In this document: in pieces, positions 1-64,000 of the stretch | How positions within the stretch are numbered: position 1 is the stretch's first letter | Layout: every line of letters starts with the position of its first letter | From: Candidatus Bathyarchaeota archaeon | Lineage (GTDB): Archaea; Thermoproteota; Bathyarchaeia; TCS64 | Assembly: GCA_026014815.1 (NCBI GenBank) | Contig: JAOZHP010000077.1 | Location: 6,819 to 70,818 of the forward strand | Direction: 5' to 3' | Length of the DNA stretch: 64,000 nt | Made by a program: the position numbers and the translations under genes | Notes under the pieces: generated by a model | Seen by the model: only the letters and a program-made list of their open reading frames with translations | The model's database searches: none | Told to the model about the DNA's origin: nothing

Positions 1-206
1 TGTACATCGTGTATCAGGCGCCCTTGAGGCTCGTCGTGGCTTGGGCCGCCTCCCAGACGGGTGACCTCGGTGGAGCCGTTATCGTCGGCGTAGGCTTTGC
101 ACTGATATTGATTGTGTTCATGTTCATCGGGTTAGCGGTATACGTCCTTGCCTCACTGTACGTTACGCTCCGGAGGCGTGGAGAGGCAAGCCAATCTGAT
201 AGCTAA
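1..206 (+). CDS. C-terminal fragment of a membrane protein whose start lies before the window (one hydrophobic helix, ends TAA)
   Basis: Frame is open from the window edge. It contains the hydrophobic segment VIVGVGFALILIVFMFIGLAVYVLASLYV followed by a basic tail. Confidence 0.3.
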   Translation, partial: YIVYQAPLRLVVAWAASQTGDLGGAVIVGVGFALILIVFMFIGLAVYVLASLYVTLRRRGEASQSDS

Positions 207-209
207 TTG

Positions 210-1202
210 TTAATCGTTCTGTATCACAGCTGATGCAATTACTAAAATGGGGCCTATCAACACTCCAGCCCACACAAACATGCCAAGTAAACCGGAGCCC
301 ACAACAACTGCCCTGCTCTTCAGATCCGTTCTCCTCCGATCTATCAACGCTTTTCTGATCACTATGTATCCTAGCCCTGCCTGTAACGCGATGAATATTA
401 TGGTCAGCAACGATGCGCTGGTGTACCCCGACGCAGCCATGGCGATAACCATCTGGACAAACGTATTCACCGCTGTGCCTGTGAAGAGGAGCCCTCCTGT
501 GAGGCTCAGCCACATCGATACACCGATGATCACATCTCTCTTGTTGATGTACCAGAAACCGGCTGCCACCGCCACTAGGAGTGGCCCAAACACTATGAGC
601 GGACTCTGGCCTTCCCATAGATGGATCTCAAACAAGTTCACGGGGATTATAAGCCACTCGTACATGGTGAACACCTCCCTGTACCCCAATGCAAGCCCGT
701 AACTGCCTACATTATCTGGCTCATAGACCACAACATAGTATGTGCCCTCCGATACCTCCCCCCTGAACTCAGCGTAGAAAAAGTAGCTTGACGGCGTGAA
801 GGGGTCATACTCTGGGGCCTCGGGGCGTGTACTGTCAACAACATGCACACTGTATCCCGGCGGGGACTCGATGAACTCAGGTGCCATGCCTCTAGGCTCA
901 ACTCCTTCCCCCAGCACTACTAACCGAGGGGTGAACTTTGGGTCCTCCTGTAGTGAAGTAAACAGGCTCACCACCAGTCGTTCACCCTCCCGGATGTGAA
1001 GCTCATAGAATTTTGGCTCACCTGTCTCATGGACCTCATGGTACAGTGTCCATGTCTTCGTGGGGTATGGAACCTTGATAGCGGTCTCCAAGGTGGAACC
1101 ATTACCATCGATGTCAAGGGGCGTATGACCAGACACATGAACTATTGAAAAGACAATGGCAAACAGAAAAAACGCTAACGTGAGAACCCTGTGCTTCCTC
1201 AT
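210..1202 (-). CDS. Hypothetical secreted or membrane-anchored protein: N-terminal signal peptide, about 190-aa extracytoplasmic domain, four C-terminal TM helices
   Basis: N-terminus MRKHRVLTLAFFLFAIVFSIVHVSG looks like a signal peptide. The C-terminal third is hydrophobic with helical segments. TAA stop. Its ATG overlaps a TGA (ATGA) of the frame read through from the upstream gene. Confidence 0.5.
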   Translation of the reverse strand: MRKHRVLTLAFFLFAIVFSIVHVSGHTPLDIDGNGSTLETAIKVPYPTKTWTLYHEVHETGEPKFYELHIREGERLVVSLFTSLQEDPKFTPRLVVLGEGVEPRGMAPEFIESPPGYSVHVVDSTRPEAPEYDPFTPSSYFFYAEFRGEVSEGTYYVVVYEPDNVGSYGLALGYREVFTMYEWLIIPVNLFEIHLWEGQSPLIVFGPLLVAVAAGFWYINKRDVIIGVSMWLSLTGGLLFTGTAVNTFVQMVIAMAASGYTSASLLTIIFIALQAGLGYIVIRKALIDRRRTDLKSRAVVVGSGLLGMFVWAGVLIGPILVIASAVIQND

Positions 1203-1243
1203 TGCTCCACATGTAGAACGGGGTAGATTAAACGTAGCGGAAC

Positions 1244-1768
1244 CTAGAGGTTTGAAAGGAAAGCCTTCAAGGCGTCAACCTCGAAGACTCCAACATGAGC
1301 CCTAATAATCTTGCCCTCCTCATCAAGGACAAAGTCTGCTGGGCTCTGGGTCTCCCTTCCCTCATAGTCACCATGAAGGACACCGGCTTTCTTTGCTTCC
1401 TGTGCTCTCCTGAGCAGCTTAATCCCTGTGCCTAAACCGAAGTTACCGACGCCGAAGTCATGATACACCTTGTATTTGCCGTTCTCGTTGAGCACCGTTA
1501 CGACGGGGAAACCCACATCCCGGTCACCGAGATACTCCCTCACGTTCTCGGGACTTGACTGGGTGAAGTAAACCACCTTCACCTCCGGGTAAGTCTCTGC
1601 TATTTCCACAAGGCTCTCGAAGTCAACCTGACAGACGGGGCACCCAAAGTACCTCCCGAAGACAAGTAACACATTACTGCCCAGATAATCACCGAGTTCC
1701 AATTTTCCCTTGTTCACTGACTCCGCGCTGATCTTTGGAGCGGCATCACCCAAATGAAGCTTGACCAT
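1244..1768 (-). CDS. Thioredoxin-fold redoxin (AhpC/TSA/TlpA-like) with a CPVC active-site motif
   Basis: VLLVFGRYFGCPVCQ is a thioredoxin-like CxxC context, and the length is right at 174 aa. It ends in TAG. Fourteen further sense codons then reach a TGA that overlaps the next ATG. Confidence 0.6.
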   Translation of the reverse strand: MVKLHLGDAAPKISAESVNKGKLELGDYLGSNVLLVFGRYFGCPVCQVDFESLVEIAETYPEVKVVYFTQSSPENVREYLGDRDVGFPVVTVLNENGKYKVYHDFGVGNFGLGTGIKLLRRAQEAKKAGVLHGDYEGRETQSPADFVLDEEGKIIRAHVGVFEVDALKAFLSNL

Positions 1769-1921
1769 AACACTAGATGTAATAAATTGTTATTTGAAGC
1801 CATGCAGCATAAATTCATCAATAAATCGAACCGGAATAACTTGAAACCACCCGGTCTTGTAGTGTTTGAGTCTAGAGGATTAACTCATAATGTTTTTTTT
1901 AACTAATCCTTACAAAATACT

Positions 1922-2065
1922 ATGAGATTATCAAAGAAACATTCACTCGTTTTAATGATAATCTCGTTAATCGCATCCATAATTTCGCCTATTCTACACA
2001 TATATGGAGCCGAAAACTCAGTTTTGACTCCCTCCGCCTCCAATTATACCTTGAAGGAAGCGTGA
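1922..2065 (+). CDS. Small ORF encoding a signal-peptide-like sequence; possibly the N-terminal part of a frameshifted secreted protein continuing in 2062..2379
   Basis: MRLSKKHSLVLMIISLIASIISPILHIYGA is a typical signal peptide. The ORF stops at TGA and overlaps the next ORF by GTGA. Confidence 0.25.
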   Translation: MRLSKKHSLVLMIISLIASIISPILHIYGAENSVLTPSASNYTLKEA

Positions 2066-2379
2066 AACTCGATTACCCGCTCGAAGTAGACTCTACAGTC
2101 GCCAGGATAAACGTGACTCTACTCGGTGAAATCTTCGAGAACATGATAATCTTGGATCAGGATGGCGTATTACTTGATTACACTATCGACGGATCGACGG
2201 TTATTGACGTATTGGGCTCCCAGCGGGTCAACATCAGCTACTACACGACGGGTCTATCCAATAAGACAAGTGTCCTCTGGACTTTACGCTTCAACACACT
2301 AATCGAAACCCTAACCCCTCTTTCTTTTTCCTTTAACTGTAACGTTTTTTACTTGCATCCCCTGTGGGGTGGGGTATGA
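2062..2379 (+). CDS. Hypothetical protein (possible body of a secreted protein, see previous ORF)
   Basis: 105-aa ORF with a GTG start, and the frame is open upstream of the GTG. I recognise no motifs. Confidence 0.25.
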   Translation: MKLDYPLEVDSTVARINVTLLGEIFENMIILDQDGVLLDYTIDGSTVIDVLGSQRVNISYYTTGLSNKTSVLWTLRFNTLIETLTPLSFSFNCNVFYLHPLWGGV

Positions 2380-2621
2380 TTGGCTTACACCTCGTCGTTG
2401 ACGGCGTCACAGAGGAACAAGTGAACAGAGGCACAGTGGATCACATACTCAGGGAACTCCCAGAAGTCATTGACCTGAACGTACTCTCGGTGCCCCACGT
2501 TGTCGAGGGCGTCCCTGAGAACCCTGGATGGACAAGCTTCGTCATCATAGACAAGAGCCACATAGCTATACACACTTTCAGTGAAACAGACACAACCTCC
2601 ATAGATATCTACAGTTGTTAG
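2376..2621 (+). CDS. speH: Pyruvoyl-dependent S-adenosylmethionine (or arginine) decarboxylase proenzyme, SpeH-like, apparently interrupted by an in-frame TAG (homology continues to TGA at 2702)
   Basis: MIGLHLVVDGV...IIDKSHIAIHTFSETDTTSIDIYSC matches the class-1 AdoMetDC pattern GRHLxxD...ESHIxIHTWPE...IDVFTCG. The TAG sits where the conserved Gly or Trp after TC is expected. The next 26 codons (PFHTKNAVNYLKQYIQFKEI...) resemble the SpeH C-terminal helix. Confidence 0.6.
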   Translation: MIGLHLVVDGVTEEQVNRGTVDHILRELPEVIDLNVLSVPHVVEGVPENPGWTSFVIIDKSHIAIHTFSETDTTSIDIYSC

Positions 2622-3005
2622 CCCTTTCACACAAAGAACGCAGTAAACTATCTTAAACAATATATCCAGTTCAAGGAAATAACCACTCGAACAATAACCT
2701 GAGAAATGATGTAATAATGGGTTTTAAAACCACGTTATTACTTTAATTCTTATTATAACCCGAAATACGGTCTTTTTATTTATTAAACAATGAAATAAAT
2801 GGTTTTTATCATTTGAACCAGTTTTTACACGTCATTCACGTAATGTAGGCTCGTTAACAATGAAAAAAAGGATTTAGCATCTATACTCGTGGTTAATACC
2901 TGTTTTAACTCATTTTTCAAGGGTATCTCGATTAGTGGTTCAAAAACATGGAATAATACGGGGTATAGCTTTTATTTCTGGTCTCTTTACAATCATAGAA
3001 GGCTT

Positions 3006-4241
3006 ATGGAAGGTGGGTTCGGCCAGTTCGATGCGGTTTACAACATCCTCATCATGGTCGTAGTTATCACCCTCATAGCAAGGCAGATGAACTTCCCCTC
3101 CACCATCGCTTTCATCTTCGCGGGTCTCCTAGCAGCCTACGTGCCCCGTTTCCCATTACCTGAGATCTCCCCAGCCATCTTCCTGAGCTTGCTCCTACCT
3201 CCTATCCTGTTTACGGAGTCCCTCACTCTGGACATAGAGGGCCTAATAGACGACAGCGACACGATTCTCAGTTACGCCATATTGGGAACTGCGCTCATGG
3301 TCACGGCGGTAGGCACCTATACACACTACATCCTAGGACTGACTTGGATCGAGGCCTTCATGCTAGGCATAATCATAGCTCCCACAGACCCTGTCTCGGT
3401 CATCGCCACTTTCAAGCAGCTAGGTGTGATCAAACGTTTTCAGCTCATCGTAGCCGGTGAGAGCTTGTTCAACGATGGCTTCGCCATCGTCGTTTATAGT
3501 ATACTTGCTATCATTATCGAGGCGGGTGCAATCACTGGAGGAGAGGTGCTCTGGTTAAGCTTGATCAAGATGGTAGGTGGGGTGTTTTTAGGATATATCG
3601 CAGGATACATTGTCCACCTCATCTTCTGCTGGACGGATGACCCCTTCATAGAGATGCTTCTCACATTCATCGTCGCGTTCGGAGTCTTCAGGCTAGCCGA
3701 ACAATTCCACTCCAGTGGGGTCATAGCGGTAGTCATCGCCGGATTAATAATTAATTACCGGAGCAGGTCCATCGGCGGATTATCCACTCAAGGCGAGACC
3801 TCTCTCCATATCATATGGGAGTTCATCGGTTTTATAGCCTCCAGCTTCGCGTTCATATTTATCGGTGTATCAATTGAACCTAACCTCCTGCGAGAATTCC
3901 TACTCCCCATCGTTGGGCTGTCACTTTTTACGGTGGTTTTCCGGTACATAATGGTGGATCTGGTGGCTAGAATACTGGAAAGATACCGAGGCAAAAGAAT
4001 CCCAAGGAACTGGAAAATGGGAATGACCTGGAGCGGCCTCAGGGGCGCTGTATCAGTTGTGCTTGTCTTAGGCATCGCGGGTCTAGGACTCCCCAACTTC
4101 AACATCCTGCTAGCACTCACATACGGTGTTGTATTAGGCTCTAACCTGTTCCAAGGATTATCCATGCCCATCGTCGTCAACAGGCTGCGACTATTCAGCA
4201 CAAGACCCGGACCTGAACTCCAGAAAGAGAGCTCAGAGTAA
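3006..4241 (+). CDS. Na+/H+ antiporter, CPA1 family (NhaP-type)
   Basis: About 11 TM helices with CPA1 motifs LLPPILFTESLTLD and IIAPTDPVSV. Start moved to the internal ATG at 3006, since the upstream 39 codons are non-hydrophobic junk. TAA stop. Confidence 0.8.
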   Translation: MEGGFGQFDAVYNILIMVVVITLIARQMNFPSTIAFIFAGLLAAYVPRFPLPEISPAIFLSLLLPPILFTESLTLDIEGLIDDSDTILSYAILGTALMVTAVGTYTHYILGLTWIEAFMLGIIIAPTDPVSVIATFKQLGVIKRFQLIVAGESLFNDGFAIVVYSILAIIIEAGAITGGEVLWLSLIKMVGGVFLGYIAGYIVHLIFCWTDDPFIEMLLTFIVAFGVFRLAEQFHSSGVIAVVIAGLIINYRSRSIGGLSTQGETSLHIIWEFIGFIASSFAFIFIGVSIEPNLLREFLLPIVGLSLFTVVFRYIMVDLVARILERYRGKRIPRNWKMGMTWSGLRGAVSVVLVLGIAGLGLPNFNILLALTYGVVLGSNLFQGLSMPIVVNRLRLFSTRPGPELQKESSE

Positions 4242-4311
4242 ACACATGCAGTTAACTGATTTTAGTTGAAATGTTTCTAACAGATGCTTCAAACGCCACC
4301 CATGGATTATC

Positions 4312-4806
4312 ATGTCAGTCGCCGAGAGATTAATAATGCTCTCAGAGTTGATAGAGAAGTACGTTTTAGAACTCGAAAAAGAGTACAGGGGTTACGGTAA
4401 CGAGGTGGTCAGAGAGCTACTCGCCTCAATAACTGTGGACAGCATGAAACACGCAGGACTCTACAAGGCAGCCGCATACATAGTCGAGGGAAAAAGCCTT
4501 AGCATCACGGACTAGGAGTACGAGGAACTTGAGAAGAAACTCAAGCTCCATATACAGAACGAACAGGAGATGCTAGACGCCGCGAAGACGCTAATGGATG
4601 AAGTCAAGGACGAACGCGTCAAAAAGATCCTCCTCAAGATATATGAAGACGAGTTGATGCACTACCCATTCCTCACCAGTTTCTAGGAAATCTTCCTCAA
4701 ACGTGAGCTCATCACGGAGCAGGATATATGGGACATGCTTTTCAGGGACCTGCCCACACACGGACATGTGGCCGACCCATACGTTGGAAAAGACTATGGA
4801 GACTAA
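4312..4806 (+). CDS. Four-helix-bundle metal-binding protein (ferritin/hemerythrin-like), single 165-codon frame interrupted by two in-frame TAG codons (4513-4515, 4684-4686)
   Basis: One frame of 165 codons ending TAA. Segment 1 carries DSMKH. Segment 2 carries EQEMLDAAKTLMDEVKDERVKKILLKIYEDELMHYPFL, an ExxH/HHE-like motif. Segments 2 and 3 have no start codon or RBS of their own. Confidence 0.45.
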
Positions 4807-4938
4807 CTCCAGTTAACTAAAATACCCTAAACCAGCCTCTCGTTACCCTATTTTAGTAGTCATAACCCAAAAAAAGGGAAGTAAATATTTATTCACCTTT
4901 CTCCTCAGTTTCATCATAGCCCTAGGGCGTGTGTAGTC

Positions 4939-5649
4939 GTGGGCAAGGGAATCAATATTATCGCAATAGATACAGATACAGATCACGGGAAAACCATTGA
5001 ATTAATTATAGAGTCACTGGACCCTAAGATCCAAGTCACCGTTGTCACATCTAACGCTTCAGTAAAACCACTGATCGACTCTGGGACATACGACTGTGTT
5101 GTTGTAAACCGTACGGATCCTCAACAAGATGAATTCCTGTGCATTCAAGAAATCAGAGGTTACTGTGAGTTACCCATCATCTTATGCGTTAACACTGAAC
5201 TACCACAAAACGCCATTGAAGCTATCAACGAAGGGGTCACGTATTTCTCAAATGTTCCAGTGGGAAATGGACTCTACCTTAAACTCGCTGAGAAGATCAG
5301 GCATGTTGTCTCAATCCACAGGTCCGAGCAAAGAATCATGACGCTGAAACAAAAAAAGAGTCCTCGCGTCCTTGTCCGAGGGGAAAACCTCTATATCATG
5401 GATCATAATGGGGAAGCGTTGTGGGGATTAGAGGAACAATTAACGGATGACGTCGCGAGGCTGATGGAACTAGAGCTCAAGGCCATTGACTTCGTGCGTG
5501 ATAATCTCGCTGACGAGGTAACTGACTTGTCCGAGGTCCTATTGGAGTCTGGGGTTCCGGTCGAGAATATTCCTGATATTATCTATGAGGGTTACAGGAA
5601 ACTCTTTTCTTGGTTTAAGGATCTTGATTCATCTCTTGGTCAAAGGTAG
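4939..5649 (+). CDS. Receiver-like (REC) domain protein, atypical (phospho-acceptor Asp position is Asn), with a C-terminal domain of unknown function
   Basis: IIAIDTDTD...DCVVVN...ILCVNT follows the CheY-like beta-alpha pattern, but DCVVVN replaces DxxxxD. TAG stop. Confidence 0.4.
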   Translation: MGKGINIIAIDTDTDHGKTIELIIESLDPKIQVTVVTSNASVKPLIDSGTYDCVVVNRTDPQQDEFLCIQEIRGYCELPIILCVNTELPQNAIEAINEGVTYFSNVPVGNGLYLKLAEKIRHVVSIHRSEQRIMTLKQKKSPRVLVRGENLYIMDHNGEALWGLEEQLTDDVARLMELELKAIDFVRDNLADEVTDLSEVLLESGVPVENIPDIIYEGYRKLFSWFKDLDSSLGQR

Positions 5650-5813
5650 CTTTTATTGTTCACTGTTTTCTTAGTTTTTTTCATGGAAAATTTATGATCC
5701 ACTATAAAATAGTAATATTTAACAATATTTCAGGCTAAATTTAGCTGTGTATTCGTTATATTTGCCTTAATAAATAAAGGTTTTTAAACTAAAATGTTCT
5801 GAAATTTATTAGG

Positions 5814-5978
5814 ATGGCTGAAAGAAAGTATAAATATCACACGGTAAACCTCCCCGAGAGCCTCGCAAAGAAAATCGAGGAAGTCATAGAGAGCGGTAAC
5901 CATGGATATACCAGCATCCCTGACTTCGTAAAGTCGGCAGTACGCCGATACCTAAGAGATCTTGGATACCTAGTGTAA
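5814..5978 (+). CDS. Ribbon-helix-helix (CopG/Arc/MetJ family) DNA-binding protein, 54 aa
   Basis: KYKYHTVNLPESLAKKIEEVIESGNHGYTSIPDFVKSAVRRYL is a canonical RHH: beta-strand, helix A, G, helix B. It is below the ORF-track size cutoff. ATG 5814, TAA 5976-5978. Confidence 0.6.
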   Translation: MAERKYKYHTVNLPESLAKKIEEVIESGNHGYTSIPDFVKSAVRRYLRDLGYLV

Positions 5979-6125
5979 GATACCGTACAACAGAGCCATG
6001 AGCTCAACAAGATGGAGGATGCAACCTCAAAGTGTTGTAGATATAGGGGAATCTATCACAATACCCTGTCACGATAGATAGCAAACTTTATTGTAACTTT
6101 ACGATAATCATGGATCTGAGGAGCA

Positions 6126-6404
6126 ATGGATGAAAAACCGGTCTTCGACGAGGTATGGACCAGGATAAAGAAGAGGTCCGGAGAGGTTTTCTTCACGAAA
6201 ACCGGTCTCAGGTTCACCTACAAGATCAAGGGTGACAAGATCCTTCTCAGCCGAATCCATTACTCTTTATCGAAGACAGACCTCATGAAGGCGTACACGA
6301 AAGTACCGCTAGGGGGCCCAAGCGAGTTGACTTCCATTGTAAGAGGGCCTTCCTATGTCTGGGCGATTCTTCAGGACGCCAGAGTTTCTCTAAGACAATG
6401 GTGA
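6126..6404 (+). CDS. Hypothetical protein, 92 aa
   Basis: ORF with ATG start and TGA stop. No recognisable motif. Confidence 0.35.
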   Translation: MDEKPVFDEVWTRIKKRSGEVFFTKTGLRFTYKIKGDKILLSRIHYSLSKTDLMKAYTKVPLGGPSELTSIVRGPSYVWAILQDARVSLRQW

Positions 6405-6455
6405 GCCCAGCTGGAAACCACAACATAATTATATCGCTAGCGATAATCTCGTCTT

Positions 6456-6815
6456 ATGGTAAACTGTAGAGGCTGCGGCGACGAGTTGGCCCCCATAGCA
6501 AACTTTTGCCCCAAATGCGGACTTAGAACCGAGAAAGGCGAAGAGGAAGGAGTGAAAACACCGATTGGCACCCGTCCCGGATGGGAAAAAGACATCGAGA
6601 CCGCGTTAAACAACGCAACCAAACTCATGGAGGAAGCATTCGACGCTGCAAGGCGAGGACTCCAGACAGCCGCTGACGAGATTGGAGTAGAGATAGAGAA
6701 AGCGAAAACCTGGAGAGCGACAAAAGCAAACCCCGTGTACTGCCCAAAATGCGGAAAAAAGAACCCAAACGACGCACTTTACTGTACAACATGTGGGAAA
6801 GAACTCCCACAGTAA
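6456..6815 (+). CDS. Double zinc-ribbon protein
   Basis: CRGCGDELAPIANFCPKCG at the N-terminus and CPKCGKKNPNDALYCTTCG at the C-terminus (two Cys4 zinc ribbons), with a charged helical linker. TAA stop followed by an oligo-T run. Confidence 0.55.
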   Translation: MVNCRGCGDELAPIANFCPKCGLRTEKGEEEGVKTPIGTRPGWEKDIETALNNATKLMEEAFDAARRGLQTAADEIGVEIEKAKTWRATKANPVYCPKCGKKNPNDALYCTTCGKELPQ

Positions 6816-6830
6816 CCCTTTTTTCTATTC
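6816..6830. terminator. Oligo-T/oligo-A tract between convergent genes (archaeal intrinsic terminator candidate, serves both strands)
   Basis: CCCTTTTTTCTATTC lies immediately after the TAA of 6456..6815 and the TAG of 6825..7433. Confidence 0.4.
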
Positions 6831-7433
6831 GATCGTGGCGTGTCTTTTCTTCATGACTTCCTCAGTGGCGCCGAGTCTGTTCATCAACTCAGCGATGATA
6901 CTGTCCAAGAATATCATGCAAGTATCCTCAAATATGGTGCCCATGGGAGCAAGTGACTCGTGTTCGCCACTCAATTGACGGCTGATATACTCTTCCTCCG
7001 CCCCCATAATCTCTCTTCCAGGCAAGAGCACAACGCCGTCACTTGTCCGGGCCAAAGGTGACTTAGACTGGCTTGTGACTGCCTGAACAAAGGCCCCGAG
7101 GGTCTTCGCCTTCTCCGCCACCATCAGGGGCAGCGTGGTGCTCCCTGAACCCGAGATGACTAACACCAAGTCCCCCTCGCCCACGTTCGGGGTGATTGTC
7201 TCCCCTAGGACATAAACGTTGAACCCCAAGTGCATAAGCCTCATAGCAAAAGCCTTACCCACGAGACCGCTTCGACCTGCCCCCACGATCATGATCTTGC
7301 TGCCCCTTGTTCGCACGTCGATGAGCGTCTGGATCACCCCTGAAATCTGGTTCTGATCAAGCTCTCGTAGCGCCATCGAGATTCCTGAGAGAAGCTCCTC
7401 GTATGCCTGAACCCAAAACTCCATACGAATCAA
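6825..7433 (-). CDS. SIS-domain sugar isomerase, 6-phospho-3-hexuloisomerase (PHI/HxlB)-like
   Basis: MIVGAGRSGLVGKAFAMRLMHLGF...LVLVISGSGST is an SIS-domain phosphosugar-binding pattern, and about 200 aa is typical of PHI. Confidence 0.6.
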   Translation of the reverse strand: MIRMEFWVQAYEELLSGISMALRELDQNQISGVIQTLIDVRTRGSKIMIVGAGRSGLVGKAFAMRLMHLGFNVYVLGETITPNVGEGDLVLVISGSGSTTLPLMVAEKAKTLGAFVQAVTSQSKSPLARTSDGVVLLPGREIMGAEEEYISRQLSGEHESLAPMGTIFEDTCMIFLDSIIAELMNRLGATEEVMKKRHATIE

Positions 7434-7663
7434 TGAATGGTTTAACTTTAAAGATATTAAAATGAGTGGAAGCGACTAGACCTGGTTCATAACATTAAGG
7501 AACATAAGCAATTGGAGAAATGTTGTAAAGGACCAGCTTCACCGTTTTCCAGACACCTACAAACAGCCAAAGACCCGTACCAAAATTAAGAAACAGTGTC
7601 ATAACACGTTCGATACGTAGTAGAGGAGAAGAACCTAAAACACGCGAGAAGACATTCCACCAT

Positions 7664-8653
7664 ATGAGCGTCCTCTGCAGCGGCAGCTACCTCGCTGACA
7701 TTCTCATACCCGGCCTCAATGGAATAGGCCCCCCGGGTAGCCTGACGTACGCCCCCAAAGGAATCCATTTATCAACTGGTGGCCACTCAGCAAACGTAGC
7801 CATCGACCTTGTGAAACTTGGGCAAAGTGATGTCCACTCAGTGGGCTGTGTAGGAGACGACAACGTCGGTGACTACGTCATTACTGAATTGAAGCGGCAT
7901 GGAGTTAACACTCACCCACAGATAGCCCCGGGCACACCAACAGCCAAGAATGTCGCACTCATTGTAAAGGATCAGGATAGAAGATTCATCGCCGAGCTGA
8001 CCGCCAACACCCTCCTAAAACCAGAACACGTGAAAAATAAGGTAAAAACCCTCAAGCCAGTGCTCCTATACCAAGGCACCGTAGGGGGGTTGAAGTACAT
8101 CGATCCCACACTCACAGATATACTAAGAACAGCTCACGAGGTACAGGCCATCACGCTGGTGGACGCCATCATGCCCACAGAGGGTTGGGGGCACCTCAGG
8201 GAAGCGTTCCACGAGATTGATATTCTTCATGTTAACCTTGACGAGGCAGAGAGCATCACAGGGCAAAAACAACCCAAAAAAATCATCGGACACTTTCTTG
8301 ACAAGGGAGTCAAGCTAGCAATAATATCCATTGGTGACCAAGGGCTGACAGCGGGAACCAGCAAGGTTCAGCTAAGGATGCCTGCATTCAATGTGGCTGA
8401 AATTGACCCCACTGGAGCCGGGGATGCATTATGTGCGGGTGTCATCAATGCGTTCATGAATCAAAATGATTCGCTTATGTCCATCGAGAACACCACATTT
8501 GAAGCCTTAACTCAGCTCCTTCTCAAGGGGCAGGCAGCCGGGGCCGCATGTGTGACGGGTATAGGAGCCACCACAAGTGTCTCACAGGGTCTTCAAGAAA
8601 ACCTAATACGCGAACAGGGACAAGGAATCCTCAAGGCCACAGCGATTCTGTAG
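7664..8653 (+). CDS. PfkB-family carbohydrate/nucleoside kinase (ribokinase-like)
   Basis: N-terminal TGGHSANVAIDLVKLG and C-terminal DPTGAGDALCAG match the ribokinase/PfkB signatures (GG motif, DTxGAGD). TAG stop. Confidence 0.7.
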   Translation: MSVLCSGSYLADILIPGLNGIGPPGSLTYAPKGIHLSTGGHSANVAIDLVKLGQSDVHSVGCVGDDNVGDYVITELKRHGVNTHPQIAPGTPTAKNVALIVKDQDRRFIAELTANTLLKPEHVKNKVKTLKPVLLYQGTVGGLKYIDPTLTDILRTAHEVQAITLVDAIMPTEGWGHLREAFHEIDILHVNLDEAESITGQKQPKKIIGHFLDKGVKLAIISIGDQGLTAGTSKVQLRMPAFNVAEIDPTGAGDALCAGVINAFMNQNDSLMSIENTTFEALTQLLLKGQAAGAACVTGIGATTSVSQGLQENLIREQGQGILKATAIL

Positions 8654-8662
8654 AGGAAGCTT

Positions 8663-9355
8663 ATGTCCACCCCCAGAAACCCTCGTATAAGTTCAGGCGT
8701 GCAAAGTTTGGATCATCTCATGGGTGGTGGCTTCATGGCTGGAGCAATCAACCTTGTCTACGGGGAGGCAACGTCTGGGAAGACCACTCTCGCCGTAACA
8801 ACGATCTTGAGTCACCTCAAAGCGAACCGTGCCTCCAAGGCGTTCATCATTGACTCCGATAACAAGTTAAACACGGCTAGGCTCACTCAGATGGCGGAGT
8901 CTAGGGGACTGGGTCTTCTGAAGAGAATTCACACTTACATCCCAGCTAGTTTCAAGGATCAGGAGGAGACCTTGGAGAGCTTACCGGTGTTGGAGCCACT
9001 GGACATTGTTGTACTTGATAGCGTCACAGGGCTCTATCGTGGTGAGACAGGGGATGAGACTCAGACGTATCAGATCAACAAAGAGCTTAACCGTCAGCTA
9101 GGGTACATTACGGAGGTGGCGAACAAGACGGGTGCCGCATTTATACTCACAGGGCAGGTCCGTAGCATCCTTGACACCAGCCTGATTGAGCCTGTCGCCA
9201 CACGTCTTCTTGGCTACTGGAGTAGTATGGTTCTTAAACTCGATAAAACACCTACACCCGGGTTCAAGCAAGTGACCCTTGAGAAGCCAACCGTTAAGCC
9301 AAACACAATCAAGGTAGCAATAACCGAGACAGGAGTAACGGAGGCAGAGATCTGA
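8663..9355 (+). CDS. RecA-superfamily ATPase, RadB/KaiC-like
   Basis: Walker A GEATSGKTTLA, a Walker B-like IVVLDSVTGLY, 230 aa. TGA stop overlaps the CTG/ATA start region of carS. Confidence 0.6.
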   Translation: MSTPRNPRISSGVQSLDHLMGGGFMAGAINLVYGEATSGKTTLAVTTILSHLKANRASKAFIIDSDNKLNTARLTQMAESRGLGLLKRIHTYIPASFKDQEETLESLPVLEPLDIVVLDSVTGLYRGETGDETQTYQINKELNRQLGYITEVANKTGAAFILTGQVRSILDTSLIEPVATRLLGYWSSMVLKLDKTPTPGFKQVTLEKPTVKPNTIKVAITETGVTEAEI

Positions 9356-9828
9356 TACTAGAGACGATTATATCTGCTCTCTACACGTATCTTCCCGCCT
9401 ACTTCGCCAACGCGAGCCCTGTGGTGCTGGGAGGCGGGCCACCACTGGATGGTGGTAGCAGATGGAGTGATGGGCGGCCACTGCTGGGGGACCATAAAAC
9501 CATAAAAGGCACCTTCTACGGCATCCTCGTCGGCATCATAGTAGGTGTCCTTCAGGGAAACATAGTCGGGGGTTCGATGCAGGCGGTGGGAGCTATTGCA
9601 GGGGATATAATCGTCAGTTTCCTCAAGCGGAGAATAGACCTTGTACCGGGTGAGAGTTTCCCAGTTGGCGACCAACTTGATTTTATTGTTTTCGCGGTTA
9701 TCTTGAGTTACCCATTCCAGAACACTTCATGGGGTCAGATCGTGACGATTCTTCTCATCACGCTTCCCATTCATTACGCTGTGAACTATATCGCGTGGTT
9801 GACAAAGCTCAAAGAGCATCCCTGGTAG
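9352..9828 (+). CDS. carS: CDP-archaeol synthase (CarS, DUF46); start is non-canonical (CTG 9352 or ATA 9355), as no ATG/GTG/TTG is available
   Basis: LILETIISALYTYLPAYFANASPVVLGGGPPLDGGSRWSDGRPLLGDHKTIKG matches the CarS N-terminal signature (LPAYxANxSPVL..GGG.P.D). GGAGG sits 7 nt upstream of the CTG. The frame is closed by TAA at 9295, and the first GTG (9421) falls inside the conserved motif. Confidence 0.7.
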   Translation: MILETIISALYTYLPAYFANASPVVLGGGPPLDGGSRWSDGRPLLGDHKTIKGTFYGILVGIIVGVLQGNIVGGSMQAVGAIAGDIIVSFLKRRIDLVPGESFPVGDQLDFIVFAVILSYPFQNTSWGQIVTILLITLPIHYAVNYIAWLTKLKEHPW

Positions 9829-10000
9829 CCGCAAAGACAACTTGTTTCCATTATTGAGCAGTGTTAGATATAATGTTCTATGACTTTGAACAACCGTTCG
9901 ATACAATGGTATTAAAACTGAAATCATAACTTATATGAGAGACAGACTAAAAAGAATTGTAAACGTTTGACAGGTGACACAGATGGGGGTGTGGGTGTAG

Positions 10001-10573
10001 ATGTCTAGTACAAGCAGACGTAAGATGCTGGCAGCACAAGAAGACATCGCCAACCAGATCGTGGAACTCGCCAAACGAAAAGACATGACCGTTTACCAGA
10101 CAGTCAACGACATCCTCGAACAAGCCATGAGAGTTGAAGGCATCGGGTTAAGCCTCAAACAGGTAGTAGACGAACGATGGATGCTTGAGCGGGCCAAGGA
10201 GATCGGTTTCACCTTCACCATCGAGCAGCTTCTAATCCAGATCGTCGATGGCGCTTTCGTAGAAAACAAGGAAAAGTTCACCGTGATCTTGCGTGAAATA
10301 GGTCACTGGTACGGTAAATACTTTGATGCCAAACACGATGAACCCCTGCAAGCGTTCAGGGATGCCATGGAGCTCTTTTGCTTGGGGGACATGGAGTACA
10401 GCCTTGAGCAGGGAAACAGAGAGCTTTCACTTACATTGATAGGTGAGAAACTCACCCCAGGTTACACCGAGCTGTTCAGTGTGATGACGGAGGAGCTTCT
10501 CACTGTGCTTGGGTACAAGCTGAAGGACAAGGAACTCAGGAAAGGCATGCTCAAGCTTGAGATGAAGCGGTGA
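10001..10573 (+). CDS. RHH-domain protein with uncharacterised C-terminal domain (paralog A of tandem pair)
   Basis: N-terminal DIANQIVELAKRKDMTVYQTVNDILEQAM is RHH-like. The C-terminal domain shares WYGKYF and LIGEKL blocks with the next gene. Confidence 0.45.
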   Translation: MSSTSRRKMLAAQEDIANQIVELAKRKDMTVYQTVNDILEQAMRVEGIGLSLKQVVDERWMLERAKEIGFTFTIEQLLIQIVDGAFVENKEKFTVILREIGHWYGKYFDAKHDEPLQAFRDAMELFCLGDMEYSLEQGNRELSLTLIGEKLTPGYTELFSVMTEELLTVLGYKLKDKELRKGMLKLEMKR

Positions 10574-10577
10574 TAAT

Positions 10578-11168
10578 ATGGTCGAGGAGCTACTGGACGA
10601 TAAAAAGTTCATAGTTGTCCCTAAACGACTCGCTGATAGGGTTAAGCTTGTCTCAGGTCGGCTTGGTGGTAGTGTGACGGATTATGCCATTGAGGTGTTC
10701 ACTCAGGCTCTTCGTGTCGATGAGATGGGCTCAAACCTCAAGGAAGCCGTGGATGTATATCATCTTGTCACCGTTCAGCAGGGTGCAGGCAAAATCAACG
10801 TCACAAAAGCTAACATGGGGGAGATTCTCAGTAAGTTATCGTCCGATAAGGAGGGTGTCTTATCGCAGATATGGTACGAGTCAGGGAAGTGGTATGGAGC
10901 CTACCTCAGTGTCAAGCTGAAAGACGAGGATATTCTCGGTTTCCTTGAGACGGATCTGTTGTTGACGTGGAACCTTGACGAGGTGGAGATAAGGAAACAG
11001 GACTTGATGGTCACGATAAGGTGTACCTCGTTCACTATGTCTATGGAGTTAACTGATTTACTTGTGAATTATCTTGTTGGGTTGATGGAGGAACTTGGGT
11101 TCATTGAGAATGAGCGAGATGTTCTCAGAGGATTAGTTACTCTCAAGTTTTTAGGACAACTGAAGTAA
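10578..11168 (+). CDS. RHH-domain protein with uncharacterised C-terminal domain (paralog B of tandem pair)
   Basis: KFIVVPKRLADRVKLVSGRLGGSVTDYAIEVFTQAL is RHH-like. The C-terminal domain contains WYGAYL and related blocks aligned with paralog A. Confidence 0.45.
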   Translation: MVEELLDDKKFIVVPKRLADRVKLVSGRLGGSVTDYAIEVFTQALRVDEMGSNLKEAVDVYHLVTVQQGAGKINVTKANMGEILSKLSSDKEGVLSQIWYESGKWYGAYLSVKLKDEDILGFLETDLLLTWNLDEVEIRKQDLMVTIRCTSFTMSMELTDLLVNYLVGLMEELGFIENERDVLRGLVTLKFLGQLK

Positions 11169-11483
11169 TTTATTTATACGTATCAATATGTATTAAAGAA
11201 TTCATACATTTTAACTTTATTATGTAATTGAAGCTTGATGAAATATTGTTAAAATGTTAGTTCTTTTCTTTTTTCATGGATTTTAATGATATATTAGTGT
11301 TTCATTTTATTATCATACACTAGTTATACTTATTTTTGTCTCATTTCTGTATACATTATCTGCCTCATTGTAGACATACCTTTAAGTATTAAACTACGTT
11401 TTTTGACATTAATCGTAGAACAAGGTAGATTTAGTTAGCATTCATGCTTCGGTCTCCTTGTTTGCGATAGAAAAAGGTGAATA
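11169..11483 (+). promoter_or_regulatory. 315-bp AT-rich intergenic region upstream of the large surface-protein gene, with multiple TATA-like elements and a purine-rich RBS (AAAGGTGA) before the ATG
   Basis: The base composition shifts sharply to under 30% GC. It contains TTTATATACG and TTAAAGAATT-type boxes. AAGGTGA lies at 11473-11480. Confidence 0.4.
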
Positions 11484-14321
11484 ATGAAAATGAATAGTAA
11501 AAAAGCGATAACGCTACTAGTATTAACAACAATTCTGCTATCAATGATGCCTTTAACTGGTGTTAAAGGTATAAACATACCTCTCAATACCCCTGGAACT
11601 GGTGACTATGGTGATACCATTGTGGTTACCGGTTCAGGCGTAACTGCTGGTAAAGACGTAGAGCTATACTGGGACCTAGTTCAGCCATGGAGCGCTGTAG
11701 ATGGTGCTGGCCTAGTAAACACAACGAAGGCCGAGTCTGCTGGTACCTATGAGGTTTGGTTCGATATTCCTGAGGCTACACTCGGAAATCACTACCTATG
11801 GGTACGTGACACAGAGACAGGCGACACAGCAGTATCAGTTGCATTCGTAGTCTATGAAAGAGTGAAGCTGTCAGCTTCGTCAGGCCTTGAGGGTGATAAA
11901 GTAGATGTCAAGATCTATGGTTTCGAAGATGAGACCGATGTAGCAATTCTACTGACAACTGCTGGTCAACCAGCAACAGCGGCAGCTGTACTTCCAGAAT
12001 CACTTGGAGCTCTTGATGCTACGAATACTGATTACTCGTTTACTCTAGATGAGACTCTAGTTGAACCCGGTTCTGTAACCCTTCTCGACACTCTTGCTAA
12101 CACTTTCGCTGACGCTGGCGATGGGACTCTCACTTCTGCTGCTGGTTCTGGGACGATCGATTATCTCACAGGAGAGATCGATCTGACTTATACAGTAGCC
12201 CCTGGTGCAGGAACCATCTCTGCGACATTATACGACACTTATACAGTTACACAAGACACGAGATGGGTCTTTACATCTGCTGTAGAAACAGATGATTTTG
12301 GCTCTTTGGTAAAAGCAGTGACTATTCCCGATGAGGCTACCGAGATGGCTTATGGATCCTATGAGGTCTATGCATACGATGGTGATGGTAACAGCCAAAT
12401 AGCAGCTTTCGCAATTGGTGCTGTAATCACTCTTGATGTTGACGAGGGTCCTGTTGGGACTGTCGTTGAGATTAGAGGCAGTGGATTTGATCCAGGTGAA
12501 TTCATTGGTGATGTATTAAGTGAGGTTGTTATAACAGACGGTGTAACGCCTGTAGATTGTTACATCGTAGACCTACCTGTTGCAGGTGTTGATATCGACG
12601 CAGCTGGGGACTTTAAACTCGAAGTTGTAATCCCATCCGTCGATATGGATGACTACGACACGATTACTGTAACAGACGGTTTTATTCCTCCAAATACAGC
12701 TAGCGCTGACTTTGAGGTACTTGGTGAGTCTGGCATAGAGATATCACCAGGATACGGTGTACAAGGTTCATCGATTACTATCGATGGGTACAACTTCTCT
12801 CAGATCGATGGTGAAAAGGTGACATTAGCACTCTATACAGATGTTGCTACTCCCGTCCACATCGTTGATATAAAAGACTTCGAGACTGACAACGACGGAG
12901 AGTTCAGCGGAACATTCACTGTTCCTGCAAGAACTTCCGACACATATGTACTACGTGCTGAACAGAGCGATTGGGATACCGAATCAGACGAGGACTTTAG
13001 AATTGGCATGATGATTGTCATTCTATCTCCAAGCGAGGGTCCTGCTGGTACTCTTGTCACAATCACTGGAACTGGGTTCACAGAAGATGATGAGTGGAAC
13101 GCAACTTTCGGTGATGCTGACTTGGTAACAGACGGTGATGTTGACTCATCAGGTAACCTTGGTGTTGGCACTGTTCCAACATTCTATGTACCATCAAGTG
13201 CAGCGGGAGTTTATCCCATTAGTGTCCTTGACATTGGTACAGAGATCACGGTAGATGTTGAGTACACAATAACCGACAATACCATGGTTACATCAGATCC
13301 GACACAAGGACCACAGGATTACAACGTAACAATTGAAGGTAAATACTTTGCAGCAGACGACGACGACCTTGCAGATGTAGCTCTAGAATTCGTACTCTAC
13401 AACGAGACAGAGGACTGGGACATCGACGTCCTACAGATGTGGGACCACGACGCTAATCCACTCACTGTAAGCGTTGAAAGAGCTACGATAGTCGACGATG
13501 AAGGTAACTTCACAGCATGGTGGGACTTCAACGACGGAGACATAGAACTCAGTGTTGGAACATACACGGTAAACGTAACTGACAGTGAGGATCTATTCAT
13601 GCAGTTCCCGTTCAGCGTAGTGCCCAAGACAGTCGACATCGTGTCAAGAAAGGCATCGTTCAATATCGGCGACACAGTTGCTTTCGACGTCGTGAGTAGT
13701 TTCGCGATGGAAGACTCATACATCAAGATCTACGATCCAAGTGAAGATCTGTACTGGAAGACCGAACTATTTACCGGTATCTGGATCAAAGTAGGAACAA
13801 CAGAGCTTGTTCCATACTACCAACAGACAGCCGGCGGTAACCCAATGGTACTTCTCGACGATGCTCCACTCGGTACGTGGACTTGGACCATGTATGATGA
13901 TGAAGGCGACGTGGTTGACGACGGAAGCTTCACAGTTCAAGCTGCTGCCGCTGATATCCTCGGTGAGCAGATCGACGACCTCAACACTGCGATCAGTGAC
14001 CTGACCTCAGACATCTCTGATGTCAGTGACGAGGTAGCGAGCCTAAGCTCTGATCTAAGCAGCGACATCAACGACGCCATCGCCGCAGCTAACGCAGCGG
14101 TAGACGCAGCCAACGCAGCGACCACAGCCGTAAACGCAGTTACAGCAGTCTCCAGCGAAGCCGCACAGGCAGCCGCTGACGCAGCTGAAGCAGCCGCAGA
14201 GGCAAAGGACGCAGCAAACGGTCTAACCACACTGGTCTACGGAGCAATCGGCGCAAGCCTAGTAGCAGCACTCGCAGCAATCGTATCACTTATGCAGATA
14301 AGCAAAAGGATCGCAGGCTAA
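11484..14321 (+). CDS. Cell-surface (S-layer-like) protein: signal peptide, repeated Ig-like/beta-sandwich domains, Ala/Asp/Ser-rich coiled-coil stalk, C-terminal TM anchor
   Basis: Signal peptide MKMNSKKAITLLVLTTILLSMMPLTG. The 945-aa sequence is rich in Thr, Asp, Gly and Val, with repeated G(S/T)GF motifs (VEIRGSGFDPGEF, VTITGTGFTEDDEW). The Ala/Asp-rich stretch AISDLTSDISDVSDE...AAAEAKDAANG is followed by the hydrophobic LVYGAIGASLVAALAAIVSL and a basic tail. Confidence 0.6.
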   Translation: MKMNSKKAITLLVLTTILLSMMPLTGVKGINIPLNTPGTGDYGDTIVVTGSGVTAGKDVELYWDLVQPWSAVDGAGLVNTTKAESAGTYEVWFDIPEATLGNHYLWVRDTETGDTAVSVAFVVYERVKLSASSGLEGDKVDVKIYGFEDETDVAILLTTAGQPATAAAVLPESLGALDATNTDYSFTLDETLVEPGSVTLLDTLANTFADAGDGTLTSAAGSGTIDYLTGEIDLTYTVAPGAGTISATLYDTYTVTQDTRWVFTSAVETDDFGSLVKAVTIPDEATEMAYGSYEVYAYDGDGNSQIAAFAIGAVITLDVDEGPVGTVVEIRGSGFDPGEFIGDVLSEVVITDGVTPVDCYIVDLPVAGVDIDAAGDFKLEVVIPSVDMDDYDTITVTDGFIPPNTASADFEVLGESGIEISPGYGVQGSSITIDGYNFSQIDGEKVTLALYTDVATPVHIVDIKDFETDNDGEFSGTFTVPARTSDTYVLRAEQSDWDTESDEDFRIGMMIVILSPSEGPAGTLVTITGTGFTEDDEWNATFGDADLVTDGDVDSSGNLGVGTVPTFYVPSSAAGVYPISVLDIGTEITVDVEYTITDNTMVTSDPTQGPQDYNVTIEGKYFAADDDDLADVALEFVLYNETEDWDIDVLQMWDHDANPLTVSVERATIVDDEGNFTAWWDFNDGDIELSVGTYTVNVTDSEDLFMQFPFSVVPKTVDIVSRKASFNIGDTVAFDVVSSFAMEDSYIKIYDPSEDLYWKTELFTGIWIKVGTTELVPYYQQTAGGNPMVLLDDAPLGTWTWTMYDDEGDVVDDGSFTVQAAAADILGEQIDDLNTAISDLTSDISDVSDEVASLSSDLSSDINDAIAAANAAVDAANAATTAVNAVTAVSSEAAQAAADAAEAAAEAKDAANGLTTLVYGAIGASLVAALAAIVSLMQISKRIAG

Positions 14322-14333
14322 ACAGCCAAACAA

Positions 14334-14360
14334 CCCTTTTCTTTTTTTATTTTTATTCTC
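14334..14360. terminator. Oligo-T terminator between convergent genes
   Basis: CCCTTTTCTTTTTTTATTTTTATTCTC directly follows the TAA of the surface-protein gene. Confidence 0.45.
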
Positions 14361-14365
14361 AAAAA

Positions 14366-15298
14366 CTAGTGAACATACTGCACACTGAAAGGTATGTTCA
14401 ATAAAACATCGATGTACACATAGAGAGTACTCCGAACTCTCGTGTATGAAAGATCTTCCAGAGACTCTAATACCGGCAGTTCCTGCTCTTCAACCAGATC
14501 TTGTTCGACTCTATCCCTAACAGTCTCAAGCGATTGCCAGAGCCTTTCATTGGTGTCTGCGTCAGTCAACCCAGTAATTGACTCAAGTTCCCTCTCCCAT
14601 ACCGTAAGAAGCACCTTGAGAAATTGGTACCCATAATCCGAGCTTATCCATTCTGAAGTATGCTTCGCTGTTTCAGCTACACTATGGAATATTATATCAA
14701 TGGACTCGGAGGCTTCTCTCTTAATTTCCTCGATCTGCCGGGTCTCAATCATTAAATCGAGGTTATCTAAAGGAACTTTTCCCGCCGTTACAAGGGAGAT
14801 GAGGTGTCTCTCGTTCTCTATCTTTTTTGCCTGCTGTATGGTTGCTTTTACCTGTCTCCAATCCACTATTCCATCCAGTTGGCTTATTATTTCTAAGAAC
14901 TTTTCGACAAGCTCCAAGTTCAAGGTAACTTGGTTCAAGTAGGCGTTCCTGTAATCATGGAATTCTCTGGTTGCCTTCTCGAACTCACTTCTCCGTCGTT
15001 CAATATCCTCATCGATCAGTGATTTTATCTCTGTGAGCTTTTCAGCGGTTCTGGTGAAGAAAACGATCTCCTCCTCAACCTCATCAGTCATGATTTTTAT
15101 CACCAATCTACGCGATTTTGCGTACGGCTTGTGGCCAGTGCTGAGCTCAGTGCTGATTGTGTCAGTTAGCGGTTTCTCAATCTGAATTATTCTTTTTTTC
15201 CCCAGAAATCCCTTCTCAACTTCAACCTTCACAGAGTCCTCTGATACCGATAAGTAAGCGACCTTTCCTTGGGGGAGCTTCCCTATTACCTCAGGCAT
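14366..15298 (-). CDS. Hypothetical alpha-helical/coiled-coil protein, translationally coupled to the upstream 778-aa membrane protein
   Basis: 310 aa, charged and Glu/Leu/Ile-rich. Its ATG overlaps the upstream TGA (ATGCCTGA). Confidence 0.5.
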   Translation of the reverse strand: MPEVIGKLPQGKVAYLSVSEDSVKVEVEKGFLGKKRIIQIEKPLTDTISTELSTGHKPYAKSRRLVIKIMTDEVEEEIVFFTRTAEKLTEIKSLIDEDIERRRSEFEKATREFHDYRNAYLNQVTLNLELVEKFLEIISQLDGIVDWRQVKATIQQAKKIENERHLISLVTAGKVPLDNLDLMIETRQIEEIKREASESIDIIFHSVAETAKHTSEWISSDYGYQFLKVLLTVWERELESITGLTDADTNERLWQSLETVRDRVEQDLVEEQELPVLESLEDLSYTRVRSTLYVYIDVLLNIPFSVQYVH

Positions 15299-17627
15299 CC
15301 GGGTTCCTCCTCAATGAGTTCGTTGTCTCCTCAAGGGTTAACGGTGAGTACGTGGTCCTCTGGTACATTTTGAGGTACTCTCTGCCATAATTCTCGGCGA
15401 CACCCAGCTCATCAAGTTTGACCTCTTCCTTTAGGTCAAGTATCCTTGATATCTTCTTTGAGAATACTGGGTAGTTTAGCAGCATCTCCTTTCTCTCGTT
15501 ATAGTACTCGATGGTGTCTACTGCTTCGTCGATATAGCTTAGTACTCTGTAAAGGTGGTTGATTATTTCGTCTATTCCGTATTTCTCATAGTTGTTTATG
15601 ACCTCAAGGCTGTGGTTCATTCGCTCTGTGAGAGTTATGTTACGGTTCCACTCATAGTCTTCACGTGGTAGAAGCAGATTGATGTTAAACTCCAAGTCTT
15701 GTAGATGGTAGTATAGGAGCCCAATGATCCTTCCAACAACCGTAACAGTGGAGAGAATCGTATCTCTGATAAGTATGACCTTCAAGACCTTGAGGTTCTC
15801 ATCTCCTTCAGTAAAGTCCCTCTTAGAGACTTTCTCAGAGAGACTTTGTATGAGCTCAAACTTGTCTCCAAGTAGTGGCAATAGACTGCTCTTACGTTTA
15901 CTCAGAGTGACAATGGTCTCCACGCTATCGTTGATTGGCCTTGTTGCATTCACGATATCCGCCGAATACTGTTTCTCCCAGTTCTTCAATGAAACCAAAA
16001 TAGCCTTGATGATTACCCATGGCTCATCCTCATCCTGTTTCTGACGGGAGATCTGGAGAGTTGCACTGTCTCTTGGTAGATTAGGCTCAAAGAGACTGCT
16101 GATGATCTCATAGATCTTGTCTGAGGTCTCGATGAGTCGCTCCACTAGTATCCTGCCGAACTTCACGATGTTCTTGATATGCTCCACTTTTTCTTCAAGA
16201 GGTGCATCTACTGCGAGATCGGGTACCTCCGGGGCATCGACTTCTAACCCAAGTTCCTTGATCTCACCCGCCGCTTCCAAGTACTCGAACTTGATCTTGA
16301 TGTAATGATCACGGAGAGCCACATCTAGTTGAGTTTCAAATGAAAGGGCTTCCTCTCTGAGTTCATTGTATATTCTTCTTATCCTCATATCTATGTCATC
16401 TAATTCAAGGACGGTGGTCTTGGCACTGCGGTTGATCTCTCTCAGCTCATCCTCAACGATATTCATCCTCGATACAATATCCATAAAGTTGTCAGGGGTG
16501 GGATTACCCATGCTTTCAGCGATCTCCCTGTACCCTACAATTAGCTCAATCAACGCATCGGTTTCCGTGATAAGAGCATCAGACCTTTTCTCTCTGACCT
16601 CCTTCAGGTCTCCCACATACTTGGCTAAAGCAACAGGCGCAGAGAATAATATTGTGAAAGTTGTTGAACTGATCAGGATCGGTCGATCTACCATTGCTTG
16701 AAAAGCTAATGGAGCTTGCAGATAATCGATTGCCACGAAGAAGACGATATTGGTTAATGCGGCCGCGAATATTGGGAGAACGTAGACCATCGCGTCCACG
16801 TACATCCCGGGCATATTGGCTTTTTTGATTGGGTCAGGCATGTTCATGTTCAGTATAGCTATAGCCGAGATGAGCCCAGACATGATAATGAAGAAAAAGA
16901 CCATTCCCGGTAACGAGTTAATGAAGCTTTCAAAGGCCAATCTTTCCCCATTGAATATAATTTCTGATGGCGTGATGCCTGTGATTGTATTGAACACTTT
17001 TTTCAGGGTCTCAAGGCTAATAGTTGGGAGAGATGCCTGGATATCTGAATAAATAGTGTCTAGGGGCGTGTACAATGGCGGCATCATTTCTACCTCATAA
17101 GTCTTGAGGAACTGCATCACCTGTAGAGGGATGCTTATTGCCGCGTAGTAGATGAACGTGTACGCGATACCTTTCCCCTTGTAGATGGTAGCAAAGACCA
17201 GTATCAGGGGAATAGCCAGATAGAACGTCGACCTGAAGAACAGTAAGGACACGGCGATTATCCCCATATCCATAGCGATTATCTGGAGGTTGTTATTAGC
17301 GATCACTGGGCAGATAACAAATGGAGCTATCATCAATGCCATGAGGATGGTGTTTCTTAAAGGACTCTCAATGAGTTGAAAAAACCCGATTCTTGAAAGA
17401 TGATAAAATAGTCCTAGAACGATTATGAGGCTACCTGACATCGCACCATAGGGCATGTCCTTATAGATGGAGTAAGCCACGAGGAACGCTACAACTATTG
17501 GTAAAGGAGAAGGAAGTAAGGGTATCAGCGTGAACCCGGCGGCCATACTGATCATGGTTACTATAAAGGTGATTAGCTTCCCCGTCTGTTCGCTGAAGTC
17601 CCCGTCCATGAAGAGTCCGAAACTCAT
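15291..17627 (-). CDS. Large polytopic membrane protein (about 9 TM helices, roughly 360 aa) fused to a cytoplasmic coiled-coil domain of about 400 aa; function unknown
   Basis: The N-terminal half is strongly hydrophobic with multiple helices. The C-terminal half is rich in Glu, Lys, Leu, Ile and Arg with heptad-like periodicity. Likely leaderless: a TATA-like box sits about 27 nt from the ATG. Confidence 0.55.
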   Translation of the reverse strand: MSFGLFMDGDFSEQTGKLITFIVTMISMAAGFTLIPLLPSPLPIVVAFLVAYSIYKDMPYGAMSGSLIIVLGLFYHLSRIGFFQLIESPLRNTILMALMIAPFVICPVIANNNLQIIAMDMGIIAVSLLFFRSTFYLAIPLILVFATIYKGKGIAYTFIYYAAISIPLQVMQFLKTYEVEMMPPLYTPLDTIYSDIQASLPTISLETLKKVFNTITGITPSEIIFNGERLAFESFINSLPGMVFFFIIMSGLISAIAILNMNMPDPIKKANMPGMYVDAMVYVLPIFAAALTNIVFFVAIDYLQAPLAFQAMVDRPILISSTTFTILFSAPVALAKYVGDLKEVREKRSDALITETDALIELIVGYREIAESMGNPTPDNFMDIVSRMNIVEDELREINRSAKTTVLELDDIDMRIRRIYNELREEALSFETQLDVALRDHYIKIKFEYLEAAGEIKELGLEVDAPEVPDLAVDAPLEEKVEHIKNIVKFGRILVERLIETSDKIYEIISSLFEPNLPRDSATLQISRQKQDEDEPWVIIKAILVSLKNWEKQYSADIVNATRPINDSVETIVTLSKRKSSLLPLLGDKFELIQSLSEKVSKRDFTEGDENLKVLKVILIRDTILSTVTVVGRIIGLLYYHLQDLEFNINLLLPREDYEWNRNITLTERMNHSLEVINNYEKYGIDEIINHLYRVLSYIDEAVDTIEYYNERKEMLLNYPVFSKKISRILDLKEEVKLDELGVAENYGREYLKMYQRTTYSPLTLEETTNSLRRNPDA

Positions 17628-17639
17628 ATCCCCAACCTC

Positions 17640-17665
17640 AGTACCTTGATATTATATAACCCTAA
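17640..17665. promoter_or_regulatory. Palindromic TATA-like element (TTGATATTATATAAC) in the 49-bp divergent intergenic region; candidate shared promoter for two leaderless divergent transcripts
   Basis: ATATTATATAA is centred about 26-27 nt from both the minus-strand ATG (17627) and the plus-strand GTG/ATG (17677/17680). Confidence 0.45.
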
Positions 17666-17676
17666 GTGCGTGATCT

Positions 17677-18801
17677 GTGATGAGCCTAAGCGAATCTGAC
17701 TTAAAACTGCTTGTAGCTTTAAAAAAACACATTAACGCAATCACACCAGATCTCCCTGACCGGGCAGTCATCACTGTAGGCCAGTACACCCTAGATTCCC
17801 TTCTTGACTCTCCTTCATTGCAGGAGGAGGGCATAACTGATCTCATCCGGGTACATCATAAGAAGGATTTGGAACATAAAACAGTAGAAATTGATCCCGA
17901 GTACAGCATCGAGGTTGATACTCTATACGAGCCACATTACTGGTTTGACCTCCAAGAGAACCTTGACAGCGATTCCTTCGAAGAGCACGTGAACAAGCGT
18001 ATTTACGATTACCACGACGAGATACTCACCCTCGTAAACGTCTCTGAGGGTTCATCCTCGGGACTATTTCCAATATTACACAAGATTCTCGCCGAGAAGG
18101 GGAAGAACGCACTCGGCGTCGCCGTGTTTCCATCAATGGGCCATAGCAGCGACGCATTATTCAACGCGTTTGCATCCGTGGGTATGATGAACCTTAACAA
18201 TTCAGCTCCCGTACTGCTGCTTGATCAGGGAAAGCTAGAGGATTTCTCGGGGGTGCACCGGGAGGGCGAGCCCCTGCGAGACATGGAAGTTATTGACTAC
18301 ATGGTTGAGCTGCTTCTCGATAAGAGAGGATTCGTTAGGGATATCTACAAGATCTCAAAGAACTTTAATATCAAGACCTTCTCGGCGTTGATGGCCACTG
18401 GTTGCAGCCTTGGCATCTACGAGAATTTCCGAAATATTCTCGAGATCACCCTTGAGCAGCCATTGATGGACTTTGATATCAGCACCGCCACTATGATCTA
18501 TGTACTGGTCAAGGCGCCCATCTATTACCGGGACGAGTTAACGAAAGGGGACATCGAGTTTGAGGTCTCCCAGTGGCTAATGGACTCCCTCGGGGTTGAT
18601 ATTCCCCAGATATGTGAACCCATCTTTGTGGACGAGTTCGGTGACAGGATAGACATCATGATCCTTGTTGGAGGGTTCGATACAAAGAAGATCTACGGGG
18701 ACATCTACCGGAGGATCGAGAGGTTCAGCAACATGAACCTAGAGCAGGGACTCTACGATAAGGAACTTTGGGAAAAAATTAAGAAAGAGTTACTTGGTTA
18801 A
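17677..18801 (+). CDS. Degenerate FtsZ/tubulin-superfamily protein (GTP-binding motifs lost, T7-like loop retained)
   Basis: AVITVGQYTLDSL sits at the G-box position. VAVFPSMGHSSDALFNAFASV aligns with the FtsZ T4 signature (FIAAGMGGGTGTGAAP) but with Gly replaced. QPLMDFDISTATMIYVL aligns with the T7 loop (NVDFADVRTVM). Convergent with the intact FtsZ-like gene, stop codons overlapping. Confidence 0.45.
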   Translation: MMSLSESDLKLLVALKKHINAITPDLPDRAVITVGQYTLDSLLDSPSLQEEGITDLIRVHHKKDLEHKTVEIDPEYSIEVDTLYEPHYWFDLQENLDSDSFEEHVNKRIYDYHDEILTLVNVSEGSSSGLFPILHKILAEKGKNALGVAVFPSMGHSSDALFNAFASVGMMNLNNSAPVLLLDQGKLEDFSGVHREGEPLRDMEVIDYMVELLLDKRGFVRDIYKISKNFNIKTFSALMATGCSLGIYENFRNILEITLEQPLMDFDISTATMIYVLVKAPIYYRDELTKGDIEFEVSQWLMDSLGVDIPQICEPIFVDEFGDRIDIMILVGGFDTKKIYGDIYRRIERFSNMNLEQGLYDKELWEKIKKELLG

Positions 18802-21467
18802 CTACTGGCTTCCCTTTGTAGCTCGGCGAGGACCTCATTTATGTCTCCCTTGTGCTCAACGAGGAAGCTTCTGCTTAGGCCGCTCTCGAACTCGCTGGCC
18901 TTTCGGTTGAGGCGCTCCATCTCATCGTAGGGCACCAAGTCCTCCATAGTTCCACGACCAGCGACTACCACGATCCTGATTACCCATGGATCACGGCACT
19001 CGACTATCCTGACGGTGATAGTTTTAGATACGTCGCCTGTTACGTAAGCCGCTAGAGCCGTGTTTAGCTCCTGAGTCAAGTCCTCGTCCCAGAGACCAGA
19101 GGGTGTTTGGACGGTGACCCAGAGGTAGTCGCTGCGGTACGTGCTCTTCATTCCCATGATGTTGGGGGTTCTATAGATCCTAATGATGCTTCGCATATAG
19201 TCCTTGAAGTGGTCAACGTCAAGGATCTCTGTGAGGATGCCTTCTCTGTTTAGTTGGTCCTCCTGTTCTGCTAGGATCTTGTAGATGATCTTGCCCTGCT
19301 CATCGCCTGTAAGCTCCGTGGTTCGCTCGTAGAACCTGTTGGACTTTATGATTCGTTGAAGCTTTTCTTGGTAGACTTCACTGAGCTCCAGCACGGTGTT
19401 GAGCTTTTTTCTGTACTCGCTTGTGACCTCTAGCTTCTTGGTGAGTTCCTGATAGAACTCGACTATTGTGTCGGTGCTTCCTATCTGGACGTTGAAGTGC
19501 ATCTCTTCCTCGGTGATGGTCCTGAGTTCACGCTCTACGTCCCTGAGCTTTTCTTTGGCGTACTTTTTCTTACCGAAGAGGCTGAATCCCTTGGACTCTT
19601 TCTCATACTTGTTCCTATCGAATTCCTTGCGCTTCTTCTTCTCCTCAAGCCGTATTAGCTCGTTCTCTAGGTTCTCCCTCCTGTTACGGAACTTTATGAT
19701 GAGTGCCTGAAGGTATGTGAGATGCTCATCGATCATCTTGATCTCGTCGCTGCTAGGCTTGATCATGAGCTGTAGCAGGTGATAGATGGTTGTAAGCTCA
19801 GCCTTCATGTCTTTGAAGTTGACGTTAAGCTTCTCTTCCTCCGGCAATATCTCGTAGCGTCTCATGATGGCATCGATAAAGTGCCTGTTCTCGTTGTAGA
19901 GCCGAAGGATGGTGAGTGCCGTCTCTGTGATCTCAGTGATGTTCATAAAGTCATCGATAAGCTTCTTCTGACGGATTGTGAGCTGCTGGCTGCTAGGCAC
20001 AAGCTGTTCAAGCCGTTCAAATATGGCTGTCTTACGCTCTATGAACTCGGGGTGGGTCCTAGACACGTTCCTGAGTAGACCTTCAAGGCTATCATAGGGG
20101 GTCACCTCGTCTCTGTGAAGGATGAGCTTCGTAACACTGTCTTCGATGGTTCCTTCCGTTGAAACGAGCTTGATGGTATTGATGAACTGCTGACTCTCGT
20201 CGATCCATTTATTAATCTGATCTTCGATGCCCCTGACGTAGAGGCTATAATCCTCGTCGAATCTTGGGCTACTGTGGATGAGAGACTCTATTTTGTCCTC
20301 GAACTCCTCGGCGTTGTAGGCGTTGGTCTTGATGAGGTAGTCCATATAGATCTCGCTGACTTTCACACGTTTCAACTCGAGGACGCTCTGCAGCTTCTCC
20401 AATACCTCTAGTTTCTCTTTCCTTATCTCTGCCAGTTGCTGCATCTTCTCTAGGTTGGACTGGAATGCCTCGACGTACGCGTCCACAGGGTAGTTGACTT
20501 TGATCATGCTGAGTGTGTGGATGGTATTATCGGTGAGTCCTACCTCTGTGCCTATTCCGCTCATGAGATCGGCCATGTCAAAGTCCATGAGTACATAGAT
20601 CATCTCAACGATCATCTTATCGATCTCGTCACGGGCCGCGAGAATGTTCCCTGTCTTACTGTACGCTGGCATTAGCGGTAGGAACATTACGCTGTTGAAC
20701 GGGTTCCTGTAGACTTCTCCTAGTCCATTTGTGATGACCTCGTTCTTCTCCCTGTTGATAAGCAGGCTTAACTCGTTGATGCCGTTGAAAGCTGAGTAGC
20801 CTTTGGCTGGCGGATCGTCTCCCGGGCATGGTAGGATACAAAGTCCCATGATGGGTACGCCGCTGCCAACAGACTGTCGGAGATGCCTAGCGAAGTCCAT
20901 GATCATCCCTGAACCTGTTCCCCCTCCGAGGCCGAACACGATCATGATGATAGGGCTATTTATGCTGCTCAGGGCGTTGTCCTTGAACATGTTGGTGAAG
21001 CTCTTGATTATGCCCAGCTGGTAGTAGTTGAGGTTGTAGATGGCCTTGGCGAGGCTCCTGCGTCTGCCTGCACCTCCTGCTAATGGCGGGATGGCCACGG
21101 TGTTTGGCAGCCACGCGTTATACTCTTTGAGCTTTATGTCCTCGTTTTCAAGGTGTTCCTTGAACTTGTTCTGGACGAAGTCGAACATGGCTTCCGCGGA
21201 GGGGAACTTTACGCTTTTCGCGATTACGCTTAGGCGTTCCTGTGGAATGCCTTTACGCCTCATCTGTTCTAGGATCCGGTTGTAGGTGTCGTTTAGGTTT
21301 TTAATGTCTGGATCCGCGATGTCCATGGCTAACATGCTGAGCCTTGTGGCTCCGCTGTTCAGTAGCTCCATGGTTTTATCTGTTTTTAGGAAGGTTTCCA
21401 CTACGTTGGTTCCTGCTCCTCCGAGGCCAACGAGGTGGATGACGCTTGAGTATCCAAGTTCCGACAT
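18798..21467 (-). CDS. Divergent FtsZ-like GTPase (N-terminal about 320 aa) with a roughly 570-aa C-terminal coiled-coil extension (889 aa)
   Basis: T1 loop HLVGLGGAGTNVVE, T3 loop GGAGRRR, T4 loop IVFGLGGGTGSGM, T5 loop PIMGLCILPCP, T7 loop LMDFDMADLMSGIG, in FtsZ order. The remainder is Glu/Lys/Leu-rich heptad sequence. Its ATG abuts the TAA of the upstream gene (TAAATG). Confidence 0.7.
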   Translation of the reverse strand: MSELGYSSVIHLVGLGGAGTNVVETFLKTDKTMELLNSGATRLSMLAMDIADPDIKNLNDTYNRILEQMRRKGIPQERLSVIAKSVKFPSAEAMFDFVQNKFKEHLENEDIKLKEYNAWLPNTVAIPPLAGGAGRRRSLAKAIYNLNYYQLGIIKSFTNMFKDNALSSINSPIIMIVFGLGGGTGSGMIMDFARHLRQSVGSGVPIMGLCILPCPGDDPPAKGYSAFNGINELSLLINREKNEVITNGLGEVYRNPFNSVMFLPLMPAYSKTGNILAARDEIDKMIVEMIYVLMDFDMADLMSGIGTEVGLTDNTIHTLSMIKVNYPVDAYVEAFQSNLEKMQQLAEIRKEKLEVLEKLQSVLELKRVKVSEIYMDYLIKTNAYNAEEFEDKIESLIHSSPRFDEDYSLYVRGIEDQINKWIDESQQFINTIKLVSTEGTIEDSVTKLILHRDEVTPYDSLEGLLRNVSRTHPEFIERKTAIFERLEQLVPSSQQLTIRQKKLIDDFMNITEITETALTILRLYNENRHFIDAIMRRYEILPEEEKLNVNFKDMKAELTTIYHLLQLMIKPSSDEIKMIDEHLTYLQALIIKFRNRRENLENELIRLEEKKKRKEFDRNKYEKESKGFSLFGKKKYAKEKLRDVERELRTITEEEMHFNVQIGSTDTIVEFYQELTKKLEVTSEYRKKLNTVLELSEVYQEKLQRIIKSNRFYERTTELTGDEQGKIIYKILAEQEDQLNREGILTEILDVDHFKDYMRSIIRIYRTPNIMGMKSTYRSDYLWVTVQTPSGLWDEDLTQELNTALAAYVTGDVSKTITVRIVECRDPWVIRIVVVAGRGTMEDLVPYDEMERLNRKASEFESGLSRSFLVEHKGDINEVLAELQREASS

Positions 21468-22442
21468 TTAGCTTCTCTCCGCCTCTTTAAGTCGATCATT
21501 TATCTCTTGCAGTCTTAAAGCTAGGTTTCTGTCTATACGGGAGGCCCTTGACTGGAGTGCCTCCAGTTCTCTGATCTGGTCCTCCATGATCATTGTGATG
21601 AATCCTGCTCTGGTTCTGGTCCTCATGAATAACACAAGTGAGAGGATAAATAGGACCAGTAGTCCTCCCACCGCTGGAATGAAGTATTTCTCTTGGAAGC
21701 TTGGCCCGGTCTGTATAGGCGGGGCCTCTACTTCCAGTGTGTTCAGAAGATCCATGGCTGAGTCCACTAGTCCAAACTCTGCCTCGTCTTTGGCTAATGC
21801 AACAAAGTTCTCGTATAGCTGGATGTACGCAGGGTCTACATCGCTTTCTATATAGTCCTGCAGCTCCACTTCCTTCTGGCTGAGTATGAACTGGTAGTCA
21901 TCTATTTTGCTGTCTATGACATGTATCTCTATCTCGTCATAGATGCTATCAGCTGGGCCTATGAGCATCAGTATCGTCAGGTCCACGGGCCTGTGGAGAG
22001 CCACCGTTGTCCCCGCCGACGTTGTGAGGTCCTTGTCTATCTTTCCGATGATCGAGATCTCGTAGACCCCCATTGTGTGATTAAACATGATTCTTCGTTC
22101 TGATGGGTTAAAGTCATCAGTGAGTGGTAGGTCGATGGTCTCTATCTCCCAGAAGACCTCCTCTGACTGCTTCTCAATGGAGTTTGAGAGAATTAGTTCA
22201 AGGACGGCGTTGTCTACTGTTTGCCTCACGTTCAGGGTGAAGGTGAGGATATACTCGTCTCCCGCGAGTACCGGCGCGTTTTGAAGTAACTGACCGGTGT
22301 CTGATTGCCATGCCAGAACCATCTGGTTTGTGGCGTAGTTCTTCATGGTGAACTCCTCTATCCATGGTAGAGTCTGTCCCCTGACACCCATCGTTGGTGT
22401 GAGAAGAACAACTATGATTATGACAACGCAAAGTTTTCTCAC
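21468..22442 (-). CDS. Single-pass membrane protein: signal peptide, roughly 240-aa extracytoplasmic domain, TM helix, cytoplasmic coiled-coil tail; first gene of the operon with the FtsZ-like GTPase
   Basis: MRKLCVVIIIVVLLTPTMGVRG is signal-peptide-like. AVGGLLVLFILSLVLFM is a TM helix. The tail IMEDQIRELEALQSRASRIDRNLALRLQEINDRLKEAERS is coiled-coil-like. TAA immediately followed by ATG of the next gene. Confidence 0.55.
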   Translation of the reverse strand: MRKLCVVIIIVVLLTPTMGVRGQTLPWIEEFTMKNYATNQMVLAWQSDTGQLLQNAPVLAGDEYILTFTLNVRQTVDNAVLELILSNSIEKQSEEVFWEIETIDLPLTDDFNPSERRIMFNHTMGVYEISIIGKIDKDLTTSAGTTVALHRPVDLTILMLIGPADSIYDEIEIHVIDSKIDDYQFILSQKEVELQDYIESDVDPAYIQLYENFVALAKDEAEFGLVDSAMDLLNTLEVEAPPIQTGPSFQEKYFIPAVGGLLVLFILSLVLFMRTRTRAGFITMIMEDQIRELEALQSRASRIDRNLALRLQEINDRLKEAERS

Positions 22443-22725
22443 TGCTCTAGCCCCTGTATTCTACTCTGGATTAACTTTACCATTTAAATTGTCCTGTATG
22501 GTGCACTAGCTACTTACAATCTATGTTTCAAGAATATATTGATTGTCTCCAATATAATTCCGGTAAATCACCGGTCTATTCGCCTATTTATGAATGATTT
22601 GCCGTCGCATCAGTATCTGCGTAGGAAATATGATGATTTATAACTATTTACAGGAAATTCATCGCGGGAGAAGAAAATGTTTTTGGACAGTTAGAGTTTT
22701 CAGTCGAAACTCAGGGTTTCTAATT

Positions 22726-24090
22726 ATGGTTGATTATCTGATAAAAGGCGGTTTGATTTACACCATGGATAGGGGGCGTCATGTGATAGAGGACGGTGCT
22801 GTGATGGTTGAGAATGATCATATAGTTGCAGTAGGTAAGTCCACCGAGATCGAGAGAAGCTATGAGGCTGAAACTGTAATCGAGGCTGCGGGTAAAGCGG
22901 TTCTACCTGGGTTCGTCAATGTGCACACGCATTTGCCTAGCATATTCGTTCGCGGAGTATATGGAGTCGTCCGTGAGGGACTATACCAAGTCCTGTTCCC
23001 TGTTAAAGAGTACCTGAAGCCTGAGCACTGTTATGTTCTAGGTCTTGCGAGCTGCGCTGAGGCGCTTACAAGTGGCTCGACCACTATTCAGGAGACCTAC
23101 AATTACATGGATATGTTCGCGAGGGCCGCCGAGGAATCGGGTATAAGAGCCGACCTCGGTGAGCAGATCGCTGAGGCTGACTATCAGGCAATCAAAGACG
23201 GTGTATACGAGTATCGCTCGGAGCAGGCTGAGGAAATGATCAAGAGAGCAAAATCTCTAAAGGACAAGTGGGATGGCGCCGCTGATGGACGCCTCACGGT
23301 TAGTTGGGCTCCGCTGGCGCCTGACATGTGCACTCCATGGGTCTACGAGGAGGTTATGAAGCTCCACAAGCCTGGAGAGAAGGTTAGCACTCATGTGGAG
23401 CAGAGCAGAAGAGAGGTGGACCAAGTCAGGAAGCTGTACGGTAAGACCAGCGTCGAGCACCTGAAAGACATGGGTGTTCTTGGCCCTGATCTCATCGGTG
23501 CTCACTGTATCTTCAACAGCGACAAGGATCTGCGTCTTATGAAGGAGGCAGATGCCAGTGTTCTTCACTGTCCTCGTCCTTACCTGCTGGGTGGAGCCAC
23601 CGCGCCTCTAGCCCGTTGGATAGGTATGGGGATAAAGGTTGGGCTCGGTACGGATAACGTGAATCACACCATGTGGGAGACCATGCGGGCGGCTCTTTAC
23701 GGTGCACGTCACCGTGAGACATTGGGTGAGCTGGGGAGTCCGAGTTACTATGAGGTTCTTGAACTAGCGACCATCAAGGGCGCTGAGGTGATGGGAGTCT
23801 CGGATAAGGTCGGCAGCCTTGAGCCAGGAAAGAAGGCTGACCTTCAACTCATCGACTTAAAGTGTCCACATATCATGCCTACCGCGGATGTCACTTCCAG
23901 CCTGGTTCTTTACGGTGGCACCGTGAACGTGGATACCGTGATGGTGAATGGACGGATCGTAAAGCAGAACGGTGAGATCACCATCATGGATGTCGGGAAG
24001 GTTTTGGATGAGGCTCAGGAGATCACTGATGAGATATGGAGTGGATTGTTCAGTGATCGCCCTGAACTCCGTAAGCTGGTGAAGGGCTGA
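22726..24090 (+). CDS. Amidohydrolase-superfamily deaminase (MtaD/SsnA/TrzA-like; 5'-deoxyadenosine/SAH or guanine deaminase type)
   Basis: LPGFVNVHTHLPS (metal-binding HxH) and the C-terminal GLGTDN...H motif pattern. Start set at the internal ATG 22726 (MVDYLIKGGLIYTMD). TGA stop. Confidence 0.65.
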   Translation: MVDYLIKGGLIYTMDRGRHVIEDGAVMVENDHIVAVGKSTEIERSYEAETVIEAAGKAVLPGFVNVHTHLPSIFVRGVYGVVREGLYQVLFPVKEYLKPEHCYVLGLASCAEALTSGSTTIQETYNYMDMFARAAEESGIRADLGEQIAEADYQAIKDGVYEYRSEQAEEMIKRAKSLKDKWDGAADGRLTVSWAPLAPDMCTPWVYEEVMKLHKPGEKVSTHVEQSRREVDQVRKLYGKTSVEHLKDMGVLGPDLIGAHCIFNSDKDLRLMKEADASVLHCPRPYLLGGATAPLARWIGMGIKVGLGTDNVNHTMWETMRAALYGARHRETLGELGSPSYYEVLELATIKGAEVMGVSDKVGSLEPGKKADLQLIDLKCPHIMPTADVTSSLVLYGGTVNVDTVMVNGRIVKQNGEITIMDVGKVLDEAQEITDEIWSGLFSDRPELRKLVKG

Positions 24091-24130
24091 TTATTTCACT
24101 CATTTTTTATTTCGCCGTGATAGGGGTGGT

Positions 24131-25105
24131 TTGATGAATTTAGCTATAATTACAAGTAGCATTGTCAACGTGAGTCTTCTTGTAATTCTGTGTATAGGCT
24201 TCACATTCACTTATATGATGGAAAAGTTCCCCAACTTCGCCCACACCAGCTACGCAAGCATAGGGACTATGGTGGCGTTCTACCTTGTCCGGTTTCAGGG
24301 CTTTAACCCGTATTTTACTTGGCCCGTGGCAGCTGTTATTGGCGGTTTCACGGGTATCTTGCTGTATCTGGGGATTGTTCAACCCATCAAGAATCGGAGT
24401 ATGAGGGAGATCACATTGACTTTCACTTTCTACATTATCAGCCAGATGATTACCTCGGGGTTGGCAATGTTCAGTTACTGGCTTCTAATAGAAACCGGAA
24501 CCCCGTCTTCTGGATTCATGCTCAGGACCTTCGACTTCAGAGTCTGGGGAGTCCCCGGGATCTGCTTGATGGCTCCCATTATCATGGTATTTTTGGTGCT
24601 AACGTTGAATATCTTCCTCTACTACGCCAAATATGGTATAGCCATGAGGGCAACAGCTGAGGACGAGAAGCTATCCTCGAGTCTCGGAGTCAATGTAGAT
24701 AGAATGCATCTAGCTTCCTGGTTCATCTCCGGCGCTCTCAGCGCCCTCGCAGGCGCCATACTGCCGATGTGGATGGGGACGAGCGTTAACTACAGTGACG
24801 TGTTACTGGTCAGCGTCATGGCTGGAAGCGTACTCGGGGGACTTGATAGCATCAATGGGGCTATCATTGGGGGTTTCCTAGTGGCTTCAAGTAAAAAAAT
24901 CCTCACATACTATCTTATGGGTATTCTCGGCCCATGGATAGGTGCATACGAGGAACTGATACCAACACTCATCCTGTTCTTCATCCTGGCTATAGAGCCC
25001 AACGGATTGATGGCACTAAAAGGGAAGAATGTCTCTGTCGCGGGGATCAAGGAATCACTTCTACGTTTCCGCAAGACGATCTGGAACCTGTTGACGACTG
25101 AGTAG
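24131..25105 (+). CDS. ABC transporter permease, branched-chain amino acid type (LivH/LivM family), orphan (no adjacent ATPase or binding protein)
   Basis: 324-aa polytopic protein. AMRATAEDEKLSSSLGVNVDRMHLASWFISGALSALAG matches the LivH/LivM conserved cytoplasmic loop. Confidence 0.6.
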   Translation: MMNLAIITSSIVNVSLLVILCIGFTFTYMMEKFPNFAHTSYASIGTMVAFYLVRFQGFNPYFTWPVAAVIGGFTGILLYLGIVQPIKNRSMREITLTFTFYIISQMITSGLAMFSYWLLIETGTPSSGFMLRTFDFRVWGVPGICLMAPIIMVFLVLTLNIFLYYAKYGIAMRATAEDEKLSSSLGVNVDRMHLASWFISGALSALAGAILPMWMGTSVNYSDVLLVSVMAGSVLGGLDSINGAIIGGFLVASSKKILTYYLMGILGPWIGAYEELIPTLILFFILAIEPNGLMALKGKNVSVAGIKESLLRFRKTIWNLLTTE

Positions 25106-25166
25106 TTTAGCCGTTTATCATACTTTCAGTCACCAGTGTCTCCTTTCGAGTAATCAAGCTGTTTAA

Positions 25167-27170
25167 ATGAGGATTGATTACTATGGTACTGCCATGCCCT
25201 CCGCCGTGCAGTGCCCTCGCTGTAAACGCATCTACACCGTGGAGGAGTACAAGGAAGACAGGTTCTGCAGAGACTGCGATACATTGCTGAAGATAGTTCA
25301 GGAGAGCCAGCTTCAGCCCGATGACTGGCGGCGGCTGTTTCCCTACGAGCCTTACCCACAGCAAGTTGACTTCATTAAAGACGTGGAGGAAACAGTATCT
25401 AGAGGTAAGGTCCTCATAGCAGAGGCGTGCAACGGGTTCGGTAAGACCATCAGCAGCCTCAGCTGCCTCCTAGCCCAGGGAAAAAAGATAATCTATGCAA
25501 CTAGAACTCATGAGCAGGTCCGACAGGTCCTCCTTGAGATTGAGACCATCAACAAGAAGAACAGCGAGAAATTTAAGGCTGTGAACCTCGCGAGCCGGGT
25601 CTTCCTGTGTATCAACCCTGACTGCAGGGAGCTTCCCTCAAACGAGGCGCAGGAGATGTGTCATATCCTCCGTAAATCCGATGAGTGTCCCTTCATCCAT
25701 GAACTCGAGAAGGCGCCACGGACCATCCCAGCCGTCCTGTCAAAGGAGACACTGGTCTCGGAGGGAAGGCGTCGAAAGATATGTCCATACTTTCTCGCAC
25801 GGTTCATGTCAAAGGAGAGTGATGTCGTCGTAGCTCCTTATCCCTACGTTTTCAATCCCATGATCAGGCTCGCGACAGGCTTTGACTTGTCGGGAAAGGT
25901 GCTCATATTGGACGAGGGTCACAACATCGACCAGGTAGGTCAGGGCATCATGAGCGACACACTCACTGAGCGGGGTCTCAGCGCTGCAGCGGAGGAGGTG
26001 AAGCTCGTAGGCGAGTCAGCCAGCGTTATCAATCGTCTTGGTGAGCATCTCCTCAAGAACGACAAGGAGAAACCGCGCCTTATCTCAGCGTCAAAGCTTG
26101 AGGAGACACTTGAGAAGGTTCTGAGAATGGAGATACACCAGTTCCTTGATGAGCATGCTCCTCTCGTGGAGCAGATCCGCTTAAAGAAACTGAAATCAGG
26201 TAAACCTCCGACCTCCTATCTTAACGGTTTATTGGGTTTCTTTGAGCTTCTCCAGACCAGCCGGAAGGAGAAATACGTCGCTGTCTACAAGAGGAACTAT
26301 TACGGTTCACCAATCATCGAGTACAGGTGCTTGGACCCGAGCCTCGCGGTGCTCCCGATAGTGAAGGAAGCGGACGGCGTCTTGATAATGAGCGGCACCC
26401 TCAGTCCCATAGACATCTTCGCTGAGATTATCGGTCTTAAGGACGCGACTTTGAAGGCTTACCCAAGCATCCAGAAAAGCAAGAAGATACAGATGGTAAT
26501 CGAGACCGGCGTCACCTCCACCTACAAGGAACGTAACGAGGCGATGATAGCGAGGTACGGCGAGTTAATCTCTGACGCCTTGCAGAAGGTACCTCAGGGA
26601 GCCCTTATTTTCTTCACTCAGAGAGGGTTCATGAACACATGTCTGGACACGTGGGAGCGAAAAGGCATAATGAAGAGGAACGGCGGACGCCAGTTCCTAG
26701 GCGGTAAACAGCTCTTCAGGGAGGGCAGGGACGCCCGGAACAACCGGGACGTGGTGTCCAGGTATAAACGGATGGCGGTCAGCATCGGCGGCGCGGTTCT
26801 AACTTGCGTGTTCAGGGGTAGGAACAGCGAGGGAAGTAACTTCCCAGGAGACGAGGCACGAGGAATATTCCTCGTAGGACTACCCTATGCAAACTACGGT
26901 GATCCACTGGTGAAGGCCCAGATCAAGTACTTCGACAAGGTCAAGCGGGGGCTCGGTAACAAGTGGTACACCATGGATGCTTTCAGAGCCGCCAATCAGA
27001 GCCTCGGCAGAGGCATCCGTGGCAGGGATGACTGGTGCCATTACTGGTTACTGGATCGACGGTACAAGGAGCAGAGGAACCTGATATCCAAGTGGGCGAT
27101 GGGTGACGGACCTGAGATTAACCATACTCAACGGGTGGCTCAACAAACCTTCAAGCGTCTCGGACCTTAA
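25167..27170 (+). CDS. XPD/Rad3-family (DEAD_2) DNA helicase with an N-terminal zinc ribbon
   Basis: N-terminal CPRC...CRDC. Walker A AEACNGFGKT. The 4Fe-4S Cys cluster is spaced as CINPDC...C...C. DEGH box at ILDEGHNI. C-terminal helicase motifs. 667 aa. Confidence 0.75.
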   Translation: MRIDYYGTAMPSAVQCPRCKRIYTVEEYKEDRFCRDCDTLLKIVQESQLQPDDWRRLFPYEPYPQQVDFIKDVEETVSRGKVLIAEACNGFGKTISSLSCLLAQGKKIIYATRTHEQVRQVLLEIETINKKNSEKFKAVNLASRVFLCINPDCRELPSNEAQEMCHILRKSDECPFIHELEKAPRTIPAVLSKETLVSEGRRRKICPYFLARFMSKESDVVVAPYPYVFNPMIRLATGFDLSGKVLILDEGHNIDQVGQGIMSDTLTERGLSAAAEEVKLVGESASVINRLGEHLLKNDKEKPRLISASKLEETLEKVLRMEIHQFLDEHAPLVEQIRLKKLKSGKPPTSYLNGLLGFFELLQTSRKEKYVAVYKRNYYGSPIIEYRCLDPSLAVLPIVKEADGVLIMSGTLSPIDIFAEIIGLKDATLKAYPSIQKSKKIQMVIETGVTSTYKERNEAMIARYGELISDALQKVPQGALIFFTQRGFMNTCLDTWERKGIMKRNGGRQFLGGKQLFREGRDARNNRDVVSRYKRMAVSIGGAVLTCVFRGRNSEGSNFPGDEARGIFLVGLPYANYGDPLVKAQIKYFDKVKRGLGNKWYTMDAFRAANQSLGRGIRGRDDWCHYWLLDRRYKEQRNLISKWAMGDGPEINHTQRVAQQTFKRLGP

Positions 27171-27217
27171 CTGGATTCATAATAGAGGTTTTAAGCCCAA
27201 GGTAAAGACACCTATCT

Positions 27218-28207
27218 ATGGCTATCTTGCCTGATGAGTATGTCCTAGGGGTTGATGGTGGGGGGACTTGGACTCGAAGCATCATCATGAGACTAGACGG
27301 GACAGTGTTGGGGAAAGGCAGCGCTGGGCCCTCAAACCCATTAACCATAGGAATGGATGCGGCTCTAGAGAACATCACTCAAGCAGTGGACGAAGCTAAG
27401 AGTGAAGCAGATGTAAAATCATTCAAAGCCAGCAGGCTAGGCCTCGCTGGGGGAGCCCGATCAGTCCTTGGAGACAGGATGGTGGAACGTCTCCCCGAGA
27501 ACTATGGGGATACAGGGATCATCTCTGACACTGAATCCGCGTTGGCTGGCTCCACAGGGTGTAGGCCCGGGGTCGTGGTGATAGCTGGCACGGGTTCTAA
27601 CGTGTATGGAAAGAACGCACAAGGCGAGGAGGCGAAGGCGGGGGGATGGGGATGGCGCCTCGGTGACGAGGGAAGCGGGTACACGATAGGCAAGAACGCG
27701 ATAATAGCAGCATTAGAGTATCATGATGGAAGAGGACCATACACGACGCTCAAGGAGAGCATCCTGAGATACCTCGAAATCAAAGACATTGAGGAAATCA
27801 TCGACTGGACCTATGACTCTGGACGCGAGCCCAGACACTTTGCTTCACTGGTCCCATTAGTTAAGGAAGCTGAGAAGAGTGGAGATAAGGTCGCCGCTAA
27901 GATCATGATGGAGGTTGGCGCCCAGCTAGGAGGTATCGCTCAGGTAGTAGTAAGGAGACTAGGACTAACGGGAGCTTTTCCTGTTGCGTATGTCGGCGGT
28001 GTATTCAAGCAACCCCTTTCCTACAACGTTGCATTTGAGGAGAAGGTTCGCCAAGTAGCCCCGGACTGTCAAATAATTGAGCCGTTGTTCTCTCCCACCG
28101 TTGGCTCGGCTCTTCTAGCCCTAATAGCTATGGGGATTGATGTAGATGACGACCTCCTCAACAACGTAAAGACGAGCTTCACTGGTAGAGGTGACGTGAA
28201 TGAGTAG
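27218..28207 (+). CDS. BadF/BadG/BcrA/BcrD-type ATPase sugar kinase (MurK/N-acetylglucosamine kinase-like)
   Basis: LGVDGGGTWTRS (ASKHA phosphate-1), IAGTGSNVYG (phosphate-2), GWGWRLGDEGSGYTIG. Overlaps murQ by 8 nt. Confidence 0.6.
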   Translation: MAILPDEYVLGVDGGGTWTRSIIMRLDGTVLGKGSAGPSNPLTIGMDAALENITQAVDEAKSEADVKSFKASRLGLAGGARSVLGDRMVERLPENYGDTGIISDTESALAGSTGCRPGVVVIAGTGSNVYGKNAQGEEAKAGGWGWRLGDEGSGYTIGKNAIIAALEYHDGRGPYTTLKESILRYLEIKDIEEIIDWTYDSGREPRHFASLVPLVKEAEKSGDKVAAKIMMEVGAQLGGIAQVVVRRLGLTGAFPVAYVGGVFKQPLSYNVAFEEKVRQVAPDCQIIEPLFSPTVGSALLALIAMGIDVDDDLLNNVKTSFTGRGDVNE

Positions 28208-29099
28208 AACAACTGAGCAACTGAACCCTGCATCGAAGGGGATAGACGAGAAGCCCATCAGGGAGATACTTGAAATCATCAACACCGAGGACTCCAAGAT
28301 AGCTGAAGCCATCAGAAAGGAGCTACCACAGATCGAGAAAGCGGTGGAGGCAATAGTGAACACTGTCAAGTCTGATGGAAGAGTCTTCTTAATGGGCGCA
28401 GGGACCAGTGGCAGACTGTGCATACTTGAGGCGTCCGAGATACCCCCCACCTTCGGCATCGACCCCGAGGTCATTCAGGGGGTAATAGCGGGCGGACTTG
28501 ACGCCCTACACGGGTCAGTGGAGACAGCGGAGGACCAATCCAATAAGGCTTGGAGCGATCTCCAGAGCCGAGGCTTCAACCAGCGTGACCTCCTAATGGC
28601 TCTATCAGCCTCAGGAAGTACTCCCTATGTGCTCGGCGCAGTGAAAGCCGCCAAAGAAATCAAAGCTAAGACCATAGGGGTGGCATGCAACAAGGGCACT
28701 CCACTGGGAGAGTTAGCTGACATCTCGGTCGAGCTTATAGTGGGTCCCGAGGTGGTGGCTGGCTCAACACGGATGAAGGCTGGGACTGCCCAGAAGATGG
28801 TGCTCAACATGATGAACACCTCAGCTATGGCAAAGCTGGGTCTTATCCATGATGGCTACATGGTGGGTGTTCAGGCATCCAACATTAAGCTCATGGACAG
28901 AAGCACCCGCATAGTGTCCAATATCGCTGAGATTAGCTATGAAGAAGCTCGAAAAGCCCTTGAGATCACCAAATATGACGTACGTGTTGCTTTACTCTAT
29001 GTCATGACAGGAATGACGATAGACGAGGCGAGAACCGCACTGAGCGACTGGAGGTCAGTAAGAGATGTTCTCAGGAAGAAAGGTGGCAATGTTGAGTAA
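28200..29099 (+). CDS. murQ: N-acetylmuramic acid 6-phosphate etherase (MurQ, SIS domain)
   Basis: GRVFLMGAGTSGRLCILEASEIPPTFG and SASGSTPYVLGAVKAAKE match MurQ-conserved blocks. About 300 aa. Confidence 0.85.
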   Translation: MSRTTEQLNPASKGIDEKPIREILEIINTEDSKIAEAIRKELPQIEKAVEAIVNTVKSDGRVFLMGAGTSGRLCILEASEIPPTFGIDPEVIQGVIAGGLDALHGSVETAEDQSNKAWSDLQSRGFNQRDLLMALSASGSTPYVLGAVKAAKEIKAKTIGVACNKGTPLGELADISVELIVGPEVVAGSTRMKAGTAQKMVLNMMNTSAMAKLGLIHDGYMVGVQASNIKLMDRSTRIVSNIAEISYEEARKALEITKYDVRVALLYVMTGMTIDEARTALSDWRSVRDVLRKKGGNVE

Positions 29100-29147
29100 C
29101 GTGAGGGGATATTATTATTTCTACAAGGCAGAAAGGAGGCATCTGCC

Positions 29148-30314
29148 CTGAGAGTCACGCCCGGAATAGATGTACTTCTAAAGGACCCGGATAAGCACCT
29201 CGGGCAAGCTAACATAGGTCTCGTCACCAATCCGACTGGTGTGACCAACGGGCTTGAGTCCACCATCGACGCGTTGCACAGATGCTCCAAGGTAAATCTT
29301 AGAGCCGTGTTTGGGCCTGAGCATGGAGCGAGAGGCGACGCGCAGGACGCTCTCAAGGTGTCTGGCCACGTGGACGCGTACACAGGGCTCCCTGTTCATA
29401 GCCTGTATGGTGATCACGAGAAGCCTACCGTTGAGATGCTGGAAGGCCTCGAAGCTCTGGTTTTTGATATACAGGATTGTGGCGCCCGGTTCTATACCTA
29501 TGTTTCAACTCTCACTCATTGCATGGAGGCTTCAGCAGAGCATGGCATACGTGTTGTTGTCCTTGATAGGCCCAACCCTTTGAACGGAGACGCGACCGAA
29601 GGCAACATATTGAAACCCGGTTTCAGGTCCTTCATCGGGTTACACCCAGTCCCTATCCGTCACGGCCTAACTGTCGGTGAGCTTGCCCAGTTCATCAATC
29701 AAGGTATCCAGTGTGATCTTCACGTGGTCGAGATGGAGGGATGGAGACGCGGAATGTGGTACGACGAGACCAGTTTACCGTGGATTCAGCCCAGCCCTAA
29801 CCTGCCCTCCCTTGACACAGCGACAGTGTACCCCGGCACATGCTTCTTCGAGGGAGTGAACGTCTCCGAGGGTAGAGGAACAACGCGGCCCTTCGAGTAC
29901 ATCGGTGCTCCATGGATCGATGGCAGAAGCTGGGCAGAGACCCTCAACAACACAGGTCTCCCCGGGGTGTGTTTCCGGAGCAGCCACTTCACCCCCACCT
30001 TCTGGAAATTCAAGGATGAAAGATGCGGAGGCGTACAGGTCCACGTAGTTGACAGGAAGTGTTTCAGACCAATGGAGACGGGTCTCCACCTTTTAACGAC
30101 GTTAATTCAGCTCTACCCGGACACTTTTAGCTTCAACGAGTCATCCTACGATAAGCGGCGCCACTTTGATCTCCTAGCAGGTACAGACACTCTAAGAGCA
30201 GACCTAATGGCCGGTGTCTCAGTCGAGGAGATCATGGCCTCCTGGATGCCTGAACTGGAGGAATACCGGGAGAAACGTAAAGAGCATCTGCTCTATGGAG
30301 GCGACGATGAATGA
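29148..30314 (+). CDS. namZ: DUF1343-family exo-beta-N-acetylmuramidase (NamZ/YbbC-like); start is non-canonical (CTG 29148 with AGGAGG 8 nt upstream, or ATA), as no ATG/GTG/TTG is available
   Basis: GIDVLL...IGLVTNPTGV, FGPEHGARGDAQDA, FDIQDCGARFYTYVST, LDRPNP and GRGTTRPFEYIGAP are all DUF1343 blocks in order. The frame is closed by the murQ TAA 16 codons upstream, and the first GTG (29241) lies inside a conserved block. Confidence 0.75.
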   Translation: MRVTPGIDVLLKDPDKHLGQANIGLVTNPTGVTNGLESTIDALHRCSKVNLRAVFGPEHGARGDAQDALKVSGHVDAYTGLPVHSLYGDHEKPTVEMLEGLEALVFDIQDCGARFYTYVSTLTHCMEASAEHGIRVVVLDRPNPLNGDATEGNILKPGFRSFIGLHPVPIRHGLTVGELAQFINQGIQCDLHVVEMEGWRRGMWYDETSLPWIQPSPNLPSLDTATVYPGTCFFEGVNVSEGRGTTRPFEYIGAPWIDGRSWAETLNNTGLPGVCFRSSHFTPTFWKFKDERCGGVQVHVVDRKCFRPMETGLHLLTTLIQLYPDTFSFNESSYDKRRHFDLLAGTDTLRADLMAGVSVEEIMASWMPELEEYREKRKEHLLYGGDDE

Positions 30315-31465
30315 GTGATAAAAAAACTTTCAGGGGAACCCTGGTGACACCCTTCAAAGTCATAAACGATGGGCAACTGGAGTTAGAAGGAGTCACCATA
30401 ACCTACGCTGGGCCCAGAAGAACGACATCAGGCAAGGTAAAAGATTACGGTGACAACATCATCACACCGGGGTTCATCGATATCCATATCCACGGCGGAG
30501 CCGGGTACGACGCAATGGACCCTGAACAAGAAGCCCTAAACAAGATCTCAGAGTACCTAGCAGGTGGGGGAGTGACAGGTTTCCTCGCCACAACCCAGAC
30601 CGCCCCACTCATCCAGACCCTAAATGCACTCAGAAGGATACGTGACGCAGTAAAAGCCGGAACCACCGGCGCTAAGCTTCTTGGGGCACATATGGAAGGA
30701 CCGTTTATCAGCCCTGTGAAAAAGGGGGCACAGCGAGAGTCTTCCATACGTTCACCTACAATCAATGAAATCGCTGAGGTGCTCCAAGTCTCAGATGGGG
30801 CGCTCAAGATTGTGACTCTCGCCCCCGAGGTAGAGGGAGCCGTCGAGGTTATCAGATGGCTCGCGGATCATGCTGTCGTTGTCTCCGCTGGGCACACTGA
30901 GTCGTCATACGAGGAGGCGTGTGAGGCGATCGATGCAGGTCTATCTCATATGAGTCACTTCTTTAACGGTATGCGGGGCTTCCATCACCGTGAACCCGGT
31001 GTAGTGGGTGCAGGCCTCATCGATGACAGAGTTACGGTAGAGCTGGTTGCCGACGGGCTTCACGTCCACCCCGCCGTACTCAGGCTCGCAGCTGTAGCCA
31101 AGGGGCCAAGCATGGTCGCCCTTGTCTCTGATTCAATAAAACCCGCTGGTCTACCTGACGGTGAGTATCAGATAGATGGCAGAACTTTGATTTTAGGGGG
31201 TGGATTAGTCAAGCTTCCCTCTGGGGTGATAGCCGGTAGCTCAATTCGACTGAACGACGCCGTGAGGAACATGGTGAACGTGGGGCTCCCATTATCGGAT
31301 GCTGTTCAGATGGCCACCGACACCCCTGCGAGGATTCTTGGGCTCACACCAAGAATGGGAAGACTTGAACCGGGAAGCGACGCCGATATCGTTGTCATGG
31401 ACCAGACTTACCGGGTTCTAGAGACCTTGGTGGACGGTGAAACCGTTTACAGGCTGAGTGACTAG
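30311..31465 (+). CDS. nagA: N-acetylglucosamine-6-phosphate deacetylase (NagA)
   Basis: GFIDIHIHGGAG, GAHMEGPF, SAGHTESSYEE, SHFFNGM, ALVSDS. ATGA overlap with namZ. TAG stop. Confidence 0.85.
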   Translation: MSDKKTFRGTLVTPFKVINDGQLELEGVTITYAGPRRTTSGKVKDYGDNIITPGFIDIHIHGGAGYDAMDPEQEALNKISEYLAGGGVTGFLATTQTAPLIQTLNALRRIRDAVKAGTTGAKLLGAHMEGPFISPVKKGAQRESSIRSPTINEIAEVLQVSDGALKIVTLAPEVEGAVEVIRWLADHAVVVSAGHTESSYEEACEAIDAGLSHMSHFFNGMRGFHHREPGVVGAGLIDDRVTVELVADGLHVHPAVLRLAAVAKGPSMVALVSDSIKPAGLPDGEYQIDGRTLILGGGLVKLPSGVIAGSSIRLNDAVRNMVNVGLPLSDAVQMATDTPARILGLTPRMGRLEPGSDADIVVMDQTYRVLETLVDGETVYRLSD

Positions 31466-31468
31466 GAG

Positions 31469-32659
31469 ATGAGAGACACTTATCGTAAGGTCACGGAGCT
31501 CCGAGAAAGAGAAACCAGAAGAATAATAGGGCTTATGTCAGGGACATCGGCGGACGGAGTCACCGCTGCACTCACAAGGATCACCGGAGCAGGGGAGCAA
31601 GCAACCATCAAACTCGAAGGATACAAGACATACCCCTACCATGACGAGGTACAACAACGCCTATTTACTCTATTCAACCCTAAGACAGGAACCGTAAGAG
31701 ACGCCTGTGAGCTGAACTTCGTCATCGGGGAAGCATTCGCGGACTCCGTTGAACGCATCTTGGCGGACACAGGGATCAATGTTAGCGACGTAGACCTTAT
31801 CGGCAGTCACGGTCAAACGATATGGCATCAACCAAAAACTAACCTAGTCGCAGGGCACAGTACACGTTCCACGCTTCAGATAGGTGAACCAGCAGTCATC
31901 TCATTCAAAACAGGTCTCCCAGTTATCGCTGACTTCAGGAAAGCAGACATCGTGGCTGGGGGCGAAGGCGCACCACTAACACCCTACCTCGACTACGTTC
32001 TCCATAGAGACCCCAAGGCAAATAGGGTACTGCAGAACATCGGGGGAATCGCTAACCTGACATACCTACCCAGCGGTGGATCACTTGACGACATAGTTGC
32101 ATTCGACACTGGACCGGGGAATATGATCATCGACGCAGTCGTGAAGAGGTACACGGGAGGCAGTCACGATGTTGATGGGGCTATCGCGAGACGCGGCGAG
32201 GTCCACCCTGTTCTTTTGGACAAACTATTGTCTCATATCTATTTCGCGTCGCGTGCTCCAAAGACCACTGGCAGGGAGATGTTCGGGGAGCATTATGCTG
32301 ATGAGATCATAAAGCAGGCCAAGAAGATGAGGGTATCCATGGAAGACGTGGTTGCCACTATCACGGCGCTGACCTTTGAATCAATAGCTCAGGCATACGA
32401 GACCCATCTACCCGGAGATGTTGACGAGATATACGTCTCAGGTGGTGGAGCGAGAAACCCTGTGCTCATGGAAGGCCTCAGGGATCGACTTGAGGCTCCC
32501 GTATACGAATACTCAGCCCTAGGGTTCCCTAGTGAGGCGAAGGAGGCGGTTCTCATGGCGTTGCTGGCGAACGAGCACGTGATGGGGGTCCCATGTAACG
32601 TACCTTCGGCTACCGGAGCCCAATCGAGAGTTGTTCTAGGTTGCTTAACATGGGTCTAA
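31469..32659 (+). CDS. anmK: Anhydro-N-acetylmuramic acid kinase (AnmK)
   Basis: IGLMSGTSADGV, DLIGSHGQTIWH, ADFRKADIVAGGEGAPL, FDTGPGNMIID. 396 aa. Confidence 0.85.
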   Translation: MRDTYRKVTELRERETRRIIGLMSGTSADGVTAALTRITGAGEQATIKLEGYKTYPYHDEVQQRLFTLFNPKTGTVRDACELNFVIGEAFADSVERILADTGINVSDVDLIGSHGQTIWHQPKTNLVAGHSTRSTLQIGEPAVISFKTGLPVIADFRKADIVAGGEGAPLTPYLDYVLHRDPKANRVLQNIGGIANLTYLPSGGSLDDIVAFDTGPGNMIIDAVVKRYTGGSHDVDGAIARRGEVHPVLLDKLLSHIYFASRAPKTTGREMFGEHYADEIIKQAKKMRVSMEDVVATITALTFESIAQAYETHLPGDVDEIYVSGGGARNPVLMEGLRDRLEAPVYEYSALGFPSEAKEAVLMALLANEHVMGVPCNVPSATGAQSRVVLGCLTWV

Positions 32660-32692
32660 CCGTTAAATCCTGAATGCACACATATTCTCTAG

Positions 32693-33898
32693 GTGAATGT
32701 TTTGGATAGTGCAGCTCTCAAAGAGGCCATCAAGAGGATCGATGAGAACAGGATAATCGACCTCGCGAAGCAACTCGTCAGTATCCCCAGCGTATCTGGA
32801 GACGAGAAAGCGGTGATGCATAAAGCTCGTGAGATACTTGAGGAGGCCGGGATCACAGTAGAGTTCCATGGCTCAGAGGAACGCCCAGTGATCAACGCCG
32901 TGATAAACCCGGACGCAGACAAGCTCCTTATATTCAATGGGCATCTCGACGTAGTACCCATTGCTAGGCCAGAAGCGTGGACCAAGAAGCCCTGGGACCC
33001 TGTAGTCGAGGATGGACGTATCTATGGAAGAGGTGCAAGCGACATGAAGAGCAGCTGCGCCGTGATGATCCACATCCTAGAGATTCTAAAAGACATGGAC
33101 CTACCAATCGCGGTTGGTGTACACCTTGTCCCCGACGAGGAAAGAGGAGCCAACGCAGGCTCAAAGATTCTGGTCGAAAAGATCAAGAATGCTGAGATGA
33201 GGCGACCAGACTACGTGGTCATCGGTGAGCAGAGCAACCTCAAGGTCAGGGTCGCTGAGAGAGGTATGTTCGGTTTTCAGGTCAAGTTCTATGGAAGAGC
33301 GGCTCATACAGCCGCGTCTAGGACCACAGGGATCAACGCCATCGCTAAGGCAAGCAAAGGAGTCCTCGCTCTTGAACACCACATCGACAAGTTCCATGAA
33401 TGGATAGGGCACCCCATGCAGAGCGTCAACATCATCGAAGCAGGGCTCGTCAGCAACCAAGTACCCGCAGAGTGCACCATCACCGTGGACAGGCGCCTCA
33501 TCATAGGTGAGACCGCAGACGACGCCGTCGCAGAGGTCAAGGCGGACCTCGATAAAGCAGGTGAAGGAGACCCTGACTGGAATTGGGAGATCGTCGCCGA
33601 CAAGGACGAGAAAGGGAACTGGGTCTACACGCCAGCCAACTACACTCCACCCGACAGTCCTCTAGGCCAAGCCTTCATGAAGGCGGTCCCAGCTGCTTTG
33701 GGCATTAAACCGGAGATCTACGTAGAGTGGGCGGGCAGCACAGACGGACGCCTCTACAGACATGAAGGCATCCAGACAGTGGGCTTCGGCCCCATCGGGA
33801 AAGGAGCCCACGGACCAGACGAGTTCGTCTACGTGGACAGCCTCATCAAGGCAGCTAAGGTGTATCTTTCCCTCGCCTTGGAGCTTTCCGGGGCGTAA
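32693..33898 (+). CDS. M20-family metallopeptidase/deacylase (ArgE/DapE-like), last gene of the amino-sugar cluster
   Basis: GHLDVVP, GRGASDMKSS and the EERGANAGS metal-ligand blocks of M20. GTG start immediately after GGTGA. Confidence 0.7.
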   Translation: MNVLDSAALKEAIKRIDENRIIDLAKQLVSIPSVSGDEKAVMHKAREILEEAGITVEFHGSEERPVINAVINPDADKLLIFNGHLDVVPIARPEAWTKKPWDPVVEDGRIYGRGASDMKSSCAVMIHILEILKDMDLPIAVGVHLVPDEERGANAGSKILVEKIKNAEMRRPDYVVIGEQSNLKVRVAERGMFGFQVKFYGRAAHTAASRTTGINAIAKASKGVLALEHHIDKFHEWIGHPMQSVNIIEAGLVSNQVPAECTITVDRRLIIGETADDAVAEVKADLDKAGEGDPDWNWEIVADKDEKGNWVYTPANYTPPDSPLGQAFMKAVPAALGIKPEIYVEWAGSTDGRLYRHEGIQTVGFGPIGKGAHGPDEFVYVDSLIKAAKVYLSLALELSGA

Positions 33899-34039
33899 CC
33901 CGCCTCATATCCTTATTTCCAATGTCTCAGCTACTTTCTCAGGAACTCAATGTACTCGGTGTTAACCGAGTCAAGGGTTTTCAAGAGCTCAAAGACCTGA
34001 TAAAAATCGATTCCATGGCTGCTCATAAGCTCCTCATGG

Positions 34040-34333
34040 TCATTCACCCAACGCCTTTTCCCTTCTCTGCTTGATTCTGAGGTACTCTTCAGCTAGCTGC
34101 CTCATCTGATCGATGTTGAACTCTGGGTGTTTCGCTTTGACGTGTTTCTTGGCTTCCATGAACTTGGCGGTGAAGTTTTCAAGGCTCTCCTCTGGGTCCC
34201 TTGTGATTATTCCCTTGGCGGTTCTGCTGAAATAGGCTACTTTATGCTTGCCCTCGGTAATTCTTTTGATGATAGATGCTGTAAGGCGTGGCTTGAATGC
34301 ATAACGGTGGATCAAGTGGATACAGGTGATCAC
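34040..34333 (-). CDS. Hypothetical small basic protein
   Basis: 97-aa ORF with a charged C-terminus (QMRQLAEEYLRIKQRREKALGE). Confidence 0.3.
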   Translation of the reverse strand: MITCIHLIHRYAFKPRLTASIIKRITEGKHKVAYFSRTAKGIITRDPEESLENFTAKFMEAKKHVKAKHPEFNIDQMRQLAEEYLRIKQRREKALGE

Positions 34334-34431
34334 TCACTCTTCACAGGTGAAATAGTCTCGTCCAGAAGAGACGAGTCAAAGAAGAAACAGGTTCTTGACA
34401 TAAAGGTTTACTATGGATGAGGAAAGAGGCT

Positions 34432-36054
34432 TCACTCCTCTGGAGTGCTTTTCTCCGCGATAGCCTCCACTAGGTTCATGGCTAGCTGCCGGTTGTCCTC
34501 TACACTTATCCATGGTTCCATGAGCCACGTGATGTCCGCGATGGCCACAACGGTGGTGTTTCCTTTCTCCAGCATCGCCACTGTGGGGTACAGGCCCACT
34601 TTCTCAGAGACGCTGTTCTGGGTTCCCCAGATTGCATACGCGGCGTCGCTGTCGGTGATGCTTATGTGGCCTGCGGTGAAGAATATCAGTTTCTCAAGGT
34701 CCTCTGTGAGCCACGAGTCCTCGAACTGGATTATCTCTATGTTTCTATAGAAACCGTAGTATCTATCCACATTGTAGAGGTAACCCTTACCGAAATGGAG
34801 TCCCCAGTGGTTGGCGAGGCTATTAATGGGTCCCAACATAGCGGAGGTGCTGAGGAACTCGACGCTGGCGTCGCTCAAGAAGACAAGCATGTTACCGTTA
34901 TCCACGAACTCCTTGATGGTCTGGTACTCCTCATAGCTATAGCTCTCAGTGGGCGCCACTATGAAGAGGCATGTTGCATAGTCAAGTGCTTTCTCGATGT
35001 TTTCCCACTCTGATCCATATCCAACGAACACGTTTCTCTTGGATAATTCTTCTGTTATTGAGTCCAGTATCCATGGACTCACCTTGTTACCATGGCTCAG
35101 ATCCACCACGACTTGTCCAAGTCTCTCCATTGTATCTGTCTCGTTTTCCTCGGAATCGTACAATGTCGGTATGGGTTCCCCGTTCTCCATGTAGATGACG
35201 TTGGGCATGTAAAGGAAATAGAGGGCTGGTGGTGGGTTCGCCTCATTAAGCTCGTTGATGGATGGGTATTTTTCGCTTATGCTTACGAAGTCGTCAGCTA
35301 CCCGTGCTACAAGGCTCTCAACCTCGTAGGACTCTAGCCCCGTCAAATTCGCCGCGTAGCTTAACGCGTTCTGGCGGCTGCCTATTTCATCTACGATCCC
35401 ATGGTTCACCGCCTCGGCTCCCAGAAAGATCGAGCCTCGCTTCAGGTCATTTAATTCGATGTTCAACCGGTCACCCCTACCCTCCACTACTGCTCCAGCG
35501 AAGCTGTCGAGGGCGCTAGTGATATTGAATGGGAACAGCGCTGGGCTGAACCCTGTGATCTTATGAGGACCTGTCTCGAATGTGGACTCGCTGGGTACTA
35601 GGAACCCTGGACCCACGCCTATCACGCCAACGTTCCCCACCATGGCCGCTGGTAACGCAAAGATTTGATCAGCGGACACAGCCAAGTAGTATCCTCCTGA
35701 CAATGCGAGGTGTGCAGAGGCGACTACTGGCTTCGTTTCCTTGAGTTTAAGGATGTCTAGGTACACCTGCTCTATCAAGTAAGCTGAACCACCGGGTGAA
35801 TCGATCTCTAGCACCACCGCTTTTACGTCGTCATCGTCTATTGCTTCCTGCACGGCGGCTGAGAGTATCGATGCGTACTCGGAGTCCTCTATGACTCCAT
35901 GTATCTCGATGACTCCGATGATTCCTTTCTTAGTTGTAAGGATGATGTTGGACTCTGGTTCCCAGAAGTAAAGTGACGCCATGCTGACTATCATTATTAC
36001 CGAGATCAAAGCGAAAGCGACGGTGCCTTTGTTGCTCTTAACCTTCTCCATCAT
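34432..36054 (-). CDS. sppA: Signal peptide peptidase SppA-like (S49 family) with N-terminal membrane anchor and an extra C-terminal domain of about 250 aa
   Basis: N-terminal TM helix. VKAVVLEIDSPGGSAY and ASAHLALSGGYYLAVSADQIFALPAAMVGNVGVIG are the S49/ClpP-fold core blocks. 540 aa. Confidence 0.65.
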   Translation of the reverse strand: MMEKVKSNKGTVAFALISVIMIVSMASLYFWEPESNIILTTKKGIIGVIEIHGVIEDSEYASILSAAVQEAIDDDDVKAVVLEIDSPGGSAYLIEQVYLDILKLKETKPVVASAHLALSGGYYLAVSADQIFALPAAMVGNVGVIGVGPGFLVPSESTFETGPHKITGFSPALFPFNITSALDSFAGAVVEGRGDRLNIELNDLKRGSIFLGAEAVNHGIVDEIGSRQNALSYAANLTGLESYEVESLVARVADDFVSISEKYPSINELNEANPPPALYFLYMPNVIYMENGEPIPTLYDSEENETDTMERLGQVVVDLSHGNKVSPWILDSITEELSKRNVFVGYGSEWENIEKALDYATCLFIVAPTESYSYEEYQTIKEFVDNGNMLVFLSDASVEFLSTSAMLGPINSLANHWGLHFGKGYLYNVDRYYGFYRNIEIIQFEDSWLTEDLEKLIFFTAGHISITDSDAAYAIWGTQNSVSEKVGLYPTVAMLEKGNTTVVAIADITWLMEPWISVEDNRQLAMNLVEAIAEKSTPEE

Positions 36055-36159
36055 ATACCCTCGTTACCTTCAAGCATGCTTGTGGCGTTTAAAGATGTTT
36101 CACCTCGATGACAAGTTTTTAACCCTTGCATCGTGATACAGTCTTGTTCTGGTGAATAA

Positions 36160-37047
36160 ATGACTATTAATATTTTACCCGGTGAACCGGAGGCGTTCAG
36201 CCTCTTCGGAGAGCCGTTATACCGGCTGCCTCTCCGACCTGAGGTCTTTGAACAGCAGGAGAAGCTCTACGTTGAAGCCCTCAAGAACTGGGAAGCAGAC
36301 CCCGAGGACCCTAATAACATCATCTGGTTAGGTAGACGTACAGCTTACCTTGGTAGGTACCGTGAGGCTATCGCTATCTTCACCCACGGAATAGAGAAAC
36401 ACCCTAAAGATCCAAAATTCCCAAGGCACAGAGGCCACAGGTTCATCACAATAAGACACTTTGAGAGAGCCGTCGAAGACTTTGAGAAAGCCGAGGAACT
36501 CATGTTGAAGAAACCCGACGAGATAGAACCGGACGGCCTACCCAACCCGAGGGACATACCGGTGAGCACACTCTACTTCAACGTGTACTATCATCTTGCC
36601 CTCGGACACTACCTATTAGGAGACTTCGAGAAGGCGTTAGACGCCTACTTGAAATGCCTCAAGGTAAGTGACATCGACGACAAGTATGTGGCTACAGCTC
36701 ACTGGACCTATATGACTCGCAGGATACTCGGCGACAAGGCAGAGGCAGAGAAGCTGCTACCAAGGGTCACCCCGGAGATGGATATAATCGAGAACCATCA
36801 CTACCATAGCTGCCTCCTCATGTACAAGGGAGAGAAAACTCCCGAGAAGCTCATAGAGGAAGCATGTGTGGAGGGCGCTCTCGGTTTAGTAACCACGGGC
36901 TACGGCGTCGCAAACTGGTACAACTACAATGGGGAGAAGGACAAGGCAGTTGAGATCCTTCGTGAGATCGTTGCCTTGGAGGGGTGGGCAGGGTTCGGTT
37001 ACCTAGCAGCCGAGGCTGACTTGAAGCGCCTAGGCGTATCCCCTTAA
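36160..37047 (+). CDS. TPR-like helical repeat protein
   Basis: Repeated 34-residue-like units, for example AYLGRYREAIAIFTHGIEKHPKDP and ALGHYLLGDFEKALDAYLKCLKV. Confidence 0.4.
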   Translation: MTINILPGEPEAFSLFGEPLYRLPLRPEVFEQQEKLYVEALKNWEADPEDPNNIIWLGRRTAYLGRYREAIAIFTHGIEKHPKDPKFPRHRGHRFITIRHFERAVEDFEKAEELMLKKPDEIEPDGLPNPRDIPVSTLYFNVYYHLALGHYLLGDFEKALDAYLKCLKVSDIDDKYVATAHWTYMTRRILGDKAEAEKLLPRVTPEMDIIENHHYHSCLLMYKGEKTPEKLIEEACVEGALGLVTTGYGVANWYNYNGEKDKAVEILREIVALEGWAGFGYLAAEADLKRLGVSP

Positions 37048-37060
37048 CCCATTTTTCGTA
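37048..37060. terminator. Short T-run between convergent genes
   Basis: CCCATTTTTCGTA sits between the TAA of 36160..37047 and the TAA of the minus-strand MFS gene. Confidence 0.3.
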
Positions 37061-38302
37061 TTATTCTCTGATGAAGACCATCAGCCCAAGTATCGCAAAG
37101 CTAGCTAATGCACCGCTGTAGATGCTGCTAGCCCAAAGCCCCTGATTCTGCCAGAGGATACCCACAAGAGTGTTGGACACGAAGAAAGCTGAGCCCACCA
37201 CAAGGTAGTAGACGCCATAAGCGGTGCCCCTGAGGCTGCTGTCAACATATCCGGGTATAAGGGCGCGTTGAACCGTCTCAACAATTCCCATGTATACACC
37301 GAAAACAGCCGCGATGAAATAGGCCGATGCCACTGAACCCGGAATCAGTGCTAAGAACAGAGTCGTCACGAGGAAAACCCCGTACCCCGCTACCAGAACC
37401 TTCTCTTTCCCGATCCTATCTGAGAGTCTCCCAGCGGGAATAGCAATGATGGTATGTGTCACATTCACAACTGCATATACCACTGGTATTAACGCGTCGC
37501 CCACCCCCATCTCCCTCGCGTTCAACAAGATGAAGCTGAAGTTGAACGCCCCTAGACTGAACAAACCAACAAAGCAAATTAGTCGCAGGAAACGACCTCT
37601 GACCACATCTTGAAGACCTTCAAGGAACCTGAACTCACCGCCTTCTCCTCCTATGATCTCTTTGACGCCGAACAATATGATGAGGAGGGCTATGCTTCCG
37701 GGGAGCAGTGATAGCCAGAACACATCCCTGACTGTCCAGCCCAGAAACACCATGACTGCTGTCGCCATCATAGGTCCAATGATGGCGCCCGTCTGGTCCA
37801 GGGTCCTGTGAAGCCCGAAGGCTTCGCCCCTACGTGCCTCGGAGACCGAGTCACTGATCAAGGCGTCTCTGGGGGCGGTCCTAATGCCTTTCCCGACTCT
37901 ATCAGTGACGCGGATCACGAGTGCATGTGCCACCGTTGAGGCTGCGGCGAAGAAGGGTTTAGCGATATTTGAGATACCGTATCCAACGATGATGAAGACC
38001 TTTCTCTTCCGGAATTTGTCGCTCATTATCCCGGAGACGGCTCTCAGCATGTAGCTCAATGCCTCAGCGATGCCCTCGATGAGTCCAAGGGTGGCCACTG
38101 AACCACCTGGCAGTCCAAGTATGAACATGGGGAGTATACTGAACACCATTTCACTGGACACATCGGTGAAGAAGCTTACGAGGCCCAGCCTTACAACGTT
38201 CTTGAACTCGCCCTCATCCTTCGTCATACCACTCACTTTATCATTGGATGAGATAAGGTTTCGACCGGTTTCAGATGGTCTTAAACATTCAAATCCATAC
38301 AC
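37061..38302 (-). CDS. Major facilitator superfamily (MFS) transporter
   Basis: 413 aa with about 12 TM helices. MFS loop motif GxxSDRxGRR-like: GRLSDRIGKEKV. Confidence 0.7.
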   Translation of the reverse strand: MYGFECLRPSETGRNLISSNDKVSGMTKDEGEFKNVVRLGLVSFFTDVSSEMVFSILPMFILGLPGGSVATLGLIEGIAEALSYMLRAVSGIMSDKFRKRKVFIIVGYGISNIAKPFFAAASTVAHALVIRVTDRVGKGIRTAPRDALISDSVSEARRGEAFGLHRTLDQTGAIIGPMMATAVMVFLGWTVRDVFWLSLLPGSIALLIILFGVKEIIGGEGGEFRFLEGLQDVVRGRFLRLICFVGLFSLGAFNFSFILLNAREMGVGDALIPVVYAVVNVTHTIIAIPAGRLSDRIGKEKVLVAGYGVFLVTTLFLALIPGSVASAYFIAAVFGVYMGIVETVQRALIPGYVDSSLRGTAYGVYYLVVGSAFFVSNTLVGILWQNQGLWASSIYSGALASFAILGLMVFIRE

Positions 38303-38318
38303 ATATCCAAGTGATTTT

Positions 38319-39467
38319 ATGAGTGAAATAATCTACAACTTTCCCCCTTCAATACATTTCGGGTGGGGTGAGCTGGCAAACCTCGCTCAATACGTGAAAA
38401 CCCTCAACGGGAAGCACGTTTTCATAGTCACCGATCAAGGGCTCGTGATGACGGGTATCCTTGGCATTGTAGAGGAACGCCTCCAAGAGGTAGAGATCGA
38501 GTACACCATATTCGACGGGGTACAGCCCAACCCCACGTACAAGAACGTCCATGAAGGCCTAACCAAGTACAGAGAACATGAATGTGATCTGGTCCTCGCG
38601 GTAGGCGGAGGCAGCCCAATGGACGCCGCGAAGGCTATACTAGTCATGACACGGCACCCAGGAGAACTGGCTAACTACTACAGCGGAGCAGAGAAAAAAC
38701 TCCAGATCACAGACGACCTGCCGCCATTCCTTGTGGTGCCCACAACCTCCGGCACCGGCAGCGAGGTCTCCAGAGGAGCAATAATCACTGATGACAAAAA
38801 CAGGAAACGAGCCATCGGAAGCCGTCATCTATTACCCAAGACCGTGATACTTGACCCCTCCCTGACAGTTTCAATGCCTTCTAGGCTCACAGCATTCACT
38901 GGGCTCGACGCCCTCAGCCATAACCTTGAAGCCTACGCGGTGGACAGGTACGCCCCCTTAGCTGATGCCTTCGCAAAAGAGGGGATAAACTTGGTCGCGA
39001 AGAGTCTGGTGAAGGCTCAGCGAGATGGCTCTGACCAAACCGCGAGGATGGACCTGATGATGGCGAGCACCATGGGTGCACTGGCTTTCATGAAGGGCCT
39101 TGGAGTTATCCATAGTCTAGCCCATCAGTTATCCACCCAATGTGATATTCCTCATGGAGCTGCTTGCGGAATCATGACTCCACACGCCATTAGATACAAT
39201 CTCGACGTAAAGTCCACGTGGCCCAAGTACAAAGATATGGCTAAGACCTTCACAGGTGACCCTAACGCGAAGGTCAAGGACGCACCAATGGTAATCGAGA
39301 AACTGCTTGAGAACCTTGGCGTGGAGACAAGTCTCAGCGAGTGGGGTGTCACCGACGAGGACATCGAAATCATGTCAAGTAACGCGATGCTGGACCATTG
39401 TCACCCAAGGAACCCAAGAAAGTGCACCCAAGAAACAATGAGAAACTTGTATGAGGCGGCACTGTAA
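38319..39467 (+). CDS. Iron-containing (group III) alcohol dehydrogenase
   Basis: GGGSPMDAAKA and the later histidine blocks (SLAHQLS...HG) typical of Fe-ADH. Start set at the internal ATG 38319 (MSEIIYNFPPSIHFGWG). Confidence 0.75.
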   Translation: MSEIIYNFPPSIHFGWGELANLAQYVKTLNGKHVFIVTDQGLVMTGILGIVEERLQEVEIEYTIFDGVQPNPTYKNVHEGLTKYREHECDLVLAVGGGSPMDAAKAILVMTRHPGELANYYSGAEKKLQITDDLPPFLVVPTTSGTGSEVSRGAIITDDKNRKRAIGSRHLLPKTVILDPSLTVSMPSRLTAFTGLDALSHNLEAYAVDRYAPLADAFAKEGINLVAKSLVKAQRDGSDQTARMDLMMASTMGALAFMKGLGVIHSLAHQLSTQCDIPHGAACGIMTPHAIRYNLDVKSTWPKYKDMAKTFTGDPNAKVKDAPMVIEKLLENLGVETSLSEWGVTDEDIEIMSSNAMLDHCHPRNPRKCTQETMRNLYEAAL

Positions 39468-39494
39468 AATCAAAGTATAGATAAACTTTACAAG

Positions 39495-39695
39495 GTGGAA
39501 AGGTTGAGCGACGACGCCGAGAAGGATTACGTCCACATGGTCATGGAGACCGCGAAAGGTATGTGGGGAGCCGAAGAGGCTCAAAGGATCAAGGATCACG
39601 TGGAACGAACAGCCAAGGCCGTTTACGCTGTTAGCAACTATCCCCTTGAGCCAGAGATCGAACCTGTCACCAAGATGAGGCCGGGGGAGCAGTAA
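39495..39695 (+). CDS. Small protein co-transcribed with the amidase; weakly GatC-like
   Basis: 66 aa. TAATG overlap with the amidase start. The C-terminal EPEIEPVTKMRPGE resembles the GatC tail. Weak. Confidence 0.3.
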   Translation: MERLSDDAEKDYVHMVMETAKGMWGAEEAQRIKDHVERTAKAVYAVSNYPLEPEIEPVTKMRPGEQ

Positions 39696-41011
39696 TGGAG
39701 CCATACAAGCTCTCTCTAAGCGAAGCCTCACAGATGATCCACGAAGGAACCTTGACGCCAACCAAGCTCGCGGAGTCTCTTATGGACAGGATCGATAAAC
39801 TTGAATCGGTACTGGAAGCCTGGGTCACGGTTGAGCGGGACCAAGTCACCCAAGCAGCCGAGGCCGCTACGAGGGAAGCTGAGGAAGGCGTGTTCAAGAG
39901 TGCACTGCACGGCATCCCTGTAGGCGTTAAGGACATCTATTACACTCAAGGCATGAGGACCACCATGGGGTCAAGCATCTACGTAGGCTTTGTCCCAGAG
40001 TATGATGCTGACACCGTTGCCTCCCTGAAGGAAGCGGGGGCAATCATCCTCGGGAAGACCGAGACAACGGAGTTCGCGCTTCATGACCCAGCGTCCACAA
40101 GAAACCCTTGGAACACTCTCCACACGCCTGGAGGCAGCAGTAGCGGCTCAGCTGCAGCCGTGTCAAGCGGCATGACACAGATGGCCCTCGGGAGCCAGAC
40201 CGGGGGCAGTGTCGTTAGACCTGCCAGTTACTGCGGCATTGTAGGATTCAAGGGAACTTATGACCTTCTCAGTAGGGGAGGAGTGTTCCCCCTCAGCTGG
40301 AGTCTCGACCACATCGGCTTCCTTGTGAGAACAGTCCAGGACGCCGTTATCACTCTGAAAACCATGAACAAAGACGTGGAGTCGCCGTCGGAGACCGAGG
40401 AAAACCCTCGGATAGGGCTACTTAGTGGTTACTTCAAGGAAAACGCCGATGACGATGTATGGCTTGGCTTCGAGAGAGCCGTAGGGAAGCTCTGGGGGGA
40501 AGGCGCCGAGTTCGTAGACGTGGAGCTGCCTAAGAGCTTTAGTATGGTCCTCGATGTTCACAGGGTCATCATGAGCGTTGAGACCGCCGCTGCCCACGAG
40601 GACCACTTCAGGCAGTCAACAGACGAGTACAGGGAATATCTACGGGGCTTCATATCCAGCGGACTCATGGTACCCGCCACCGCTTACCTGAGAGCCCAGC
40701 GGATACGTGGCCAGATCATAAACGACATGATCAATTTACTCAGGGACTATGACTGCTTGGCTTCCCCCTCATCCGTTGACACAGCGCCCAAGGGTCTGGA
40801 GTGGACAGGCAGTCCCGTCTTCAACGCGCCATGGAGTCTCACAGGGTTACCCTCCGTCACTGTGCCTTCAGGCCTCAGCGAGAACGGGATGCCCATCGGG
40901 CTCCAGTTAATCGGTGAGCCCTACGCGGACATGAAGCTGCTAAACGTGGCTTCATGGTGCGAGGCAAAGCTAGAGTTCCCCCACGAACCCAAAGACCCCT
41001 ACACCCCTTAG
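39695..41011 (+). CDS. Amidase-signature enzyme, GatA-like (Asp/Glu-tRNA amidotransferase subunit A family)
   Basis: GIPVGVKD and the amidase signature GGSSSGSAAAVSSGM. The N-terminus resembles GatA (LSLSEASQMIHEGTLTPTKLAESLMDRI). Confidence 0.65.
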   Translation: MEPYKLSLSEASQMIHEGTLTPTKLAESLMDRIDKLESVLEAWVTVERDQVTQAAEAATREAEEGVFKSALHGIPVGVKDIYYTQGMRTTMGSSIYVGFVPEYDADTVASLKEAGAIILGKTETTEFALHDPASTRNPWNTLHTPGGSSSGSAAAVSSGMTQMALGSQTGGSVVRPASYCGIVGFKGTYDLLSRGGVFPLSWSLDHIGFLVRTVQDAVITLKTMNKDVESPSETEENPRIGLLSGYFKENADDDVWLGFERAVGKLWGEGAEFVDVELPKSFSMVLDVHRVIMSVETAAAHEDHFRQSTDEYREYLRGFISSGLMVPATAYLRAQRIRGQIINDMINLLRDYDCLASPSSVDTAPKGLEWTGSPVFNAPWSLTGLPSVTVPSGLSENGMPIGLQLIGEPYADMKLLNVASWCEAKLEFPHEPKDPYTP

Positions 41012-41463
41012 TCAGGCGTGTATTCTCGCCAGTATGCCTTCTCCCAGAGCTCAGGCGGACCATCAATCACATCGAAGATAGGGTGAGCCTCGACCAACTC
41101 AACATCCATGTTTTCACTGTGCTTCACGGGGGTTCTTTTCGCAAGTCTCTCCATGAGAATCTCGAACTCGTAGTCCAGTTGCCCTCGGTTGAGAGTGATC
41201 TTCTCTACTTCCTTCACAGGGTAGAGTATCTTCTCGTAGTTGTACTTGTATCCCCTGCATAGGCTCTCTCTGTGAACCTCCATCAGGAAGTACCCTACTG
41301 CTTTCATCGGGTCAGGGTGGTTCTTGAACCTGTCAAGCTGAGGGTGATTAACCCATCCCTTGGTGCCTCCCTGCAGCACCTTCTGGACCAGCAGAGTCTC
41401 CCTCCACTGGGCGCCGAGCCCCTTCCAGTCAAGGTACCTTGGGTGAATCGACCAGATCCGCAT
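41008..41463 (-). CDS. Pyrimidine dimer DNA glycosylase/AP lyase family protein (T4 endoV-like, Pyr_excise)
   Basis: MRIWSIHPRYLDWKGLGAQWRETLLVQKVLQGGTKGWVNHPQLDRF matches the conserved N-terminus of this family as recalled (MRxWSLHPKYLD..GL.A.WRE.LLA). Confidence 0.5.
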   Translation of the reverse strand: MRIWSIHPRYLDWKGLGAQWRETLLVQKVLQGGTKGWVNHPQLDRFKNHPDPMKAVGYFLMEVHRESLCRGYKYNYEKILYPVKEVEKITLNRGQLDYEFEILMERLAKRTPVKHSENMDVELVEAHPIFDVIDGPPELWEKAYWREYTPD

Positions 41464-41472
41464 ATGAGTCGC

Positions 41473-42252
41473 CTATAGGGTCTTGACCTGTCTGCCGTTC
41501 ATGATAGCGGTGACGTCTATGAGGTCGATGAGTCCGCTTGTTTTCATTTTTTTGCCCATTACTTCTTCTATCTGGAAGATTCCTGCCGGGTTCTCCATGT
41601 GGACCTTGATGTCAACGGGCTTTGTGTCTCCTTGTTCGATGTCCACTCTCTTGATGGCGAGGGCTGAGATCGAGTGAATATCGTTCTTACCTCCTTGGTA
41701 TGGGGCTCTGGAGCGTCCGCCTGCCATATCTGTTCCATCAGCCACAGTGACAACGCCTGCCTCAACGCTGAGGCACTTAACGATGTCATCACTCGCGTAC
41801 AACGCGTGAAGTATCTCAGACTTTATCCTGTACATTATGTTGATGTCACGGTACACTTGCCCCAGAACCCTGTCCAGAATAGGTGACGCAAGGACTACGC
41901 TGTTAGCCTCATGGTTTACCCTGTGGATGGCGTTCCCAATGTCGTGCAAATATGCGCCGCAGAGCACTATGATCTTTGCTCCTTCATGGTCACAGACGCC
42001 GTTGGTCACGCTGCTGGGTTCTACGACTTGTGTGACTCTGCTCAGAATCTCTAAGGCGCTGCCCGACACTATCTTAGCGTGTACGGGACCATGATCATTA
42101 TATCCAAGCCGCTTCACCGCCATTATGTTGGCCATGCGTAGATAGCTCTGTACCTCAGAGTCGTTCTCTAGGAGCCTGAATATCTCGGAAACACCTGACT
42201 CTTGGAGATGTTCATGGATAAGACGATTAGATACTGTTACCATGATGACCAC
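41473..42252 (-). CDS. HD-domain metal-dependent phosphohydrolase
   Basis: HGPVHAKIV...GAYLHDIGNAIHR carries the H...HD...H motif set. Confidence 0.6.
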   Translation of the reverse strand: MVIMVTVSNRLIHEHLQESGVSEIFRLLENDSEVQSYLRMANIMAVKRLGYNDHGPVHAKIVSGSALEILSRVTQVVEPSSVTNGVCDHEGAKIIVLCGAYLHDIGNAIHRVNHEANSVVLASPILDRVLGQVYRDINIMYRIKSEILHALYASDDIVKCLSVEAGVVTVADGTDMAGGRSRAPYQGGKNDIHSISALAIKRVDIEQGDTKPVDIKVHMENPAGIFQIEEVMGKKMKTSGLIDLIDVTAIMNGRQVKTL

Positions 42253-42286
42253 TCAGAAATGAAAGGGACCCGATGGTCATAAATGG

Positions 42287-42979
42287 TTAGCTCTTAGGGA
42301 GGGTAAAAGTGAAGGTTGTGCCCTCACCCTCAGCTGTCTCAAAGCTCAGGGTGCCGCCGTGACTCTCGATGATCCTTTTACATGCGGGAATGCCTAAACC
42401 GTTCCCCCGCTTGAGCTTGGTCTCGAAGGGCTTGTAGATTACTTCCTGAACCTCCTTATCGATACCTGGGCCGTTATCCGAGACACTCACCACAATGTTG
42501 TCTTCGTCTTCATATGCCTCGATGGTGATCTCTCCACCTTCCTCCATGATCTCTATGCTGTTGTTGATTAGTTTCTGGAAAACCAGAGACAACTTTCCTG
42601 GGTCCATGGTGATTGAGCCCACATTGTCGAGGGCAGTCTTAATGGTGACGTTGCCAGGGATAGGCATCTCGCTTACCGCTAGCTCATAGACTTTGGAGAT
42701 ATCTGACTCCACTAGTTTCAATATGTGACCCTTGTAAAAGTCCCGGAAATTATCCAGAATATCAGTGGCTTGCCTCAGGCTGTCCCTGATCATCCCGTAG
42801 AACAGGGGGTTCTCTGGGCCTCGTTCAAGCAAAAACACGGCGTTTTGTATGGTTTGGAGTGGGCTCCGTAGGTCATGAGCCAGATCAGAGGATATAGTGC
42901 CCATCTGCTCTATCAGGCGTCTCTTCAGCTCTATTTCGTCATACGTTTCCTTGGTCTGCTTCGCATCTTCTATCGCCAT
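42287..42979 (-). CDS. Cytoplasmic histidine kinase (HisKA + HATPase_c only, no sensor domain)
   Basis: H-box LAHDLRSPLQTIQN, N-box KLINNSIEIM, G1 DNGPGI, G2 GNGLGI. 230 aa. Confidence 0.7.
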   Translation of the reverse strand: MAIEDAKQTKETYDEIELKRRLIEQMGTISSDLAHDLRSPLQTIQNAVFLLERGPENPLFYGMIRDSLRQATDILDNFRDFYKGHILKLVESDISKVYELAVSEMPIPGNVTIKTALDNVGSITMDPGKLSLVFQKLINNSIEIMEEGGEITIEAYEDEDNIVVSVSDNGPGIDKEVQEVIYKPFETKLKRGNGLGIPACKRIIESHGGTLSFETAEGEGTTFTFTLPKS

Positions 42980-43127
42980 GCCGCTGCCTCAACTCTACAT
43001 TTACGAGGGTGATACATAATTCATTTTATGGAATCATCGTTGTTTAGAGGTTCTGAACAGAGTTTGCATACTTGCAGCGTCTCAGGAACCCTTAACAGTG
43101 GTATGACTCCCTTTCAAGAGACGAAAA

Positions 43128-44351
43128 TTGACGCAACCTGAGTATTGGTTCCATAGACCCGAATCCGATGAAGACATCGAGCAGCTTTACGAGTTGATGA
43201 ATATTGTCTTCAAGGGTGAGGACGTTGACAAGATAGTCAAGATGCTCTTGGATCATTACCCAGAGTCCAATAGGCGTCACCTTCTCGCAGTTAAACACGG
43301 CGACGAGACAGTTGCAGGTCTAATAATAATTCCCCAGACATGGGTACTTGACGGATTTGATCTCAGGGTAGCCGAGATGGGCTGCGTCGCAACCCACCCC
43401 GACCATAGGAGGAAAAGACTGCAACACATACTCAACGAGAAATTCGATGAGCAGGTAAAGAAAGAGGGACTCGACCTCTGTGCTTTGGCTGGTGTACCCT
43501 TCTTCTACAGGCAGTTCGGGTACGAGTACACGGTCGAGCTGGATCACAGTACGAGACTTCCGTTGAGCAATATCCCTGACTACCCTAAGGCAGAGGCGGT
43601 GCCATTCAGTGAGAACGATATCCCTGCTGCGAAGGTAATATTCGAGGCGTCACAAGGCAAGTATCCCATCCACGAGAAAAGAACCTTGGATGTCTGGAGA
43701 GCACACCGAAAGACGGGATTATATTACGGTGGTCCAGTTGAAACAGTCAGCCTCTTCAAGGATAACATACTTATTGCCTACCTCAAGTACTCGTGTTCTC
43801 AGAAAGAGAAAACCATCACACTCAAGGAAGCTGCGGTAGCCTCACCAGCGGCAGTTGAATCAGCTCTGGCTTATCTGAAAGACTATGGGAAACGCAAAGG
43901 GCTTGAGAAACTGGTCAGCGGGCTTGGTTATCTTGACGAGATATCTATGAGGCTCGCAGAACTCGGTGGCGAGCAAAGCCATCCATACGCGTGGCAGGTC
44001 AAAATCCTAGATTATCTAGAGTTATTCCGGAAGCTTACTCCCTTACTGGAGTCTAGACTAAGGGAATCAAAGTTCAGTGGCTTGAGCGAGACACTTAACT
44101 TTAACTTCAGGAAGTTCAACATCGTCGTCACATTCAAGGATGGAGTCGTTGAGAGCACAGAGCTAGGATACGACAACTCGGATAGAACCATCGGTTTGAA
44201 CCCGACCGTGTTCCCTCAGCTTCTCCTCGGGTACAGAAGCAGGGAAGAGCTAGAGTACGTGTACCCCGACTTTAAGATACAGGAGACCCATAAAGAACTC
44301 ACTGATGTGCTGTTCCCTAAGCGAGCTGGGTACATTCACTTCGTCTACTGA
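43128..44351 (+). CDS. GNAT-family N-acetyltransferase, Eis-like architecture (tandem GNAT plus a C-terminal SCP2-like region)
   Basis: VAEMGCVATHPDHRRKRLQHIL...FFYRQFGYEY resembles the Eis motif pattern (V.V.P.HRRRG...G..YGRFGY). About 400 aa. Confidence 0.55.
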   Translation: MTQPEYWFHRPESDEDIEQLYELMNIVFKGEDVDKIVKMLLDHYPESNRRHLLAVKHGDETVAGLIIIPQTWVLDGFDLRVAEMGCVATHPDHRRKRLQHILNEKFDEQVKKEGLDLCALAGVPFFYRQFGYEYTVELDHSTRLPLSNIPDYPKAEAVPFSENDIPAAKVIFEASQGKYPIHEKRTLDVWRAHRKTGLYYGGPVETVSLFKDNILIAYLKYSCSQKEKTITLKEAAVASPAAVESALAYLKDYGKRKGLEKLVSGLGYLDEISMRLAELGGEQSHPYAWQVKILDYLELFRKLTPLLESRLRESKFSGLSETLNFNFRKFNIVVTFKDGVVESTELGYDNSDRTIGLNPTVFPQLLLGYRSREELEYVYPDFKIQETHKELTDVLFPKRAGYIHFVY

Positions 44352-44409
44352 CCGATCACACTATATTGCACCCCCCGTGAATAGACAGCACCCAAAAGGA
44401 GATCACACC

Positions 44410-45528
44410 ATGGAACCCACGCAGTTCACCGACCTGAAGCTGAGCCCTGAGCTTCAACGAGGACTGCGTAGGATGAGGTTCCATGAGCTATCACCCATAC
44501 AGGCTGCGTCTATACCCATCCTGCTTCAGGGAAGAGACGTGATGGGGCAGGCCCAGACTGGCACAGGGAAAACAGGGGCCTTCGGTGTCCCCTTGTTGAT
44601 GAAAATCGACCCAGAGGCTCAACACACCCAAGCCATCATTCTTGCCCCTACCCGTGAGCTAAGCGACCAGATCTCAGAACACATCAGGGGGTTTTCCCGT
44701 TATATGGATCTGAGGATTGTAACCCTCCACGGAGGCTCCAATGTCCACAGGCAGATGGAGGTCCTCGTGAAGCCAGCACAGGTTATCGTTGGGACGCCTG
44801 GAAGGATTATCGACCTCATCAAGAAGCGACGCGCTTTAGATCTTTCACGGGTCAAGACCGTGGTTTTGGACGAGGCGGACAAAATGCTTGAGATGGGGTT
44901 CATCAGAGACATCGAGTACATCCTCAGCAAGACCCCATACGTTCGTCAAACGAGTTTATGGTCAGCCACACTTAGCCCCGCGGTCCTCAGCTTATCCACA
45001 CGGTACATGAGGCATCCACGAAAGGTGCTGGTCAGCCGCGACGAGGTAGCTCAGATCAACGTGGATCAATACTATGTTGACGTAGAGGTAGAGACCAAGT
45101 TGGAGACACTCTACGACCTATTGAATAACTTGGATGCCGACAGAGCTATCATCTTCTGCAATACCCGTGAATCCACTGAGGCACTGGCGGAGACTCTCAT
45201 ATCGGAGGGATACCGTGTTGGCGTTCTTCACGGAAGGTTCACCCAGAAGGAGCGTGAAGATGTGGTTAGGGAATTCAAGCTCCGTAGAGTTAAATATCTA
45301 GTTTCAACGGACGTGGCGTCCCGTGGCTTGGACATCTCAGGGATAACCCACATCATCAACTATGAGGTCCCCGAGGACTCTGAAGTCTACTTCCACAGGA
45401 TAGGCCGCACCGCTAGGATGGGAGAGACTGGCGTATCCATCACCTTCGTCACACCCGAGGACGACACCTACTTCGACAAGGTAATGGATATGACGAAGAC
45501 CGAGATCAAGCATATGACCATCGGATAG
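44410..45528 (+). CDS. DEAD-box ATP-dependent RNA helicase
   Basis: Q-motif region, AQTGTGKT (motif I), PTRELSDQ, TPGR, DEAD, SAT, HGRFTQKERE, RGLD, HRIGRTAR. Start set at ATG 44410, which follows AAGGAGA. Confidence 0.85.
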   Translation: MEPTQFTDLKLSPELQRGLRRMRFHELSPIQAASIPILLQGRDVMGQAQTGTGKTGAFGVPLLMKIDPEAQHTQAIILAPTRELSDQISEHIRGFSRYMDLRIVTLHGGSNVHRQMEVLVKPAQVIVGTPGRIIDLIKKRRALDLSRVKTVVLDEADKMLEMGFIRDIEYILSKTPYVRQTSLWSATLSPAVLSLSTRYMRHPRKVLVSRDEVAQINVDQYYVDVEVETKLETLYDLLNNLDADRAIIFCNTRESTEALAETLISEGYRVGVLHGRFTQKEREDVVREFKLRRVKYLVSTDVASRGLDISGITHIINYEVPEDSEVYFHRIGRTARMGETGVSITFVTPEDDTYFDKVMDMTKTEIKHMTIG

Positions 45529-45587
45529 GGTTCACCTTATCTCTGGGAAACTTTATCCCCTGAAGTAATACTGCAATATGATTCTTC

Positions 45588-46268
45588 ATGCTTCTCGAAG
45601 GACTCAGGAGGCTCATTGAGGACTCTGAGCTGTACATCGACCAACTGAAGACTGATATCCCCATTGACATCGGGTTCAGACTGCTGGACACCGGTGAGGA
45701 GGCTGCACTCATTGTTAGTGACTCACTCACTGTCACTGAAGATGTCTCAGATTCAATCGTGGTACTCACAATGCAGTCCGATACCTTCAACAAGATACTG
45801 AAAGGTGAGGCGGACTTCGCCGCATTAATTGGGAGGTCTCGGATGTCAGATGTGAGGCTCATCAACTACGTGATACAGATCCCTGAACGGTTCGGGATGG
45901 CTTTCGAGACAGTGAAAGCCCTCATGAATGTATTCTTTACGCCGGGCAAGATCAAGGCGCGGAAACTTAGTAAGGAACTCGCTGGTAGTGCTCATGGTGC
46001 TCATCCCATTCCCATCGTTTACTGGCAAGGGCTCAGGTACGCGTGGTACCACATAGCCAGTGGCGAGGTTCTAAACGAGGATGGAGAGAAGGACCCTTAT
46101 CCTCAGGCTTTTCTACTGCTCAAAGGCAAGGGAATACTCCAACTGGAGACCGCTTCTCTTGTGCTAGAGCCAGGTAAAGTATACTATATTCCCCCGAATA
46201 GTTTGCACATGGTTCTCGCTGAAACTGACATCGAGATGACGTGGCTTGCATGGGATACGCCGCCGTAA
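45588..46268 (+). CDS. SCP2 sterol-carrier-like domain fused to a C-terminal cupin domain
   Basis: TMQSDTFNKILKGEADFAALIGRSRMSDV is SCP2-like. The C-terminus has cupin beta-strand blocks (LVLEPGKVYYIPPNSLHMV). Confidence 0.45.
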   Translation: MLLEGLRRLIEDSELYIDQLKTDIPIDIGFRLLDTGEEAALIVSDSLTVTEDVSDSIVVLTMQSDTFNKILKGEADFAALIGRSRMSDVRLINYVIQIPERFGMAFETVKALMNVFFTPGKIKARKLSKELAGSAHGAHPIPIVYWQGLRYAWYHIASGEVLNEDGEKDPYPQAFLLLKGKGILQLETASLVLEPGKVYYIPPNSLHMVLAETDIEMTWLAWDTPP

Positions 46269-46308
46269 CTTATAGATAATTTTTTACGCTTATTGAACCT
46301 AAACACTT

Positions 46309-48570
46309 ATGGGGGGTTTCATGAAAAAGCGTTTTCTACCTCTGATCCTTGTATCTCTTCTTCTCATAACAGGTCTACCAGTAGCGTTGAGTGAACCTGT
46401 GTTCGAGTCTGATTCATACGCTGATGACGTGAGTGATGGAGTTGACTTTAACACGTGCTTCACGGGGAACATGCTTGTCCCAACGCCCATGTCCATGGAT
46501 GTCGTGACGGTGACATTCACAATGGCTGAGACCCTCGATGCCCAGCCTATACTGGTGATAAGCTCCACTCTGGCTTCGCCTCCTTTACCACATGAATCTT
46601 ACACGTTCGAGTATGGTTTCGACATAGATAATGACCCAAATACAGGCGCAAACGAGTCAGAGTGCTTCTACAATGGTCTGGGTGTCGATTACGACATCGG
46701 TTTAGAAGTGTTCATGGGATCAATAGAGTACACCTGGATCGACAAGTATGAAGAAGGTGAATGGGTTAATCTAGACTCACCCGACGCATATGTTGATGAG
46801 AACACGGTAACCGTCGAGTTCCCAATTGATACCTTCGGATTACCTCTTAACACAACTGTCATGGTCTACCTCATCAATGAGGGGGGACTAGACATGGCAC
46901 CTGAATATGGGGAGCCACCACTGGTCGTTCAATTCTATCACCTCCCGGAAGCCCACGTGGAGCCAGTTACAGTTGATGAGGGAACACCCTTCGAGCTAGA
47001 TGCTTCAGCATCTGTTTCCCTCAACGGCCCTGTCGTCCTTTACGAGTGGGACCTCGACGGTGATGGCATATACGAGGAGAGCCATCAAGACTCCATCTTA
47101 CCGCTCTTATACCCGGATGACGGTGTCCACATGATCACTCTCAAGGTGACAGACGAGGAAGGTTTCAGCGATATTGATGAAACCACGATAACCATTCTAA
47201 ACACACCCCCCTATGCCACCGACATTACGTATGTTGGCGAACTGATTGAAGGAGAAGAACTCACTTTCACAGGTACCGCCATGGATCTAGGTGACGACGA
47301 GCTTACCTTTATGTGGGAATTTGGTGACGGTGAGACCGCTGAGGGACCTGAGGTAACCCATAGTTTCTCGGTTTCCGGCGAGTACAGCGTTAGACTCTCG
47401 GTAACGGACGATGATGGCGACGAGGCGACAGAGAGTAAAGTCATAAACATAGAGACACCGACAACCACAGAGGAGCCAACTACAACAGAAGACCCAACAA
47501 CTCCAACAGGGGAGACCCCCGTAGATGAGGAACCCGAGCCCGAGCCAAGAATAGATCCTTTACTCATCGTGCTTGTAGCGATATTTGGAATCGGAGGCTG
47601 GTTCATATACAACTTCATAACTAAAGGCGCGAAGAAACCACCGAAGAAGAAAGAGGAAGAGGATAAAGAGAAGGACTTCTGCGAGGAGCACCCCGAGATC
47701 GTGGAGGCAGAAGAAAAAGCCTGCTGGGACGCCCAGATGGACCTCGACTCAACTGTAGGCGATATTCAGGACCAGTACGATGATGCCCTACCCCGATGGC
47801 AAGCCAACGCCGCAGATATGGGCCGTCTCATAACCGAGTGGGACGCCAACAAGGCAATGATCAACTACTGGACAGGTGTAGAGGAGGGCATCACTGAGGA
47901 CGCTGAAAGCGTTCAGGAGATAGCGGGAATAGTTTCCAACGCAGCGGGGAAAGCAAAGACGATCCTTGAGGAGGGTGGTGAGGCAGCCCTCAAAGAGTTT
48001 GCGGAAGACAAGGCGAAGGAAATAGGCAAATCAGTACTCGGTGATATCTCAAGTACAATAGGTCAGGTACTAGAGCTAGAGGGCTGGGCTGTAAGAACCA
48101 TAGGGTTAGGCATCGCCAAAGGTCTTACAGGTGTGGACCCCAAGGGAAACGCCGTTAATCTTAGGAAGAAAGCCGACCCCCTTATGGGTGACCTGGTCAG
48201 CTGGGTAAGCCACAGCGAAGCATGGAACTCAGGCAGAAGACCTCCGGACACTGTGGACAGCTGCATCGACGAGACCACTAGAATGCTGGGAGCCCTAGAC
48301 GACGCTCTAAAGAACTTCGAGGATGCGGTTAAAGACTTCGTGTGCATCACATGCGAGATACCTGAACACATCCAGCAAGAGATAGACACCCTGCGGAAAA
48401 ACTTGGAGAAATGGAAGGATACCTTCGAAAAGCTCAAGGAAGAGATAGAGAAACGGCTTGAGGAAGCAAAGGCGTTATTCAGAAAGAAGGAGCTATACGA
48501 GTCACCTTACGAGTACTTGGACAAGGCCCAGGACAATATCGACAGGGTCAACCGGGCCTTGAACCGATAG
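46309..48570 (+). CDS. Type-I membrane protein with extracellular PKD-like domains, a Thr/Pro/Glu-rich linker, one TM helix and a cytoplasmic domain of about 330 aa
   Basis: Signal peptide. YEWDLDGDG and FMWEFGDGETAEG are PKD motifs. The linker is TPTTTEEPTTTEDPTTPTGETPVDEEPEPEP. TM helix LLIVLVAIFGIGGWFIYNFI. Confidence 0.55.
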   Translation: MGGFMKKRFLPLILVSLLLITGLPVALSEPVFESDSYADDVSDGVDFNTCFTGNMLVPTPMSMDVVTVTFTMAETLDAQPILVISSTLASPPLPHESYTFEYGFDIDNDPNTGANESECFYNGLGVDYDIGLEVFMGSIEYTWIDKYEEGEWVNLDSPDAYVDENTVTVEFPIDTFGLPLNTTVMVYLINEGGLDMAPEYGEPPLVVQFYHLPEAHVEPVTVDEGTPFELDASASVSLNGPVVLYEWDLDGDGIYEESHQDSILPLLYPDDGVHMITLKVTDEEGFSDIDETTITILNTPPYATDITYVGELIEGEELTFTGTAMDLGDDELTFMWEFGDGETAEGPEVTHSFSVSGEYSVRLSVTDDDGDEATESKVINIETPTTTEEPTTTEDPTTPTGETPVDEEPEPEPRIDPLLIVLVAIFGIGGWFIYNFITKGAKKPPKKKEEEDKEKDFCEEHPEIVEAEEKACWDAQMDLDSTVGDIQDQYDDALPRWQANAADMGRLITEWDANKAMINYWTGVEEGITEDAESVQEIAGIVSNAAGKAKTILEEGGEAALKEFAEDKAKEIGKSVLGDISSTIGQVLELEGWAVRTIGLGIAKGLTGVDPKGNAVNLRKKADPLMGDLVSWVSHSEAWNSGRRPPDTVDSCIDETTRMLGALDDALKNFEDAVKDFVCITCEIPEHIQQEIDTLRKNLEKWKDTFEKLKEEIEKRLEEAKALFRKKELYESPYEYLDKAQDNIDRVNRALNR

Positions 48571-48573
48571 GTA

Positions 48574-50337
48574 CTACTCCCTGACTAACACCTTCCCGGG
48601 CAATGCCCCTGCGTGCACCGAGTTTTTCACGACCAGCTCCCCGTTCACGATGACATAGGGAATGCCCTCGGGGTACTGACGTGGCACGATCTGGGTGCCC
48701 TTATCAGTGATGGACTCCGGGTCCCAGACCACGATGTCAGCGTACGCACCTGTCTTAAGGACACCCCGGTCGGTGAGCTTGAACTTCTGAGCCGGGCTTC
48801 CTGTGATCTTTCTGACCGCTTCCTCGATGCTCATCACCTTAGCCTCCCTTACTGTCCGTCTGAGGTAACAAGGGAACCCACCGTAGCTGTTCTGGTTTGG
48901 GTAACTGGGTGGATGATGCCAGCTCTCACGTTTATCGTCGACAGCGAAGGTGTCGATGCCTATCATCATCTCGGGGTGCTTGTAGAACTCCAGTTTCACC
49001 CAGTCGTTGTCGCCACGCCTCTCTACCTTGGTGTAGGGGTCAGCCTTCAAGACTTTGAACAAGGCATCAAGCTCATCTATGTTCTTCTCCTCAGCGATAT
49101 CCGTGATGGTCTTCTCCCTGAACTCCTCGACCTTACACTCTGCGACCACCCTTGCACTCGCCCAGTAACGGTTGATGTTCGGGTTCAATCTGTAATGCTT
49201 ACCCGCCCAGATACTCGTCTTGATCTCCTCCCTGAAATCAGGCATCCTCAACGCCTCGGCAAGCTGCTCAGGGGAGCCAGCTATCGCAAGCCATGGACGC
49301 AGACTGTGCACAAGCCATGGTGAGGTGCCGATGCCTCCTGTTAGGTGATTGGGAATCTCATCGAAGCTCACGTCGATTCCCTCAGCCCGTGCGTCATCTA
49401 TTATCTTCAGTGTTGCCATTACAGCCTCCTTCATCAGTTCTTTGTTATCGCTTGGAGTCACGTCGTACAACACTCCAAGATGGCTCACCTGTACAGACAT
49501 CTTCGCTTTCCTGCCCACATCGATAGCTTCTAGAACGCCTTTGGTCTTGACCGGAGAGAACTCACCCGGTCGACGAGGCTTTCTATGACCAGTCCTTAAG
49601 CTGTGGCTCCCATAGACGCCGCCATACTTCGCCGCAACCTTTGCGCATGCAAGTATCTCATCGAAGCTAGCCCAGATACCTGGATCATAGTCTCTGCCAA
49701 CGGTGATGCCCCTGCAGCCCTCCTCCATCGCCTGCTTAGTGTGCTTCACCATCTCTTTGATCTCCTTCCCTGTTGCGTGGCGCTTGAAGTCAGGACCCAT
49801 TACCAGGCTTCTGATGTCACCGTGGCCCACCAATGGTACATAGTTGGGGCTAAAACCCATGCCTTCAAGTCGCTTGAAGAACCCCGCCATGGTGTCCCAG
49901 TCAATCTCCCAGCCATAGACCTCCTTATGCCGCTGATTCACCTTGTCACGGGGCTGAAGCCAGCTCTTCACATACATCATTGGCGCGATATCAGTGTACA
50001 AGTCGCCGAGTACCCATGGCAACCCAATCCAGTCACCGAAGGGTCCAGGGCTGTCACCACATTGACCACCTACAAAAGTAGTGATGCCTTGTTGCAGGAA
50101 ACCTTCTGCTCTCGGGTAGTACATGATGCTGAGGTCGCCGTGGTTATGAACATCGATGAAACCAGGTGACACTACCATCCCTTTCCCGTCGATAACAGTC
50201 ACGGCGTCGCCGTCAATCTTCTTACCGAGCGCCTTGATCCTGTCGCCTTTGACGGCTACGGAGCCCTTGTAACTTGGCGCGCCTGTGCCATCAACGATCA
50301 GAGCGTCATTAACCAGAATATCATACTCTTCAGACAT
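48574..50337 (-). CDS. N-acyl-D-amino-acid deacylase (D-aminoacylase) family amidohydrolase
   Basis: N-terminal ILVNDALIVDGTG...GDRI...GFIDVHNHGD is the D-aminoacylase pattern. 587 aa. Confidence 0.65.
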   Translation of the reverse strand: MSEEYDILVNDALIVDGTGAPSYKGSVAVKGDRIKALGKKIDGDAVTVIDGKGMVVSPGFIDVHNHGDLSIMYYPRAEGFLQQGITTFVGGQCGDSPGPFGDWIGLPWVLGDLYTDIAPMMYVKSWLQPRDKVNQRHKEVYGWEIDWDTMAGFFKRLEGMGFSPNYVPLVGHGDIRSLVMGPDFKRHATGKEIKEMVKHTKQAMEEGCRGITVGRDYDPGIWASFDEILACAKVAAKYGGVYGSHSLRTGHRKPRRPGEFSPVKTKGVLEAIDVGRKAKMSVQVSHLGVLYDVTPSDNKELMKEAVMATLKIIDDARAEGIDVSFDEIPNHLTGGIGTSPWLVHSLRPWLAIAGSPEQLAEALRMPDFREEIKTSIWAGKHYRLNPNINRYWASARVVAECKVEEFREKTITDIAEEKNIDELDALFKVLKADPYTKVERRGDNDWVKLEFYKHPEMMIGIDTFAVDDKRESWHHPPSYPNQNSYGGFPCYLRRTVREAKVMSIEEAVRKITGSPAQKFKLTDRGVLKTGAYADIVVWDPESITDKGTQIVPRQYPEGIPYVIVNGELVVKNSVHAGALPGKVLVRE

Positions 50338-50437
50338 GGTTCCACGTATACTTGGGATGCTTTACGTTTTTCCACAGATACAAGGAACAAAGCAACAAGT
50401 ATCAAATAGATAACGACGGAAAGTTACCTGACTTATA

Positions 50438-51313
50438 ATGAAACTTCCATACCACATCGTTGACGTCTTCGCCGAGAACAAGCTGGAGGGAAACCAGCTA
50501 GCCGTTGTCATGGACGAACAAGGTATCAGCGGGGCTCTCATGCAGAAGATCGCGCTGGAGATGAACTTCAGCGAGACCACGTTCATCACCGCTGTAGATA
50601 ACGAGAAGCTTGTCTACAAGGTCAGGATATTCACCAAAGAGAGCGAGCTACCCTTCGCAGGTCACCCAACCCTCGGAACAGCCTACGTAATCCAGCAGAA
50701 CGTTATCGGTAAACCCGTCAAGAAGCTGACGCTGGACCTCAAGGCGGGTATGATTCCTGTCACCTTCAACTACACGGACAATAAGCCAAGCATCCTATGG
50801 ATGAAGCAACTCGATCCAGTCTTCGGTAAGACCCATGACCCGAAGGCAATAGTCGAGTTCCTAGGACTTAACCCAGAGGACATCGACACAGATTACCCCA
50901 TCCAAGAGGTAAGCACAGGCGTATACTTCTTCATGATACCTGTAAAGACAAGTGACGCCGTCAAACGTGTCAAGCTTGACACAGACAAACTAAAGGAATA
51001 CACCAACGACACCGACGCCAAATGGCCACTAATCTTCTGTAGGGAACCCGAGAAACCGGAGAACCACATAAAGTGCCGGATGATCACAACCTTCGGGGAG
51101 GACCCCGCCACAGGAAGCGCCAATGGATGCCTCGCAGGATACTTGGTGAAGCACAGATATTTCGGTGAACCTGAGATCGATGTCCGAGTCGAGCAGGGTG
51201 CCGAGATGAACAGGCCAAGCATACTCTATCTGAAGGCAAAGGAAATGGGCGAAGAGATCGAGGTCAATGTCGGCGGCAAGGTCGTAGCAGTAGCCGAGGG
51301 CCACCTCGTCTAA
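50438..51313 (+). CDS. PhzF-family phenazine-biosynthesis-like isomerase
   Basis: LPYHIVDVFAENKLEGNQLAVV...FSETTFI. About 290 aa, two-domain DapF-like fold pattern. Confidence 0.7.
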   Translation: MKLPYHIVDVFAENKLEGNQLAVVMDEQGISGALMQKIALEMNFSETTFITAVDNEKLVYKVRIFTKESELPFAGHPTLGTAYVIQQNVIGKPVKKLTLDLKAGMIPVTFNYTDNKPSILWMKQLDPVFGKTHDPKAIVEFLGLNPEDIDTDYPIQEVSTGVYFFMIPVKTSDAVKRVKLDTDKLKEYTNDTDAKWPLIFCREPEKPENHIKCRMITTFGEDPATGSANGCLAGYLVKHRYFGEPEIDVRVEQGAEMNRPSILYLKAKEMGEEIEVNVGGKVVAVAEGHLV

Positions 51314-51322
51314 CCCCTTTAT

Positions 51323-52132
51323 ATGACCCGCGTCCTTTCCTTCAATACAATGTCCACACCAGATCAAGTATCAATTGTCGGGGCTACCGAGGAGGAAATC
51401 CACTGGCTCACTGAGGTGTGCAAACGAGCATACGACAACGATCCAGAGATAACTGAACACCAGGCAGCTCCCAAAGGCTACGATAAACCCAAGAAACACA
51501 TGAACTACATGGAGTACAACGACTACCAACGCATAGTACTAGACGACTTAACCGCAGGAGCATTAATCATCGCAAACCGCGGCGAACACATCAAGGAACT
51601 TGTTCAGGTATACGTGGAACCCGAGTATCAGCGCCAAGGAGTAGCAACCAAGGCGATCCGCCTGGTCATGGAAAAGTACCCTGAGGTCAAGATATGGACC
51701 GCAGCAGCCCCCGAGTGGAGCACAGCCGCCACAGGGCTCCTTGAGAAACTAGAATTCTCACAGGAGGGAGTCGTCACAGGGAGTGACAAATGGCTCACCA
51801 ACTGGTATCAGAGAGCATCAGGTGAGGCGCCGTCAAAGCCCAAGATCGCTGAACTCAGCGAGGGAATGAAGAACATCACCGTCGAGGGCGAGATACTTGA
51901 GAAAGCCTACGCGCGTCAAGTCAGGAGCAAACGCAGATACGAAACACTCACCGTCGCCGAGACAGGGTTCAGTGACAAGTCAGGCCGACTTGTCCTAACC
52001 CTTTGGAACGAACAGATCAAACTCGTGAACGTAGGCGATAAAGTGCGAGTGATAAACGGGTACGTTACAAGCTACAGGGGCATCACACAGCTCAATGTAG
52101 GTAGATCGGGACGCCTCGTCAAGCTCATCTAA
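51323..52132 (+). CDS. GNAT acetyltransferase fused to a C-terminal RPA/SSB-like OB-fold domain
   Basis: GNAT motif A: VYVEPEYQRQGVATKAI. C-terminal NITVEGEILEKAYARQVRSKRRYETLTVAETGFSDKSGRLVLTLWNEQIKLVNVGDKVRVINGYVTSYRGITQLNVGRSGRLVKL is a typical archaeal RPA-like OB fold. Confidence 0.55.
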   Translation: MTRVLSFNTMSTPDQVSIVGATEEEIHWLTEVCKRAYDNDPEITEHQAAPKGYDKPKKHMNYMEYNDYQRIVLDDLTAGALIIANRGEHIKELVQVYVEPEYQRQGVATKAIRLVMEKYPEVKIWTAAAPEWSTAATGLLEKLEFSQEGVVTGSDKWLTNWYQRASGEAPSKPKIAELSEGMKNITVEGEILEKAYARQVRSKRRYETLTVAETGFSDKSGRLVLTLWNEQIKLVNVGDKVRVINGYVTSYRGITQLNVGRSGRLVKLI

Positions 52133-52213
52133 CCAATTATTAGCCAAACAGGCATCCATGAGGGCACACAAACCTCTACCCTCACCTCGTGACATGTCAA
52201 TCGGGTACCTGAG

Positions 52214-53383
52214 ATAAACATCGCGATAATCCACATGGGCTTTTTCTACAACGGAGGCGGAGAACGCACCGTCCTGAGTCAAGCGATAGAGCTCCAACGA
52301 CGAGGCCATAAGGTTCACGTCTACGCGCCCACGATCCAGCCCAACTGCTTCCCCGAGCTAATTAAACAAGTAAAGACCACAGAGCTTGCGGGGTTTCTAC
52401 CTCAAGGCACGCCCATCAGAAACGCGTCAGGCATGATTCTGTCCAGCCTCAGGGTTCCCATCAAACGTTTCAAGGACTTCGATGTGGTGCTTGCTCACGG
52501 TCAGCCCAGTAACTGGATCGCTTCAAGGATCAAACACCGCCTCCAAACACCATATGTCTCATATCTACACCAGGTCAACAGATTTTTCCAGCCACGGGAA
52601 GTGGACAAACAAACAGGATGGAAAACAGACGGAAATCTACAGTTCTTAGAGTTCCTCCATAGAGGCAACCTAGTCGTAAAGGAGCTGGATATGCGCTCGA
52701 TACGCCAAGCCGATTACGTACTCACAAACTCCCACTGGATAAAAGAAAAGATACAGGACTATTACGGCGTCGAGCCCACTGTATGCCACCCCGGAGTAGA
52801 CACAAAAACATTCACACAAACCCAACACCAAGAAGAGCAGGGACGCTACATATTATCCACCAACAGGCACTACCCCCAGAAACGGCTTGACTACCTAGTA
52901 GACATCATGCGAATATTAACCAGAAGTCACCCGGGCATCAAATGCATCATAACAGGACAGTACACTCCATACACCAACACGCTACAGAAACTAGTCACAA
53001 AAGCAGGCTTGAGCCAAAGTATCCATCTCACAGGCAACCTAACCTCGGAAAAACTCCTAGACACCTACACCGGCTCCTACATCTACACCTTCACGTCACC
53101 AGAGGAGGACTTTGGCCTAGGACCCTTGGAGGCAGCAGCCTGTGGTGTACCCTCCGTCGTCTGGGATCACGCGGGGCCCAGAGAAACAGTTGTAGACGGC
53201 GTAACAGGGTACCGCGTTACCCCCTACTCGGTAACTGAGATGGCTGAGAGACACTTGGAACTTTTGGCGAACCCCCCGCTCCGAGACACGATGGGGAAAG
53301 CGGCAAGGAGCCACGTCATGGACCATTTCACGTGGGAAATACACGTGGATAAGCTGGAAAAGACGCTTCTAACAGCCTGCTAG
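52214..53383 (+). CDS. GT4-family glycosyltransferase; conserved N-terminus (NIAIIHMGFFYNGGGER) lies upstream of the first ATG, implying an ATA or ATC start
   Basis: C-terminal EEDFGLGPLEAAACGVPSV is the GT4 E-x7-E motif. The beta1 strand IAIIH and the GGGER loop precede ATG 52235. In-frame TGA at 52190, and no ATG, GTG or TTG between it and 52235. Confidence 0.6.
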   Translation: MNIAIIHMGFFYNGGGERTVLSQAIELQRRGHKVHVYAPTIQPNCFPELIKQVKTTELAGFLPQGTPIRNASGMILSSLRVPIKRFKDFDVVLAHGQPSNWIASRIKHRLQTPYVSYLHQVNRFFQPREVDKQTGWKTDGNLQFLEFLHRGNLVVKELDMRSIRQADYVLTNSHWIKEKIQDYYGVEPTVCHPGVDTKTFTQTQHQEEQGRYILSTNRHYPQKRLDYLVDIMRILTRSHPGIKCIITGQYTPYTNTLQKLVTKAGLSQSIHLTGNLTSEKLLDTYTGSYIYTFTSPEEDFGLGPLEAAACGVPSVVWDHAGPRETVVDGVTGYRVTPYSVTEMAERHLELLANPPLRDTMGKAARSHVMDHFTWEIHVDKLEKTLLTAC

Positions 53384-53490
53384 GCATTTGGGATCGGTGA
53401 TCCACTTAACTGAACTGTCCCTTTGATGATGAAGATTGGTACGCTTATTGTTTATTAAACATTACAAACCCAATTTTTCTGGGAAACGCA

Positions 53491-56400
53491 ATGAGAACAA
53501 CGAGAAAATTACCCATTACTAAGCGAGTTATATCAATCATAGTGATAGGAATCTTACTCCTATCCTCAATCATACCAATAGCATTCGCGGCAACACCCCC
53601 AACTATACCCGGAAACGAGACTTACATGACCGTTGACGGCGTTCTCGATACAGACAGCTACATACTCTATCCCTACGAGGAAGAAAGCCTCAACATAGGC
53701 TTCTCCAAGTACGGCGAGATGATCAACCCCGATGCCGGGGTTGGACTAGAGTACAAAGGAATAGATGTCTTCGCCAACCCCAACGTTGTTCCAATGTCCA
53801 AATGGAGCAGCGGCTGGATAATGGACATACACTATATACAGCAGGGACACCTGCGGAACGTATGGGCGTACGCGCTTTTCAGCGACTTAGATCTATCAGC
53901 TGGACCCGCTGCCTTCGATGAGGGCTGGAAGGTCCTGCAGCAAACCAAGGACGCGGACACAAGCATCCCCGGCGAGCAGCACGGAGGACAACGAACCAAC
54001 GGAATCGCCGAGACTGACCCGATCCGTCTAATCTACGACGGACCAAGGAGATCTATTTACTTACTCAGGACCGTGATCAGCACTCCCGAGGATGAAGCTC
54101 TCATCGAGCTGACCATACAGCTGGTCTTCAATAAGGTCAAAAAGTACGTCATGGAGATCAAGGACATCAAACGAGTCGCAGACGACAAGTTCGAAGGCCC
54201 CTTCCAGATAGAGTTCAGCCAAAGAGGTCAATGGGACCTCGGCGACGAGGCAAACAGCCTCAGCTACGCAGAGTTCTACAACGGCCTAGAGACAAAGTAC
54301 AACAAACACCCATTCTACACGGTTGACACCGAGCTACCCGAAGGACAGGAACATGAGGTAACATACGACCTTGTCCAGATAATCGCAGACGACGAGGACT
54401 TGGTCGGCTTCGCGGCTTTCTGGCCTCAACTCATAAGCAAATGGGTGACCAACATCGACAGCGGCATAACGAGAATAGGCCGCGACAAGGAACCCAACTA
54501 CTTGACCACAATGGAAACCAAGGAACTAGTAGTCGATATATTAGAGCTACCCGACCTGAAGAAAGAAGAGGATAACTATTACTACATCTGGACAGACGCA
54601 GCGCCGACGGGACCAGACTCACTAGAGATAAGGTTCCCTGACGATACGTTGGTGGAGTACCCACGAGGCTTAGGGGAGTGGAGTGACCAGCCCTGGGTCT
54701 TCAAATGGGACGAAATAGCCGCCGACTGGATGGTGTTATACAGCCCAACCGACTGGATATGGGATGATGGACCCAACAAGGTTTACTTCCCATTCGGACA
54801 CTGGGAGCCAGGAGACAGCTTCAAACTAGTATACAAACGAACGATGATGGGCCACATAGAGCATGAGCCAGTTCCGCTATCTTGTATGGACGGCCTCTTT
54901 GAGGACGATGAAGTTGGGCTCTCCTTCGGGATGTTCGACGAGCCCAAGGTACCATACGTGTTCGCTGAATGGGACTTTGACCTAGATGTCTACGACCCGG
55001 ACAAGGCCTCAGGTCATTTCAGATGCATGTCACTGTACGGAATCACCGATAACAACGACGCAGTGGACCCTGATATGAACACCGACAACGAGTTCAAGAT
55101 CGACAAAGAGGTCATCTATCAACTCAACGAGGTCTTCAACCCATGGGACCTAAAGGACGCAGCCCACAAGGACACCTTCAGGTGGGCCCAGAAAGGTGAT
55201 AGCGACCCTATCACCCTCAAAGCACACTTGATGGACAAGTACGGCAACCTACGAGACTGCCTCGAAGGGAAGCACGTCCTATGTAAACCCGAGAAATGGG
55301 GAGAATACTGCGAAGACAGCGAGAAAGTGCTAATCTGGGACAGTCAAGGCGAGAGACTCCTCAAGAGAGACACAGAGTACACCTTTGACCCGGAGACGGG
55401 CGTGATAGATATCTTTGTACCCTTCTACGAGTACAAGGTACTCTACTCAACGATCCTGTTACCACCGCCAATGACATGGGACGAGACAGACTTTGGGCTC
55501 AGAACCATCAACACCACCACATATGGAATCGACCTGACAAGAGAGTTCACTAGAGACTATGTAGTCTGGACATTCGATTACGACCCAGCGACGATCCCCG
55601 TCCACAGCATGACCGCGGTGGACATCATCTTCAAGAGATGCGACGGCTCCGTGGTGCAGATCGGGTTCGCACCCGGCGAAACCGGTGGAGACATCCCCAT
55701 CATGAAGATATGGGATGGAAGCTGGAGCGGTATAATGGAACTGCCCGACGACATCATAGTAACCCCAGGCACCCTCAACGAAGAGCACTACGAGATAATG
55801 ATCCCGTACAAGTACTTCCTGGACCGTAAATGCCTAAGATGGGCCGCATACGTGCAGGCCGACTTCGACGAGCCTTACGGTGGATCACAGCAGATGGTGT
55901 TCCCATACGGATGGGGCAAGGCACCTCACGAGGACCCATGGAGCAATCCTCTACACAACCTCTACAACGATGGAGTATGCTGGCACAATGGAAGATGGGA
56001 GTGGCTGGTGATAGGCGAGCCATCCCTAGCCTCTGACTCCAGCGGCTCCGCGATGCTAACCGCTACGTGGGCCGACTGGAAGAACAAGGAGACATGGCTA
56101 AGCGCCCTGGACACCCAGTCACTGGATTGGGGACCCACCATACCCTACGTGTTGAGACCCATGGACGGCGACTTCAGAGACGACCTTGGAAGAGCACACC
56201 TCAAGGACGACTGGTGCACACCAGACAACTGGAACGGCGAGGAGATATACCCCTACGCCATCAGCAGCAGCAACATACTCGTCGTGGGTGGACCCATAGT
56301 CAACCTCGCGGCCGAGTACTTCAACGACTTCACAGACGCCTTCGTCTACAGCCAGTACGGTGATGGGTTCTACGCGCCTGGATGTTGGGCACGAACCACA

Positions 56401-56874
56401 CAACCATACTGGTCAGAGGACGTCTTCAACGACGTAACACCCGACGAACTATGGTACGACAGCGTGGACATACACGACGACATCGGGTACGCCATAATAT
56501 CCACATACAAGGACCTAAACGAGACAATCGGCTTCATCGTCTACGGCTACACAGCCGAGGACACCTACTACACATGCTACGCCCTCCGAGGAGGAGGACT
56601 ACCGTGGCTACAGGAGATACAGCCGGGAGTCACAACGGTACTCGTGGAGATGGACTATAAAGACCCCGACCTACACCCGGTAAGGTTCCACGTCAAGGAG
56701 TTCCTGGGACCCTTCACGGAGTGCACAGGAGCATACACCAGCTTCAAAGACGGAATCTACCATGACATGATCCTCTGCGGCACCGAGAACATAGAGTTCG
56801 AGGCAGAGTGCCTAGGCCTATGCTACAAACTCGTGGATATCGACTTCTGCGGACAGGTACACCCAGACCCATAA
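53491..56874 (+). CDS. Very large secreted protein (1127 aa) of unknown function, rich in Trp, Asp and Tyr with scattered Cys
   Basis: N-terminal signal peptide or TM segment VISIIVIGILLLSSIIPIAFAATPP. No further TM segment. No family recognised. Followed by a T9 terminator. Confidence 0.5.
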   Translation: MRTTRKLPITKRVISIIVIGILLLSSIIPIAFAATPPTIPGNETYMTVDGVLDTDSYILYPYEEESLNIGFSKYGEMINPDAGVGLEYKGIDVFANPNVVPMSKWSSGWIMDIHYIQQGHLRNVWAYALFSDLDLSAGPAAFDEGWKVLQQTKDADTSIPGEQHGGQRTNGIAETDPIRLIYDGPRRSIYLLRTVISTPEDEALIELTIQLVFNKVKKYVMEIKDIKRVADDKFEGPFQIEFSQRGQWDLGDEANSLSYAEFYNGLETKYNKHPFYTVDTELPEGQEHEVTYDLVQIIADDEDLVGFAAFWPQLISKWVTNIDSGITRIGRDKEPNYLTTMETKELVVDILELPDLKKEEDNYYYIWTDAAPTGPDSLEIRFPDDTLVEYPRGLGEWSDQPWVFKWDEIAADWMVLYSPTDWIWDDGPNKVYFPFGHWEPGDSFKLVYKRTMMGHIEHEPVPLSCMDGLFEDDEVGLSFGMFDEPKVPYVFAEWDFDLDVYDPDKASGHFRCMSLYGITDNNDAVDPDMNTDNEFKIDKEVIYQLNEVFNPWDLKDAAHKDTFRWAQKGDSDPITLKAHLMDKYGNLRDCLEGKHVLCKPEKWGEYCEDSEKVLIWDSQGERLLKRDTEYTFDPETGVIDIFVPFYEYKVLYSTILLPPPMTWDETDFGLRTINTTTYGIDLTREFTRDYVVWTFDYDPATIPVHSMTAVDIIFKRCDGSVVQIGFAPGETGGDIPIMKIWDGSWSGIMELPDDIIVTPGTLNEEHYEIMIPYKYFLDRKCLRWAAYVQADFDEPYGGSQQMVFPYGWGKAPHEDPWSNPLHNLYNDGVCWHNGRWEWLVIGEPSLASDSSGSAMLTATWADWKNKETWLSALDTQSLDWGPTIPYVLRPMDGDFRDDLGRAHLKDDWCTPDNWNGEEIYPYAISSSNILVVGGPIVNLAAEYFNDFTDAFVYSQYGDGFYAPGCWARTTQPYWSEDVFNDVTPDELWYDSVDIHDDIGYAIISTYKDLNETIGFIVYGYTAEDTYYTCYALRGGGLPWLQEIQPGVTTVLVEMDYKDPDLHPVRFHVKEFLGPFTECTGAYTSFKDGIYHDMILCGTENIEFEAECLGLCYKLVDIDFCGQVHPDP

Positions 56875-56900
56875 CCCTCTCCCCTTTTTTTTTATATTCG
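56875..56900. terminator. Oligo-T terminator (CCCCTTTTTTTTTAT)
   Basis: A 9-T run immediately follows the TAA of the 1127-aa gene. Confidence 0.5.
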
Positions 56901-56944
56901 GAACATTTTTCAGCCACACTGATGCGATTCATACGGGAACTCAT

Positions 56945-58171
56945 TTGTCTGAAAGGCAACTGCTGGTAAGCAAGATAGAGAACGGAATAGTAATCGACCA
57001 CATCCCGGCGGGTAAAGCCTTCCAAGTACTCAAGCTACTCAAACTCCCAGATGACGCAAGGGCACTGGTAGCCCAGAACGTAGACAGCGAAAGCATGGAA
57101 GCCAAGGACCTCATCAAGATCGAGGGAAGCTACCTCACAAGCAGCGAGATAGACATCATAGCCTTCGTGGCCCCCAACGCCACACTCAACAACATCGAGA
57201 ACTGGCAGGTCAAGGAGAAACGCGTCATCACCCTCCCCGAGAAGATCGAGGGCGCGTTCAACTGCCCAAACACTCTTTGCCCCACCAACACCAGATACAC
57301 GGCGCCAAACACCAGCTTCACAGTCGAGGCAGGGAAACAACTAGAGGAGACCAAGCTCCACTGCATCTACTGCGGAAGCATCACCTACTATGGCACCATC
57401 CAGGAGAACATACAGAGCGAGAGCTTCAGGATCGAGCGCAGAGGCCTCGTAAGCAAGGAAAAGATCGAGGAAGTCTTCCTAGACATGTTAATCCAAGGGG
57501 GAGCCCTCAGGTTCTCCCGGAGCCCCGAGGAGCCATTCATCCTCAAGAGTGGCAGACCAAGCCCATACTTCATCAACCTAGGCGCCCTCACCGACGGAGA
57601 GAGCCTTGCCAAACTAAAATGGGCGTTCGCAAGCTACATCGCCCTCCTCAGGGAGCAGGGCAAGATAACCGACTTCGACTACGTGTTCGGGCCAAGCTAC
57701 AAGGGCATCAGCCTCGCCGCCCTCACATGCGAAGGACTCAACGAGCTATACGGAATGGATATGAGGTACATGTACGACCGCAAGGAGGCCAAGGAGTACG
57801 GCGACATGAGCTCAGACAAAGTGCTGGTAGGCGCCAACTACTTCCAGCCAGGGCAACGCCTCCTCGTGGTGGACGACACCATAACCACGGGACTAACCAA
57901 AGTAGAGACCCTCGAGAAACTCAGGTTACTCGGGGACCACGAGGTAGTGGGAATGGTGATAGCGGTGGACAGGCAGGAGGCGCTGGGCGACAAGGACAAT
58001 GTCGAGGAGCAGAGCGCCGTCCAGTACCTGGAAGAGGAGCTAGGCATACCCGTTTTCAGTATTCAGAACATCCAAAGCATCTTCAACCTCATAAAGGACA
58101 GCATCGGAGACGACATCAAAAAACTCTGGGTCGATTATTACAGCAAGTACGGTATCGTGGACTTGGATTAA
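56945..58171 (+). CDS. Fusion of aspartate carbamoyltransferase regulatory chain (PyrI) with orotate phosphoribosyltransferase (PyrE)
   Basis: N-terminus: IENGIVIDHIPAG, KDLIKIEGS, APNATLNNI, CPNTLCPTN...CIYCGS (PyrI allosteric and Zn domains). C-terminus: FILKSGRPSPYFINLG, FGPSYKGISLAA, YDRKEAKEYGD, LLVVDDTITTG, VDRQEALG (PyrE). TTG start. Confidence 0.8.
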   Translation: MSERQLLVSKIENGIVIDHIPAGKAFQVLKLLKLPDDARALVAQNVDSESMEAKDLIKIEGSYLTSSEIDIIAFVAPNATLNNIENWQVKEKRVITLPEKIEGAFNCPNTLCPTNTRYTAPNTSFTVEAGKQLEETKLHCIYCGSITYYGTIQENIQSESFRIERRGLVSKEKIEEVFLDMLIQGGALRFSRSPEEPFILKSGRPSPYFINLGALTDGESLAKLKWAFASYIALLREQGKITDFDYVFGPSYKGISLAALTCEGLNELYGMDMRYMYDRKEAKEYGDMSSDKVLVGANYFQPGQRLLVVDDTITTGLTKVETLEKLRLLGDHEVVGMVIAVDRQEALGDKDNVEEQSAVQYLEEELGIPVFSIQNIQSIFNLIKDSIGDDIKKLWVDYYSKYGIVDLD

Positions 58172-58190
58172 GTCCCCCTTTTTATTCATC
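58172..58190. terminator. T-rich terminator candidate
   Basis: GTCCCCCTTTTTATTCATC follows the TAA of the pyrI-pyrE fusion. Confidence 0.35.
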
Positions 58191-58207
58191 CCTTCAAGAG
58201 TCAACTC

Positions 58208-59590
58208 ATGGAGAATTTTGACGTCCTCGTGGTGGGCAGCGGCTCAGGGATGATGATAGCCAACGCCGCCGTCAACGCGGGCATGAAAGTGGCCTTGGTG
58301 GAGAAAGGCCTCATGGGAGGTACCTGCCTCAACACCGGGTGCATCCCAAGCAAGATGGTCATCTACCCAGCCGACATTGTCAACCAGATCAAGCACGCCG
58401 AGAGGCTAGGCATCCACGCAAAGATAGAAAGGATTGACTTCGCCGGAATCATGCGGAGGACAAGGGAGTTCGTGGCACACGACCGTAAAACCATGGAAGA
58501 CGCCGTCCCCCACATAGATGGACTCACCTTCTATCCAGAGCAAGGAGAGTTCATCGACGATTACACCATGAAAGTCGGGAATAAGACCATCAAAGCAGAA
58601 AACATTTTCCTCGCATCAGGGTCCCGGCCCCATATACCACCCACAAAAGGTCTCAGCGATGTGGATTATCTCACAAACAGGAACGTCTGGGACCTAGATG
58701 AGGCACCCGAGAGCATGATCATTGTCGGAGGCGGCTTCATCGCCGCTGAGATGGCTCACTTCTTCAGCAGCATGGGCGTCGAGGTCACAGTCCTCAGCAG
58801 AAGCCCACGGCTCCTCAAGCACAGTGAACCCGAGGTCTCAGAGATACTCACTGCCTCCCTCAGACAACGAATACACATAGAGACAGGCATCGAGATGACA
58901 GAGGTCAAAAAGAAAGACAGAGGCATAGAGGTCACCGCGGTCCGAGACGGGCAACCCCACAAGTATCAGGCGGAACAACTCTTCGTTGCCACCGGCAGGG
59001 TAAGCAACGCTGACATCCTCAAGGTGGAGAAGACGGGAGTCGAGGTCGATGAAAGAGGATACATCAAGGTCGACAAGAGCTACCAGACCACGAAGCAGCG
59101 GATATGGGCCTTCGGTGACGCCATAGGAAAGGCAATGTTCAGGCATGTGGCAAACCAGGAGGCACAGCTAGTCTGGCAAGAGTTCAGTGGAGGCCACCCA
59201 CACACAATGGACTACGACAAGGTGCCTTACGCGGTGTTCAGTTGGCCCCAGGTAGCGTCGGTAGGGCTCACGGAGGCCGAAGCGACGCGTCGAGGACTAA
59301 GTTTCAGGATAGGAGAGTACAACTACATTGACACGGCGAAGGGCGCCGCGATGAACGAGGAGGACGGATACGTGAAGATAGTCTTGGAAGCCGAGACATA
59401 CAGGATACTGGGAGCCAGCATCATCGGTCCCTACTCGCCGATACTGATACAGGAAGTCATCAACGTAATGTACGCCGGAGATGGCTCAGTGTACCCCATC
59501 GCTGAGGCGATGCACATCCACCCCGCGCTTCCCGAAGTCGTCCAGAGAGCCATCTACAACCTCAGGGACACTGGGCATCACCACGCGTGA
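58208..59590 (+). CDS. Class-I FAD-dependent pyridine nucleotide-disulfide oxidoreductase (dihydrolipoyl dehydrogenase/glutathione-reductase family)
   Basis: VVGSGSGMM is the FAD-binding GxGxxG, GGTCLNTGCIPSK is the redox-active CxxxxC, and HIHPALPE the C-terminal dimerisation motif. Confidence 0.75.
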   Translation: MENFDVLVVGSGSGMMIANAAVNAGMKVALVEKGLMGGTCLNTGCIPSKMVIYPADIVNQIKHAERLGIHAKIERIDFAGIMRRTREFVAHDRKTMEDAVPHIDGLTFYPEQGEFIDDYTMKVGNKTIKAENIFLASGSRPHIPPTKGLSDVDYLTNRNVWDLDEAPESMIIVGGGFIAAEMAHFFSSMGVEVTVLSRSPRLLKHSEPEVSEILTASLRQRIHIETGIEMTEVKKKDRGIEVTAVRDGQPHKYQAEQLFVATGRVSNADILKVEKTGVEVDERGYIKVDKSYQTTKQRIWAFGDAIGKAMFRHVANQEAQLVWQEFSGGHPHTMDYDKVPYAVFSWPQVASVGLTEAEATRRGLSFRIGEYNYIDTAKGAAMNEEDGYVKIVLEAETYRILGASIIGPYSPILIQEVINVMYAGDGSVYPIAEAMHIHPALPEVVQRAIYNLRDTGHHHA

Positions 59591-59630
59591 TGCTTAAATA
59601 AACTCCTTCAACTGGTTCTCACAGATTCTG

Positions 59631-60113
59631 GTGAGCCAATTGACGACATTAAAGATAGGCGACGACGCCCCCGAGTTCTGCCTCCCTGACGCTGAGAAGG
59701 GGGAGGTCTGTCTGAAGGACCTGAAAGGAAAATGGATTGTCCTCTACTTTTACCCAAAGGACAACACCAAGGGATGCACACTTGAAGCCCTGGACTTCAC
59801 GGCGGCCGAGGACGAGTTCAACGAGAGAGGAACCGTTATTCTCGGCGTGAGCCCAGACTCCCCAGAAAGCCACACCAAGTTCATCGAGAAACATGAACTC
59901 GGGATAACCCTCCTCAGCGACACAGAGAAAAAGATACTTGAGAGCTACGGCGCCTGGCAGCTCAAGAAGATGTATGGACGCGAGTTCATGGGGGTCGTGA
60001 GGAGCACATACCTAATCGACCCGGAAGGCAAGATAGCGTACATCTGGCCCAAAGTCAGGGTCAAGGAACACGCGGATAAGGTGATGGCGAAGCTGGTGGA
60101 GCTTCAGGGTTGA
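59631..60113 (+). CDS. Peroxiredoxin, Bcp/PrxQ type
   Basis: LYFYPKDNTKGCTLEA resembles the Bcp active-site context. 160 aa. GTG start. Confidence 0.7.
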   Translation: MSQLTTLKIGDDAPEFCLPDAEKGEVCLKDLKGKWIVLYFYPKDNTKGCTLEALDFTAAEDEFNERGTVILGVSPDSPESHTKFIEKHELGITLLSDTEKKILESYGAWQLKKMYGREFMGVVRSTYLIDPEGKIAYIWPKVRVKEHADKVMAKLVELQG

Positions 60114-60117
60114 TTAC

Positions 60118-60674
60118 ATGAACGTCACTGATGCCATCCATGAACGAAGAGCCTACCGGAGCCTTGAGCCGGCTGAGATCAACCCGAGCTTGTGAACGAC
60201 CTAGCGACACACGCAGCCCTCGCGGCGTCATGCAACAACTACCAGCCATGGCGTTACGTTTTCGTCTACGAGAAAGATCAGTTAGAGAAGATGTGGACCG
60301 CCCTCAGCAGGGGCAACAAGTGGGTCGAGCTGGCATCCATGATCATAGCTGTGTTCAGTCGCGAGGAAGATGATTGCGTCATCCGGAGTAGAGTGTACCA
60401 TCACTTCGATGTTGGTATGGCTACGGCTCATCTTATTCTACGTGCCACAGAGCTTGGGCTTGTCGCTCACCCCATCGCTGGTTTCAAGCCGAAACGTGTC
60501 AGGGAGGTGCTTGGAATACCTGATGAGTACCAGGTTATCACGTTGGTCAACGTAGGGAAGAAGTCACCTGAGATACATCCATACCTCACCGAGGAACAGG
60601 CGGGTAGGGAAAAAGAGCGACCTAAACGGAAACCCCTTAACGAGTTTGCGTTCCACAACAAGTACTCAGGATAG
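60118..60674 (+). pseudogene. Nitroreductase-family protein with an apparent 1-nt frameshift in a C-run (about 60183-60187) splitting the N-terminal 25 codons from the body
   Basis: Frame 1 from ATG 60118 gives MNVTDAIHERRAYRSLEPAEINPSL then stops. Frame 0 continues (D)QPELVNDLATHAALAASCNNYQPWRYVFV, the nitroreductase N-terminal pattern (R..R.F....I....L...L.AA..APS..N.QPW.F.V). Confidence 0.55.
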
Positions 60675-60783
60675 CAAACCCCAATTTTTTAAGGGTAACC
60701 AATACCCCATTTAATCACGTTATTGAATAACCTAATCTTTAGTATATGATGGACGACCGTGATATGAATAAGAAAAAGTGGGG

Positions 60784-61170
60784 TTATTTTGTAGTTAGGG
60801 TGTACTTGACTCCAATAGGTTCCAAGGCTTCATCTATCTTGTTTATGAGGTTCTCGATCTGTGCCATGTTAGGCTTCTGGAACCACTCGAAGTAAAAATC
60901 GAATTCTCCGACGCTCTCACCTGACTTGCTGATGATAGTGTCGCAACGCTCCTCACTGATGTCTCCGACATCTGTGAAGAAGGTCATCACTTCTTCGGGT
61001 GAGTCAAGGGCAAACCCTGGGCCTCCCATGGAAGGTCCCGCTGTAGGGATGCTTGCCGCCTCGATTGTGGTATCCATTATACATACCTCGGGCATACCGA
61101 TAGCGATCTTCTGCAACGTTTTTAACGCCTTCATCATAGGAGGTCCGTAGATCTTGACGTAGCTTTTCAT
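60784..61170 (-). CDS. Hypothetical protein, 128 aa
   Basis: Clean ORF. No family recognised. Confidence 0.35.
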   Translation of the reverse strand: MKSYVKIYGPPMMKALKTLQKIAIGMPEVCIMDTTIEAASIPTAGPSMGGPGFALDSPEEVMTFFTDVGDISEERCDTIISKSGESVGEFDFYFEWFQKPNMAQIENLINKIDEALEPIGVKYTLTTK

Positions 61171-61255
61171 CTAAATCTCCAATAACTCGACTTAAAGGAC
61201 GATTAATAAACCTTTATTTCGTGTTCAAAGTTAGCTAAAACCCTGGAAAATGGGG

Positions 61256-61729
61256 TTAGATCTCAGAAAGAGCCCTCTGAACCTCATCATAAGGAGGCTC
61301 CACGCCCGGGTTCTCCGACACCCACTTGTACCTGATGACTCCATTCTCATCGAGAATGAATACACTCCGCTTGGCTGCTGTATATCCAGTCAAACCCGCA
61401 AAGTTCTCATGATACACATCATACGCCCTCACTGTCTCCCTGTTGTAGTCGCAAAGCAGTTGAAAGTTCAGGACATTATCCTCATGGAATGCTTTGTTAC
61501 TGAAAGGATCATTGATACTGATTCCAAGAATCGTCGCGTCCAAGTCCTCAAGGTTGGCTATACCATCCCTCAAAGTGCATAGCTCTTTCTTACATGCGCT
61601 GGTGAATGCGCCTGGGTAGAACGCAAGTACAACCTTACTTCCAATATAATCCTTAAGAGTTACAGGCTTCATATTCTGGTTCACTAAGGTGAATCCGGGA
61701 GCATTGTCACCGATATTGAGTTTGCTCAT
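61256..61729 (-). CDS. Peroxiredoxin, Bcp/PrxQ type (second copy)
   Basis: VVLAFYPGAFTSACKKELC carries CxxxxC in the Bcp context. 157 aa. Confidence 0.7.
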   Translation of the reverse strand: MSKLNIGDNAPGFTLVNQNMKPVTLKDYIGSKVVLAFYPGAFTSACKKELCTLRDGIANLEDLDATILGISINDPFSNKAFHEDNVLNFQLLCDYNRETVRAYDVYHENFAGLTGYTAAKRSVFILDENGVIRYKWVSENPGVEPPYDEVQRALSEI

Positions 61730-61905
61730 GTTATTCCCTTGGACATCGCGGGCTTTATAGATTCACAAAAACGAGAATTTTATGAGCTATACACGGTGAA
61801 CCGTAACAATACACGTGAATGAACACAAAAGAATCGAGAAATAAGGTTATTATATCTACTCTGGTCTTGGAAACCGCTATATGTTCACTTTGTCCACTGA
61901 AAACC

Positions 61906-62289
61906 ATGTCATACCCGAAGGCAAATGGAGTTTTAACATTCTTTTATTACAAGGACCTAGCCAAGGCAGGAAATTTTTACGAGGAAATAATGGGCTTTCA
62001 GTTGGTTCAGGATCAGAAATGGGCCAAGATATTCAAGATAAACGATAATGCGTACATGGGCTGCGTAGACGGAAACATCGGTTACCACAAGCCCAGTGAG
62101 AAGAAGCCTGTGATGTTAACAGTTATCGTGGGTGACCCCGATGCTTGGTACGTTCACTTCAAGAAGCATGGAGTAGAGACTTTGAATGAGCCCCACGACG
62201 ACGAGGAGCTTAACTTGAGGATTTTTCTGCTTGAGGACCCGGAGGGCTACGTGATCGAGATTCAAAAGTTCTATAAGCCGCTTCCTTGA
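61906..62289 (+). CDS. Glyoxalase/bleomycin-resistance (VOC) family protein
   Basis: Beta-alpha-beta-beta-beta VOC pattern with FYEEIMGFQLV and YVIEIQ. Start set at the internal ATG 61906. Confidence 0.55.
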   Translation: MSYPKANGVLTFFYYKDLAKAGNFYEEIMGFQLVQDQKWAKIFKINDNAYMGCVDGNIGYHKPSEKKPVMLTVIVGDPDAWYVHFKKHGVETLNEPHDDEELNLRIFLLEDPEGYVIEIQKFYKPLP

Positions 62290-62444
62290 CCATCGAAAAC
62301 TCACTTTTCTTCTTGAAACCGTTGTGGAAGGTAAACACGTATATAAATTTTCAGGATCATTCATCGAAAACCGCTTATACTTGGTACAAGTCACCTTTTT
62401 TAGTCAATCAACAGGATTCTATACATTAATAGGAGTATCCAAAC

Positions 62445-63602
62445 ATGGATCAACTTGAAGCAAAGATCAAGACAGCCATCGAGGAATGTGACTGTGACGC
62501 GGTCTTGGCGTTCGGGGTGGACAACTTCAACTATCTGACAAGAACCGTCCTCCCCTTCGCAGAGCATTATCCAACAAGGAAAGCCGTCGCCCTTTTCCCA
62601 AAGGACGGTGCCCCCGTGGTCGTGTGCCCATATGACTGGTCCGAGGCAGTGATGGATCAGGGATGGAGAGGAGAAGTAGTGGTGTACGACGAGAACGAGG
62701 CAATGGGAGACGAGACCATCGTCAAGAGCCTTGAGCAGCTCTTGGTAAGCTTGGGACTTGACAAGAAGAAGATTGGCATAGACGCCACTAGAGTCACCAA
62801 GGGATTGATAGACTCCGTATCCAAGAAACTACCGGGAGCACAGTTTGAGCCAGTAGACCCTATGATCAACGATTTACGGATCATCAAGACTCCGGGCGAG
62901 ATCAGTTTCATCGAGCAAGTTTGTAAAAAGACTGATAGAGGCATCATCTACGCGCTGATGCACTTGGAGGGAGTCGTCGAGAACCCTGGTTACACTATCG
63001 CGGAGTTCACTGAACGTATCCGTGTCCACGTCAACGAAAACGGAGCAAGCGGAGTAGGACTACTTAACTCTGCCCCAGGCAGCGACGGACAGATATACTA
63101 CACGCCCCAGAGGGGATGGATCAAGAACGGCGACCTGCTCAGGATGGATATCAGTGCTCATTACATGGGTTACTGGACCAACATAGGCAGGATGGCTGTC
63201 ACAGGTAGACCCACATCCGAGCAGGAGTCTGCCTACGAGGACAACCTCAAGCTCAAGAAAGCCGCGTTGGAGATGCTCAAGCCAGAAGTCACTTGCAACG
63301 AGGTCTACGCTCACGTCGTAAGAGCCGCCGAGAAACAGGCAATTGGTTTCTGGAAAGAGGCAGGCATTGGACACGGCGTCGGCGCAAGCCACCATGAGCC
63401 ACCATACCTAAACCTCACATGCAGCACTGAGCTCAAGCCAGGCATGGTGCTGGCACTGGATATCTACACGTATGGACCTAGGCAGGAACTCATTCACAGC
63501 AAGGACATCTACGTGATCACAGAAGAAGGAAACAGGAAGCTAAGCTGGTACAGGAGCTGGGACAAGCTATATGCAGTCACGGGCTTCAGGGCCACCCACT
63601 AG
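62445..63602 (+). CDS. M24-family metallopeptidase (Xaa-Pro aminopeptidase/prolidase/creatinase-like), paralog 1
   Basis: N-terminal creatinase-N-like domain. C-terminal HGVGASHHEPPY (the HGxGHxxHE block) and LALDIYTY. Confidence 0.7.
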   Translation: MDQLEAKIKTAIEECDCDAVLAFGVDNFNYLTRTVLPFAEHYPTRKAVALFPKDGAPVVVCPYDWSEAVMDQGWRGEVVVYDENEAMGDETIVKSLEQLLVSLGLDKKKIGIDATRVTKGLIDSVSKKLPGAQFEPVDPMINDLRIIKTPGEISFIEQVCKKTDRGIIYALMHLEGVVENPGYTIAEFTERIRVHVNENGASGVGLLNSAPGSDGQIYYTPQRGWIKNGDLLRMDISAHYMGYWTNIGRMAVTGRPTSEQESAYEDNLKLKKAALEMLKPEVTCNEVYAHVVRAAEKQAIGFWKEAGIGHGVGASHHEPPYLNLTCSTELKPGMVLALDIYTYGPRQELIHSKDIYVITEEGNRKLSWYRSWDKLYAVTGFRATH

Positions 63603-63614
63603 GAGGATGATGAG

Positions 63615-64000
63615 ATGAAAGACGAGATAATGAACAAGGTCAACGAGAGCCTCCAGACAAGCCAGTACGACGCCGTGCTGGTCTTCGGGTCAGACAACGT
63701 ACAGTACCTCACTGGAGCGTACCTCCACTACCCTGCAAGCTTCCCCGACAGATATATGGCGGTATTCTGGCCTAAGGAAGAAGACCCTGTCTGCATCGTC
63801 CCCCTGGAGTGGGAGAGCAGCTACCTCAACCTGGCGTGGGTGAACAAGACGAGGGCATACACGGAGAAACCTGGCAGCCCAAGCGGCATAGCCGAGGCGT
63901 CCGCGAACCTCGCCAAGAACACTGTCAGGAAGACAGGGAAGATCGGCTTAGACTTGGAGAGGATTCCCCTGCATCTCTACCAGAGGCTTGAGTCCTCATT
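63615..64000 (+). CDS. M24-family metallopeptidase, paralog 2 (N-terminal part; continues beyond the window)
   Basis: MKDEIMNKVNESLQTSQYDAVLVFGSDNVQYLTG parallels the N-terminus of the preceding gene. AGGAGG lies 8 nt upstream of the ATG. Confidence 0.6.
   Translation, partial: MKDEIMNKVNESLQTSQYDAVLVFGSDNVQYLTGAYLHYPASFPDRYMAVFWPKEEDPVCIVPLEWESSYLNLAWVNKTRAYTEKPGSPSGIAEASANLAKNTVRKTGKIGLDLERIPLHLYQRLESS

Follow-up and report, generated by a model that had tools for sequence, protein, structure and literature searches.

A SpeH-like decarboxylase gene and its ferritin-like partner as a probable pair of recent nonsense pseudogenes in a Bathyarchaeota genome

The SpeH-like gene and its two in-frame stop codons

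In the window (the whole 64-kb stretch of DNA that was analyzed), a gene for a pyruvoyl decarboxylase resembling SpeH is followed 1.6 kb downstream by a gene for a ferritin- or rubrerythrin-like protein. Both are interrupted by in-frame stop codons (Table 1). As read from the sequence, the open reading frame of the SpeH-like gene runs from its ATG to a TAG and encodes 81 amino acids with the C-terminus SIDIYSC; the corresponding NCBI coding sequence is MCW4049820.1. Alignment with homologs shows that these 81 codons hold the β-chain, the cleavage site between K60 and S61, His66, and the catalytic residue Cys81. Immediately 5′ of the start codon, a DNA alignment with three orthologous loci (L001, L004, and L003) reveals the conserved blocks AA.GTTT.T... 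and GGGTATG; this region probably comprises the promoter and the 5′ leader.

Table 1. Coordinates of the SpeH-like gene, its partner, and disrupted counterparts in relatives. Positions in the first nine rows are those of the window; the others are those of the named locus.
Feature	Position	Strand	Remark
Upstream region	2340..2375	+	aligns with orthologous loci (DNA alignment with L001, L004, L003)
SpeH-like pyruvoyl decarboxylase, first 81 codons	2376..2618	+	Pfam PF02675, 43.1 bits
First premature stop, TAG, codon 82 (Lys82)	2619..2621	+	AAG in orthologs
26 codons past the TAG (PFHTKNAVNYLKQYIQFKEITTRTIT)	2622..2699	+	C-terminal helix and last β-strand
Second premature stop, TGA, codon 109 (Arg109)	2700..2702	+	CGG/CGT in orthologs
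Apparent remnant of the ancestral 3′ end, GAA ATG ATG (E-M-M) TAA TAA	2703..2717	+	ortholog ends ...TREII*/...TREVV*
Partner gene, ~164-aa ferritin/rubrerythrin-like, probably inactivated	4312..4806	+	72% identity to L004 ortholog
In-frame TAG, partner gene codon 68	4513..4515	+	V, L, I or M in orthologs
In-frame TAG, partner gene codon 125	4684..4686	+	Leu (CTG) in close orthologs
L008, disrupted pair	3010-3496 and 1369-1716		
L006 and L007, partner gene with internal deletion	L006 2411-2723; L007 947-1259		
L021, partner gene	6891-7370		TAA and two small deletions
L018, partner gene	1989-2477		single TAG, codon 45, K/Q/R site

Homology does not end at the TAG. The Pfam profile AdoMet_dc (PF02675) matches the 81-residue ORF over profile positions 16–77 of 107 (43.1 bits; gathering cutoff, 25); when the TAG is read as X, the score rises to 59.7 bits and the match extends over positions 16–104. 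The 26 codons after the TAG have positive coding potential. A database search returned the exact 81-residue protein and 79 homologs besides, nearly all of them 102–133 residues long and 47–69% identical, and most span 99–100% of the read-through product. No relative in the protein database, which included JGI, ENA, and Logan, was more than 69% identical. At the column of the TAG, Lys is found in 71 of the 79 homologs (otherwise Q, R, or M), and all three ortholog DNAs that were fetched have AAG. A TAG at codon 82 occurs in none of the 79 database homologs and in none of the 50 Bathyarchaeia orthologs from the GTDB (~130 sequences in total); in all 50 of the latter, the gene is uninterrupted.

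The TGA, in turn, occupies a column that is Arg in 78 of the 79 homologs and also in the AdoMetDC of Aquifex (2III). The tandem TAA that follows E-M-M is, as we read the sequence, the original terminator of the gene. With a TAG at codon 82 and a TGA at codon 109, the window gene thus contains no ORF for the complete fold.

These data bear on a preliminary description of the same DNA, which had reported an in-frame TAG inside a SpeH-like gene with homology beyond it. The extension of the profile match across the TAG and the ~130 matching orthologs bear this out, and the homology exceeds chance by a wide margin. The same description had taken the TGA as the normal end of the gene, and it is instead premature. 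A derivation of the TAG from TGG, also put forward there, gives way to AAG → TAG, as the orthologs have AAG. A Gly had been expected at this site in SpeH homologs; that is correct for distant, canonical SpeH proteins only, the orthologs having Lys.

Fold and family of the SpeH-like protein

Residues D59-K60-S61-H62, H66, and C81 are invariant across the homolog alignment (DKSHI...H...S.D..SC), and they align with the ESH...H...TC motif of 2III and 1TLU. Given the invariance of DKSH, self-cleavage was placed between K60 and S61, where it would leave a truncated α-chain of 21 residues (S61–C81), rather than the 13 previously stated. An AlphaFold2 model of the protein (pLDDT 95.9) features a helix at residues 86–96 and a strand at 99–107, both of them past the TAG. 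According to this model, the 81-residue product would be missing one of the fold's two helices and the last β-strand, and it is very likely inactive. The model agrees with the earlier suggestions that the truncated product is without essential structure and that the 26 downstream codons resemble the C-terminal helix; to this helix it adds the strand.

How does this protein compare with characterized members of the family? The class 1 (SpeH/SpeD-type) AdoMetDC proenzymes from Aquifex aeolicus (2III) and Thermotoga maritima (1TLU/1TMI) have PF02675 in common with it. They also have the same small α-β fold, the profile aligning over residues 2–112 with 2III, and the same self-cleaving Ser in an x-S-H context, catalytic His, and Cys (..Y/F-[ST]-C). 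The window gene differs from them in its two stops and in its match to TIGR03330 (the SAM_DCase_Bsu equivalog), and the Bathyarchaeia-specific clade differs in its Lys-Ser cleavage site and in the Lys that follows the catalytic Cys. Both the window gene (53.7 bits) and the intact ortholog at L004 (52.5 bits) score below the TIGR03330 cutoff of 75.65; for this reason we use the label “SpeH-like,” and AdoMet is not established as the substrate. The crenarchaeal arginine decarboxylase (Sulfolobus SSO0536) is reportedly derived from AdoMetDC, a finding attributed to Giles and Graham in 2008. This archaeal (TACK) paralog has the same pyruvoyl fold, and it illustrates that proteins of the AdoMet_dc family in TACK need not use AdoMet. 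No second AdoMet_dc gene was found in the 64-kb window.

The location of the TAG invites the question of whether the shortened protein could still work. The stop comes after Ser61, His66, and Cys81, and the promoter-proximal region is still conserved; the 81 residues might be active alone or with a subunit, or a low level of near-cognate readthrough might suffice. Arguing against a functional truncated or conditional gene, the 27 missing residues form a core helix and a β-strand in the confident model and are present in every ortholog. Among the 80 database matches, just two are shorter than 100 residues: the window protein and an 86-residue fragment. Nor could the C-terminal portion be supplied separately: codons 83–108 contain no in-frame ATG, GTG, or TTG and therefore cannot be a separate gene, and a split gene was rejected on these grounds. 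We regard retained function in truncated form as extremely improbable.

The partner gene and the locus

The partner gene aligns in one frame throughout with its ortholog at L004, at 72% identity over 163 residues, and its terminator is a TAA (4804–4806). GenBank carries its N-terminal 67 residues, i.e., the portion before the first TAG, as the hypothetical protein MCW4049822.1 (NWE89_08810). The Rubrerythrin match of the protein is sub-threshold, and no Pfam family scores above threshold; the motifs DSxKHAxLY and DExxHH are invariant.

The orthologous loci are arranged in the order 328-residue protein, AhpC, SpeH-like gene, Na+/H+ exchanger, 164-residue gene; the latter is followed by small genes, PfkB, a RadA-like gene, and CarS, an order shared with related Bathyarchaeia. 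In the window, the exchanger separating the broken genes is itself intact, with 409 codons, 75% identity, and no internal TAG. A scan of GTDB species representatives found the SpeH-like gene at 50 Bathyarchaeia loci (L009–L058). In ~31 of these 50, the 164-residue gene is located 100–2500 bp downstream of it, with or without the exchanger in between. The SpeH-like and ferritin-like genes form a pair that is conserved in Bathyarchaeia. Their conserved pairing suggests a shared, accessory function, and we infer that the two genes work together.

Two other aspects of the locus deserve mention. Between AhpC and the SpeH-like gene, where relatives have GFO_IDH_MocA, MFS, and Macro genes, the window has ~600 bp (1789–2379). 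An ORF with signal-peptide-like character (1922–2065) seems to go on in another frame (2062–2379) into the conserved region upstream of the SpeH-like gene; for the whole (1922–2379), neither a Pfam match nor a homolog among the fetched loci was found. It looks like the remnant of a frameshifted gene that was truncated by a deletion. Downstream of the partner gene (4939–5649), there is a gene for a 236-residue protein with a weak match to the response-regulator receiver domain (19.6 bits, below cutoff). Counterparts of this protein are encoded at the same place in L008, L016, L017, L029, and L039 (28–36% identity), and none is present at the locus in L001 and L004.

Constraint and evolutionary rate

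Substitutions at conserved sites were counted in both broken genes. At sites that are at least 95% conserved, the SpeH-like protein has three changes, M34L, G39V, and G54S (3/28 vs. 20/2217 in the other homologs; Fisher p = 0.003 for these substitutions alone). When the stop at the conserved Arg is counted as well, the tally becomes 4/28, the worst of the 80 sequences. In the partner gene, 7 of 89 clade-invariant sites are changed; one of the changes, H118Y, falls in the DELMHH motif, from which none of the 26 other sequences in the comparison departs. The same lineage's intact exchanger served as a control. With changes at 7 of 191 invariant sites, it ranks second among 16 sequences, so part of the invariant-site signal is attributable to the isolation of the lineage. 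Compared with this control, the excess in the broken genes is only about two- to threefold and is non-significant alone; we treat it as supportive only. Other decay in this copy of the gene had been named in the preliminary description as a test that could overturn its reading, and such decay is evident: the second stop, M34L, G39V, G54S, and the broken partner.

The overall rate of change is unremarkable. In a neighbor-joining tree, the root-to-tip distance of the window sequence is 0.333 (mean, 0.363), and accelerated evolution was rejected. Both broken genes are 64–72% similar to their orthologs, and the intact neighbors are 59–93% similar to theirs. The constraint data suggest a recent inactivation: with no indels yet and little extra divergence, the event would be recent.

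Disruption of the pair in relatives

The window is not the only place where the pair is damaged. At L008, the partner gene has two frameshifts, and the SpeH-like gene has been deleted down to ~7 codons (ILGLHLD) between the Macro gene and the exchanger. The partner genes of L006 and L007 have an identical internal deletion (approximately residues 15–74), found in two independent runs and assemblies. Those of L021 and L018 are also interrupted (Table 1), and at L015 the exchanger is present and the partner gene absent. Frameshifts and deletions of this kind are damage that no suppressor tRNA could mend. In view of these independent losses in related lineages, the pair appears to be dispensable and to have been lost repeatedly.

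For a single small pair of genes, losses across the other MAGs are unusually frequent. The L008 exchanger (1717–2916) is the most divergent at otherwise invariant sites (13/197), and that of the window is second (7/191). Constraint on the exchanger may depend on the two flanking genes; alternatively, both lineages may simply be isolated.

The lesions in relatives also speak to the quality of the data. Could the stops be errors of sequencing, assembly, or consensus, the true codons being AAG and CGN and the stops representing faulty base calls or a minority allele? The window comes from a MAG of a species that was sampled once, and all of its protein clusters have a single member; independent confirmation is thus lacking. 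However, an artifact would require four stop-making errors in two linked genes, with the coding sequence in the rest of the 64 kb intact, and the same two genes have unusual amino-acid substitutions too. Further, the lesions in relatives are real and come from independent assemblies, the deletion common to L006 and L007 being identical in two runs. An artifactual origin of the stops is, in our estimation, very improbable.

TAG usage and tests for recoding

TAG is a frequent terminator in the window, ending 17 of ~53 credible genes (32%). Reading on past these terminal TAG codons yields only short extensions or leads directly to the start codon of the following gene. In the 31 long ORFs of the window (15,584 codons), no internal TAG was found, and a window-wide scan detected coding signal both before and after a TAG in the SpeH-like and partner ORFs only. 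Two sets of same-frame neighbors, PfkB with the RadA-like gene and NagA with AnmK, were considered as TAG-interrupted genes and rejected; each of these genes has its own start. For comparison, the share of TAG among terminators has a median of 5% in Pyl-positive archaea (range, 1–27%) and is 22% in Pyl-negative ones (PMC12626013); the authors of that work do not consider TAG usage a reliable predictor of Pyl.

Searches for decoding machinery covered the whole window and a protein database. ARAGORN and Rfam detected no tRNA and no RNA family in the window, and hence neither a local pylT nor a suppressor; the 64 kb also proved free of pyl genes and of methylamine methyltransferase genes. A PylRS profile was built from sequences of M. 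mazei, M. alvus, and D. hafniense; the M. mazei query had matches of 100% identity among the database entries. Among the best 120 of 3299 matches to this profile, no named one was from Bathyarchaeota.

We also asked how often TAG should arise by chance. The two broken genes are rich in GAG, AAG, and TTG, and TAG accounts for 39–47% of the single-step nonsense routes in them (up to 73% in the orthologs at L004). That three of the four nonsense codons are TAG is therefore expected; from the route fractions, we estimate a chance probability of roughly 0.2–0.3. An excess of TAG among the nonsense codons was rejected, as codon composition already provides 39–47% TAG routes.

It is against this background that amber suppression must be judged. 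Some Bathyarchaeota encode pyrrolysine machinery (PylRS; PMC9630628), which makes a pyrrolysine hypothesis legitimate. Were a suppressor tRNA, whether Pyl-tRNA or another, to read the TAG codons at some efficiency, synthesis of the SpeH-like protein would proceed to residue 108, its partner would be full length, and the TGA would amount to a tolerated shortening by four residues. Such a reading accommodates the fact that three of the four in-frame stops are TAG and lie in well-conserved genes without frameshifts, with conservation after each TAG as high as before it and an overall evolutionary rate that is not raised. A replacement of Lys by Pyl would be conservative, and the TAG of the L018 partner gene falls on a K/Q/R site. 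It does not account for the TGA at an Arg that is 99% conserved, nor for the replacement of invariant residues such as His118 of the partner. The TAG is common to no ortholog, it is not over-represented relative to mutational opportunity, and frameshifts, deletions, and a TAA destroy the same genes in relatives. The lack of internal TAG codons in the long genes, a share of TAG terminators (32%) beyond the range of Pyl-positive archaea, and a window devoid of tRNA, Rfam families, and pyl and methylamine methyltransferase genes likewise argue against it. We consider amber suppression unlikely.

The known pyrrolysine genes (mtmB, mtbB, mttB, and the incidental TAG genes of Methanosarcina) are similar to the window genes in that they have an in-frame TAG with homology beyond it. 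In true Pyl genes, however, orthologs share the TAG, which in the methyltransferases is located in the active site. The TAG described here, by contrast, is found in one genome only, is joined by a TGA on an invariant Arg, and occurs where TAG terminates a third of the genes. Somewhat less probable still than suppression as such is a useful decoding of UAG in the window's lineage, and perhaps in that of L018, despite the third of genes that end in TAG. We are equally doubtful that the pair is a hotspot of sense TAG codons (three here and one in L018) from which the proteins are still made. If true, amber suppression in an archaeon so rich in TAG would bear on the tolerance of ambiguous stop codons.

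Probable inactivation of the gene pair

From these data, we conclude that the SpeH-like and ferritin-like genes are probably a pair of recent nonsense pseudogenes. In the SpeH-like gene (2376–2717), two point mutations, AAG → TAG at Lys82 and CGN → TGA at Arg109, would have arisen. Translation would end after Cys81, giving a product without one helix and the last β-strand. In the same genome, the partner would have been inactivated through two TAG mutations. Once one member of the pair, or the need for the pathway, was gone, the other member would have been free to drift. Presumably no protein is made beyond the stops, which are themselves directly observed, as are their locations with respect to orthologs, the synteny, and the independent lesions in relatives.

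Several lines of evidence lead to this conclusion. In comparison with orthologs at the syntenic locus, the stops are premature, as in a pseudogene. The TGA on an Arg that is found in 78 of 79 homologs means that amber suppression alone would not rescue the gene, and a pseudogene is favored. The two stops in the partner, together with the TAG-free genes nearby, favor a pair of pseudogenes. On the other side of the ledger, all four lesions are substitutions to stop codons and none is an indel, which counts against decay, as neutral decay would normally bring several percent of other changes along with two nonsense mutations. The normal root-to-tip rate and a similarity to orthologs like that of intact neighbors also count against decay, and the in-frame TAG of L018 and the Pyl machinery of some Bathyarchaeota count against the pseudogene reading. 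Ordinary prokaryotic nonsense pseudogenes are comparable in having stops at conserved codons, more than one lesion, a co-decaying partner, and losses in sister lineages; the window pair is unlike them in that indels are absent to date and additional divergence is slight. Of the three candidates offered in the preliminary description (readthrough or recoding, an edited or suppressed codon, and a recent nonsense pseudogene), the last is thus the one we favor; recoding is not supported.

This reading has consequences for annotation. GenBank lists MCW4049820.1 and MCW4049822.1 as ordinary proteins with no pseudogene mark. Both MCW4049820.1 (“S-adenosylmethionine decarboxylase,” 81 residues) and MCW4049822.1 (67 residues) should be marked as pseudogene fragments, and metabolic reconstructions of the window's MAG should leave out the SpeH-like decarboxylase. 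The phenomenon is a familiar one, of which this is a new instance; a mildly noteworthy by-product is the recognition of a conserved but repeatedly lost pair of decarboxylase and ferritin-like genes.

Other features of the window

Two gene clusters elsewhere in the window were also noted. The first (27218–32659) is operon-like and, according to Pfam, encodes a BadF/BcrA-type (GlcNAc kinase-like) ATPase, a MurQ-like SIS protein, NamZ, a NagA-like amidohydrolase, and AnmK. NamZ is an exo-β-N-acetylmuramidase and AnmK an anhydro-MurNAc kinase. This gene content fits a salvage of bacterial cell-wall sugars, with Bathyarchaeia as putative scavengers of peptidoglycan. In the second cluster (14366–22442), an 889-residue tubulin-like protein (Pfam Tubulin_2 and Tubulin GTPase domain; GGGTGSG) is encoded amid other large proteins; its neighbors of 778, 374, 324, and 310 residues have no Pfam match. 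This cluster may be an unusual cytoskeletal or membrane-remodeling module.

What the first reader, a model, noticed from the sequence alone, without database searches (positions are those of the whole stretch)
4312..4806. A 165-codon ferritin/hemerythrin-like four-helix-bundle gene carrying two in-frame TAG codons
A single frame runs ATG...TAG...TAG...TAA. The metal-binding motifs are split across the interruptions (DSMKH before the first TAG, EDELMH-YPF after it), and segments 2 and 3 have no start codons or RBS of their own. Two TAGs in one small gene, plus the SpeH case, within 2.5 kb is hard to ascribe to chance. Both TAG contexts (gac-TAG-gag, ttc-TAG-gaa) would read D-W-E and F-W-E if the codon were TGG.
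Basis: seen in the sequence. Interest (0 to 1): 0.65.

Follow-up and report, generated by a model that had tools for sequence, protein, structure and literature searches.

The report
Broken rubrerythrin-like gene, two amber stops
The two in-frame TAG codons are real, but they most likely mark an ordinary recently inactivated gene in a Bathyarchaeia genome that otherwise uses TAG as a normal stop, not a change in the genetic code.

Summary
Window 4312-4806 (+) is a single frame, ATG...TAG (codon 68)...TAG (codon 125)...TAA. All three segments align without gaps to intact 164-aa Bathyarchaeia proteins (E 4e-78, 77-80% identity) in conserved synteny: AhpC, SpeH, NhaP, this gene, and so on.

The TGG/Trp idea is wrong. 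Orthologs have E, V or L at codon 68 and Leu at codon 125. The nearest orthologs have GAG/GAA and TTG there, so GAG to TAG and TTG to TAG are single-base routes.

TAG is a working terminator here. About 30% of genes end in TAG. Three neighbouring genes end in TAG exactly where their orthologs end. Three TAG-terminated genes are followed in the same frame by an unrelated gene.

Only this gene and SpeH carry in-frame TAGs in the 64 kb. SpeH also has an in-frame TGA at a conserved Arg codon. Both genes have altered TATA boxes, while the TATA/core promoter motifs of five intact neighbours are unchanged.

The family is broken repeatedly in other lineages, by TAG, TAA, frameshifts and a deletion.

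Best reading: nonsense-mutation pseudogenes, or null alleles (confidence about 0.7). Amber read-through, assembly artefact and a functional split at the hinge cannot be excluded. One oddity remains: another clade carries a shared frameshift at this same codon 68.

The parts
4312..4806 (+). Remnant of a 164-aa rubrerythrin-like (ferritin-like superfamily) gene, read as a pseudogene or null allele. It has 165 codons including the TAA and is interrupted by two TAGs.
   Evidence: E 4.3e-78 to intact 164-aa proteins. (gap-free alignment to 35 orthologous loci). (conserved synteny).
4513..4515 (+). TAG1, codon 68, at the start of helix C (the hinge between the two helical hairpins). Orthologs have E (17), V (14) or L (4). 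The nearest orthologs have GAG/GAA.
4684..4686 (+). TAG2, codon 125, near the end of helix D. Orthologs have Leu in 35 of 35. The two nearest orthologs have TTG, one transversion from TAG.
4273..4280 (+). Altered TATA box, GTTTCTAA, with C at 4277. All 35 orthologous loci have A at that position (33 read GTTTAT, two GTATAT), about 32-39 nt upstream of the ATG.
2376..2714 (+). Companion case: a SpeH-family pyruvoyl decarboxylase gene with an in-frame TAG at 2619-2621 (invariant Lys in 14 of 14 orthologs) and an in-frame TGA at 2700-2702 (Arg in 14 of 14). The TGA is followed by GAA ATG ATG TAA, which matches the orthologous R-E-I-I-stop tail.
2344..2351 (+). SpeH TATA-box region reads GTTTTTTA. 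Twelve of 13 orthologs have TTTATAT and one has TTTAAAT.
3006..4241 (+). Intact Na+/H+ exchanger gene lying between the two broken genes; used as the internal control. The true start is probably the ATG at 3006. Its conserved promoter (2963-2978, GTATAGCTTTTATTTC) is intact.
   Evidence: (Pfam 3e-55, full-length profile).

Best explanation
The locus is the orthologous copy of a small Bathyarchaeia-specific rubrerythrin-like gene. In other lineages that gene makes a 164-aa protein of two helical hairpins (A-B and C-D) plus a His-rich tail (DLPTHGH). In this genome the gene has been knocked out by two ordinary nonsense substitutions, probably GAG to TAG at codon 68 and TTG to TAG at codon 125. 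Translation stops at codon 68. The product would be at most a 67-residue A-B hairpin that lacks the second half of the presumed metal site. Transcription is probably weakened too, because the conserved TATA box carries a C at a position where all 35 orthologs have A. The nearby SpeH-family gene has been lost in the same way (TAG at an invariant Lys, TGA at a conserved Arg, altered TATA box). What is shown: the TAGs sit at ancestrally sense codons; TAG is a functional terminator in this genome; and the lesions are confined to these two genes. What is inferred: that the genes are non-functional and that the event is recent, since there are few other lesions.
For: (1) Orthologs are intact and align codon for codon with no gaps, with sense codons at both sites in 35 of 35 loci. 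The nearest orthologs have GAG/GAA and TTG, and GAG and TTG are each one base from TAG. (2) TAG is a true stop here. It ends 20 of 58 non-overlapping ORFs (about 17 of 55 after removing shadow ORFs). AhpC, the RR-like gene and PfkB end in TAG within 0-3 codons of where orthologs end in TAA, TGA or TAG. Three TAG-terminated genes are followed in the same frame, with no other stop, by an unrelated gene: PfkB then RadA-like, amidohydrolase then AnmK, and a 259-aa ORF then Pyr_excise. Pyl-using archaea have a median of 5% TAG stops (range 1-27%); non-users have a median of 22% (PMC12626013). (3) Only 2 of about 57 genes in the 64 kb carry in-frame TAGs. The rest give full-length Pfam matches. (4) The lesions are not TAG-specific, because SpeH also has an in-frame TGA at a codon that is Arg in 14 of 14 orthologs. 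(5) Two of the three TAGs fall on invariant or near-invariant residues (Lys, Leu). That fits random hits, not tolerated recoding. (6) The TATA-box cores of both affected genes are changed at conserved positions. The core TATA/operator motifs of five intact neighbours (NhaP, RR-like, RHH, o6126, Zn-ribbon) are unchanged. (7) The family is recurrently inactivated elsewhere. L021 has TAG at Q45. L031 has TAG at E5 plus many radical substitutions. L022 has TAA plus indels. L044 has three TAAs plus a frameshift. L041/L042 have an internal deletion. L038/39/40/45/46 share a frameshift. The neighbouring NhaP, PfkB and SpeH orthologs show no in-frame stops in coding sequence, with about 33,000 neighbour-gene residues aligned in all. 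(8) Three TAGs out of three is not improbable (p about 0.09), because GAG, AAG and TTG codons make TAG the commonest nonsense outcome in these genes.
Against: Two nonsense codons in a 165-codon gene that has no frameshift or indel and keeps conserved motifs intact in all three segments is unusual for a pseudogene. All three internal stops are TAG, and they cluster within 2.1 kb. Collateral decay is weak and not statistically significant. Substitutions at conserved protein columns number 7 of 123 in the two broken genes against 20 of 539 in intact neighbours (Fisher p = 0.31). Mismatches at conserved upstream columns number 6 of 25 against 11 of 103 (p = 0.10). The window lineage is also long-branched in intact genes. 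No close relative exists in any collection searched (best 80% identity), so lineage-specific dN/dS could not be measured. TAG1 falls on the very codon where another clade carries a shared frameshift (chance about 0.012), which hints at something site-specific. The rest of the genome, including any pyl genes or suppressor tRNA, cannot be seen.
Confidence: 0.7

Rival explanations
1. The genes are still functional because UAG is partly read through in this organism, by pyrrolysyl-tRNA, another amber suppressor tRNA or near-cognate decoding. TAG would then have a dual meaning, as in Methanosarcina.
For: All three internal stops are TAG. All three segments keep family-conserved residues. Pyl machinery exists in some Bathyarchaeota (PMC9630628). 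UAG is ambiguous, not context-programmed, in Pyl archaea, and Pyl-positive genomes can have up to 27% TAG stops (PMC12626013). The SpeH TAG replaces a Lys, and Pyl is a lysine derivative.
Against: The share of TAG stops (about 30-34%) is above the reported Pyl-positive range. Read-through would fuse three TAG-terminated genes to the next gene in frame. The window has no tRNA, no Rfam hit, and no pyl-like or methyltransferase gene. No ortholog has TAG at these codons. TAG2 and the SpeH TAG sit on near-invariant Leu and invariant Lys. There is no significant downstream structure (z = -1.9, -0.7 and 0.0). Both promoters are altered. SpeH also has a TGA. Two UAGs in series would cut the full-length yield multiplicatively.
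Confidence: 0.1
2. The TAGs are not in the dominant genotype. They would be consensus or assembly errors, or a minor null allele captured from a mixed population when the genome was assembled.
For: The source genome is absent from every collection searched, so nothing corroborates the bases. At least one related contig with a frameshift has only 2.6-fold coverage, which shows such artefacts occur in this family's data.
Against: At least five independent substitutions are involved: three TAGs, one TGA and the TATA C. All are confined to two genes, and the other 60 kb reads as clean, full-length genes. Random errors would not pick out stop codons and promoter cores of just these genes.
Confidence: 0.1
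3. TAG1 marks a tolerated or functional split of the protein at the hinge between hairpin A-B and hairpin C-D. The halves would assemble non-covalently, as in domain-swapped rubrerythrins or two-helix encapsulated ferritins.
Against: The C-D segment has no start codon before the conserved M87 in the window, and none at all upstream in L040. The split idea does not explain TAG2 at a conserved Leu. Within the frameshift clade, L045 has a second frameshift and L046 has 4 non-synonymous against 0 synonymous changes, including the invariant H80 to P, so that clade also looks like decay. The promoter is altered.
Confidence: 0.06
4. Genome-wide reassignment of TAG to a sense codon.
For: Only the three in-frame TAGs themselves.
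Against: TAG ends about a third of the genes, with tight gene packing and ends matching the orthologs. Only 2 of about 57 genes have internal TAGs. Treating TAG as sense does not rescue more coding sequence than treating TGA as sense does.
Confidence: 0.01

Closest known systems
Unitary pseudogenes or null alleles made by nonsense substitution in prokaryotic genomes
   Same: In-frame stops sit at codons that are sense in all orthologs. Synteny is preserved. The lesions are limited to particular genes, more than one kind of stop is present (TAG and TGA), the promoters are altered, and the same family is broken independently in other lineages.
   Different: Decay is very light: no indels and few missense changes. 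All stops inside the domains are TAG. Recency cannot be dated, because no close relative is available.
Pyrrolysine/amber dual decoding in Methanosarcina and other Pyl-positive archaea (PMC12626013). From my own knowledge, Pyl has also appeared by drift in non-methyltransferase genes.
   Same: In-frame UAG in otherwise conserved genes with no special sequence context. Some Bathyarchaeota carry PylRS (PMC9630628).
   Different: TAG is not depleted as a terminator here. No pyl genes or tRNA are visible. The TAGs are not conserved in orthologs and fall on invariant Leu and Lys. Both genes show promoter damage.
Rubrerythrin, sulerythrin and other ferritin-like diiron four-helix proteins, including domain-swapped dimers and two-helix encapsulated ferritins
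   Different: The match is below the Pfam gathering score. The first half has D43-x-x-x-H47 instead of ExxH. There is an extra C-terminal beta-strand, helix and DLPTHGH tail. No rubredoxin domain is present. No solved relative is found by sequence. Distribution is apparently almost all Bathyarchaeia, always next to a Na+/H+ exchanger gene.

Membership tests
Ferritin-like superfamily / Rubrerythrin (Pfam PF02915) | Sequence match at or above the Pfam gathering score | tested here: not met
   Window protein: 17.1 bits against a cutoff of 22.8 (E 0.0076). Of 45 homologs, 14 hit Rubrerythrin at E < 0.01 (best 3e-4). Other ferritin-like families (FA_desaturase_2, DUF455, Ferritin) also appear. NCBIfam bacterioferritin E 0.03. 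No PDB relative by sequence.
Ferritin-like superfamily / Rubrerythrin (Pfam PF02915) | Four long helices forming a bundle, or two hairpins | tested here: met
   AF2 model of intact homolog P0001, pLDDT 84: helices 3-25, 31-58, 67-97 and 101-127, plus E64-66/E129-131 and H136-144. This was tested on the homolog, not on the interrupted window copy.
Ferritin-like superfamily / Rubrerythrin (Pfam PF02915) | Structural similarity to solved ferritin-like proteins | tested here: inconclusive
Ferritin-like superfamily / Rubrerythrin (Pfam PF02915) | Paired E ... ExxH metal ligands in both halves | tested here: inconclusive
   Second half: E84/E86 and E114-L-M-H117 are invariant or nearly invariant. 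First half: E20/E24 and D43-S-x-K-H47, which is DxxxH and not ExxH.
Pyrrolysine (amber) recoding | pylT/pylS/pylBCD present in the genome | not testable with these tools
   Only 64 kb is visible. It has 0 tRNAs, no Rfam hit and no Pyl-related Pfam hit among about 50 ORFs. The source genome was not found in any collection.
Pyrrolysine (amber) recoding | TAG depleted among terminators | tested here: not met
   20 of 58 ORFs end in TAG (about 17 of 55 after curation). This was verified against ortholog ends for three genes. The literature median for Pyl-positive genomes is 5%, range 1-27%.
Pyrrolysine (amber) recoding | The in-frame TAG is conserved in orthologs, or lies at a tolerant position | tested here: not met
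   None of 35 (Ferr) and none of 14 (SpeH) orthologs has TAG at these codons. Two of the three sites are invariant or near-invariant Lys and Leu.
Pyrrolysine (amber) recoding | Stimulatory RNA structure downstream of the UAG (PYLIS-like; not obligatory) | tested here: not met
   The 120 nt downstream of each TAG gave z = -1.94, -0.68 and +0.02 against shuffles. The small hairpin after TAG1 is not conserved across the family.
Genome-wide TAG sense reassignment | TAG absent as a terminator and frequent inside conserved genes | tested here: not met
Nonsense-mutation pseudogene | Stop at an ancestrally sense codon while orthologs are intact and syntenic | tested here: met
Nonsense-mutation pseudogene | Independent additional lesions (promoter, other stop types, radical substitutions) | tested here: inconclusive
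   TATA cores are changed in both genes and SpeH has a TGA. There are private changes E14I, M41T, K83N and H118Y, and G to V and G to S in SpeH. The pooled excess over intact neighbours is not significant (p = 0.10 and 0.31).
Nonsense-mutation pseudogene | Relaxed selection (dN/dS near 1) on the lineage, or lack of expression | not testable with these tools
   No relative closer than 80% amino-acid identity. No expression data.

The most novel reading that the evidence does not exclude
UAG is leaky in this Bathyarchaeon, through a Pyl or other amber-suppressor tRNA encoded outside the window, even though TAG is one of its commonest terminators. On that reading the rubrerythrin-like gene and SpeH stay functional, or are conditionally expressed through read-through. 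A variant reading is that codon 68 is a site where this protein family tolerates or exploits interruption (TAG here, a shared frameshift in another clade), giving a split or recoded two-hairpin protein.
Probability: 0.08. Interest if true: 0.65.

Novelty: already known. Interest (0 to 1): 0.2.

Why it matters
If the ordinary reading holds, the main value is practical. It shows that a cluster of same-type in-frame stops in conserved genes can arise without recoding. It also shows which cheap checks separate the two cases: terminator usage verified against ortholog ends, in-frame neighbouring genes, stops of other types, promoter integrity, and lesions in the same family elsewhere.

It also flags an uncharacterised, Bathyarchaeia-restricted rubrerythrin-like gene that sits beside a Na+/H+ exchanger gene and is lost again and again. 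That suggests a conditionally dispensable function.

If the minority reading were true, it would be a case of amber suppression outside methylamine metabolism, in an archaeon that has not purged TAG terminators. That would bear on how ambiguous stop decoding is tolerated.

Tried and rejected
- **TGG/Trp origin of the TAGs.** Rejected; no ortholog has Trp at either site.
- **Genome-wide TAG reassignment.** Rejected.
- **Fragments as independent small genes.** The fragment-sized database hits P0099-P0112 are gene-caller pieces of broken orthologs.
- **Intron or insertion at the TAGs.** Rejected; the alignment is gap-free, with one codon replacing one residue.
- **Opposite-strand or alternative-frame gene.** None is plausible. 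The minus-strand frames over the locus need 2-8 TAGs.
- **Read-through-stimulating RNA structure.** Nothing significant or conserved.
- **CTAG avoidance or methylation-motif artefact.** CTAG observed/expected is 0.92, which is unremarkable, and the third site is TTAG.
- **IS5-type YTAR footprints.** Considered, but there is no length change at any of the sites.
- **Second intact copy in the window.** None for either gene.
- **Finding the source genome or a close relative to polarise the changes.** Three exact look-ups failed. The genome and metagenome scans reached at most 80% identity.
- **Rfam.** No hits in the window.
- **Missense and promoter decay statistics.** The direction fits a pseudogene, but the excess is not significant.
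- **dN/dS in the frameshift clade.** Mixed signal, left unexplained.

Full report
**1. What is in the sequence**

Window 4312-4806 on the + strand is one reading frame. It runs from ATG through TAG at 4513-4515 (codon 68) and TAG at 4684-4686 (codon 125) to TAA at 4804-4806. With X at the two TAGs, the conceptual protein finds 112 database proteins. The best are intact 164-aa proteins from Bathyarchaeia metagenome-assembled genomes, at E 4e-78, 77% identity and 99% coverage. Thirty-five orthologous loci were fetched from genome and metagenome collections. They align codon for codon with no gaps, and identity is equally high in all three segments.

**2. Which organism and locus**

The locus lies in a gene order conserved across Bathyarchaeia. 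The order is AhpC-like, SpeH-family decarboxylase, Na+/H+ exchanger, this gene, an RR-like gene, a 54-aa RHH-like protein, a 92-aa ORF, a zinc-ribbon protein, then PfkB kinase and a RadA-like ATPase. The window's own genome, or any relative closer than 80% amino-acid identity, is absent from every collection I could search. As a result, lineage-specific selection could not be measured.

**3. What the TAGs replace**

- Codon 68 is E in 17 orthologs, V in 14 and L in 4.
- Codon 125 is Leu in all 35.
- The two nearest orthologs (80% identity) have GAG/GAA and TTG at these codons. GAG to TAG and TTG to TAG are single transversions.
- The SpeH TAG (2619-2621) replaces a Lys that is AAG or AAA in 14 of 14 orthologs.

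**4. Is TAG decoded in this genome?**

The window says no, for five reasons.

- TAG ends 20 of 58 non-overlapping ORFs, or about 17 of 55 once shadow ORFs and this gene are removed.
- AhpC, the RR-like gene and PfkB end in TAG within 0-3 codons of where their orthologs end in TAA, TGA or TAG.
- Three TAG-terminated genes are followed, in the same frame and with no other stop, by a gene of an unrelated family. These are PfkB then RadA-like, amidohydrolase then AnmK, and a 259-aa ORF then Pyr_excise. Efficient read-through would make fusions.
- Published surveys give a median of 5% TAG terminators (range 1-27%) in Pyl-using archaea and 22% in non-users (PMC12626013). The window's roughly 30% is on the non-user side.
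- The window has no tRNA, no Rfam match and no Pyl-related or methyltransferase gene among about 50 ORFs scanned.

Some Bathyarchaeota do encode PylRS (PMC9630628). The rest of the genome therefore remains an open question.

**5. How special is the pattern?**

A census with TAG treated as sense finds only two genes in the 64 kb whose frames are joined by TAGs and not explained by other genes: SpeH and this one. The other genes give full-length domain matches.

In these E/K/L-rich genes, TAG is the outcome of 40-49% of all possible single-base nonsense mutations. Three TAGs out of three therefore has p of about 0.09.

SpeH also carries an in-frame TGA at 2700-2702, where 14 of 14 orthologs have Arg. 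It is followed by GAA ATG ATG TAA, which matches the orthologous R-E-I-I-stop tail. The lesions are thus not restricted to TAG.

**6. Signs of decay beyond the stops**

The orthologs of this gene share a TATA box about 35 nt upstream of the ATG. All 35 have A at the fifth position: 33 read GTTTAT and two (L038, L040) read GTATAT. The window has GTTTCTAA at 4273-4280. SpeH orthologs have TTTATAT in 12 of 13 and TTTAAAT in one, where the window has TTTTTTA.

Five intact neighbours keep the core TATA/operator motifs of their promoters unchanged in the window: NhaP, the RR-like gene, RHH, o6126 and the zinc-ribbon gene.

This fits loss of selection on exactly the two interrupted genes, but the statistics are weak.

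| Measure | Two broken genes | Intact neighbours | Fisher p |
|---|---|---|---|
| Mismatches at conserved upstream columns | 6 of 25 | 11 of 103 | 0.10 |
| Substitutions at protein columns at least 95% conserved | 7 of 123 | 20 of 539 | 0.31 |

The substitutions in the broken genes include E14I, M41T, K83N, H118Y, and G to V and G to S in SpeH. Those in the intact neighbours are mostly conservative. The window lineage is long-branched in general. I treat this as supporting evidence, not proof.

**7. The family is broken repeatedly elsewhere**

| Loci | Lesion |
|---|---|
| L021 | TAG at Q45 |
| L031 | TAG at E5 plus many radical substitutions |
| L022 | TAA plus in-frame indels |
| L044 | three TAAs plus a frameshift |
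| L041, L042 | internal deletion from about codon 16 to codon 73, joining the similar ELEE and ELEK stretches, plus a frameshift |
| L043 | +1 insertion (2.6-fold coverage, possibly an error) |
| L038, L039, L040, L045, L046 | shared net -1 frameshift |

The NhaP, PfkB and SpeH orthologs in the same contigs show no in-frame stops in coding sequence, with about 33,000 neighbour-gene residues aligned in all. The gene is evidently dispensable in many lineages. That makes one more inactivation here unsurprising.

**8. What the intact protein is**

No Pfam family reaches threshold. Rubrerythrin scores 17 bits against a cutoff of 22.8. Of 45 homologs, 14 hit it at E < 0.01, and other ferritin-like families also appear. 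No solved structure is found by sequence.

The second half has E84/E86 and E114-x-x-H117. The first half has D43-x-x-x-H47. 'Distant ferritin-like/rubrerythrin-like protein of unknown function' is as far as the evidence goes. TAG1 sits at the first turn of helix C, at the hinge between the two hairpins. TAG2 sits near the end of helix D.

**9. An unexplained coincidence**

The shared frameshift of the L038 clade lies at exactly codon 68 (GAC GTG GAG TAC becomes GAC GTG G-T TAC). Between L038 and L040 both halves still look constrained. pN/pS is 0.30 and 0.23 (Fisher p = 0.03 and 6e-4), compared with 0.07-0.27 in intact controls.

Three things argue against function in that clade:

- L040 has no start codon for the second half.
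- L045 has a second frameshift.
- L046 differs from L038 by 4 non-synonymous and 0 synonymous changes in the C half, including invariant H80 to P.

The chance that one of two TAGs hits that codon is about 0.012. This may reflect tolerance of a break at the hinge, since domain-swapped rubrerythrins assemble hairpins from different chains (my own knowledge). It may equally be coincidence. It does not explain TAG2. I keep it as a minor rival.

**10. Verdict**

The most likely explanation, at confidence about 0.7, is that this gene and the SpeH-family gene are recently inactivated pseudogenes, or a null allele, produced by ordinary nonsense substitutions in a genome that uses the standard code.

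The rivals are:

- amber read-through or suppression (about 0.1)
- consensus or assembly artefact (about 0.1)
- a functional split at the hinge (about 0.06)
- genome-wide recoding (about 0.01)

The finding is real but ordinary. Interest is low, with a small tail if a suppressor were found elsewhere in the genome.

Noticed in passing
window 2700-2714: The SpeH-family gene has a second premature stop, TGA at 2700-2702, where 14 of 14 orthologs have Arg. The next codons (GAA ATG ATG TAA) still match the orthologous E-I-I-stop tail. It shows the lesions are not TAG-specific.
   Followed up: yes
L038 3001-3494, L039, L040, L045 2501-3003, L046: One clade of orthologs, from at least four samples, shares a net -1 frameshift at exactly codon 68, the window's TAG1 codon. 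L038 against L040 gives pN/pS 0.23-0.30 in both halves, like intact genes. L045 has a second frameshift and L046 has H80P. Whether this is slow decay, a split protein or recoding is unresolved.
   Followed up: partly
L021 2121, L031 262, L022 6259, L044 300-927, L041 1400-1780, L043 1230-1782: The rubrerythrin-like family is inactivated independently in many Bathyarchaeia lineages: by TAG, TAA, three TAAs plus a frameshift, and an internal deletion that joins the similar ELEE and ELEK stretches of helices A and C. Neighbouring genes in the same contigs are intact.
   Followed up: partly
window 2944-2978 (upstream of the NhaP ATG at 3006): A strongly conserved non-coding motif, AAACATnGAAyAAT..GGnGTATAGCTTTTATTT, lies upstream of the Na+/H+ exchanger gene in 18 lineages. 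It is probably a TATA box plus an operator site. The listed GTG start at 2889 is upstream of the real start, because orthologs have stops in that stretch.
   Followed up: partly
window 5814-5978 (+), promoter 5773-5794: A 54-aa RHH-like protein (MAERKYKYHTVNLPESLAKK...) is 94-98% identical in 24 of 26 full-length orthologs (79% in L035/L036), while the neighbouring proteins in those lineages are only 30-75% identical. Its promoter is nearly invariant too. No Pfam hit. This is unusually strong constraint for a tiny protein.
   Followed up: no
window 6431-6446: An invariant palindrome, ATATCGCTAGCGATAA (core TCGCTAGCGA), sits just upstream of the zinc-ribbon gene (6456-6815) in all 24 orthologous loci. 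It is likely a conserved operator or promoter element.
   Followed up: no
L003, L004, L006, L008, L009, L014, L018, L029, L031, L033 (codons 66-82 of the orthologous gene): In one clade the coding sequence around codon 68 forms a strong hairpin, GACGTGGAGT...ACTCCACGTC (up to -33 kcal/mol, z = -4.4 in L004). Its 5' arm covers the codon where the frameshift clade is broken. It could be a quasi-palindrome mutational hot spot. The hairpin is not conserved in the window lineage.
   Followed up: partly
window 27218-33898: A run of peptidoglycan/muropeptide-recycling genes in an archaeal genome: BadF/BcrA-type ATPase, MurQ-like SIS protein, NamZ exo-muramidase, amidohydrolase, AnmK anhydro-MurNAc kinase and an M20 peptidase.
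   Followed up: no
window 18801-21467 (-): An 889-aa protein with an N-terminal Tubulin_2 / tubulin-FtsZ GTPase domain (Pfam E 1e-16), flanked by large ORFs that have no Pfam hits.
   Followed up: no
window 56945-58221: The ORF carrying the PyrI (aspartate carbamoyltransferase regulatory chain) domains at residues 7-147 runs on to 408 aa. It is overlapped by a 314-aa ORF in another frame (57277-58221). The gene structure here looks unusual and was not examined.
   Followed up: no
window 2001-6000: GC content is 0.44-0.46 here, against about 0.50 for most of the window. The dip covers the two broken genes and the intact exchanger gene between them.
   Followed up: no

Follow-up and report, generated by a model that had tools for sequence, protein, structure and literature searches.

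A putative CUG start codon for the CDP-archaeol synthase gene carS at a conserved overlap with a radB-like gene in Bathyarchaeia

Introduction

How is translation of an archaeal gene begun when none of the usual start codons precedes the conserved part of its product? The question is raised by carS, the gene for CDP-archaeol synthase, on a contig of Candidatus Bathyarchaeota archaeon (GCA_026014815.1, JAOZHP010000077.1:6819-70818; this whole stretch of 64,000 nucleotides is called the window below), in which the first canonical start codon of the carS frame lies within the sequence for the conserved N-terminal motif of the protein. In a review of archaeal initiation the start codons given are AUG, GUG and UUG only (PMC7531240), and Sulfolobus aIF1, according to a passage citing the original work in PMC6237735, discriminates against non-canonical starts. 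Ribo-seq in Methanosarcina mazei assigns CTG to about 5% of the newly found small ORFs (PMC11456600), and in E. coli the codons CUG, AUA, AUC and AUU each reach 1-2% of AUG initiation (bioRxiv 10.1101/063800). Among closely related prokaryotes, switches to CUG were found for 1/2468 UUG starts and 2/61358 AUG starts (PMC5622118).

An earlier note on this DNA proposed that carS starts at a CTG or an ATA codon placed behind a GGAGG motif at the very end of the upstream gene, and that the CTG forms with the upstream stop codon a junction analogous to ATGA. In this report we consider that proposal in the light of family profiles, orthologous junctions and a second gene of the same window, and argue that CTG is the probable start.

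The carS reading frame and its candidate start codons

The features of the locus on which the argument turns are the following.

7664-8653, +, pfkB-family kinase gene
8663-9355, +, radB-like RecA/Rad51-family ATPase gene, 230 aa, stop TGA 9353-9355 (Pfam Rad51, E=4.6e-17)
9295-9297, +, TAA closing the carS frame upstream
9340-9344, +, GGAGG, Shine-Dalgarno (SD)-type motif within the last radB-like codons (T-E-A)
9352-9355, +, CTGA junction, in which the proposed carS start CTG 9352-9354 overlaps the radB-like TGA 9353-9355
9352-9828, +, carS (CDP-archaeol synthase) coding sequence as proposed, 158 codons and TAG
9355-9357, +, ATA, alternative near-cognate start with a 1-nt TGATA overlap, 157-aa protein
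9367-9369, +, ATT, start annotated by NCBI (MCW4049830.1, 153 aa), 22 nt from GGAGG
9391-9438, +, conserved CarS N-terminal motif LPAYFANASPVVLGGG, region of the first transmembrane helix, beginning upstream of the first canonical start
9421-9423, +, GTG, first canonical start in the carS frame, product from here 135 aa

Direct reading of the frame gives 41 codons (9298-9420) that contain neither ATG nor GTG nor TTG, and LPAYFANASPVVLGGG begins at 9391, 10 codons before the GTG at 9421. The earlier note had described this start-less stretch, from its closing TAA to the first GTG, and the position of the CarS signature within it; it had also placed CTG 9352 and ATA 9355 at 7 and 10 nt past GGAGG, noted the bases that the CTG shares with the radB-like TGA (cTGAta), and counted 13 residues before P-A-Y for a start at ATA, and on rereading the sequence all of this, coordinates included, is borne out. 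The spacing from GGAGG is thus N7 for CTG 9352, N10 for ATA 9355 and N22 for ATT 9367. The protein P0001, which begins MISALYTY in keeping with this ATT, matches the window CarS at 99% identity and 97% coverage.

The gene upstream is called radB-like only, because it scores below the cut-offs of both RadB equivalog models (126.2 against 172.4 bits for TIGR02237 and 102.1 against 278 bits for NF006861). The same Walker-A gene lies upstream of carS in about 40 Bathyarchaeia loci and precedes it almost everywhere. Downstream, two tandem genes of 190 and 196 aa (window 10001-11168, +) have no significant Pfam family; genes of 182 and 196 aa follow carS in syntenic position in three contigs of the sister lineage described below (L084, L085, L091). 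A fold of the junction region, examined for RNA structure that could mask it, has -19.9 kcal/mol and is not significant (z=-0.77), and a search of the window for tRNA genes, with an unusual initiator tRNA in mind, returned none.

Identity and intactness of the CarS N-terminus

The protein read from CTG matches Pfam PF01864 (CarS-like) with E=8.5e-39 and 133.8 bits against a cut-off of 22, residues 3-158 corresponding to profile positions 2-175 of 175, and profile position 1 maps to the ATA codon at 9355. The NCBIfam equivalog model for CarS (NF003114, cut-off 148 bits) is passed by the products from CTG (168.3 bits), ATA (167.9) and ATT (164.9), and is missed by the product from GTG 9421 (135.6). 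Homologs are 157-159 aa long. All 45 invariant columns of an alignment with 36 of them are kept in the window CarS, and the near-invariant columns of the family alignment include L14, P15, Y17, A19, N20 and P23. The likeness to the CarS of Aeropyrum pernix (PDB 5GUF, E=1.2e-25; query 4-158 against chain 12-174) likewise extends over the full length, with the N-terminal LPAxxANxxPV segment included; this comparison bears on the identity of the protein alone and is silent on initiation. Membership in the CarS family is indicated by the full-length profile match above the cut-off together with the invariant residues and the 5GUF homology.

Since the homology to the CarS domain starts at about 9355, the sequence upstream of GTG 9421 is, on these comparisons, real coding sequence, and the gene product is predicted to be CarS. 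The ten codons 9391-9420 point in the same direction, for they differ from those of the sister lineage contig L081 by 6 synonymous changes and no non-synonymous one. A second functional copy of carS elsewhere, named in the earlier note as something that would speak against its reading, was sought by tblastn of CarS across the 64-kb window, and the search returned only the gene itself.

What is found at carS is then a conserved N-terminus for which no canonical codon is available and, at the position where orthologs start, a codon with one mismatch to a canonical start, preceded by an SD motif.

The radB-like/carS junction in Bathyarchaeia

Comparison with orthologs, which the earlier note had suggested as a check, was made at junctions read from 80 loci of GTDB Bathyarchaeia species representatives. 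The stop of the radB-like gene and the start of carS overlap as ATGA in 19, TTGA in 10 and GTGA in 6, that is, in some 35 species. Across Bathyarchaeia the carS start lies 12-16 codons before LPAY, and in the closest relatives 13 codons, which is also the distance from the window CTG; in the alignment the 158-aa homologs (MNLETV...) have their Met at this CTG, and the L-E-T that follows is kept in the window (xILET). In a subfamily of 157-aa proteins a TTG lies 12 codons before LP, at the position of ATA 9355. In at least 13 orthologous junctions, most of those with a GGAGG, exactly 7 nt separate the motif from the start; L015, L016, L018, L023 and L064 are among the further loci with this spacing, as read by eye where the automatic finder was 3-6 nt off register. 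Orthologs have in-frame stops shortly ahead of the carS start, at a distance of 1 to 9 codons.

The CTG thus occupies precisely the place that the start codon has in the orthologs. The proposal of the earlier note, a non-canonical start behind GGAGG at either CTG or ATA, gains support from these junctions, with CTG favoured; the ATGA-like character of CTGA is likewise supported by the aligned ATGA, GTGA and TTGA junctions. Because both the N7 spacing of GGAGG and the NTGA overlap position match those of the orthologs, CTG 9352 appears to be the best start candidate and a better fit than ATA 9355 or ATT 9367. The codon itself is not conserved at carS: CTG is unique to this genome, and the relatives have TTGA (L083) or TTAA (within L081-L091). 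The closest relative with a canonical start, L083, has a TTGA junction, one transition away from the CTGA of the window.

In L083 (JGI 3300041086) the TTGA is present at 1432-1435, but P0120, the gene as called by JGI, begins only at the downstream GTG and gives 135 aa. Because a canonical start is available there and the call is nevertheless short, some shortened CarS entries are artefacts of gene calling rather than non-canonical starts. As a separate matter, several bathyarchaeal radB-like/carS contigs (L003, L007, L022, L052 and L053) are filed in MAGs with bacterial names (Krumholzibacteriaceae, Desulfaltia, Aquificota, Acidiferrales and Anaerolineales), probably as binning contamination.

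A sister lineage with TTAA at the junction

In the closest carS relatives (L081-L091), represented by 10 independent Logan assemblies of runs ERR10503098 to ERR10503273, the radB/carS junction reads TTAA, so that the radB stop is TAA and the aligned carS codon is TTA. The called carS start is some 66 nt further downstream (in L081, for example, the junction is at 1432-1435). In this lineage CarS is about 70% identical to that of the window, the gene order pfkB / radB / carS / 190-aa / 196-aa is shared, and no canonical start occurs before the GTG equivalent to 9421, hence none before LPAY. Since the aligned TTA is not near-cognate, the start of the TTAA lineage must, on the evidence of its sequence, lie elsewhere. 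Codons 3 (ATC), 6 (ATA) and 7 (CTG) are the near-cognate candidates, unless a less usual device is at work; and because this lineage cannot start at the aligned position, that position is not obligatory. The recurrence of TTAA in 10 independent assemblies argues that the junction has lost its canonical start in this subclade as a matter of reproducible biology.

A parallel in namZ

A second gene of the window, namZ, presents the same arrangement at a distance from its neighbour.

29100-30314, namZ frame
29135-29139, GGAGG
29148, CTG, proposed start
29241, GTG, first canonical start

The NamZ_N domain starts at about 29214, ahead of the first canonical start, and the CTG of GGAGG-N8-CTG aligns with the Met or TTG of homologs that are mostly 388 aa long. 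NCBI annotates the gene (P0126, 366 aa) from ATA 29214. The CTG lies 48 nt past the stop of the murQ-like gene (TAA 29097-29099), with no overlap; because of this distance the predicted start implies that in this organism a CTG can initiate without an overlap.

Four further namZ loci, from different metagenomes, have the CTG within an overlap.

L092:1160-1190, CTGA namZ junction
L093:1165-1195, CTGA namZ junction
L095:555-585, CTGA namZ junction
L096:400-430, CTGA namZ junction

In all four an invariant GGAGG-N8-CTGA is found, with an 8-nt spacer that is different in each; the TGA of the upstream gene overlaps the CTG, and canonical starts are absent both from the aligned position and from the sequence ahead of it. 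The gene calls for these NamZ proteins are shortened to 377-379 aa, and in a neighbour-joining tree the proteins form a clade separate from the window namZ. Invariance of GGAGG and CTGA despite a varied spacer has the appearance of a signature of selection on the SD motif and the CTGA.

The setting of namZ deserves a remark of its own. Window 27206-32659 carries a cluster of the MurNAc cell-wall-sugar salvage type, in an archaeon, with genes for a BadF/BadG-family ATPase (27218-28207), a MurQ-like SIS protein (28200-29099), NamZ, an amidohydrolase (30311-31465) and AnmK (31469-32659); a MurNAc salvage-type gene set is also present in the relatives L092 and L094.

Frequency of the motif and of start-less frames

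The GGAGG-CTG motif alone is not beyond chance, and the weight of the case rests on homology: the window contains 183 GGAGG motifs and 23 cases of GGAGG-N6-9-CTG, and by our estimate a start-less run of 41 codons is expected in about 13% of random frames. Other genes of the window have GGAGG, GAGG or GGAG at N6-9 before ATG. When all 54 long ORFs of the window were screened, family homology upstream of the first canonical start was found only in carS and namZ. PyrI (TTG 56945) and pfkB (ATG 7664), considered as further start-less genes, proved to have ordinary starts. A frame at 1903-2379 (+), 158 codons from stop to stop, has its first canonical start at codon 53 (GTG 2062), and a Pfam search with this ORF gave no family match.

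Alternative readings of the carS start

Among the codons available to the frame, identity cannot separate CTG from ATA or ATT, because all of them initiate at 1-2% of the AUG level in E. coli, AUA being about as efficient there as CUG (bioRxiv 10.1101/063800). Initiation at ATA 9355, in a TGATA arrangement analogous to the TGATG -1 overlap, would give a 157-aa CarS whose start, 12 codons before LP, agrees with that of the 157-aa subfamily and with position 1 of the Pfam profile, and its NF003114 score of 167.9 bits is practically that of the CTG product. However, in the alignment the window xILET pairs with MNLET of the 13-codon type, the SD motif would stand 10 nt away where 7 nt is conserved, and the other non-canonical starts found in the clade are all CTG, so that we regard ATA as an unlikely start. 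Somewhat less likely still is ATT 9367 (or ATA 9370), the choice of the NCBI record MCW4049830.1: its 153-aa product passes NF003114 at 164.9 bits, and the sister contig L081 has near-cognate codons at positions 6 (ATA) and 7 (CTG), but the ATT lacks an SD of its own, GGAGG being 22 nt away, and equals the start of no ortholog, and the residues L-E-T at positions 3-5, upstream of it, are still conserved. Proposals that place the start at the GTG, or dispense with one, fare worse. In support of a 135-aa form it can be said that GTG 9421 is the first canonical start and that gene callers took the equivalent codon in relatives (P0073, P0120). Such a product, however, loses the conserved N-terminus, with its near-invariant LPAYxANxxP segment, and misses the family cut-off of NF003114, and the GTG has no preceding SD. 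Decay of a carS left with no start is opposed by the intact frame, by the retention of all invariant residues and by the synonymous-only differences from L081 at 9391-9420; moreover CarS is, to our knowledge, the only known route to CDP-archaeol, and the window holds no second copy. Either outcome, a decaying gene or the 135-aa form as its sole product, seems very improbable to us.

The C at 9352 could also stem from a faulty consensus or assembly, or represent a minority variant in a population that really has TTGA or ATGA. The sequence comes from one MAG contig; exact-protein look-ups of the window RadB-like protein, the 135-aa CarS and P0001 gave no record, and JGI metagenome contigs, scanned for the exact pattern with any base allowed at 9352, gave 0 matches, so that no independent copy was found. 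A change of this single base restores the TTG of L083, and CUG switches are very rare (PMC5622118, with the counts given above). Against an error stand the second window gene, namZ, with its ortholog-aligned CTG, the CTG type kept at namZ in four other assemblies, the sister carS lineage that is reproducibly devoid of a canonical start in 10 samples, and the low a priori probability that an erroneous substitution should hit a start codon. In view of the namZ CTG in the window, the four CTGA namZ loci and the TTAA sister lineage, a base-call error at 9352 appears unlikely, to about the same degree as a start at ATT. A -1 ribosomal frameshift near the end of radB, finally, would yield a RadB-CarS fusion and make a carS start superfluous, and the carS frame, which is the -1 frame relative to radB, is indeed open for 18 codons upstream of the CTG (9298-9351). 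On reading the sequence no slippery heptamer is found in 9298-9352, RNA structure is not significant (z=-0.77), and the stops 1 to 9 codons upstream in orthologs mean that a fusion is not conserved; with no slippery site and with ortholog stops just upstream, we reject the fusion and leave it next to no probability.

A model for initiation at carS

We consider it probable, from the comparisons above, that carS is translated from CUG 9352 into a product of 158 aa. The gene would be read as the downstream member of the string pfkB / radB-like / carS, with GGAGG 9340-9344, 7 nt upstream of the start, positioning a small ribosomal subunit. This subunit could be one that has just finished terminating radB at UGA 9353-9355 or one newly recruited, the former being the probable case. 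Initiator Met-tRNA would then read CUG with a mismatch at the first base, and the product would be the full-length CDP-archaeol synthase with the N-terminus M-I-L-E-T. The CTGA itself may be regarded as the conserved NTGA (-4) overlap with C as its N, derived most likely by a single T-to-C transition from TTGA.

Translation was strictly coupled in 13/14 overlapping pairs of Haloferax volcanii and E. coli, -4 overlaps included, with a variable contribution of the SD (PMC6728339; review PMC12548453). CUG initiation at carS and its efficiency are inferred, as is termination-reinitiation coupling, the latter from the Haloferax volcanii and E. coli overlaps (PMC6728339). Expression of CarS driven by CUG would be expected to be low, a level that may be tolerable for a membrane enzyme.

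Discussion

Comparison with characterised systems places the carS junction in a known category, that of near-cognate starts and NTGA overlaps, and no new kind of mechanism is involved. With the coupled NTGA (-4 nt) pairs (Huber et al. 2019, PMC6728339; PMC12548453) it has in common that the genes are co-directional, that a TGA stop and an NTG start share bases, that the upstream gene contains the SD in its terminal part and that orthologs conserve the junction as ATGA, GTGA or TTGA. It differs in that N is C, a near-cognate outside the AUG/GUG/UUG set of those studies, and in that coupling, shown there by experiment, is putative at carS; nor do a RecA-family ATPase and a membrane lipid synthase make an obvious heteromeric complex. 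The shared-base arrangement is present if CTG is accepted as the start, and an AUG, GUG or UUG start is absent. Because its start codon would be CTG, the junction is best described as working like an NTGA pair and not as a canonical member of that class. A second likeness is to the AUU starts of E. coli infC and pcnB, which, as summarised in bioRxiv 10.1101/063800, are likewise cases of an essential or housekeeping gene with no AUG, GUG or UUG and a one-mismatch codon behind a ribosome-binding site. Here, however, the codon is CUG and not AUU, start selection in Archaea is based on aIF1 and aIF2, carS has no known autoregulatory logic, and its start is predicted where those of infC and pcnB are confirmed.

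The case has consequences for annotation. Gene callers limited to ATG, GTG and TTG remove 23 residues of CarS, the conserved motif included, and do so in relatives as well (P0073 and P0120, 135 aa); NamZ likewise comes out at 366 to 383 aa when its true length is about 388 aa. The NCBI annotation (MCW4049830.1 for carS, P0126 for namZ) resembles our reading in taking each gene as intact with a non-canonical start, but the start it chooses lies downstream of the CTG that aligns with orthologs and follows an SD, by 5 codons in carS and by 22 in namZ, and the rescued carS start has no ortholog support.

Two ortholog-aligned CTG starts among about 54 genes, together with a namZ clade that conserves the CTG, are noteworthy because CUG switches are very rare (PMC5622118). 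A CTG fixed behind GGAGG in the namZ clade and a CTGA variant of a junction found in some 35 species constitute comparative evidence that CUG can start archaeal genes. The cases available, namely window carS, window namZ and namZ in four other lineages, suggest a broader reading, which we put forward tentatively and with rather less than even confidence: CUG could be a regularly used and selectively maintained start in a clade of Bathyarchaeia, placed 7-8 nt behind a perfect GGAGG and often in a CUGA overlap, and with the UUAA lineage taken into account, SD-guided initiation or re-initiation may tolerate loss of recognition of the first base.

With the carS and namZ junctions, defined sequences are at hand on which toeprinting or reporters could probe termination-reinitiation and the stringency of start-codon choice. 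If CUG is indeed in regular use in the clade, the identity of the start codon at tightly coupled junctions would be under relaxed selection.

What the first reader, a model, noticed from the sequence alone, without database searches (positions are those of the whole stretch)
27218..33898. Complete bacterial-type murein amino-sugar catabolic operon (MurK-like kinase, MurQ, NamZ, NagA, AnmK, M20 peptidase) in an apparently archaeal genome
Six tightly packed or overlapping genes encode the pathway that converts MurNAc, anhydroMurNAc and GlcNAc from peptidoglycan into GlcNAc-6P/GlcN-6P: exo-MurNAcase NamZ (DUF1343), a BadF-type MurNAc/GlcNAc kinase, anhydroMurNAc kinase AnmK, MurNAc-6P etherase MurQ and NagA. 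Archaea do not make murein (pseudomurein lacks MurNAc), and the flanking genes (carS, radB-like, pyrI, XPD, leaderless TATA promoters) are archaeal. The locus therefore most likely reflects horizontal acquisition allowing the organism to feed on bacterial cell-wall debris. The nearby D-aminoacylase, amidase, S49 and M24/M20 peptidases, and the orphan amino-acid ABC permease fit a necromass-scavenging lifestyle.
Basis: partly seen in the sequence, partly recalled or inferred. Interest (0 to 1): 0.8.

Follow-up and report, generated by a model that had tools for sequence, protein, structure and literature searches.

The report
Archaeal cassette for eating bacterial cell-wall sugars
A Bathyarchaeia (archaeal) genome carries a tightly packed five-gene cassette, of a kind otherwise typical of bacteria, that should turn the bacterial cell-wall sugars MurNAc, anhydro-MurNAc and GlcNAc into glucosamine-6-phosphate. 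The cassette is old, shared by many Bathyarchaeia and has been lost cleanly in at least one relative.

Summary
Co-directional genes for a BadF-type sugar kinase, MurQ, NamZ, NagA, AnmK and an M20 deacylase lie at 27218-33898, overlapping or nearly touching.

The contig is archaeal. It carries CDP-archaeol synthase, a RadB-like recombinase and an XPD helicase, and two of its proteins are 100% identical to NCBI entries named Bathyarchaeota.

It is not a chimera. The same block, between the same XPD and M20/S49 flanks, occurs in independent Bathyarchaeia contigs of 52-494 kb. Codon usage matches the rest of the window.

- The unit is five genes (BadF kinase to AnmK). A close relative (L086) has XPD followed directly by M20, so M20 is a resident flank with its own TATA-like element.
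- The transfer was ancient, not recent. All five gene trees give one Bathyarchaeia clade (100% bootstrap for AnmK), and four share the same internal branching. The donor is unresolved. Culexarchaeia carry a separately acquired version.

"Complete" overstates it. No transporter, NagZ, muropeptide amidase, lytic enzyme or GlcN-6P deaminase was found in the window.

NamZ lacks a signal peptide, unlike every characterised NamZ, and its start codon is CTG. Feeding on peptidoglycan-derived sugars is the best-supported function, but it is inferred. I found no paper describing this pathway in archaea.

The parts
27189..27194 (+). TATA-like element TTTTAA in the 47-nt XPD-BadF spacer, 24-29 nt upstream of the BadF ATG. 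Probable cassette promoter, giving a leaderless or near-leaderless transcript.
   Evidence: Sequence read. GTTTTAAGCC recurs upstream of BadF in L084 and CTTTTAAAC in L087. Function is inferred, not tested.
27218..28207 (+). BadF/ASKHA-family sugar kinase, a MurK/NagK-like candidate for phosphorylating MurNAc and/or GlcNAc at position 6.
   Evidence: PF01869, 1e-38. The best solved relative is 8zo3, a MurNAc/GlcNAc kinase (2.2e-39), closely followed by the S. tokodaii hexokinase 2e2n (1.9e-36). The NCBIfam NagK model scores 131 bits against a cutoff of 370. The gene sits next to MurQ in Bathyarchaeia, Culexarchaeia and several bacteria.
28200..29099 (+). MurQ, the MurNAc-6-phosphate etherase (MurNAc-6P to GlcNAc-6P plus D-lactate).
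   Evidence: TIGR00274, 307 bits against 302. 3e-69 to the solved MurQ 4lzj. Both glutamates assigned as catalytic from memory of the E. coli work (in the ASE and AED motifs) are conserved.
29133..29139 (+). Shine-Dalgarno-like AAGGAGG, 8 nt upstream of the NamZ CTG codon.
   Evidence: Sequence read.
29148..30314 (+). NamZ (GH171), an exo-beta-N-acetylmuramidase with no signal peptide. The probable start codon is a non-canonical CTG.
   Evidence: NamZ_N plus NamZ_C. 1.5e-91 to 4k05 (BF0379), with the PEHG motif conserved. Orthologues start with TTG at the homologous codon. Maximum 19-residue hydropathy is 0.73, and the protein begins directly with the conserved domain.
30311..31465 (+). NagA, the GlcNAc-6-phosphate deacetylase.
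   Evidence: TIGR00221, 331 bits against 226. 7e-77 to B. subtilis NagA 2vhl. The HxH, Glu, His, His and Asp positions are conserved in the alignment.
31469..32659 (+). AnmK-family 1,6-anhydro-sugar kinase (anhMurNAc to MurNAc-6P). Last gene of the cassette.
   Evidence: PF03702, 5e-102. NF007148, 478 bits against 387. The FDTGPGN motif is present. The best solved relative is levoglucosan kinase 4zxz (1.2e-78), ahead of AnmK 3cqy (1.6e-69).
32693..33898 (+). M20 ArgE/DapE-family deacylase. A resident flanking gene, not part of the mobile cassette. It has its own TATA-like TTAAAT at 32664-32669.
   Evidence: TIGR01910, 223 bits against 218. Best solved relatives are DapE (5e-26). It directly follows XPD in the cassette-free L086. 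It is 73-83% identical across many Bathyarchaeia, more conserved than the cassette genes.
25167..27170 (+). XPD/Rad3 helicase, the conserved upstream boundary of the insertion site.
   Evidence: TIGR00604, 367 bits against 247. It lies upstream of the cassette in L081, L084 and L087, and upstream of M20 in L086.
34432..36054 (-). S49/SppA-like peptidase, the conserved downstream backbone gene, convergent with M20.
   Evidence: Conserved in L081, L084, L086 and L087.
9358..9828 (+). CDP-archaeol synthase (CarS), an archaeal membrane-lipid marker on the same contig.
   Evidence: PF01864, 1.8e-38, 132.7 bits.

Best explanation
This is a five-gene cassette (BadF-type kinase, MurQ, NamZ, NagA, AnmK; 27218-32659). 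It has its own TATA-like promoter and translationally coupled genes. It encodes a cytoplasmic route from peptidoglycan-derived amino sugars to GlcN-6-phosphate in a Bathyarchaeia archaeon.

Proposed steps:
1. An unidentified transporter imports free MurNAc, 1,6-anhydro-MurNAc, GlcNAc and/or MurNAc-GlcNAc. These would be released by other organisms' lytic enzymes or by bacterial wall turnover.
2. Intracellular NamZ splits MurNAc-beta-1,4-GlcNAc.
3. The BadF-family kinase phosphorylates MurNAc and/or GlcNAc at O6.
4. AnmK opens and phosphorylates anhMurNAc to MurNAc-6P.
5. MurQ removes D-lactate, giving GlcNAc-6P.
6. NagA removes acetate, giving GlcN-6P. This then feeds glycolysis (through a deaminase encoded elsewhere) or the cell's own glycan synthesis.

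Shown here: the enzyme family identities, conserved catalytic motifs, operon packing, the archaeal host, conservation and co-inheritance across Bathyarchaeia, and the empty site in a relative.

Inferred: the substrates, the uptake step, the physiological role, and the direction of the original transfer (bacteria to an ancestor of this Bathyarchaeia clade).
For: - Family scores are above curated cutoffs for MurQ, NagA and AnmK, and both NamZ domains are present.
- Catalytic motifs are conserved against solved structures.
- The best solved relative of the kinase is a MurNAc/GlcNAc kinase.
- Genes overlap, and SD-like motifs precede the internal genes.
- The same order is found in L001-L004, L081-83, L084/85 and L087, at 47-71% amino-acid identity. 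The flanks diverge to a similar degree: XPD 56-71%, M20 61-81%.
- More than 120 NamZ clusters at 61-70% identity are all labelled Bathyarchaeota or Bathyarchaeia whenever a source gives an organism name.
- Bathyarchaeia form one clade in all five gene trees (AnmK 100% bootstrap). NamZ, MurQ, BadF and NagA share the same internal branching; supports for these four trees were not printed.
- Culexarchaeia carry BadF-MurQ-NamZ, a GH3 NagZ-like gene, AnmK and an MFS transporter together. This independently ties these genes to a peptidoglycan-sugar function in archaea.
- Archaea lack murein (established knowledge), so the substrate must be exogenous.
- Published hints agree. Bathyarchaeota encode D-Ala-specific peptidases (PMC9534799). 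They express hydrolases proposed to recycle bacterial biomass (PMC5264521).
Against: - Among the window ORFs scanned, none is recognisable as a MurNAc or muropeptide transporter, NagZ, AmpD/AmiE-type amidase, lysozyme or lytic transglycosylase, GlcN-6P deaminase or D-lactate dehydrogenase. The MFS transporter at 37061-38302 does not match AmpG models.
- The kinase is not assignable to MurK rather than NagK or a broad hexokinase.
- AnmK scores higher against levoglucosan kinase structures than against AnmK structures.
- NamZ here has a CTG start codon, so its expression may be weak.
- There is no expression or biochemical evidence.
Confidence: 0.75

Rival explanations
1. Assembly or binning chimera: a bacterial fragment has been joined to archaeal DNA.
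For: The enzyme families are overwhelmingly bacterial. One cluster of the neighbouring M20 (P0128) carries an NCBI label of a bacterial family, Krumholzibacteriaceae.
Against: - The same junctions (XPD|BadF and AnmK|M20|S49) recur in independent assemblies from JGI, ENA and NCBI, on contigs of 52-494 kb.
- Flanks and cassette diverge in parallel.
- Codon usage, GC and GC3 of the cassette fall within the window's range.
- CarS, a RadB-like recombinase and XPD lie on the same contig.
- The contig behind the 'Krumholzibacteriaceae' label is colinear with this window, so that label is the likelier error.
Confidence: 0.02
2. The enzymes act on non-murein substrates. Candidates are levoglucosan or other 1,6-anhydro sugars (AnmK/LGK family), other 3-O-ether-substituted amino sugars (MurQ), and N-glycan or exopolysaccharide hexosamines (NamZ, kinase, NagA).
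For: The best solved relative of the AnmK homologue is levoglucosan kinase. The kinase is about as close to a broad-specificity archaeal hexokinase as to MurK. GH171 members already differ in specificity (bioRxiv 10.1101/2021.12.02.470905). NamZ is intracellular here, unlike the characterised members.
Against: - AnmK passes the AnmK equivalog cutoff.
- AnmK is always co-located with MurQ and NagA in the Bathyarchaeia loci. MurNAc-6P, the AnmK product, is the MurQ substrate. A levoglucosan kinase product (Glc-6P) needs neither MurQ nor NagA.
- MurQ passes its equivalog cutoff with both catalytic glutamates conserved.
- Culexarchaeia add a GH3 NagZ-like gene to the same gene set.
Confidence: 0.12
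3. The cassette recycles an endogenous MurNAc-containing envelope polymer made by these Bathyarchaeia themselves.
For: In bacteria these genes serve recycling of the cell's own wall. Bathyarchaeia envelopes are essentially uncharacterised (my own knowledge).
Against: - No murein-synthesis gene was found in the 64 kb window.
- A close relative has lost the whole cassette while keeping the flanks. That fits an accessory nutritional trait, not an envelope function.
- No archaeon is known to contain MurNAc (established knowledge).
Confidence: 0.03
4. The M20 deacylase is a functional sixth member of the pathway, for example trimming stem-peptide remnants or MurNAc-L-Ala.
For: It lies 33 nt downstream of AnmK on the same strand. 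The adjacency is conserved in L004, L081, L084 and L087. Its nearest solved relatives are DapE enzymes, which act on a diaminopimelate derivative.
Against: - In cassette-free L086 the orthologue (77% identity) sits directly after XPD, with a TTAAAT element at the same distance from its start.
- In L001 and L003, AnmK is followed by an M28 peptidase on the other strand instead.
- No M20 was found within 10 kb of AnmK in the 73 bacterial loci.
- It is more conserved than the cassette genes.
Confidence: 0.15

Closest known systems
Kinase-dependent MurNAc catabolic route of Clostridium acetobutylicum and Tannerella forsythia (MurK kinase, then MurQ)
   Same: A non-PTS route: a BadF/ASKHA-family kinase sits next to MurQ, and MurNAc is phosphorylated in the cytoplasm. 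The kinase's best solved relative is a MurNAc/GlcNAc kinase. BadF-MurQ adjacency is also seen in Clostridia, Bacilli and Chloroflexi loci.
   Different: The host is an archaeon without murein. AnmK, NagA and NamZ are fused into the same operon. No MurT-type transporter gene lies alongside. The kinase's specificity is not established.
E. coli-type peptidoglycan recycling (AmpG, NagZ, AmpD, AnmK, MurQ, NagA)
   Same: The AnmK, MurQ and NagA chemistry from anhMurNAc to GlcN-6P.
   Different: No AmpG, NagZ or AmpD was found in the window. There is no cell wall of the organism's own to recycle. The genes form one operon rather than being scattered.
Bacillus subtilis murQ-murR-murP-amiE-nagZ-namZ operon (PMC8054146)
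   Same: NamZ (GH171) is clustered with MurQ, so an exo-muramidase feeds the etherase.
   Different: B. subtilis NamZ and the T. forsythia NamZs carry signal peptides and are described as secreted or periplasmic (PMC8054146; bioRxiv 10.1101/2021.12.02.470905). The archaeal NamZ has no signal peptide. There is no PTS (MurP), no AmiE, no NagZ and no MurR.
Culexarchaeia loci L006 and L007
   Same: BadF-MurQ-NamZ in the same order, with AnmK nearby, in another archaeal class.
   Different: Only 29-47% identical, which is no closer than bacterial homologues, and they fall in separate clades. They include a GH3 NagZ-like gene and an MFS transporter but lack an adjacent NagA.
Lateral transfer of NamZ, AnmK and MurQ to anaerobic ciliates (PMC13198582)
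   Same: The same bacterial amino-sugar catabolic gene set was acquired by a non-bacterial, sediment-dwelling anaerobe and interpreted as use of bacterial cell-wall residues.
   Different: The recipient is a eukaryote and the genes are not in an operon. Here the recipient is an archaeal class, and the genes are kept as a unit.

Membership tests
MurQ (MurNAc-6P etherase, SIS family) | Score above the curated equivalog cutoff. | tested here: met
   TIGR00274, 307.4 bits against 302. PRK05441, 359.6 against 168.
MurQ (MurNAc-6P etherase, SIS family) | Two catalytic glutamates (E. coli Glu83 and Glu114, numbering from memory). | tested here: met
   The alignment to 4lzj shows 'ASE(I/C)PPTFG' and 'AED' conserved. 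Assigning these to Glu83 and Glu114 is my inference.
AnmK (anhydro-MurNAc kinase, PF03702) | Family and equivalog score, and the catalytic Asp motif FDTGPGN. | tested here: met
   PF03702, 5.3e-102. NF007148, 477.7 bits against 387. The motif is present.
AnmK (anhydro-MurNAc kinase, PF03702) | Specificity for anhMurNAc rather than levoglucosan. | tested here: inconclusive
   Levoglucosan kinase 4zxz scores 268 bits, against 238 for AnmK 3cqy. Gene context with MurQ and NagA favours AnmK.
NamZ / CAZy GH171 exo-beta-N-acetylmuramidase | Both NamZ domains, with the conserved N-terminal-domain glutamate region. | tested here: met
   PF07075, 271 bits, and PF20732, 202 bits. 1.5e-91 to 4k05, with 'GPEHG' conserved. 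Equating this motif with B. subtilis Glu92 (PMC8054146) is my inference.
NamZ / CAZy GH171 exo-beta-N-acetylmuramidase | Secreted or periplasmic location (signal peptide), as in all characterised members. | tested here: not met
   The protein begins directly with the conserved domain. Orthologues are 387-391 aa with no N-terminal extension. Maximum hydropathy is 0.73. The characterised enzymes carry signal peptides.
MurK (MurNAc/GlcNAc kinase, BadF/ASKHA) | Closest characterised relative is MurK, and the gene is adjacent to MurQ. | tested here: inconclusive
   8zo3 at 2.2e-39 against hexokinase 2e2n at 1.9e-36. The NagK equivalog scores 131 bits against 370. Adjacency to MurQ is met.
NagA (GlcNAc-6P deacetylase) | Equivalog score and metal or catalytic residues. 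| tested here: met
   TIGR00221, 330.9 bits against 225.65. DIHIHGG, EGPF, GHT, SH..N and a D aligned to 2vhl.
Complete bacterial peptidoglycan-recycling system | Uptake (AmpG, MurP or MurT), NagZ and a MurNAc-L-Ala amidase (AmpD or AmiE) encoded alongside. | tested here: not met
   None was found among the ORFs of the 64 kb window that were scanned. They may be encoded elsewhere in the genome.
Horizontally acquired accessory cassette | Presence/absence polymorphism at a conserved chromosomal site, and a clade nested in the donor domain's diversity. | tested here: met
   Empty site in L086: XPD, a 33-nt spacer, then M20. The Bathyarchaeia AnmK clade has 100% bootstrap among bacterial sequences, but its sister group is unresolved, with support of 15% or less.
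Recent horizontal transfer | Atypical composition or codon usage, and near-identical bacterial homologues. | tested here: not met
   GC3 is 0.58 in the cassette against 0.61 elsewhere. Codon-usage distance is 0.17 against 0.19 for genes of similar length. The best bacterial AnmK identities are 48% or less.

The most novel reading that the evidence does not exclude
A large, widespread subclade of Bathyarchaeia has carried a dedicated cytoplasmic pathway for MurNAc and anhydro-MurNAc since an ancient cross-domain transfer. These abundant sediment archaea would then be consumers of bacterial cell-wall turnover products and necromass, using an intracellular GH171 muramidase unlike any characterised one. 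This would name a specific archaeal sink for muramic acid in anoxic sediments, and it is directly testable by enzyme assays and isotope probing.
Probability: 0.5. Interest if true: 0.65.

Novelty: new member of a known kind. Interest (0 to 1): 0.55.

Why it matters
Bathyarchaeia are among the most abundant archaea in anoxic sediments, and what they eat is still debated. Muramic acid is a classic marker of bacterial necromass, so knowing who consumes it matters for carbon and nitrogen budgets in sediments.

A conserved, operon-organised MurNAc/anhMurNAc pathway gives a concrete, assayable hypothesis for archaeal use of bacterial cell-wall sugars. Earlier hints from D-Ala peptidases and unspecified 'cell-wall hydrolases' are much less specific.

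The locus is also a clean case of an ancient bacteria-to-archaea operon transfer with a defined insertion site and an empty-site relative. The pathway chemistry itself is well known, and the proteins are already auto-annotated in public MAGs. The novelty therefore lies in the host and the ecology, not in the mechanism.

Tried and rejected
- **Exact look-ups:** the window's AnmK and NCBI's NamZ (P0001) are not on record in the contig index.
- **RNA genes:** no tRNA or Rfam hit in the window, so no RNA-based taxonomy was possible.
- **Donor lineage:** neighbour-joining trees with bootstraps leave the bacterial sister of the Bathyarchaeia clade unresolved, at 15% support or less. A first attempt with Biopython distances timed out.
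- **Transporter:** the MFS at 37061-38302 and the LivH-like permease at 24131-25105 give no AmpG or MurT-type match. Both are backbone genes.
- **GlcN-6P deaminase:** the only other SIS protein (6825-7433) is a 6-phospho-3-hexuloisomerase.
- **Literature:** seven full-text searches found no paper linking Bathyarchaeia or other archaea to MurQ, AnmK, NamZ or GH171. The library lacks many subscription papers (for example Lazar et al. 2016) and supplementary tables, so prior mention cannot be excluded.
- **The extra 320-aa gene (u320):** no Pfam, NCBIfam or PDB sequence match. A few homologues carry weak GHL6/GHL10 hits. Outside Bathyarchaeia and one Sumerlaeota locus it is not linked to MurNAc genes. 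I did not model its structure because it is not in this window.
- **Promoter/terminator scanner:** not used, because it models sigma-70 promoters.

Full report
**1. Observation**

Pfam and NCBIfam assign them as follows:

| Coordinates | Assignment | Score |
|---|---|---|
| 27218-28207 | BadF/BcrAD ATPase-family kinase (PF01869) | 1e-38 |
| 28200-29099 | MurQ (TIGR00274) | 307 bits, cutoff 302 |
| 29241-30314 | NamZ_N plus NamZ_C | 5.8e-81 and 1.1e-59 |
| 30311-31465 | NagA (TIGR00221) | 331 bits, cutoff 226 |
| 31469-32659 | AnmK (NF007148) | 478 bits, cutoff 387 |
| 32693-33898 | M20 ArgE/DapE deacylase (TIGR01910) | 223 bits, cutoff 218 |

The junctions are operon-like. BadF and MurQ overlap by 8 nt, NamZ and NagA share an ATGA overlap, and NagA and AnmK are 3 nt apart. 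GAGGTG, GGAGG and TAGGAG motifs lie upstream of the internal starts.

The NamZ ORF must be extended. The conserved N-terminus (LRVTPGIDVLL...GLVTNPTG) is encoded from 29148, directly after an AAGGAGG motif. No ATG, GTG or TTG lies between the in-frame MurQ stop and 29241. Orthologues in four relatives use TTG at the homologous codon, while the window has CTG. NCBI's own model (P0001) starts at an ATA 22 codons further in.

**2. Are the enzymes plausibly active?**

Alignments to solved structures show the expected motifs:
- MurQ keeps the two glutamates in the ASE and AED motifs. I take these to be the E. coli catalytic pair, from memory.
- NagA keeps HxH, Glu, His, His and Asp.
- AnmK keeps FDTGPGN.
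- NamZ matches B. fragilis BF0379 at 1.5e-91 and keeps GPEHG.

Two specificities stay open:
- The kinase's best solved relative is a MurNAc/GlcNAc kinase (8zo3, 2.2e-39). A broad-specificity Sulfolobus hexokinase is nearly as close (2e2n, 1.9e-36).
- The AnmK homologue scores higher against levoglucosan kinase (268 bits) than against solved AnmKs (238 and 187 bits).

None of the six proteins has a hydrophobic N-terminus or a likely membrane segment. NamZ is therefore predicted to be intracellular. Every characterised NamZ carries a signal peptide.

**3. Host identity**

- The window encodes CDP-archaeol synthase (PF01864, 1.8e-38).
- It encodes a RadB-like recombinase and an XPD/Rad3 helicase.
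- The NamZ and M20 proteins are 100% identical to NCBI entries from an 81,992-nt contig of a 'Candidatus Bathyarchaeota archaeon' MAG.
- In a scan of one genome per GTDB species, the closest AnmK relatives are four archaeal MAGs at 61-66% identity. Three are labelled Bathyarchaeia or Bathyarchaeota and one 'uncultured archaeon'. A Nitrososphaera MAG follows at 51%, two Culexarchaeia at 43-46%, and only then bacteria at 48% or less.

**4. Chimera test and evolutionary history**

The order BadF-MurQ-NamZ-NagA-AnmK recurs in L001-L004.

Long independent contigs show the whole neighbourhood:
- L081-83 (JGI, 52-107 kb), L084/85 (JGI, 494 and 264 kb) and L087 (ENA, 159 kb) all have XPD, then the cassette, then M20, then S49 on the opposite strand.
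- Further shared neighbours include a Tubulin_2-like gene, a LivH-like permease, an MFS transporter, an amidase, a histidine kinase and a GNAT-OB fusion.
- Amino-acid identities to the window are similar for flanks (XPD 56-71%, M20 61-81%) and for cassette genes (47-71%).

GC3 and codon usage of the cassette are indistinguishable from the rest of the window. GC shows no sharp break. A chimera is therefore excluded, and so is a recent transfer.

The key locus is L086 (NCBI GCA_963679995.1, a 327-kb contig). It has the same backbone, but XPD is followed after 33 nt by the M20 orthologue and then S49, with none of the five genes. Its flanks are as close to the window as those of cassette-bearing L084 (XPD 71% against 69%; M20 77% against 81%). 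The more distant L081 and L087 carry the cassette. The simplest reading is that the cassette was present in the common ancestor and was excised in the L086 lineage.

This also defines the unit as five genes. Several observations show that M20 is a resident neighbour:
- It keeps a TTAAAT element 24-29 nt upstream of its GTG, as the L086 orthologue does.
- It is more conserved than the cassette genes (73-83% identity).
- In L001 and L003, an M28 peptidase on the other strand follows AnmK instead.
- It is absent from the surroundings of the 73 bacterial AnmK genes.

Neighbour-joining trees give one Bathyarchaeia clade for AnmK (100% bootstrap). Its sister group is unresolved, at 15% support or less. 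The NamZ, MurQ, BadF and NagA trees share the same internal topology. Culexarchaeia fall elsewhere and are no more similar to the window than bacteria are. Archaea therefore acquired such genes at least twice.

**5. What is missing**

The following were not recognisable among the window ORFs scanned, namely all of 150 aa or more plus ten shorter ones:
- a MurNAc or muropeptide transporter;
- NagZ;
- an AmpD- or AmiE-type amidase;
- a lysozyme;
- a GlcN-6P deaminase;
- a D-lactate dehydrogenase.

The other SIS protein is a hexuloisomerase, and the MFS transporter does not match AmpG. The route as encoded here ends at GlcN-6P and depends on soluble, peptide-free sugars made available by other organisms, or on genes elsewhere in the genome.

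Related cassettes add parts. L003, L081 and L087 have a 320-335-aa gene (u320) between MurQ and NamZ. It has no Pfam, NCBIfam or PDB sequence match, and some homologues carry weak GHL6/GHL10 hits. Culexarchaeia add a GH3 NagZ-like gene and an MFS transporter.

**6. Mechanism proposed**

The mechanism is set out under Best explanation. Uptake is by an unknown carrier. Intracellular NamZ cleaves MurNAc-GlcNAc. The kinase makes the 6-phosphates. AnmK converts anhMurNAc to MurNAc-6P, MurQ gives GlcNAc-6P plus D-lactate, and NagA gives GlcN-6P plus acetate.

The enzyme identities and the genetic organisation are shown here. The substrates, the uptake step and the physiological role are inferred from the named bacterial pathways (PMC8054146 and my own knowledge of the E. 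coli, C. acetobutylicum and T. forsythia routes).

**7. Comparison with the literature**

Published work already suggests that some Bathyarchaeia use bacterial wall material:
- D-Ala-specific peptidases (PMC9534799);
- carbohydrate esterases related to peptidoglycan degradation (PMC13288992).

The same gene set has been reported as laterally transferred into anaerobic ciliates (PMC13198582).

In seven full-text searches I found no paper that mentions MurQ, AnmK, NamZ or GH171 in Bathyarchaeia or any other archaeon. The GH171 founding paper lists only bacterial phyla. Public annotation pipelines do already name these archaeal proteins.

**8. Verdict**

This is a real, well-supported, ancient bacterial-type MurNAc/anhMurNAc catabolic cassette in Bathyarchaeia. 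It is a new member of a known kind, in an unexpected host. Interest is moderate (0.55). It gives a directly testable hypothesis about archaeal consumption of bacterial cell-wall sugars, but the chemistry is known and the function is unproven.

Noticed in passing
window 29100-29241: NamZ has no canonical start codon. The codon homologous to the TTG start of four orthologues is CTG (29148), preceded by AAGGAGG. NCBI's model instead starts at ATA 29214 and drops 22 conserved residues. This could be a weak non-canonical start, incipient decay or a base-call error.
   Followed up: partly
window 33899-34431: A 533-nt, low-GC (0.46) spacer lies between M20 and S49. It has no counterpart in L084 or L086, where the two genes abut, and no similar sequence elsewhere in the window or the fetched loci. 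It holds small minus-strand ORFs (for example 34040-34333, 97 aa) that look like a frameshifted remnant of a small gene.
   Followed up: partly
L081 9042-10004; L003 1553-2560; L087 5427-6425; L025 8908-9846: An uncharacterised 320-335-aa protein family (motif FWDEPHY) has no Pfam, NCBIfam or PDB sequence hit, though a few homologues carry weak GHL6/GHL10 hits. It sits between MurQ and NamZ in some Bathyarchaeia cassettes and just upstream of AnmK in a Sumerlaeota bacterium. It is absent from this window. It also occurs in Thermofilum, Thermoplasmata, Helarchaeota and bacteria, once next to a GH20 hexosaminidase. It is a candidate missing glycosidase of the pathway.
   Followed up: partly
L084 (JGI Ga0307379_10000005, 494 kb) / protein cluster P0128: An M20 protein 81% identical to the window's carries an NCBI label 'Candidatus Krumholzibacteriaceae bacterium'. 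The contig carrying it is colinear with this Bathyarchaeia window over about 20 kb. This is probably a mis-binned or mislabelled MAG contig.
   Followed up: partly
L006 and L007 (Culexarchaeia): A second, independently acquired archaeal MurNAc gene set. The order is MFS transporter, thioredoxin (opposite strand), BadF kinase, MurQ, NamZ, GH3 NagZ-like (opposite strand), AlaX, a winged-helix protein, Hsp20, AnmK, then creatininase (opposite strand).
   Followed up: partly
L005 (Nitrososphaera sp. MAG7) 9977-11173: A lone AnmK homologue (51% identity, the closest non-Bathyarchaeia relative) lies next to a GNAT, a DegT-type aminotransferase and a myo-inositol-1-phosphate synthase domain protein (PF01658). 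There is no MurQ, NamZ or NagA within 10 kb.
   Followed up: no
window 18798-21467 (-): An 889-aa protein with a Tubulin_2 / Tubulin-FtsZ GTPase domain, flanked by ORFs with no Pfam match (14366-18801, 21468-22442). It is conserved at 82% in L086 and is part of the syntenic backbone.
   Followed up: no
window 56945-58171 (+) and 51323-52132 (+): Two apparent gene fusions. One joins the aspartate carbamoyltransferase regulatory subunit PyrI to an orotate phosphoribosyltransferase-like domain. The other joins a GNAT acetyltransferase to an Ssb-like OB fold. The GNAT-OB fusion is conserved in L081, L084 and L087. L086 has a 441-aa PyrI-domain orthologue.
   Followed up: no
L001 5016-10678; L003 6130-7458: In two Bathyarchaeia loci the cassette is followed by an M28 peptidase with a PA domain. 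In L001 this is followed by a gamma-glutamyltranspeptidase, a GNAT and another M20. These peptidases could in principle act on gamma-D-Glu-containing stem peptides. This is speculative.
   Followed up: no
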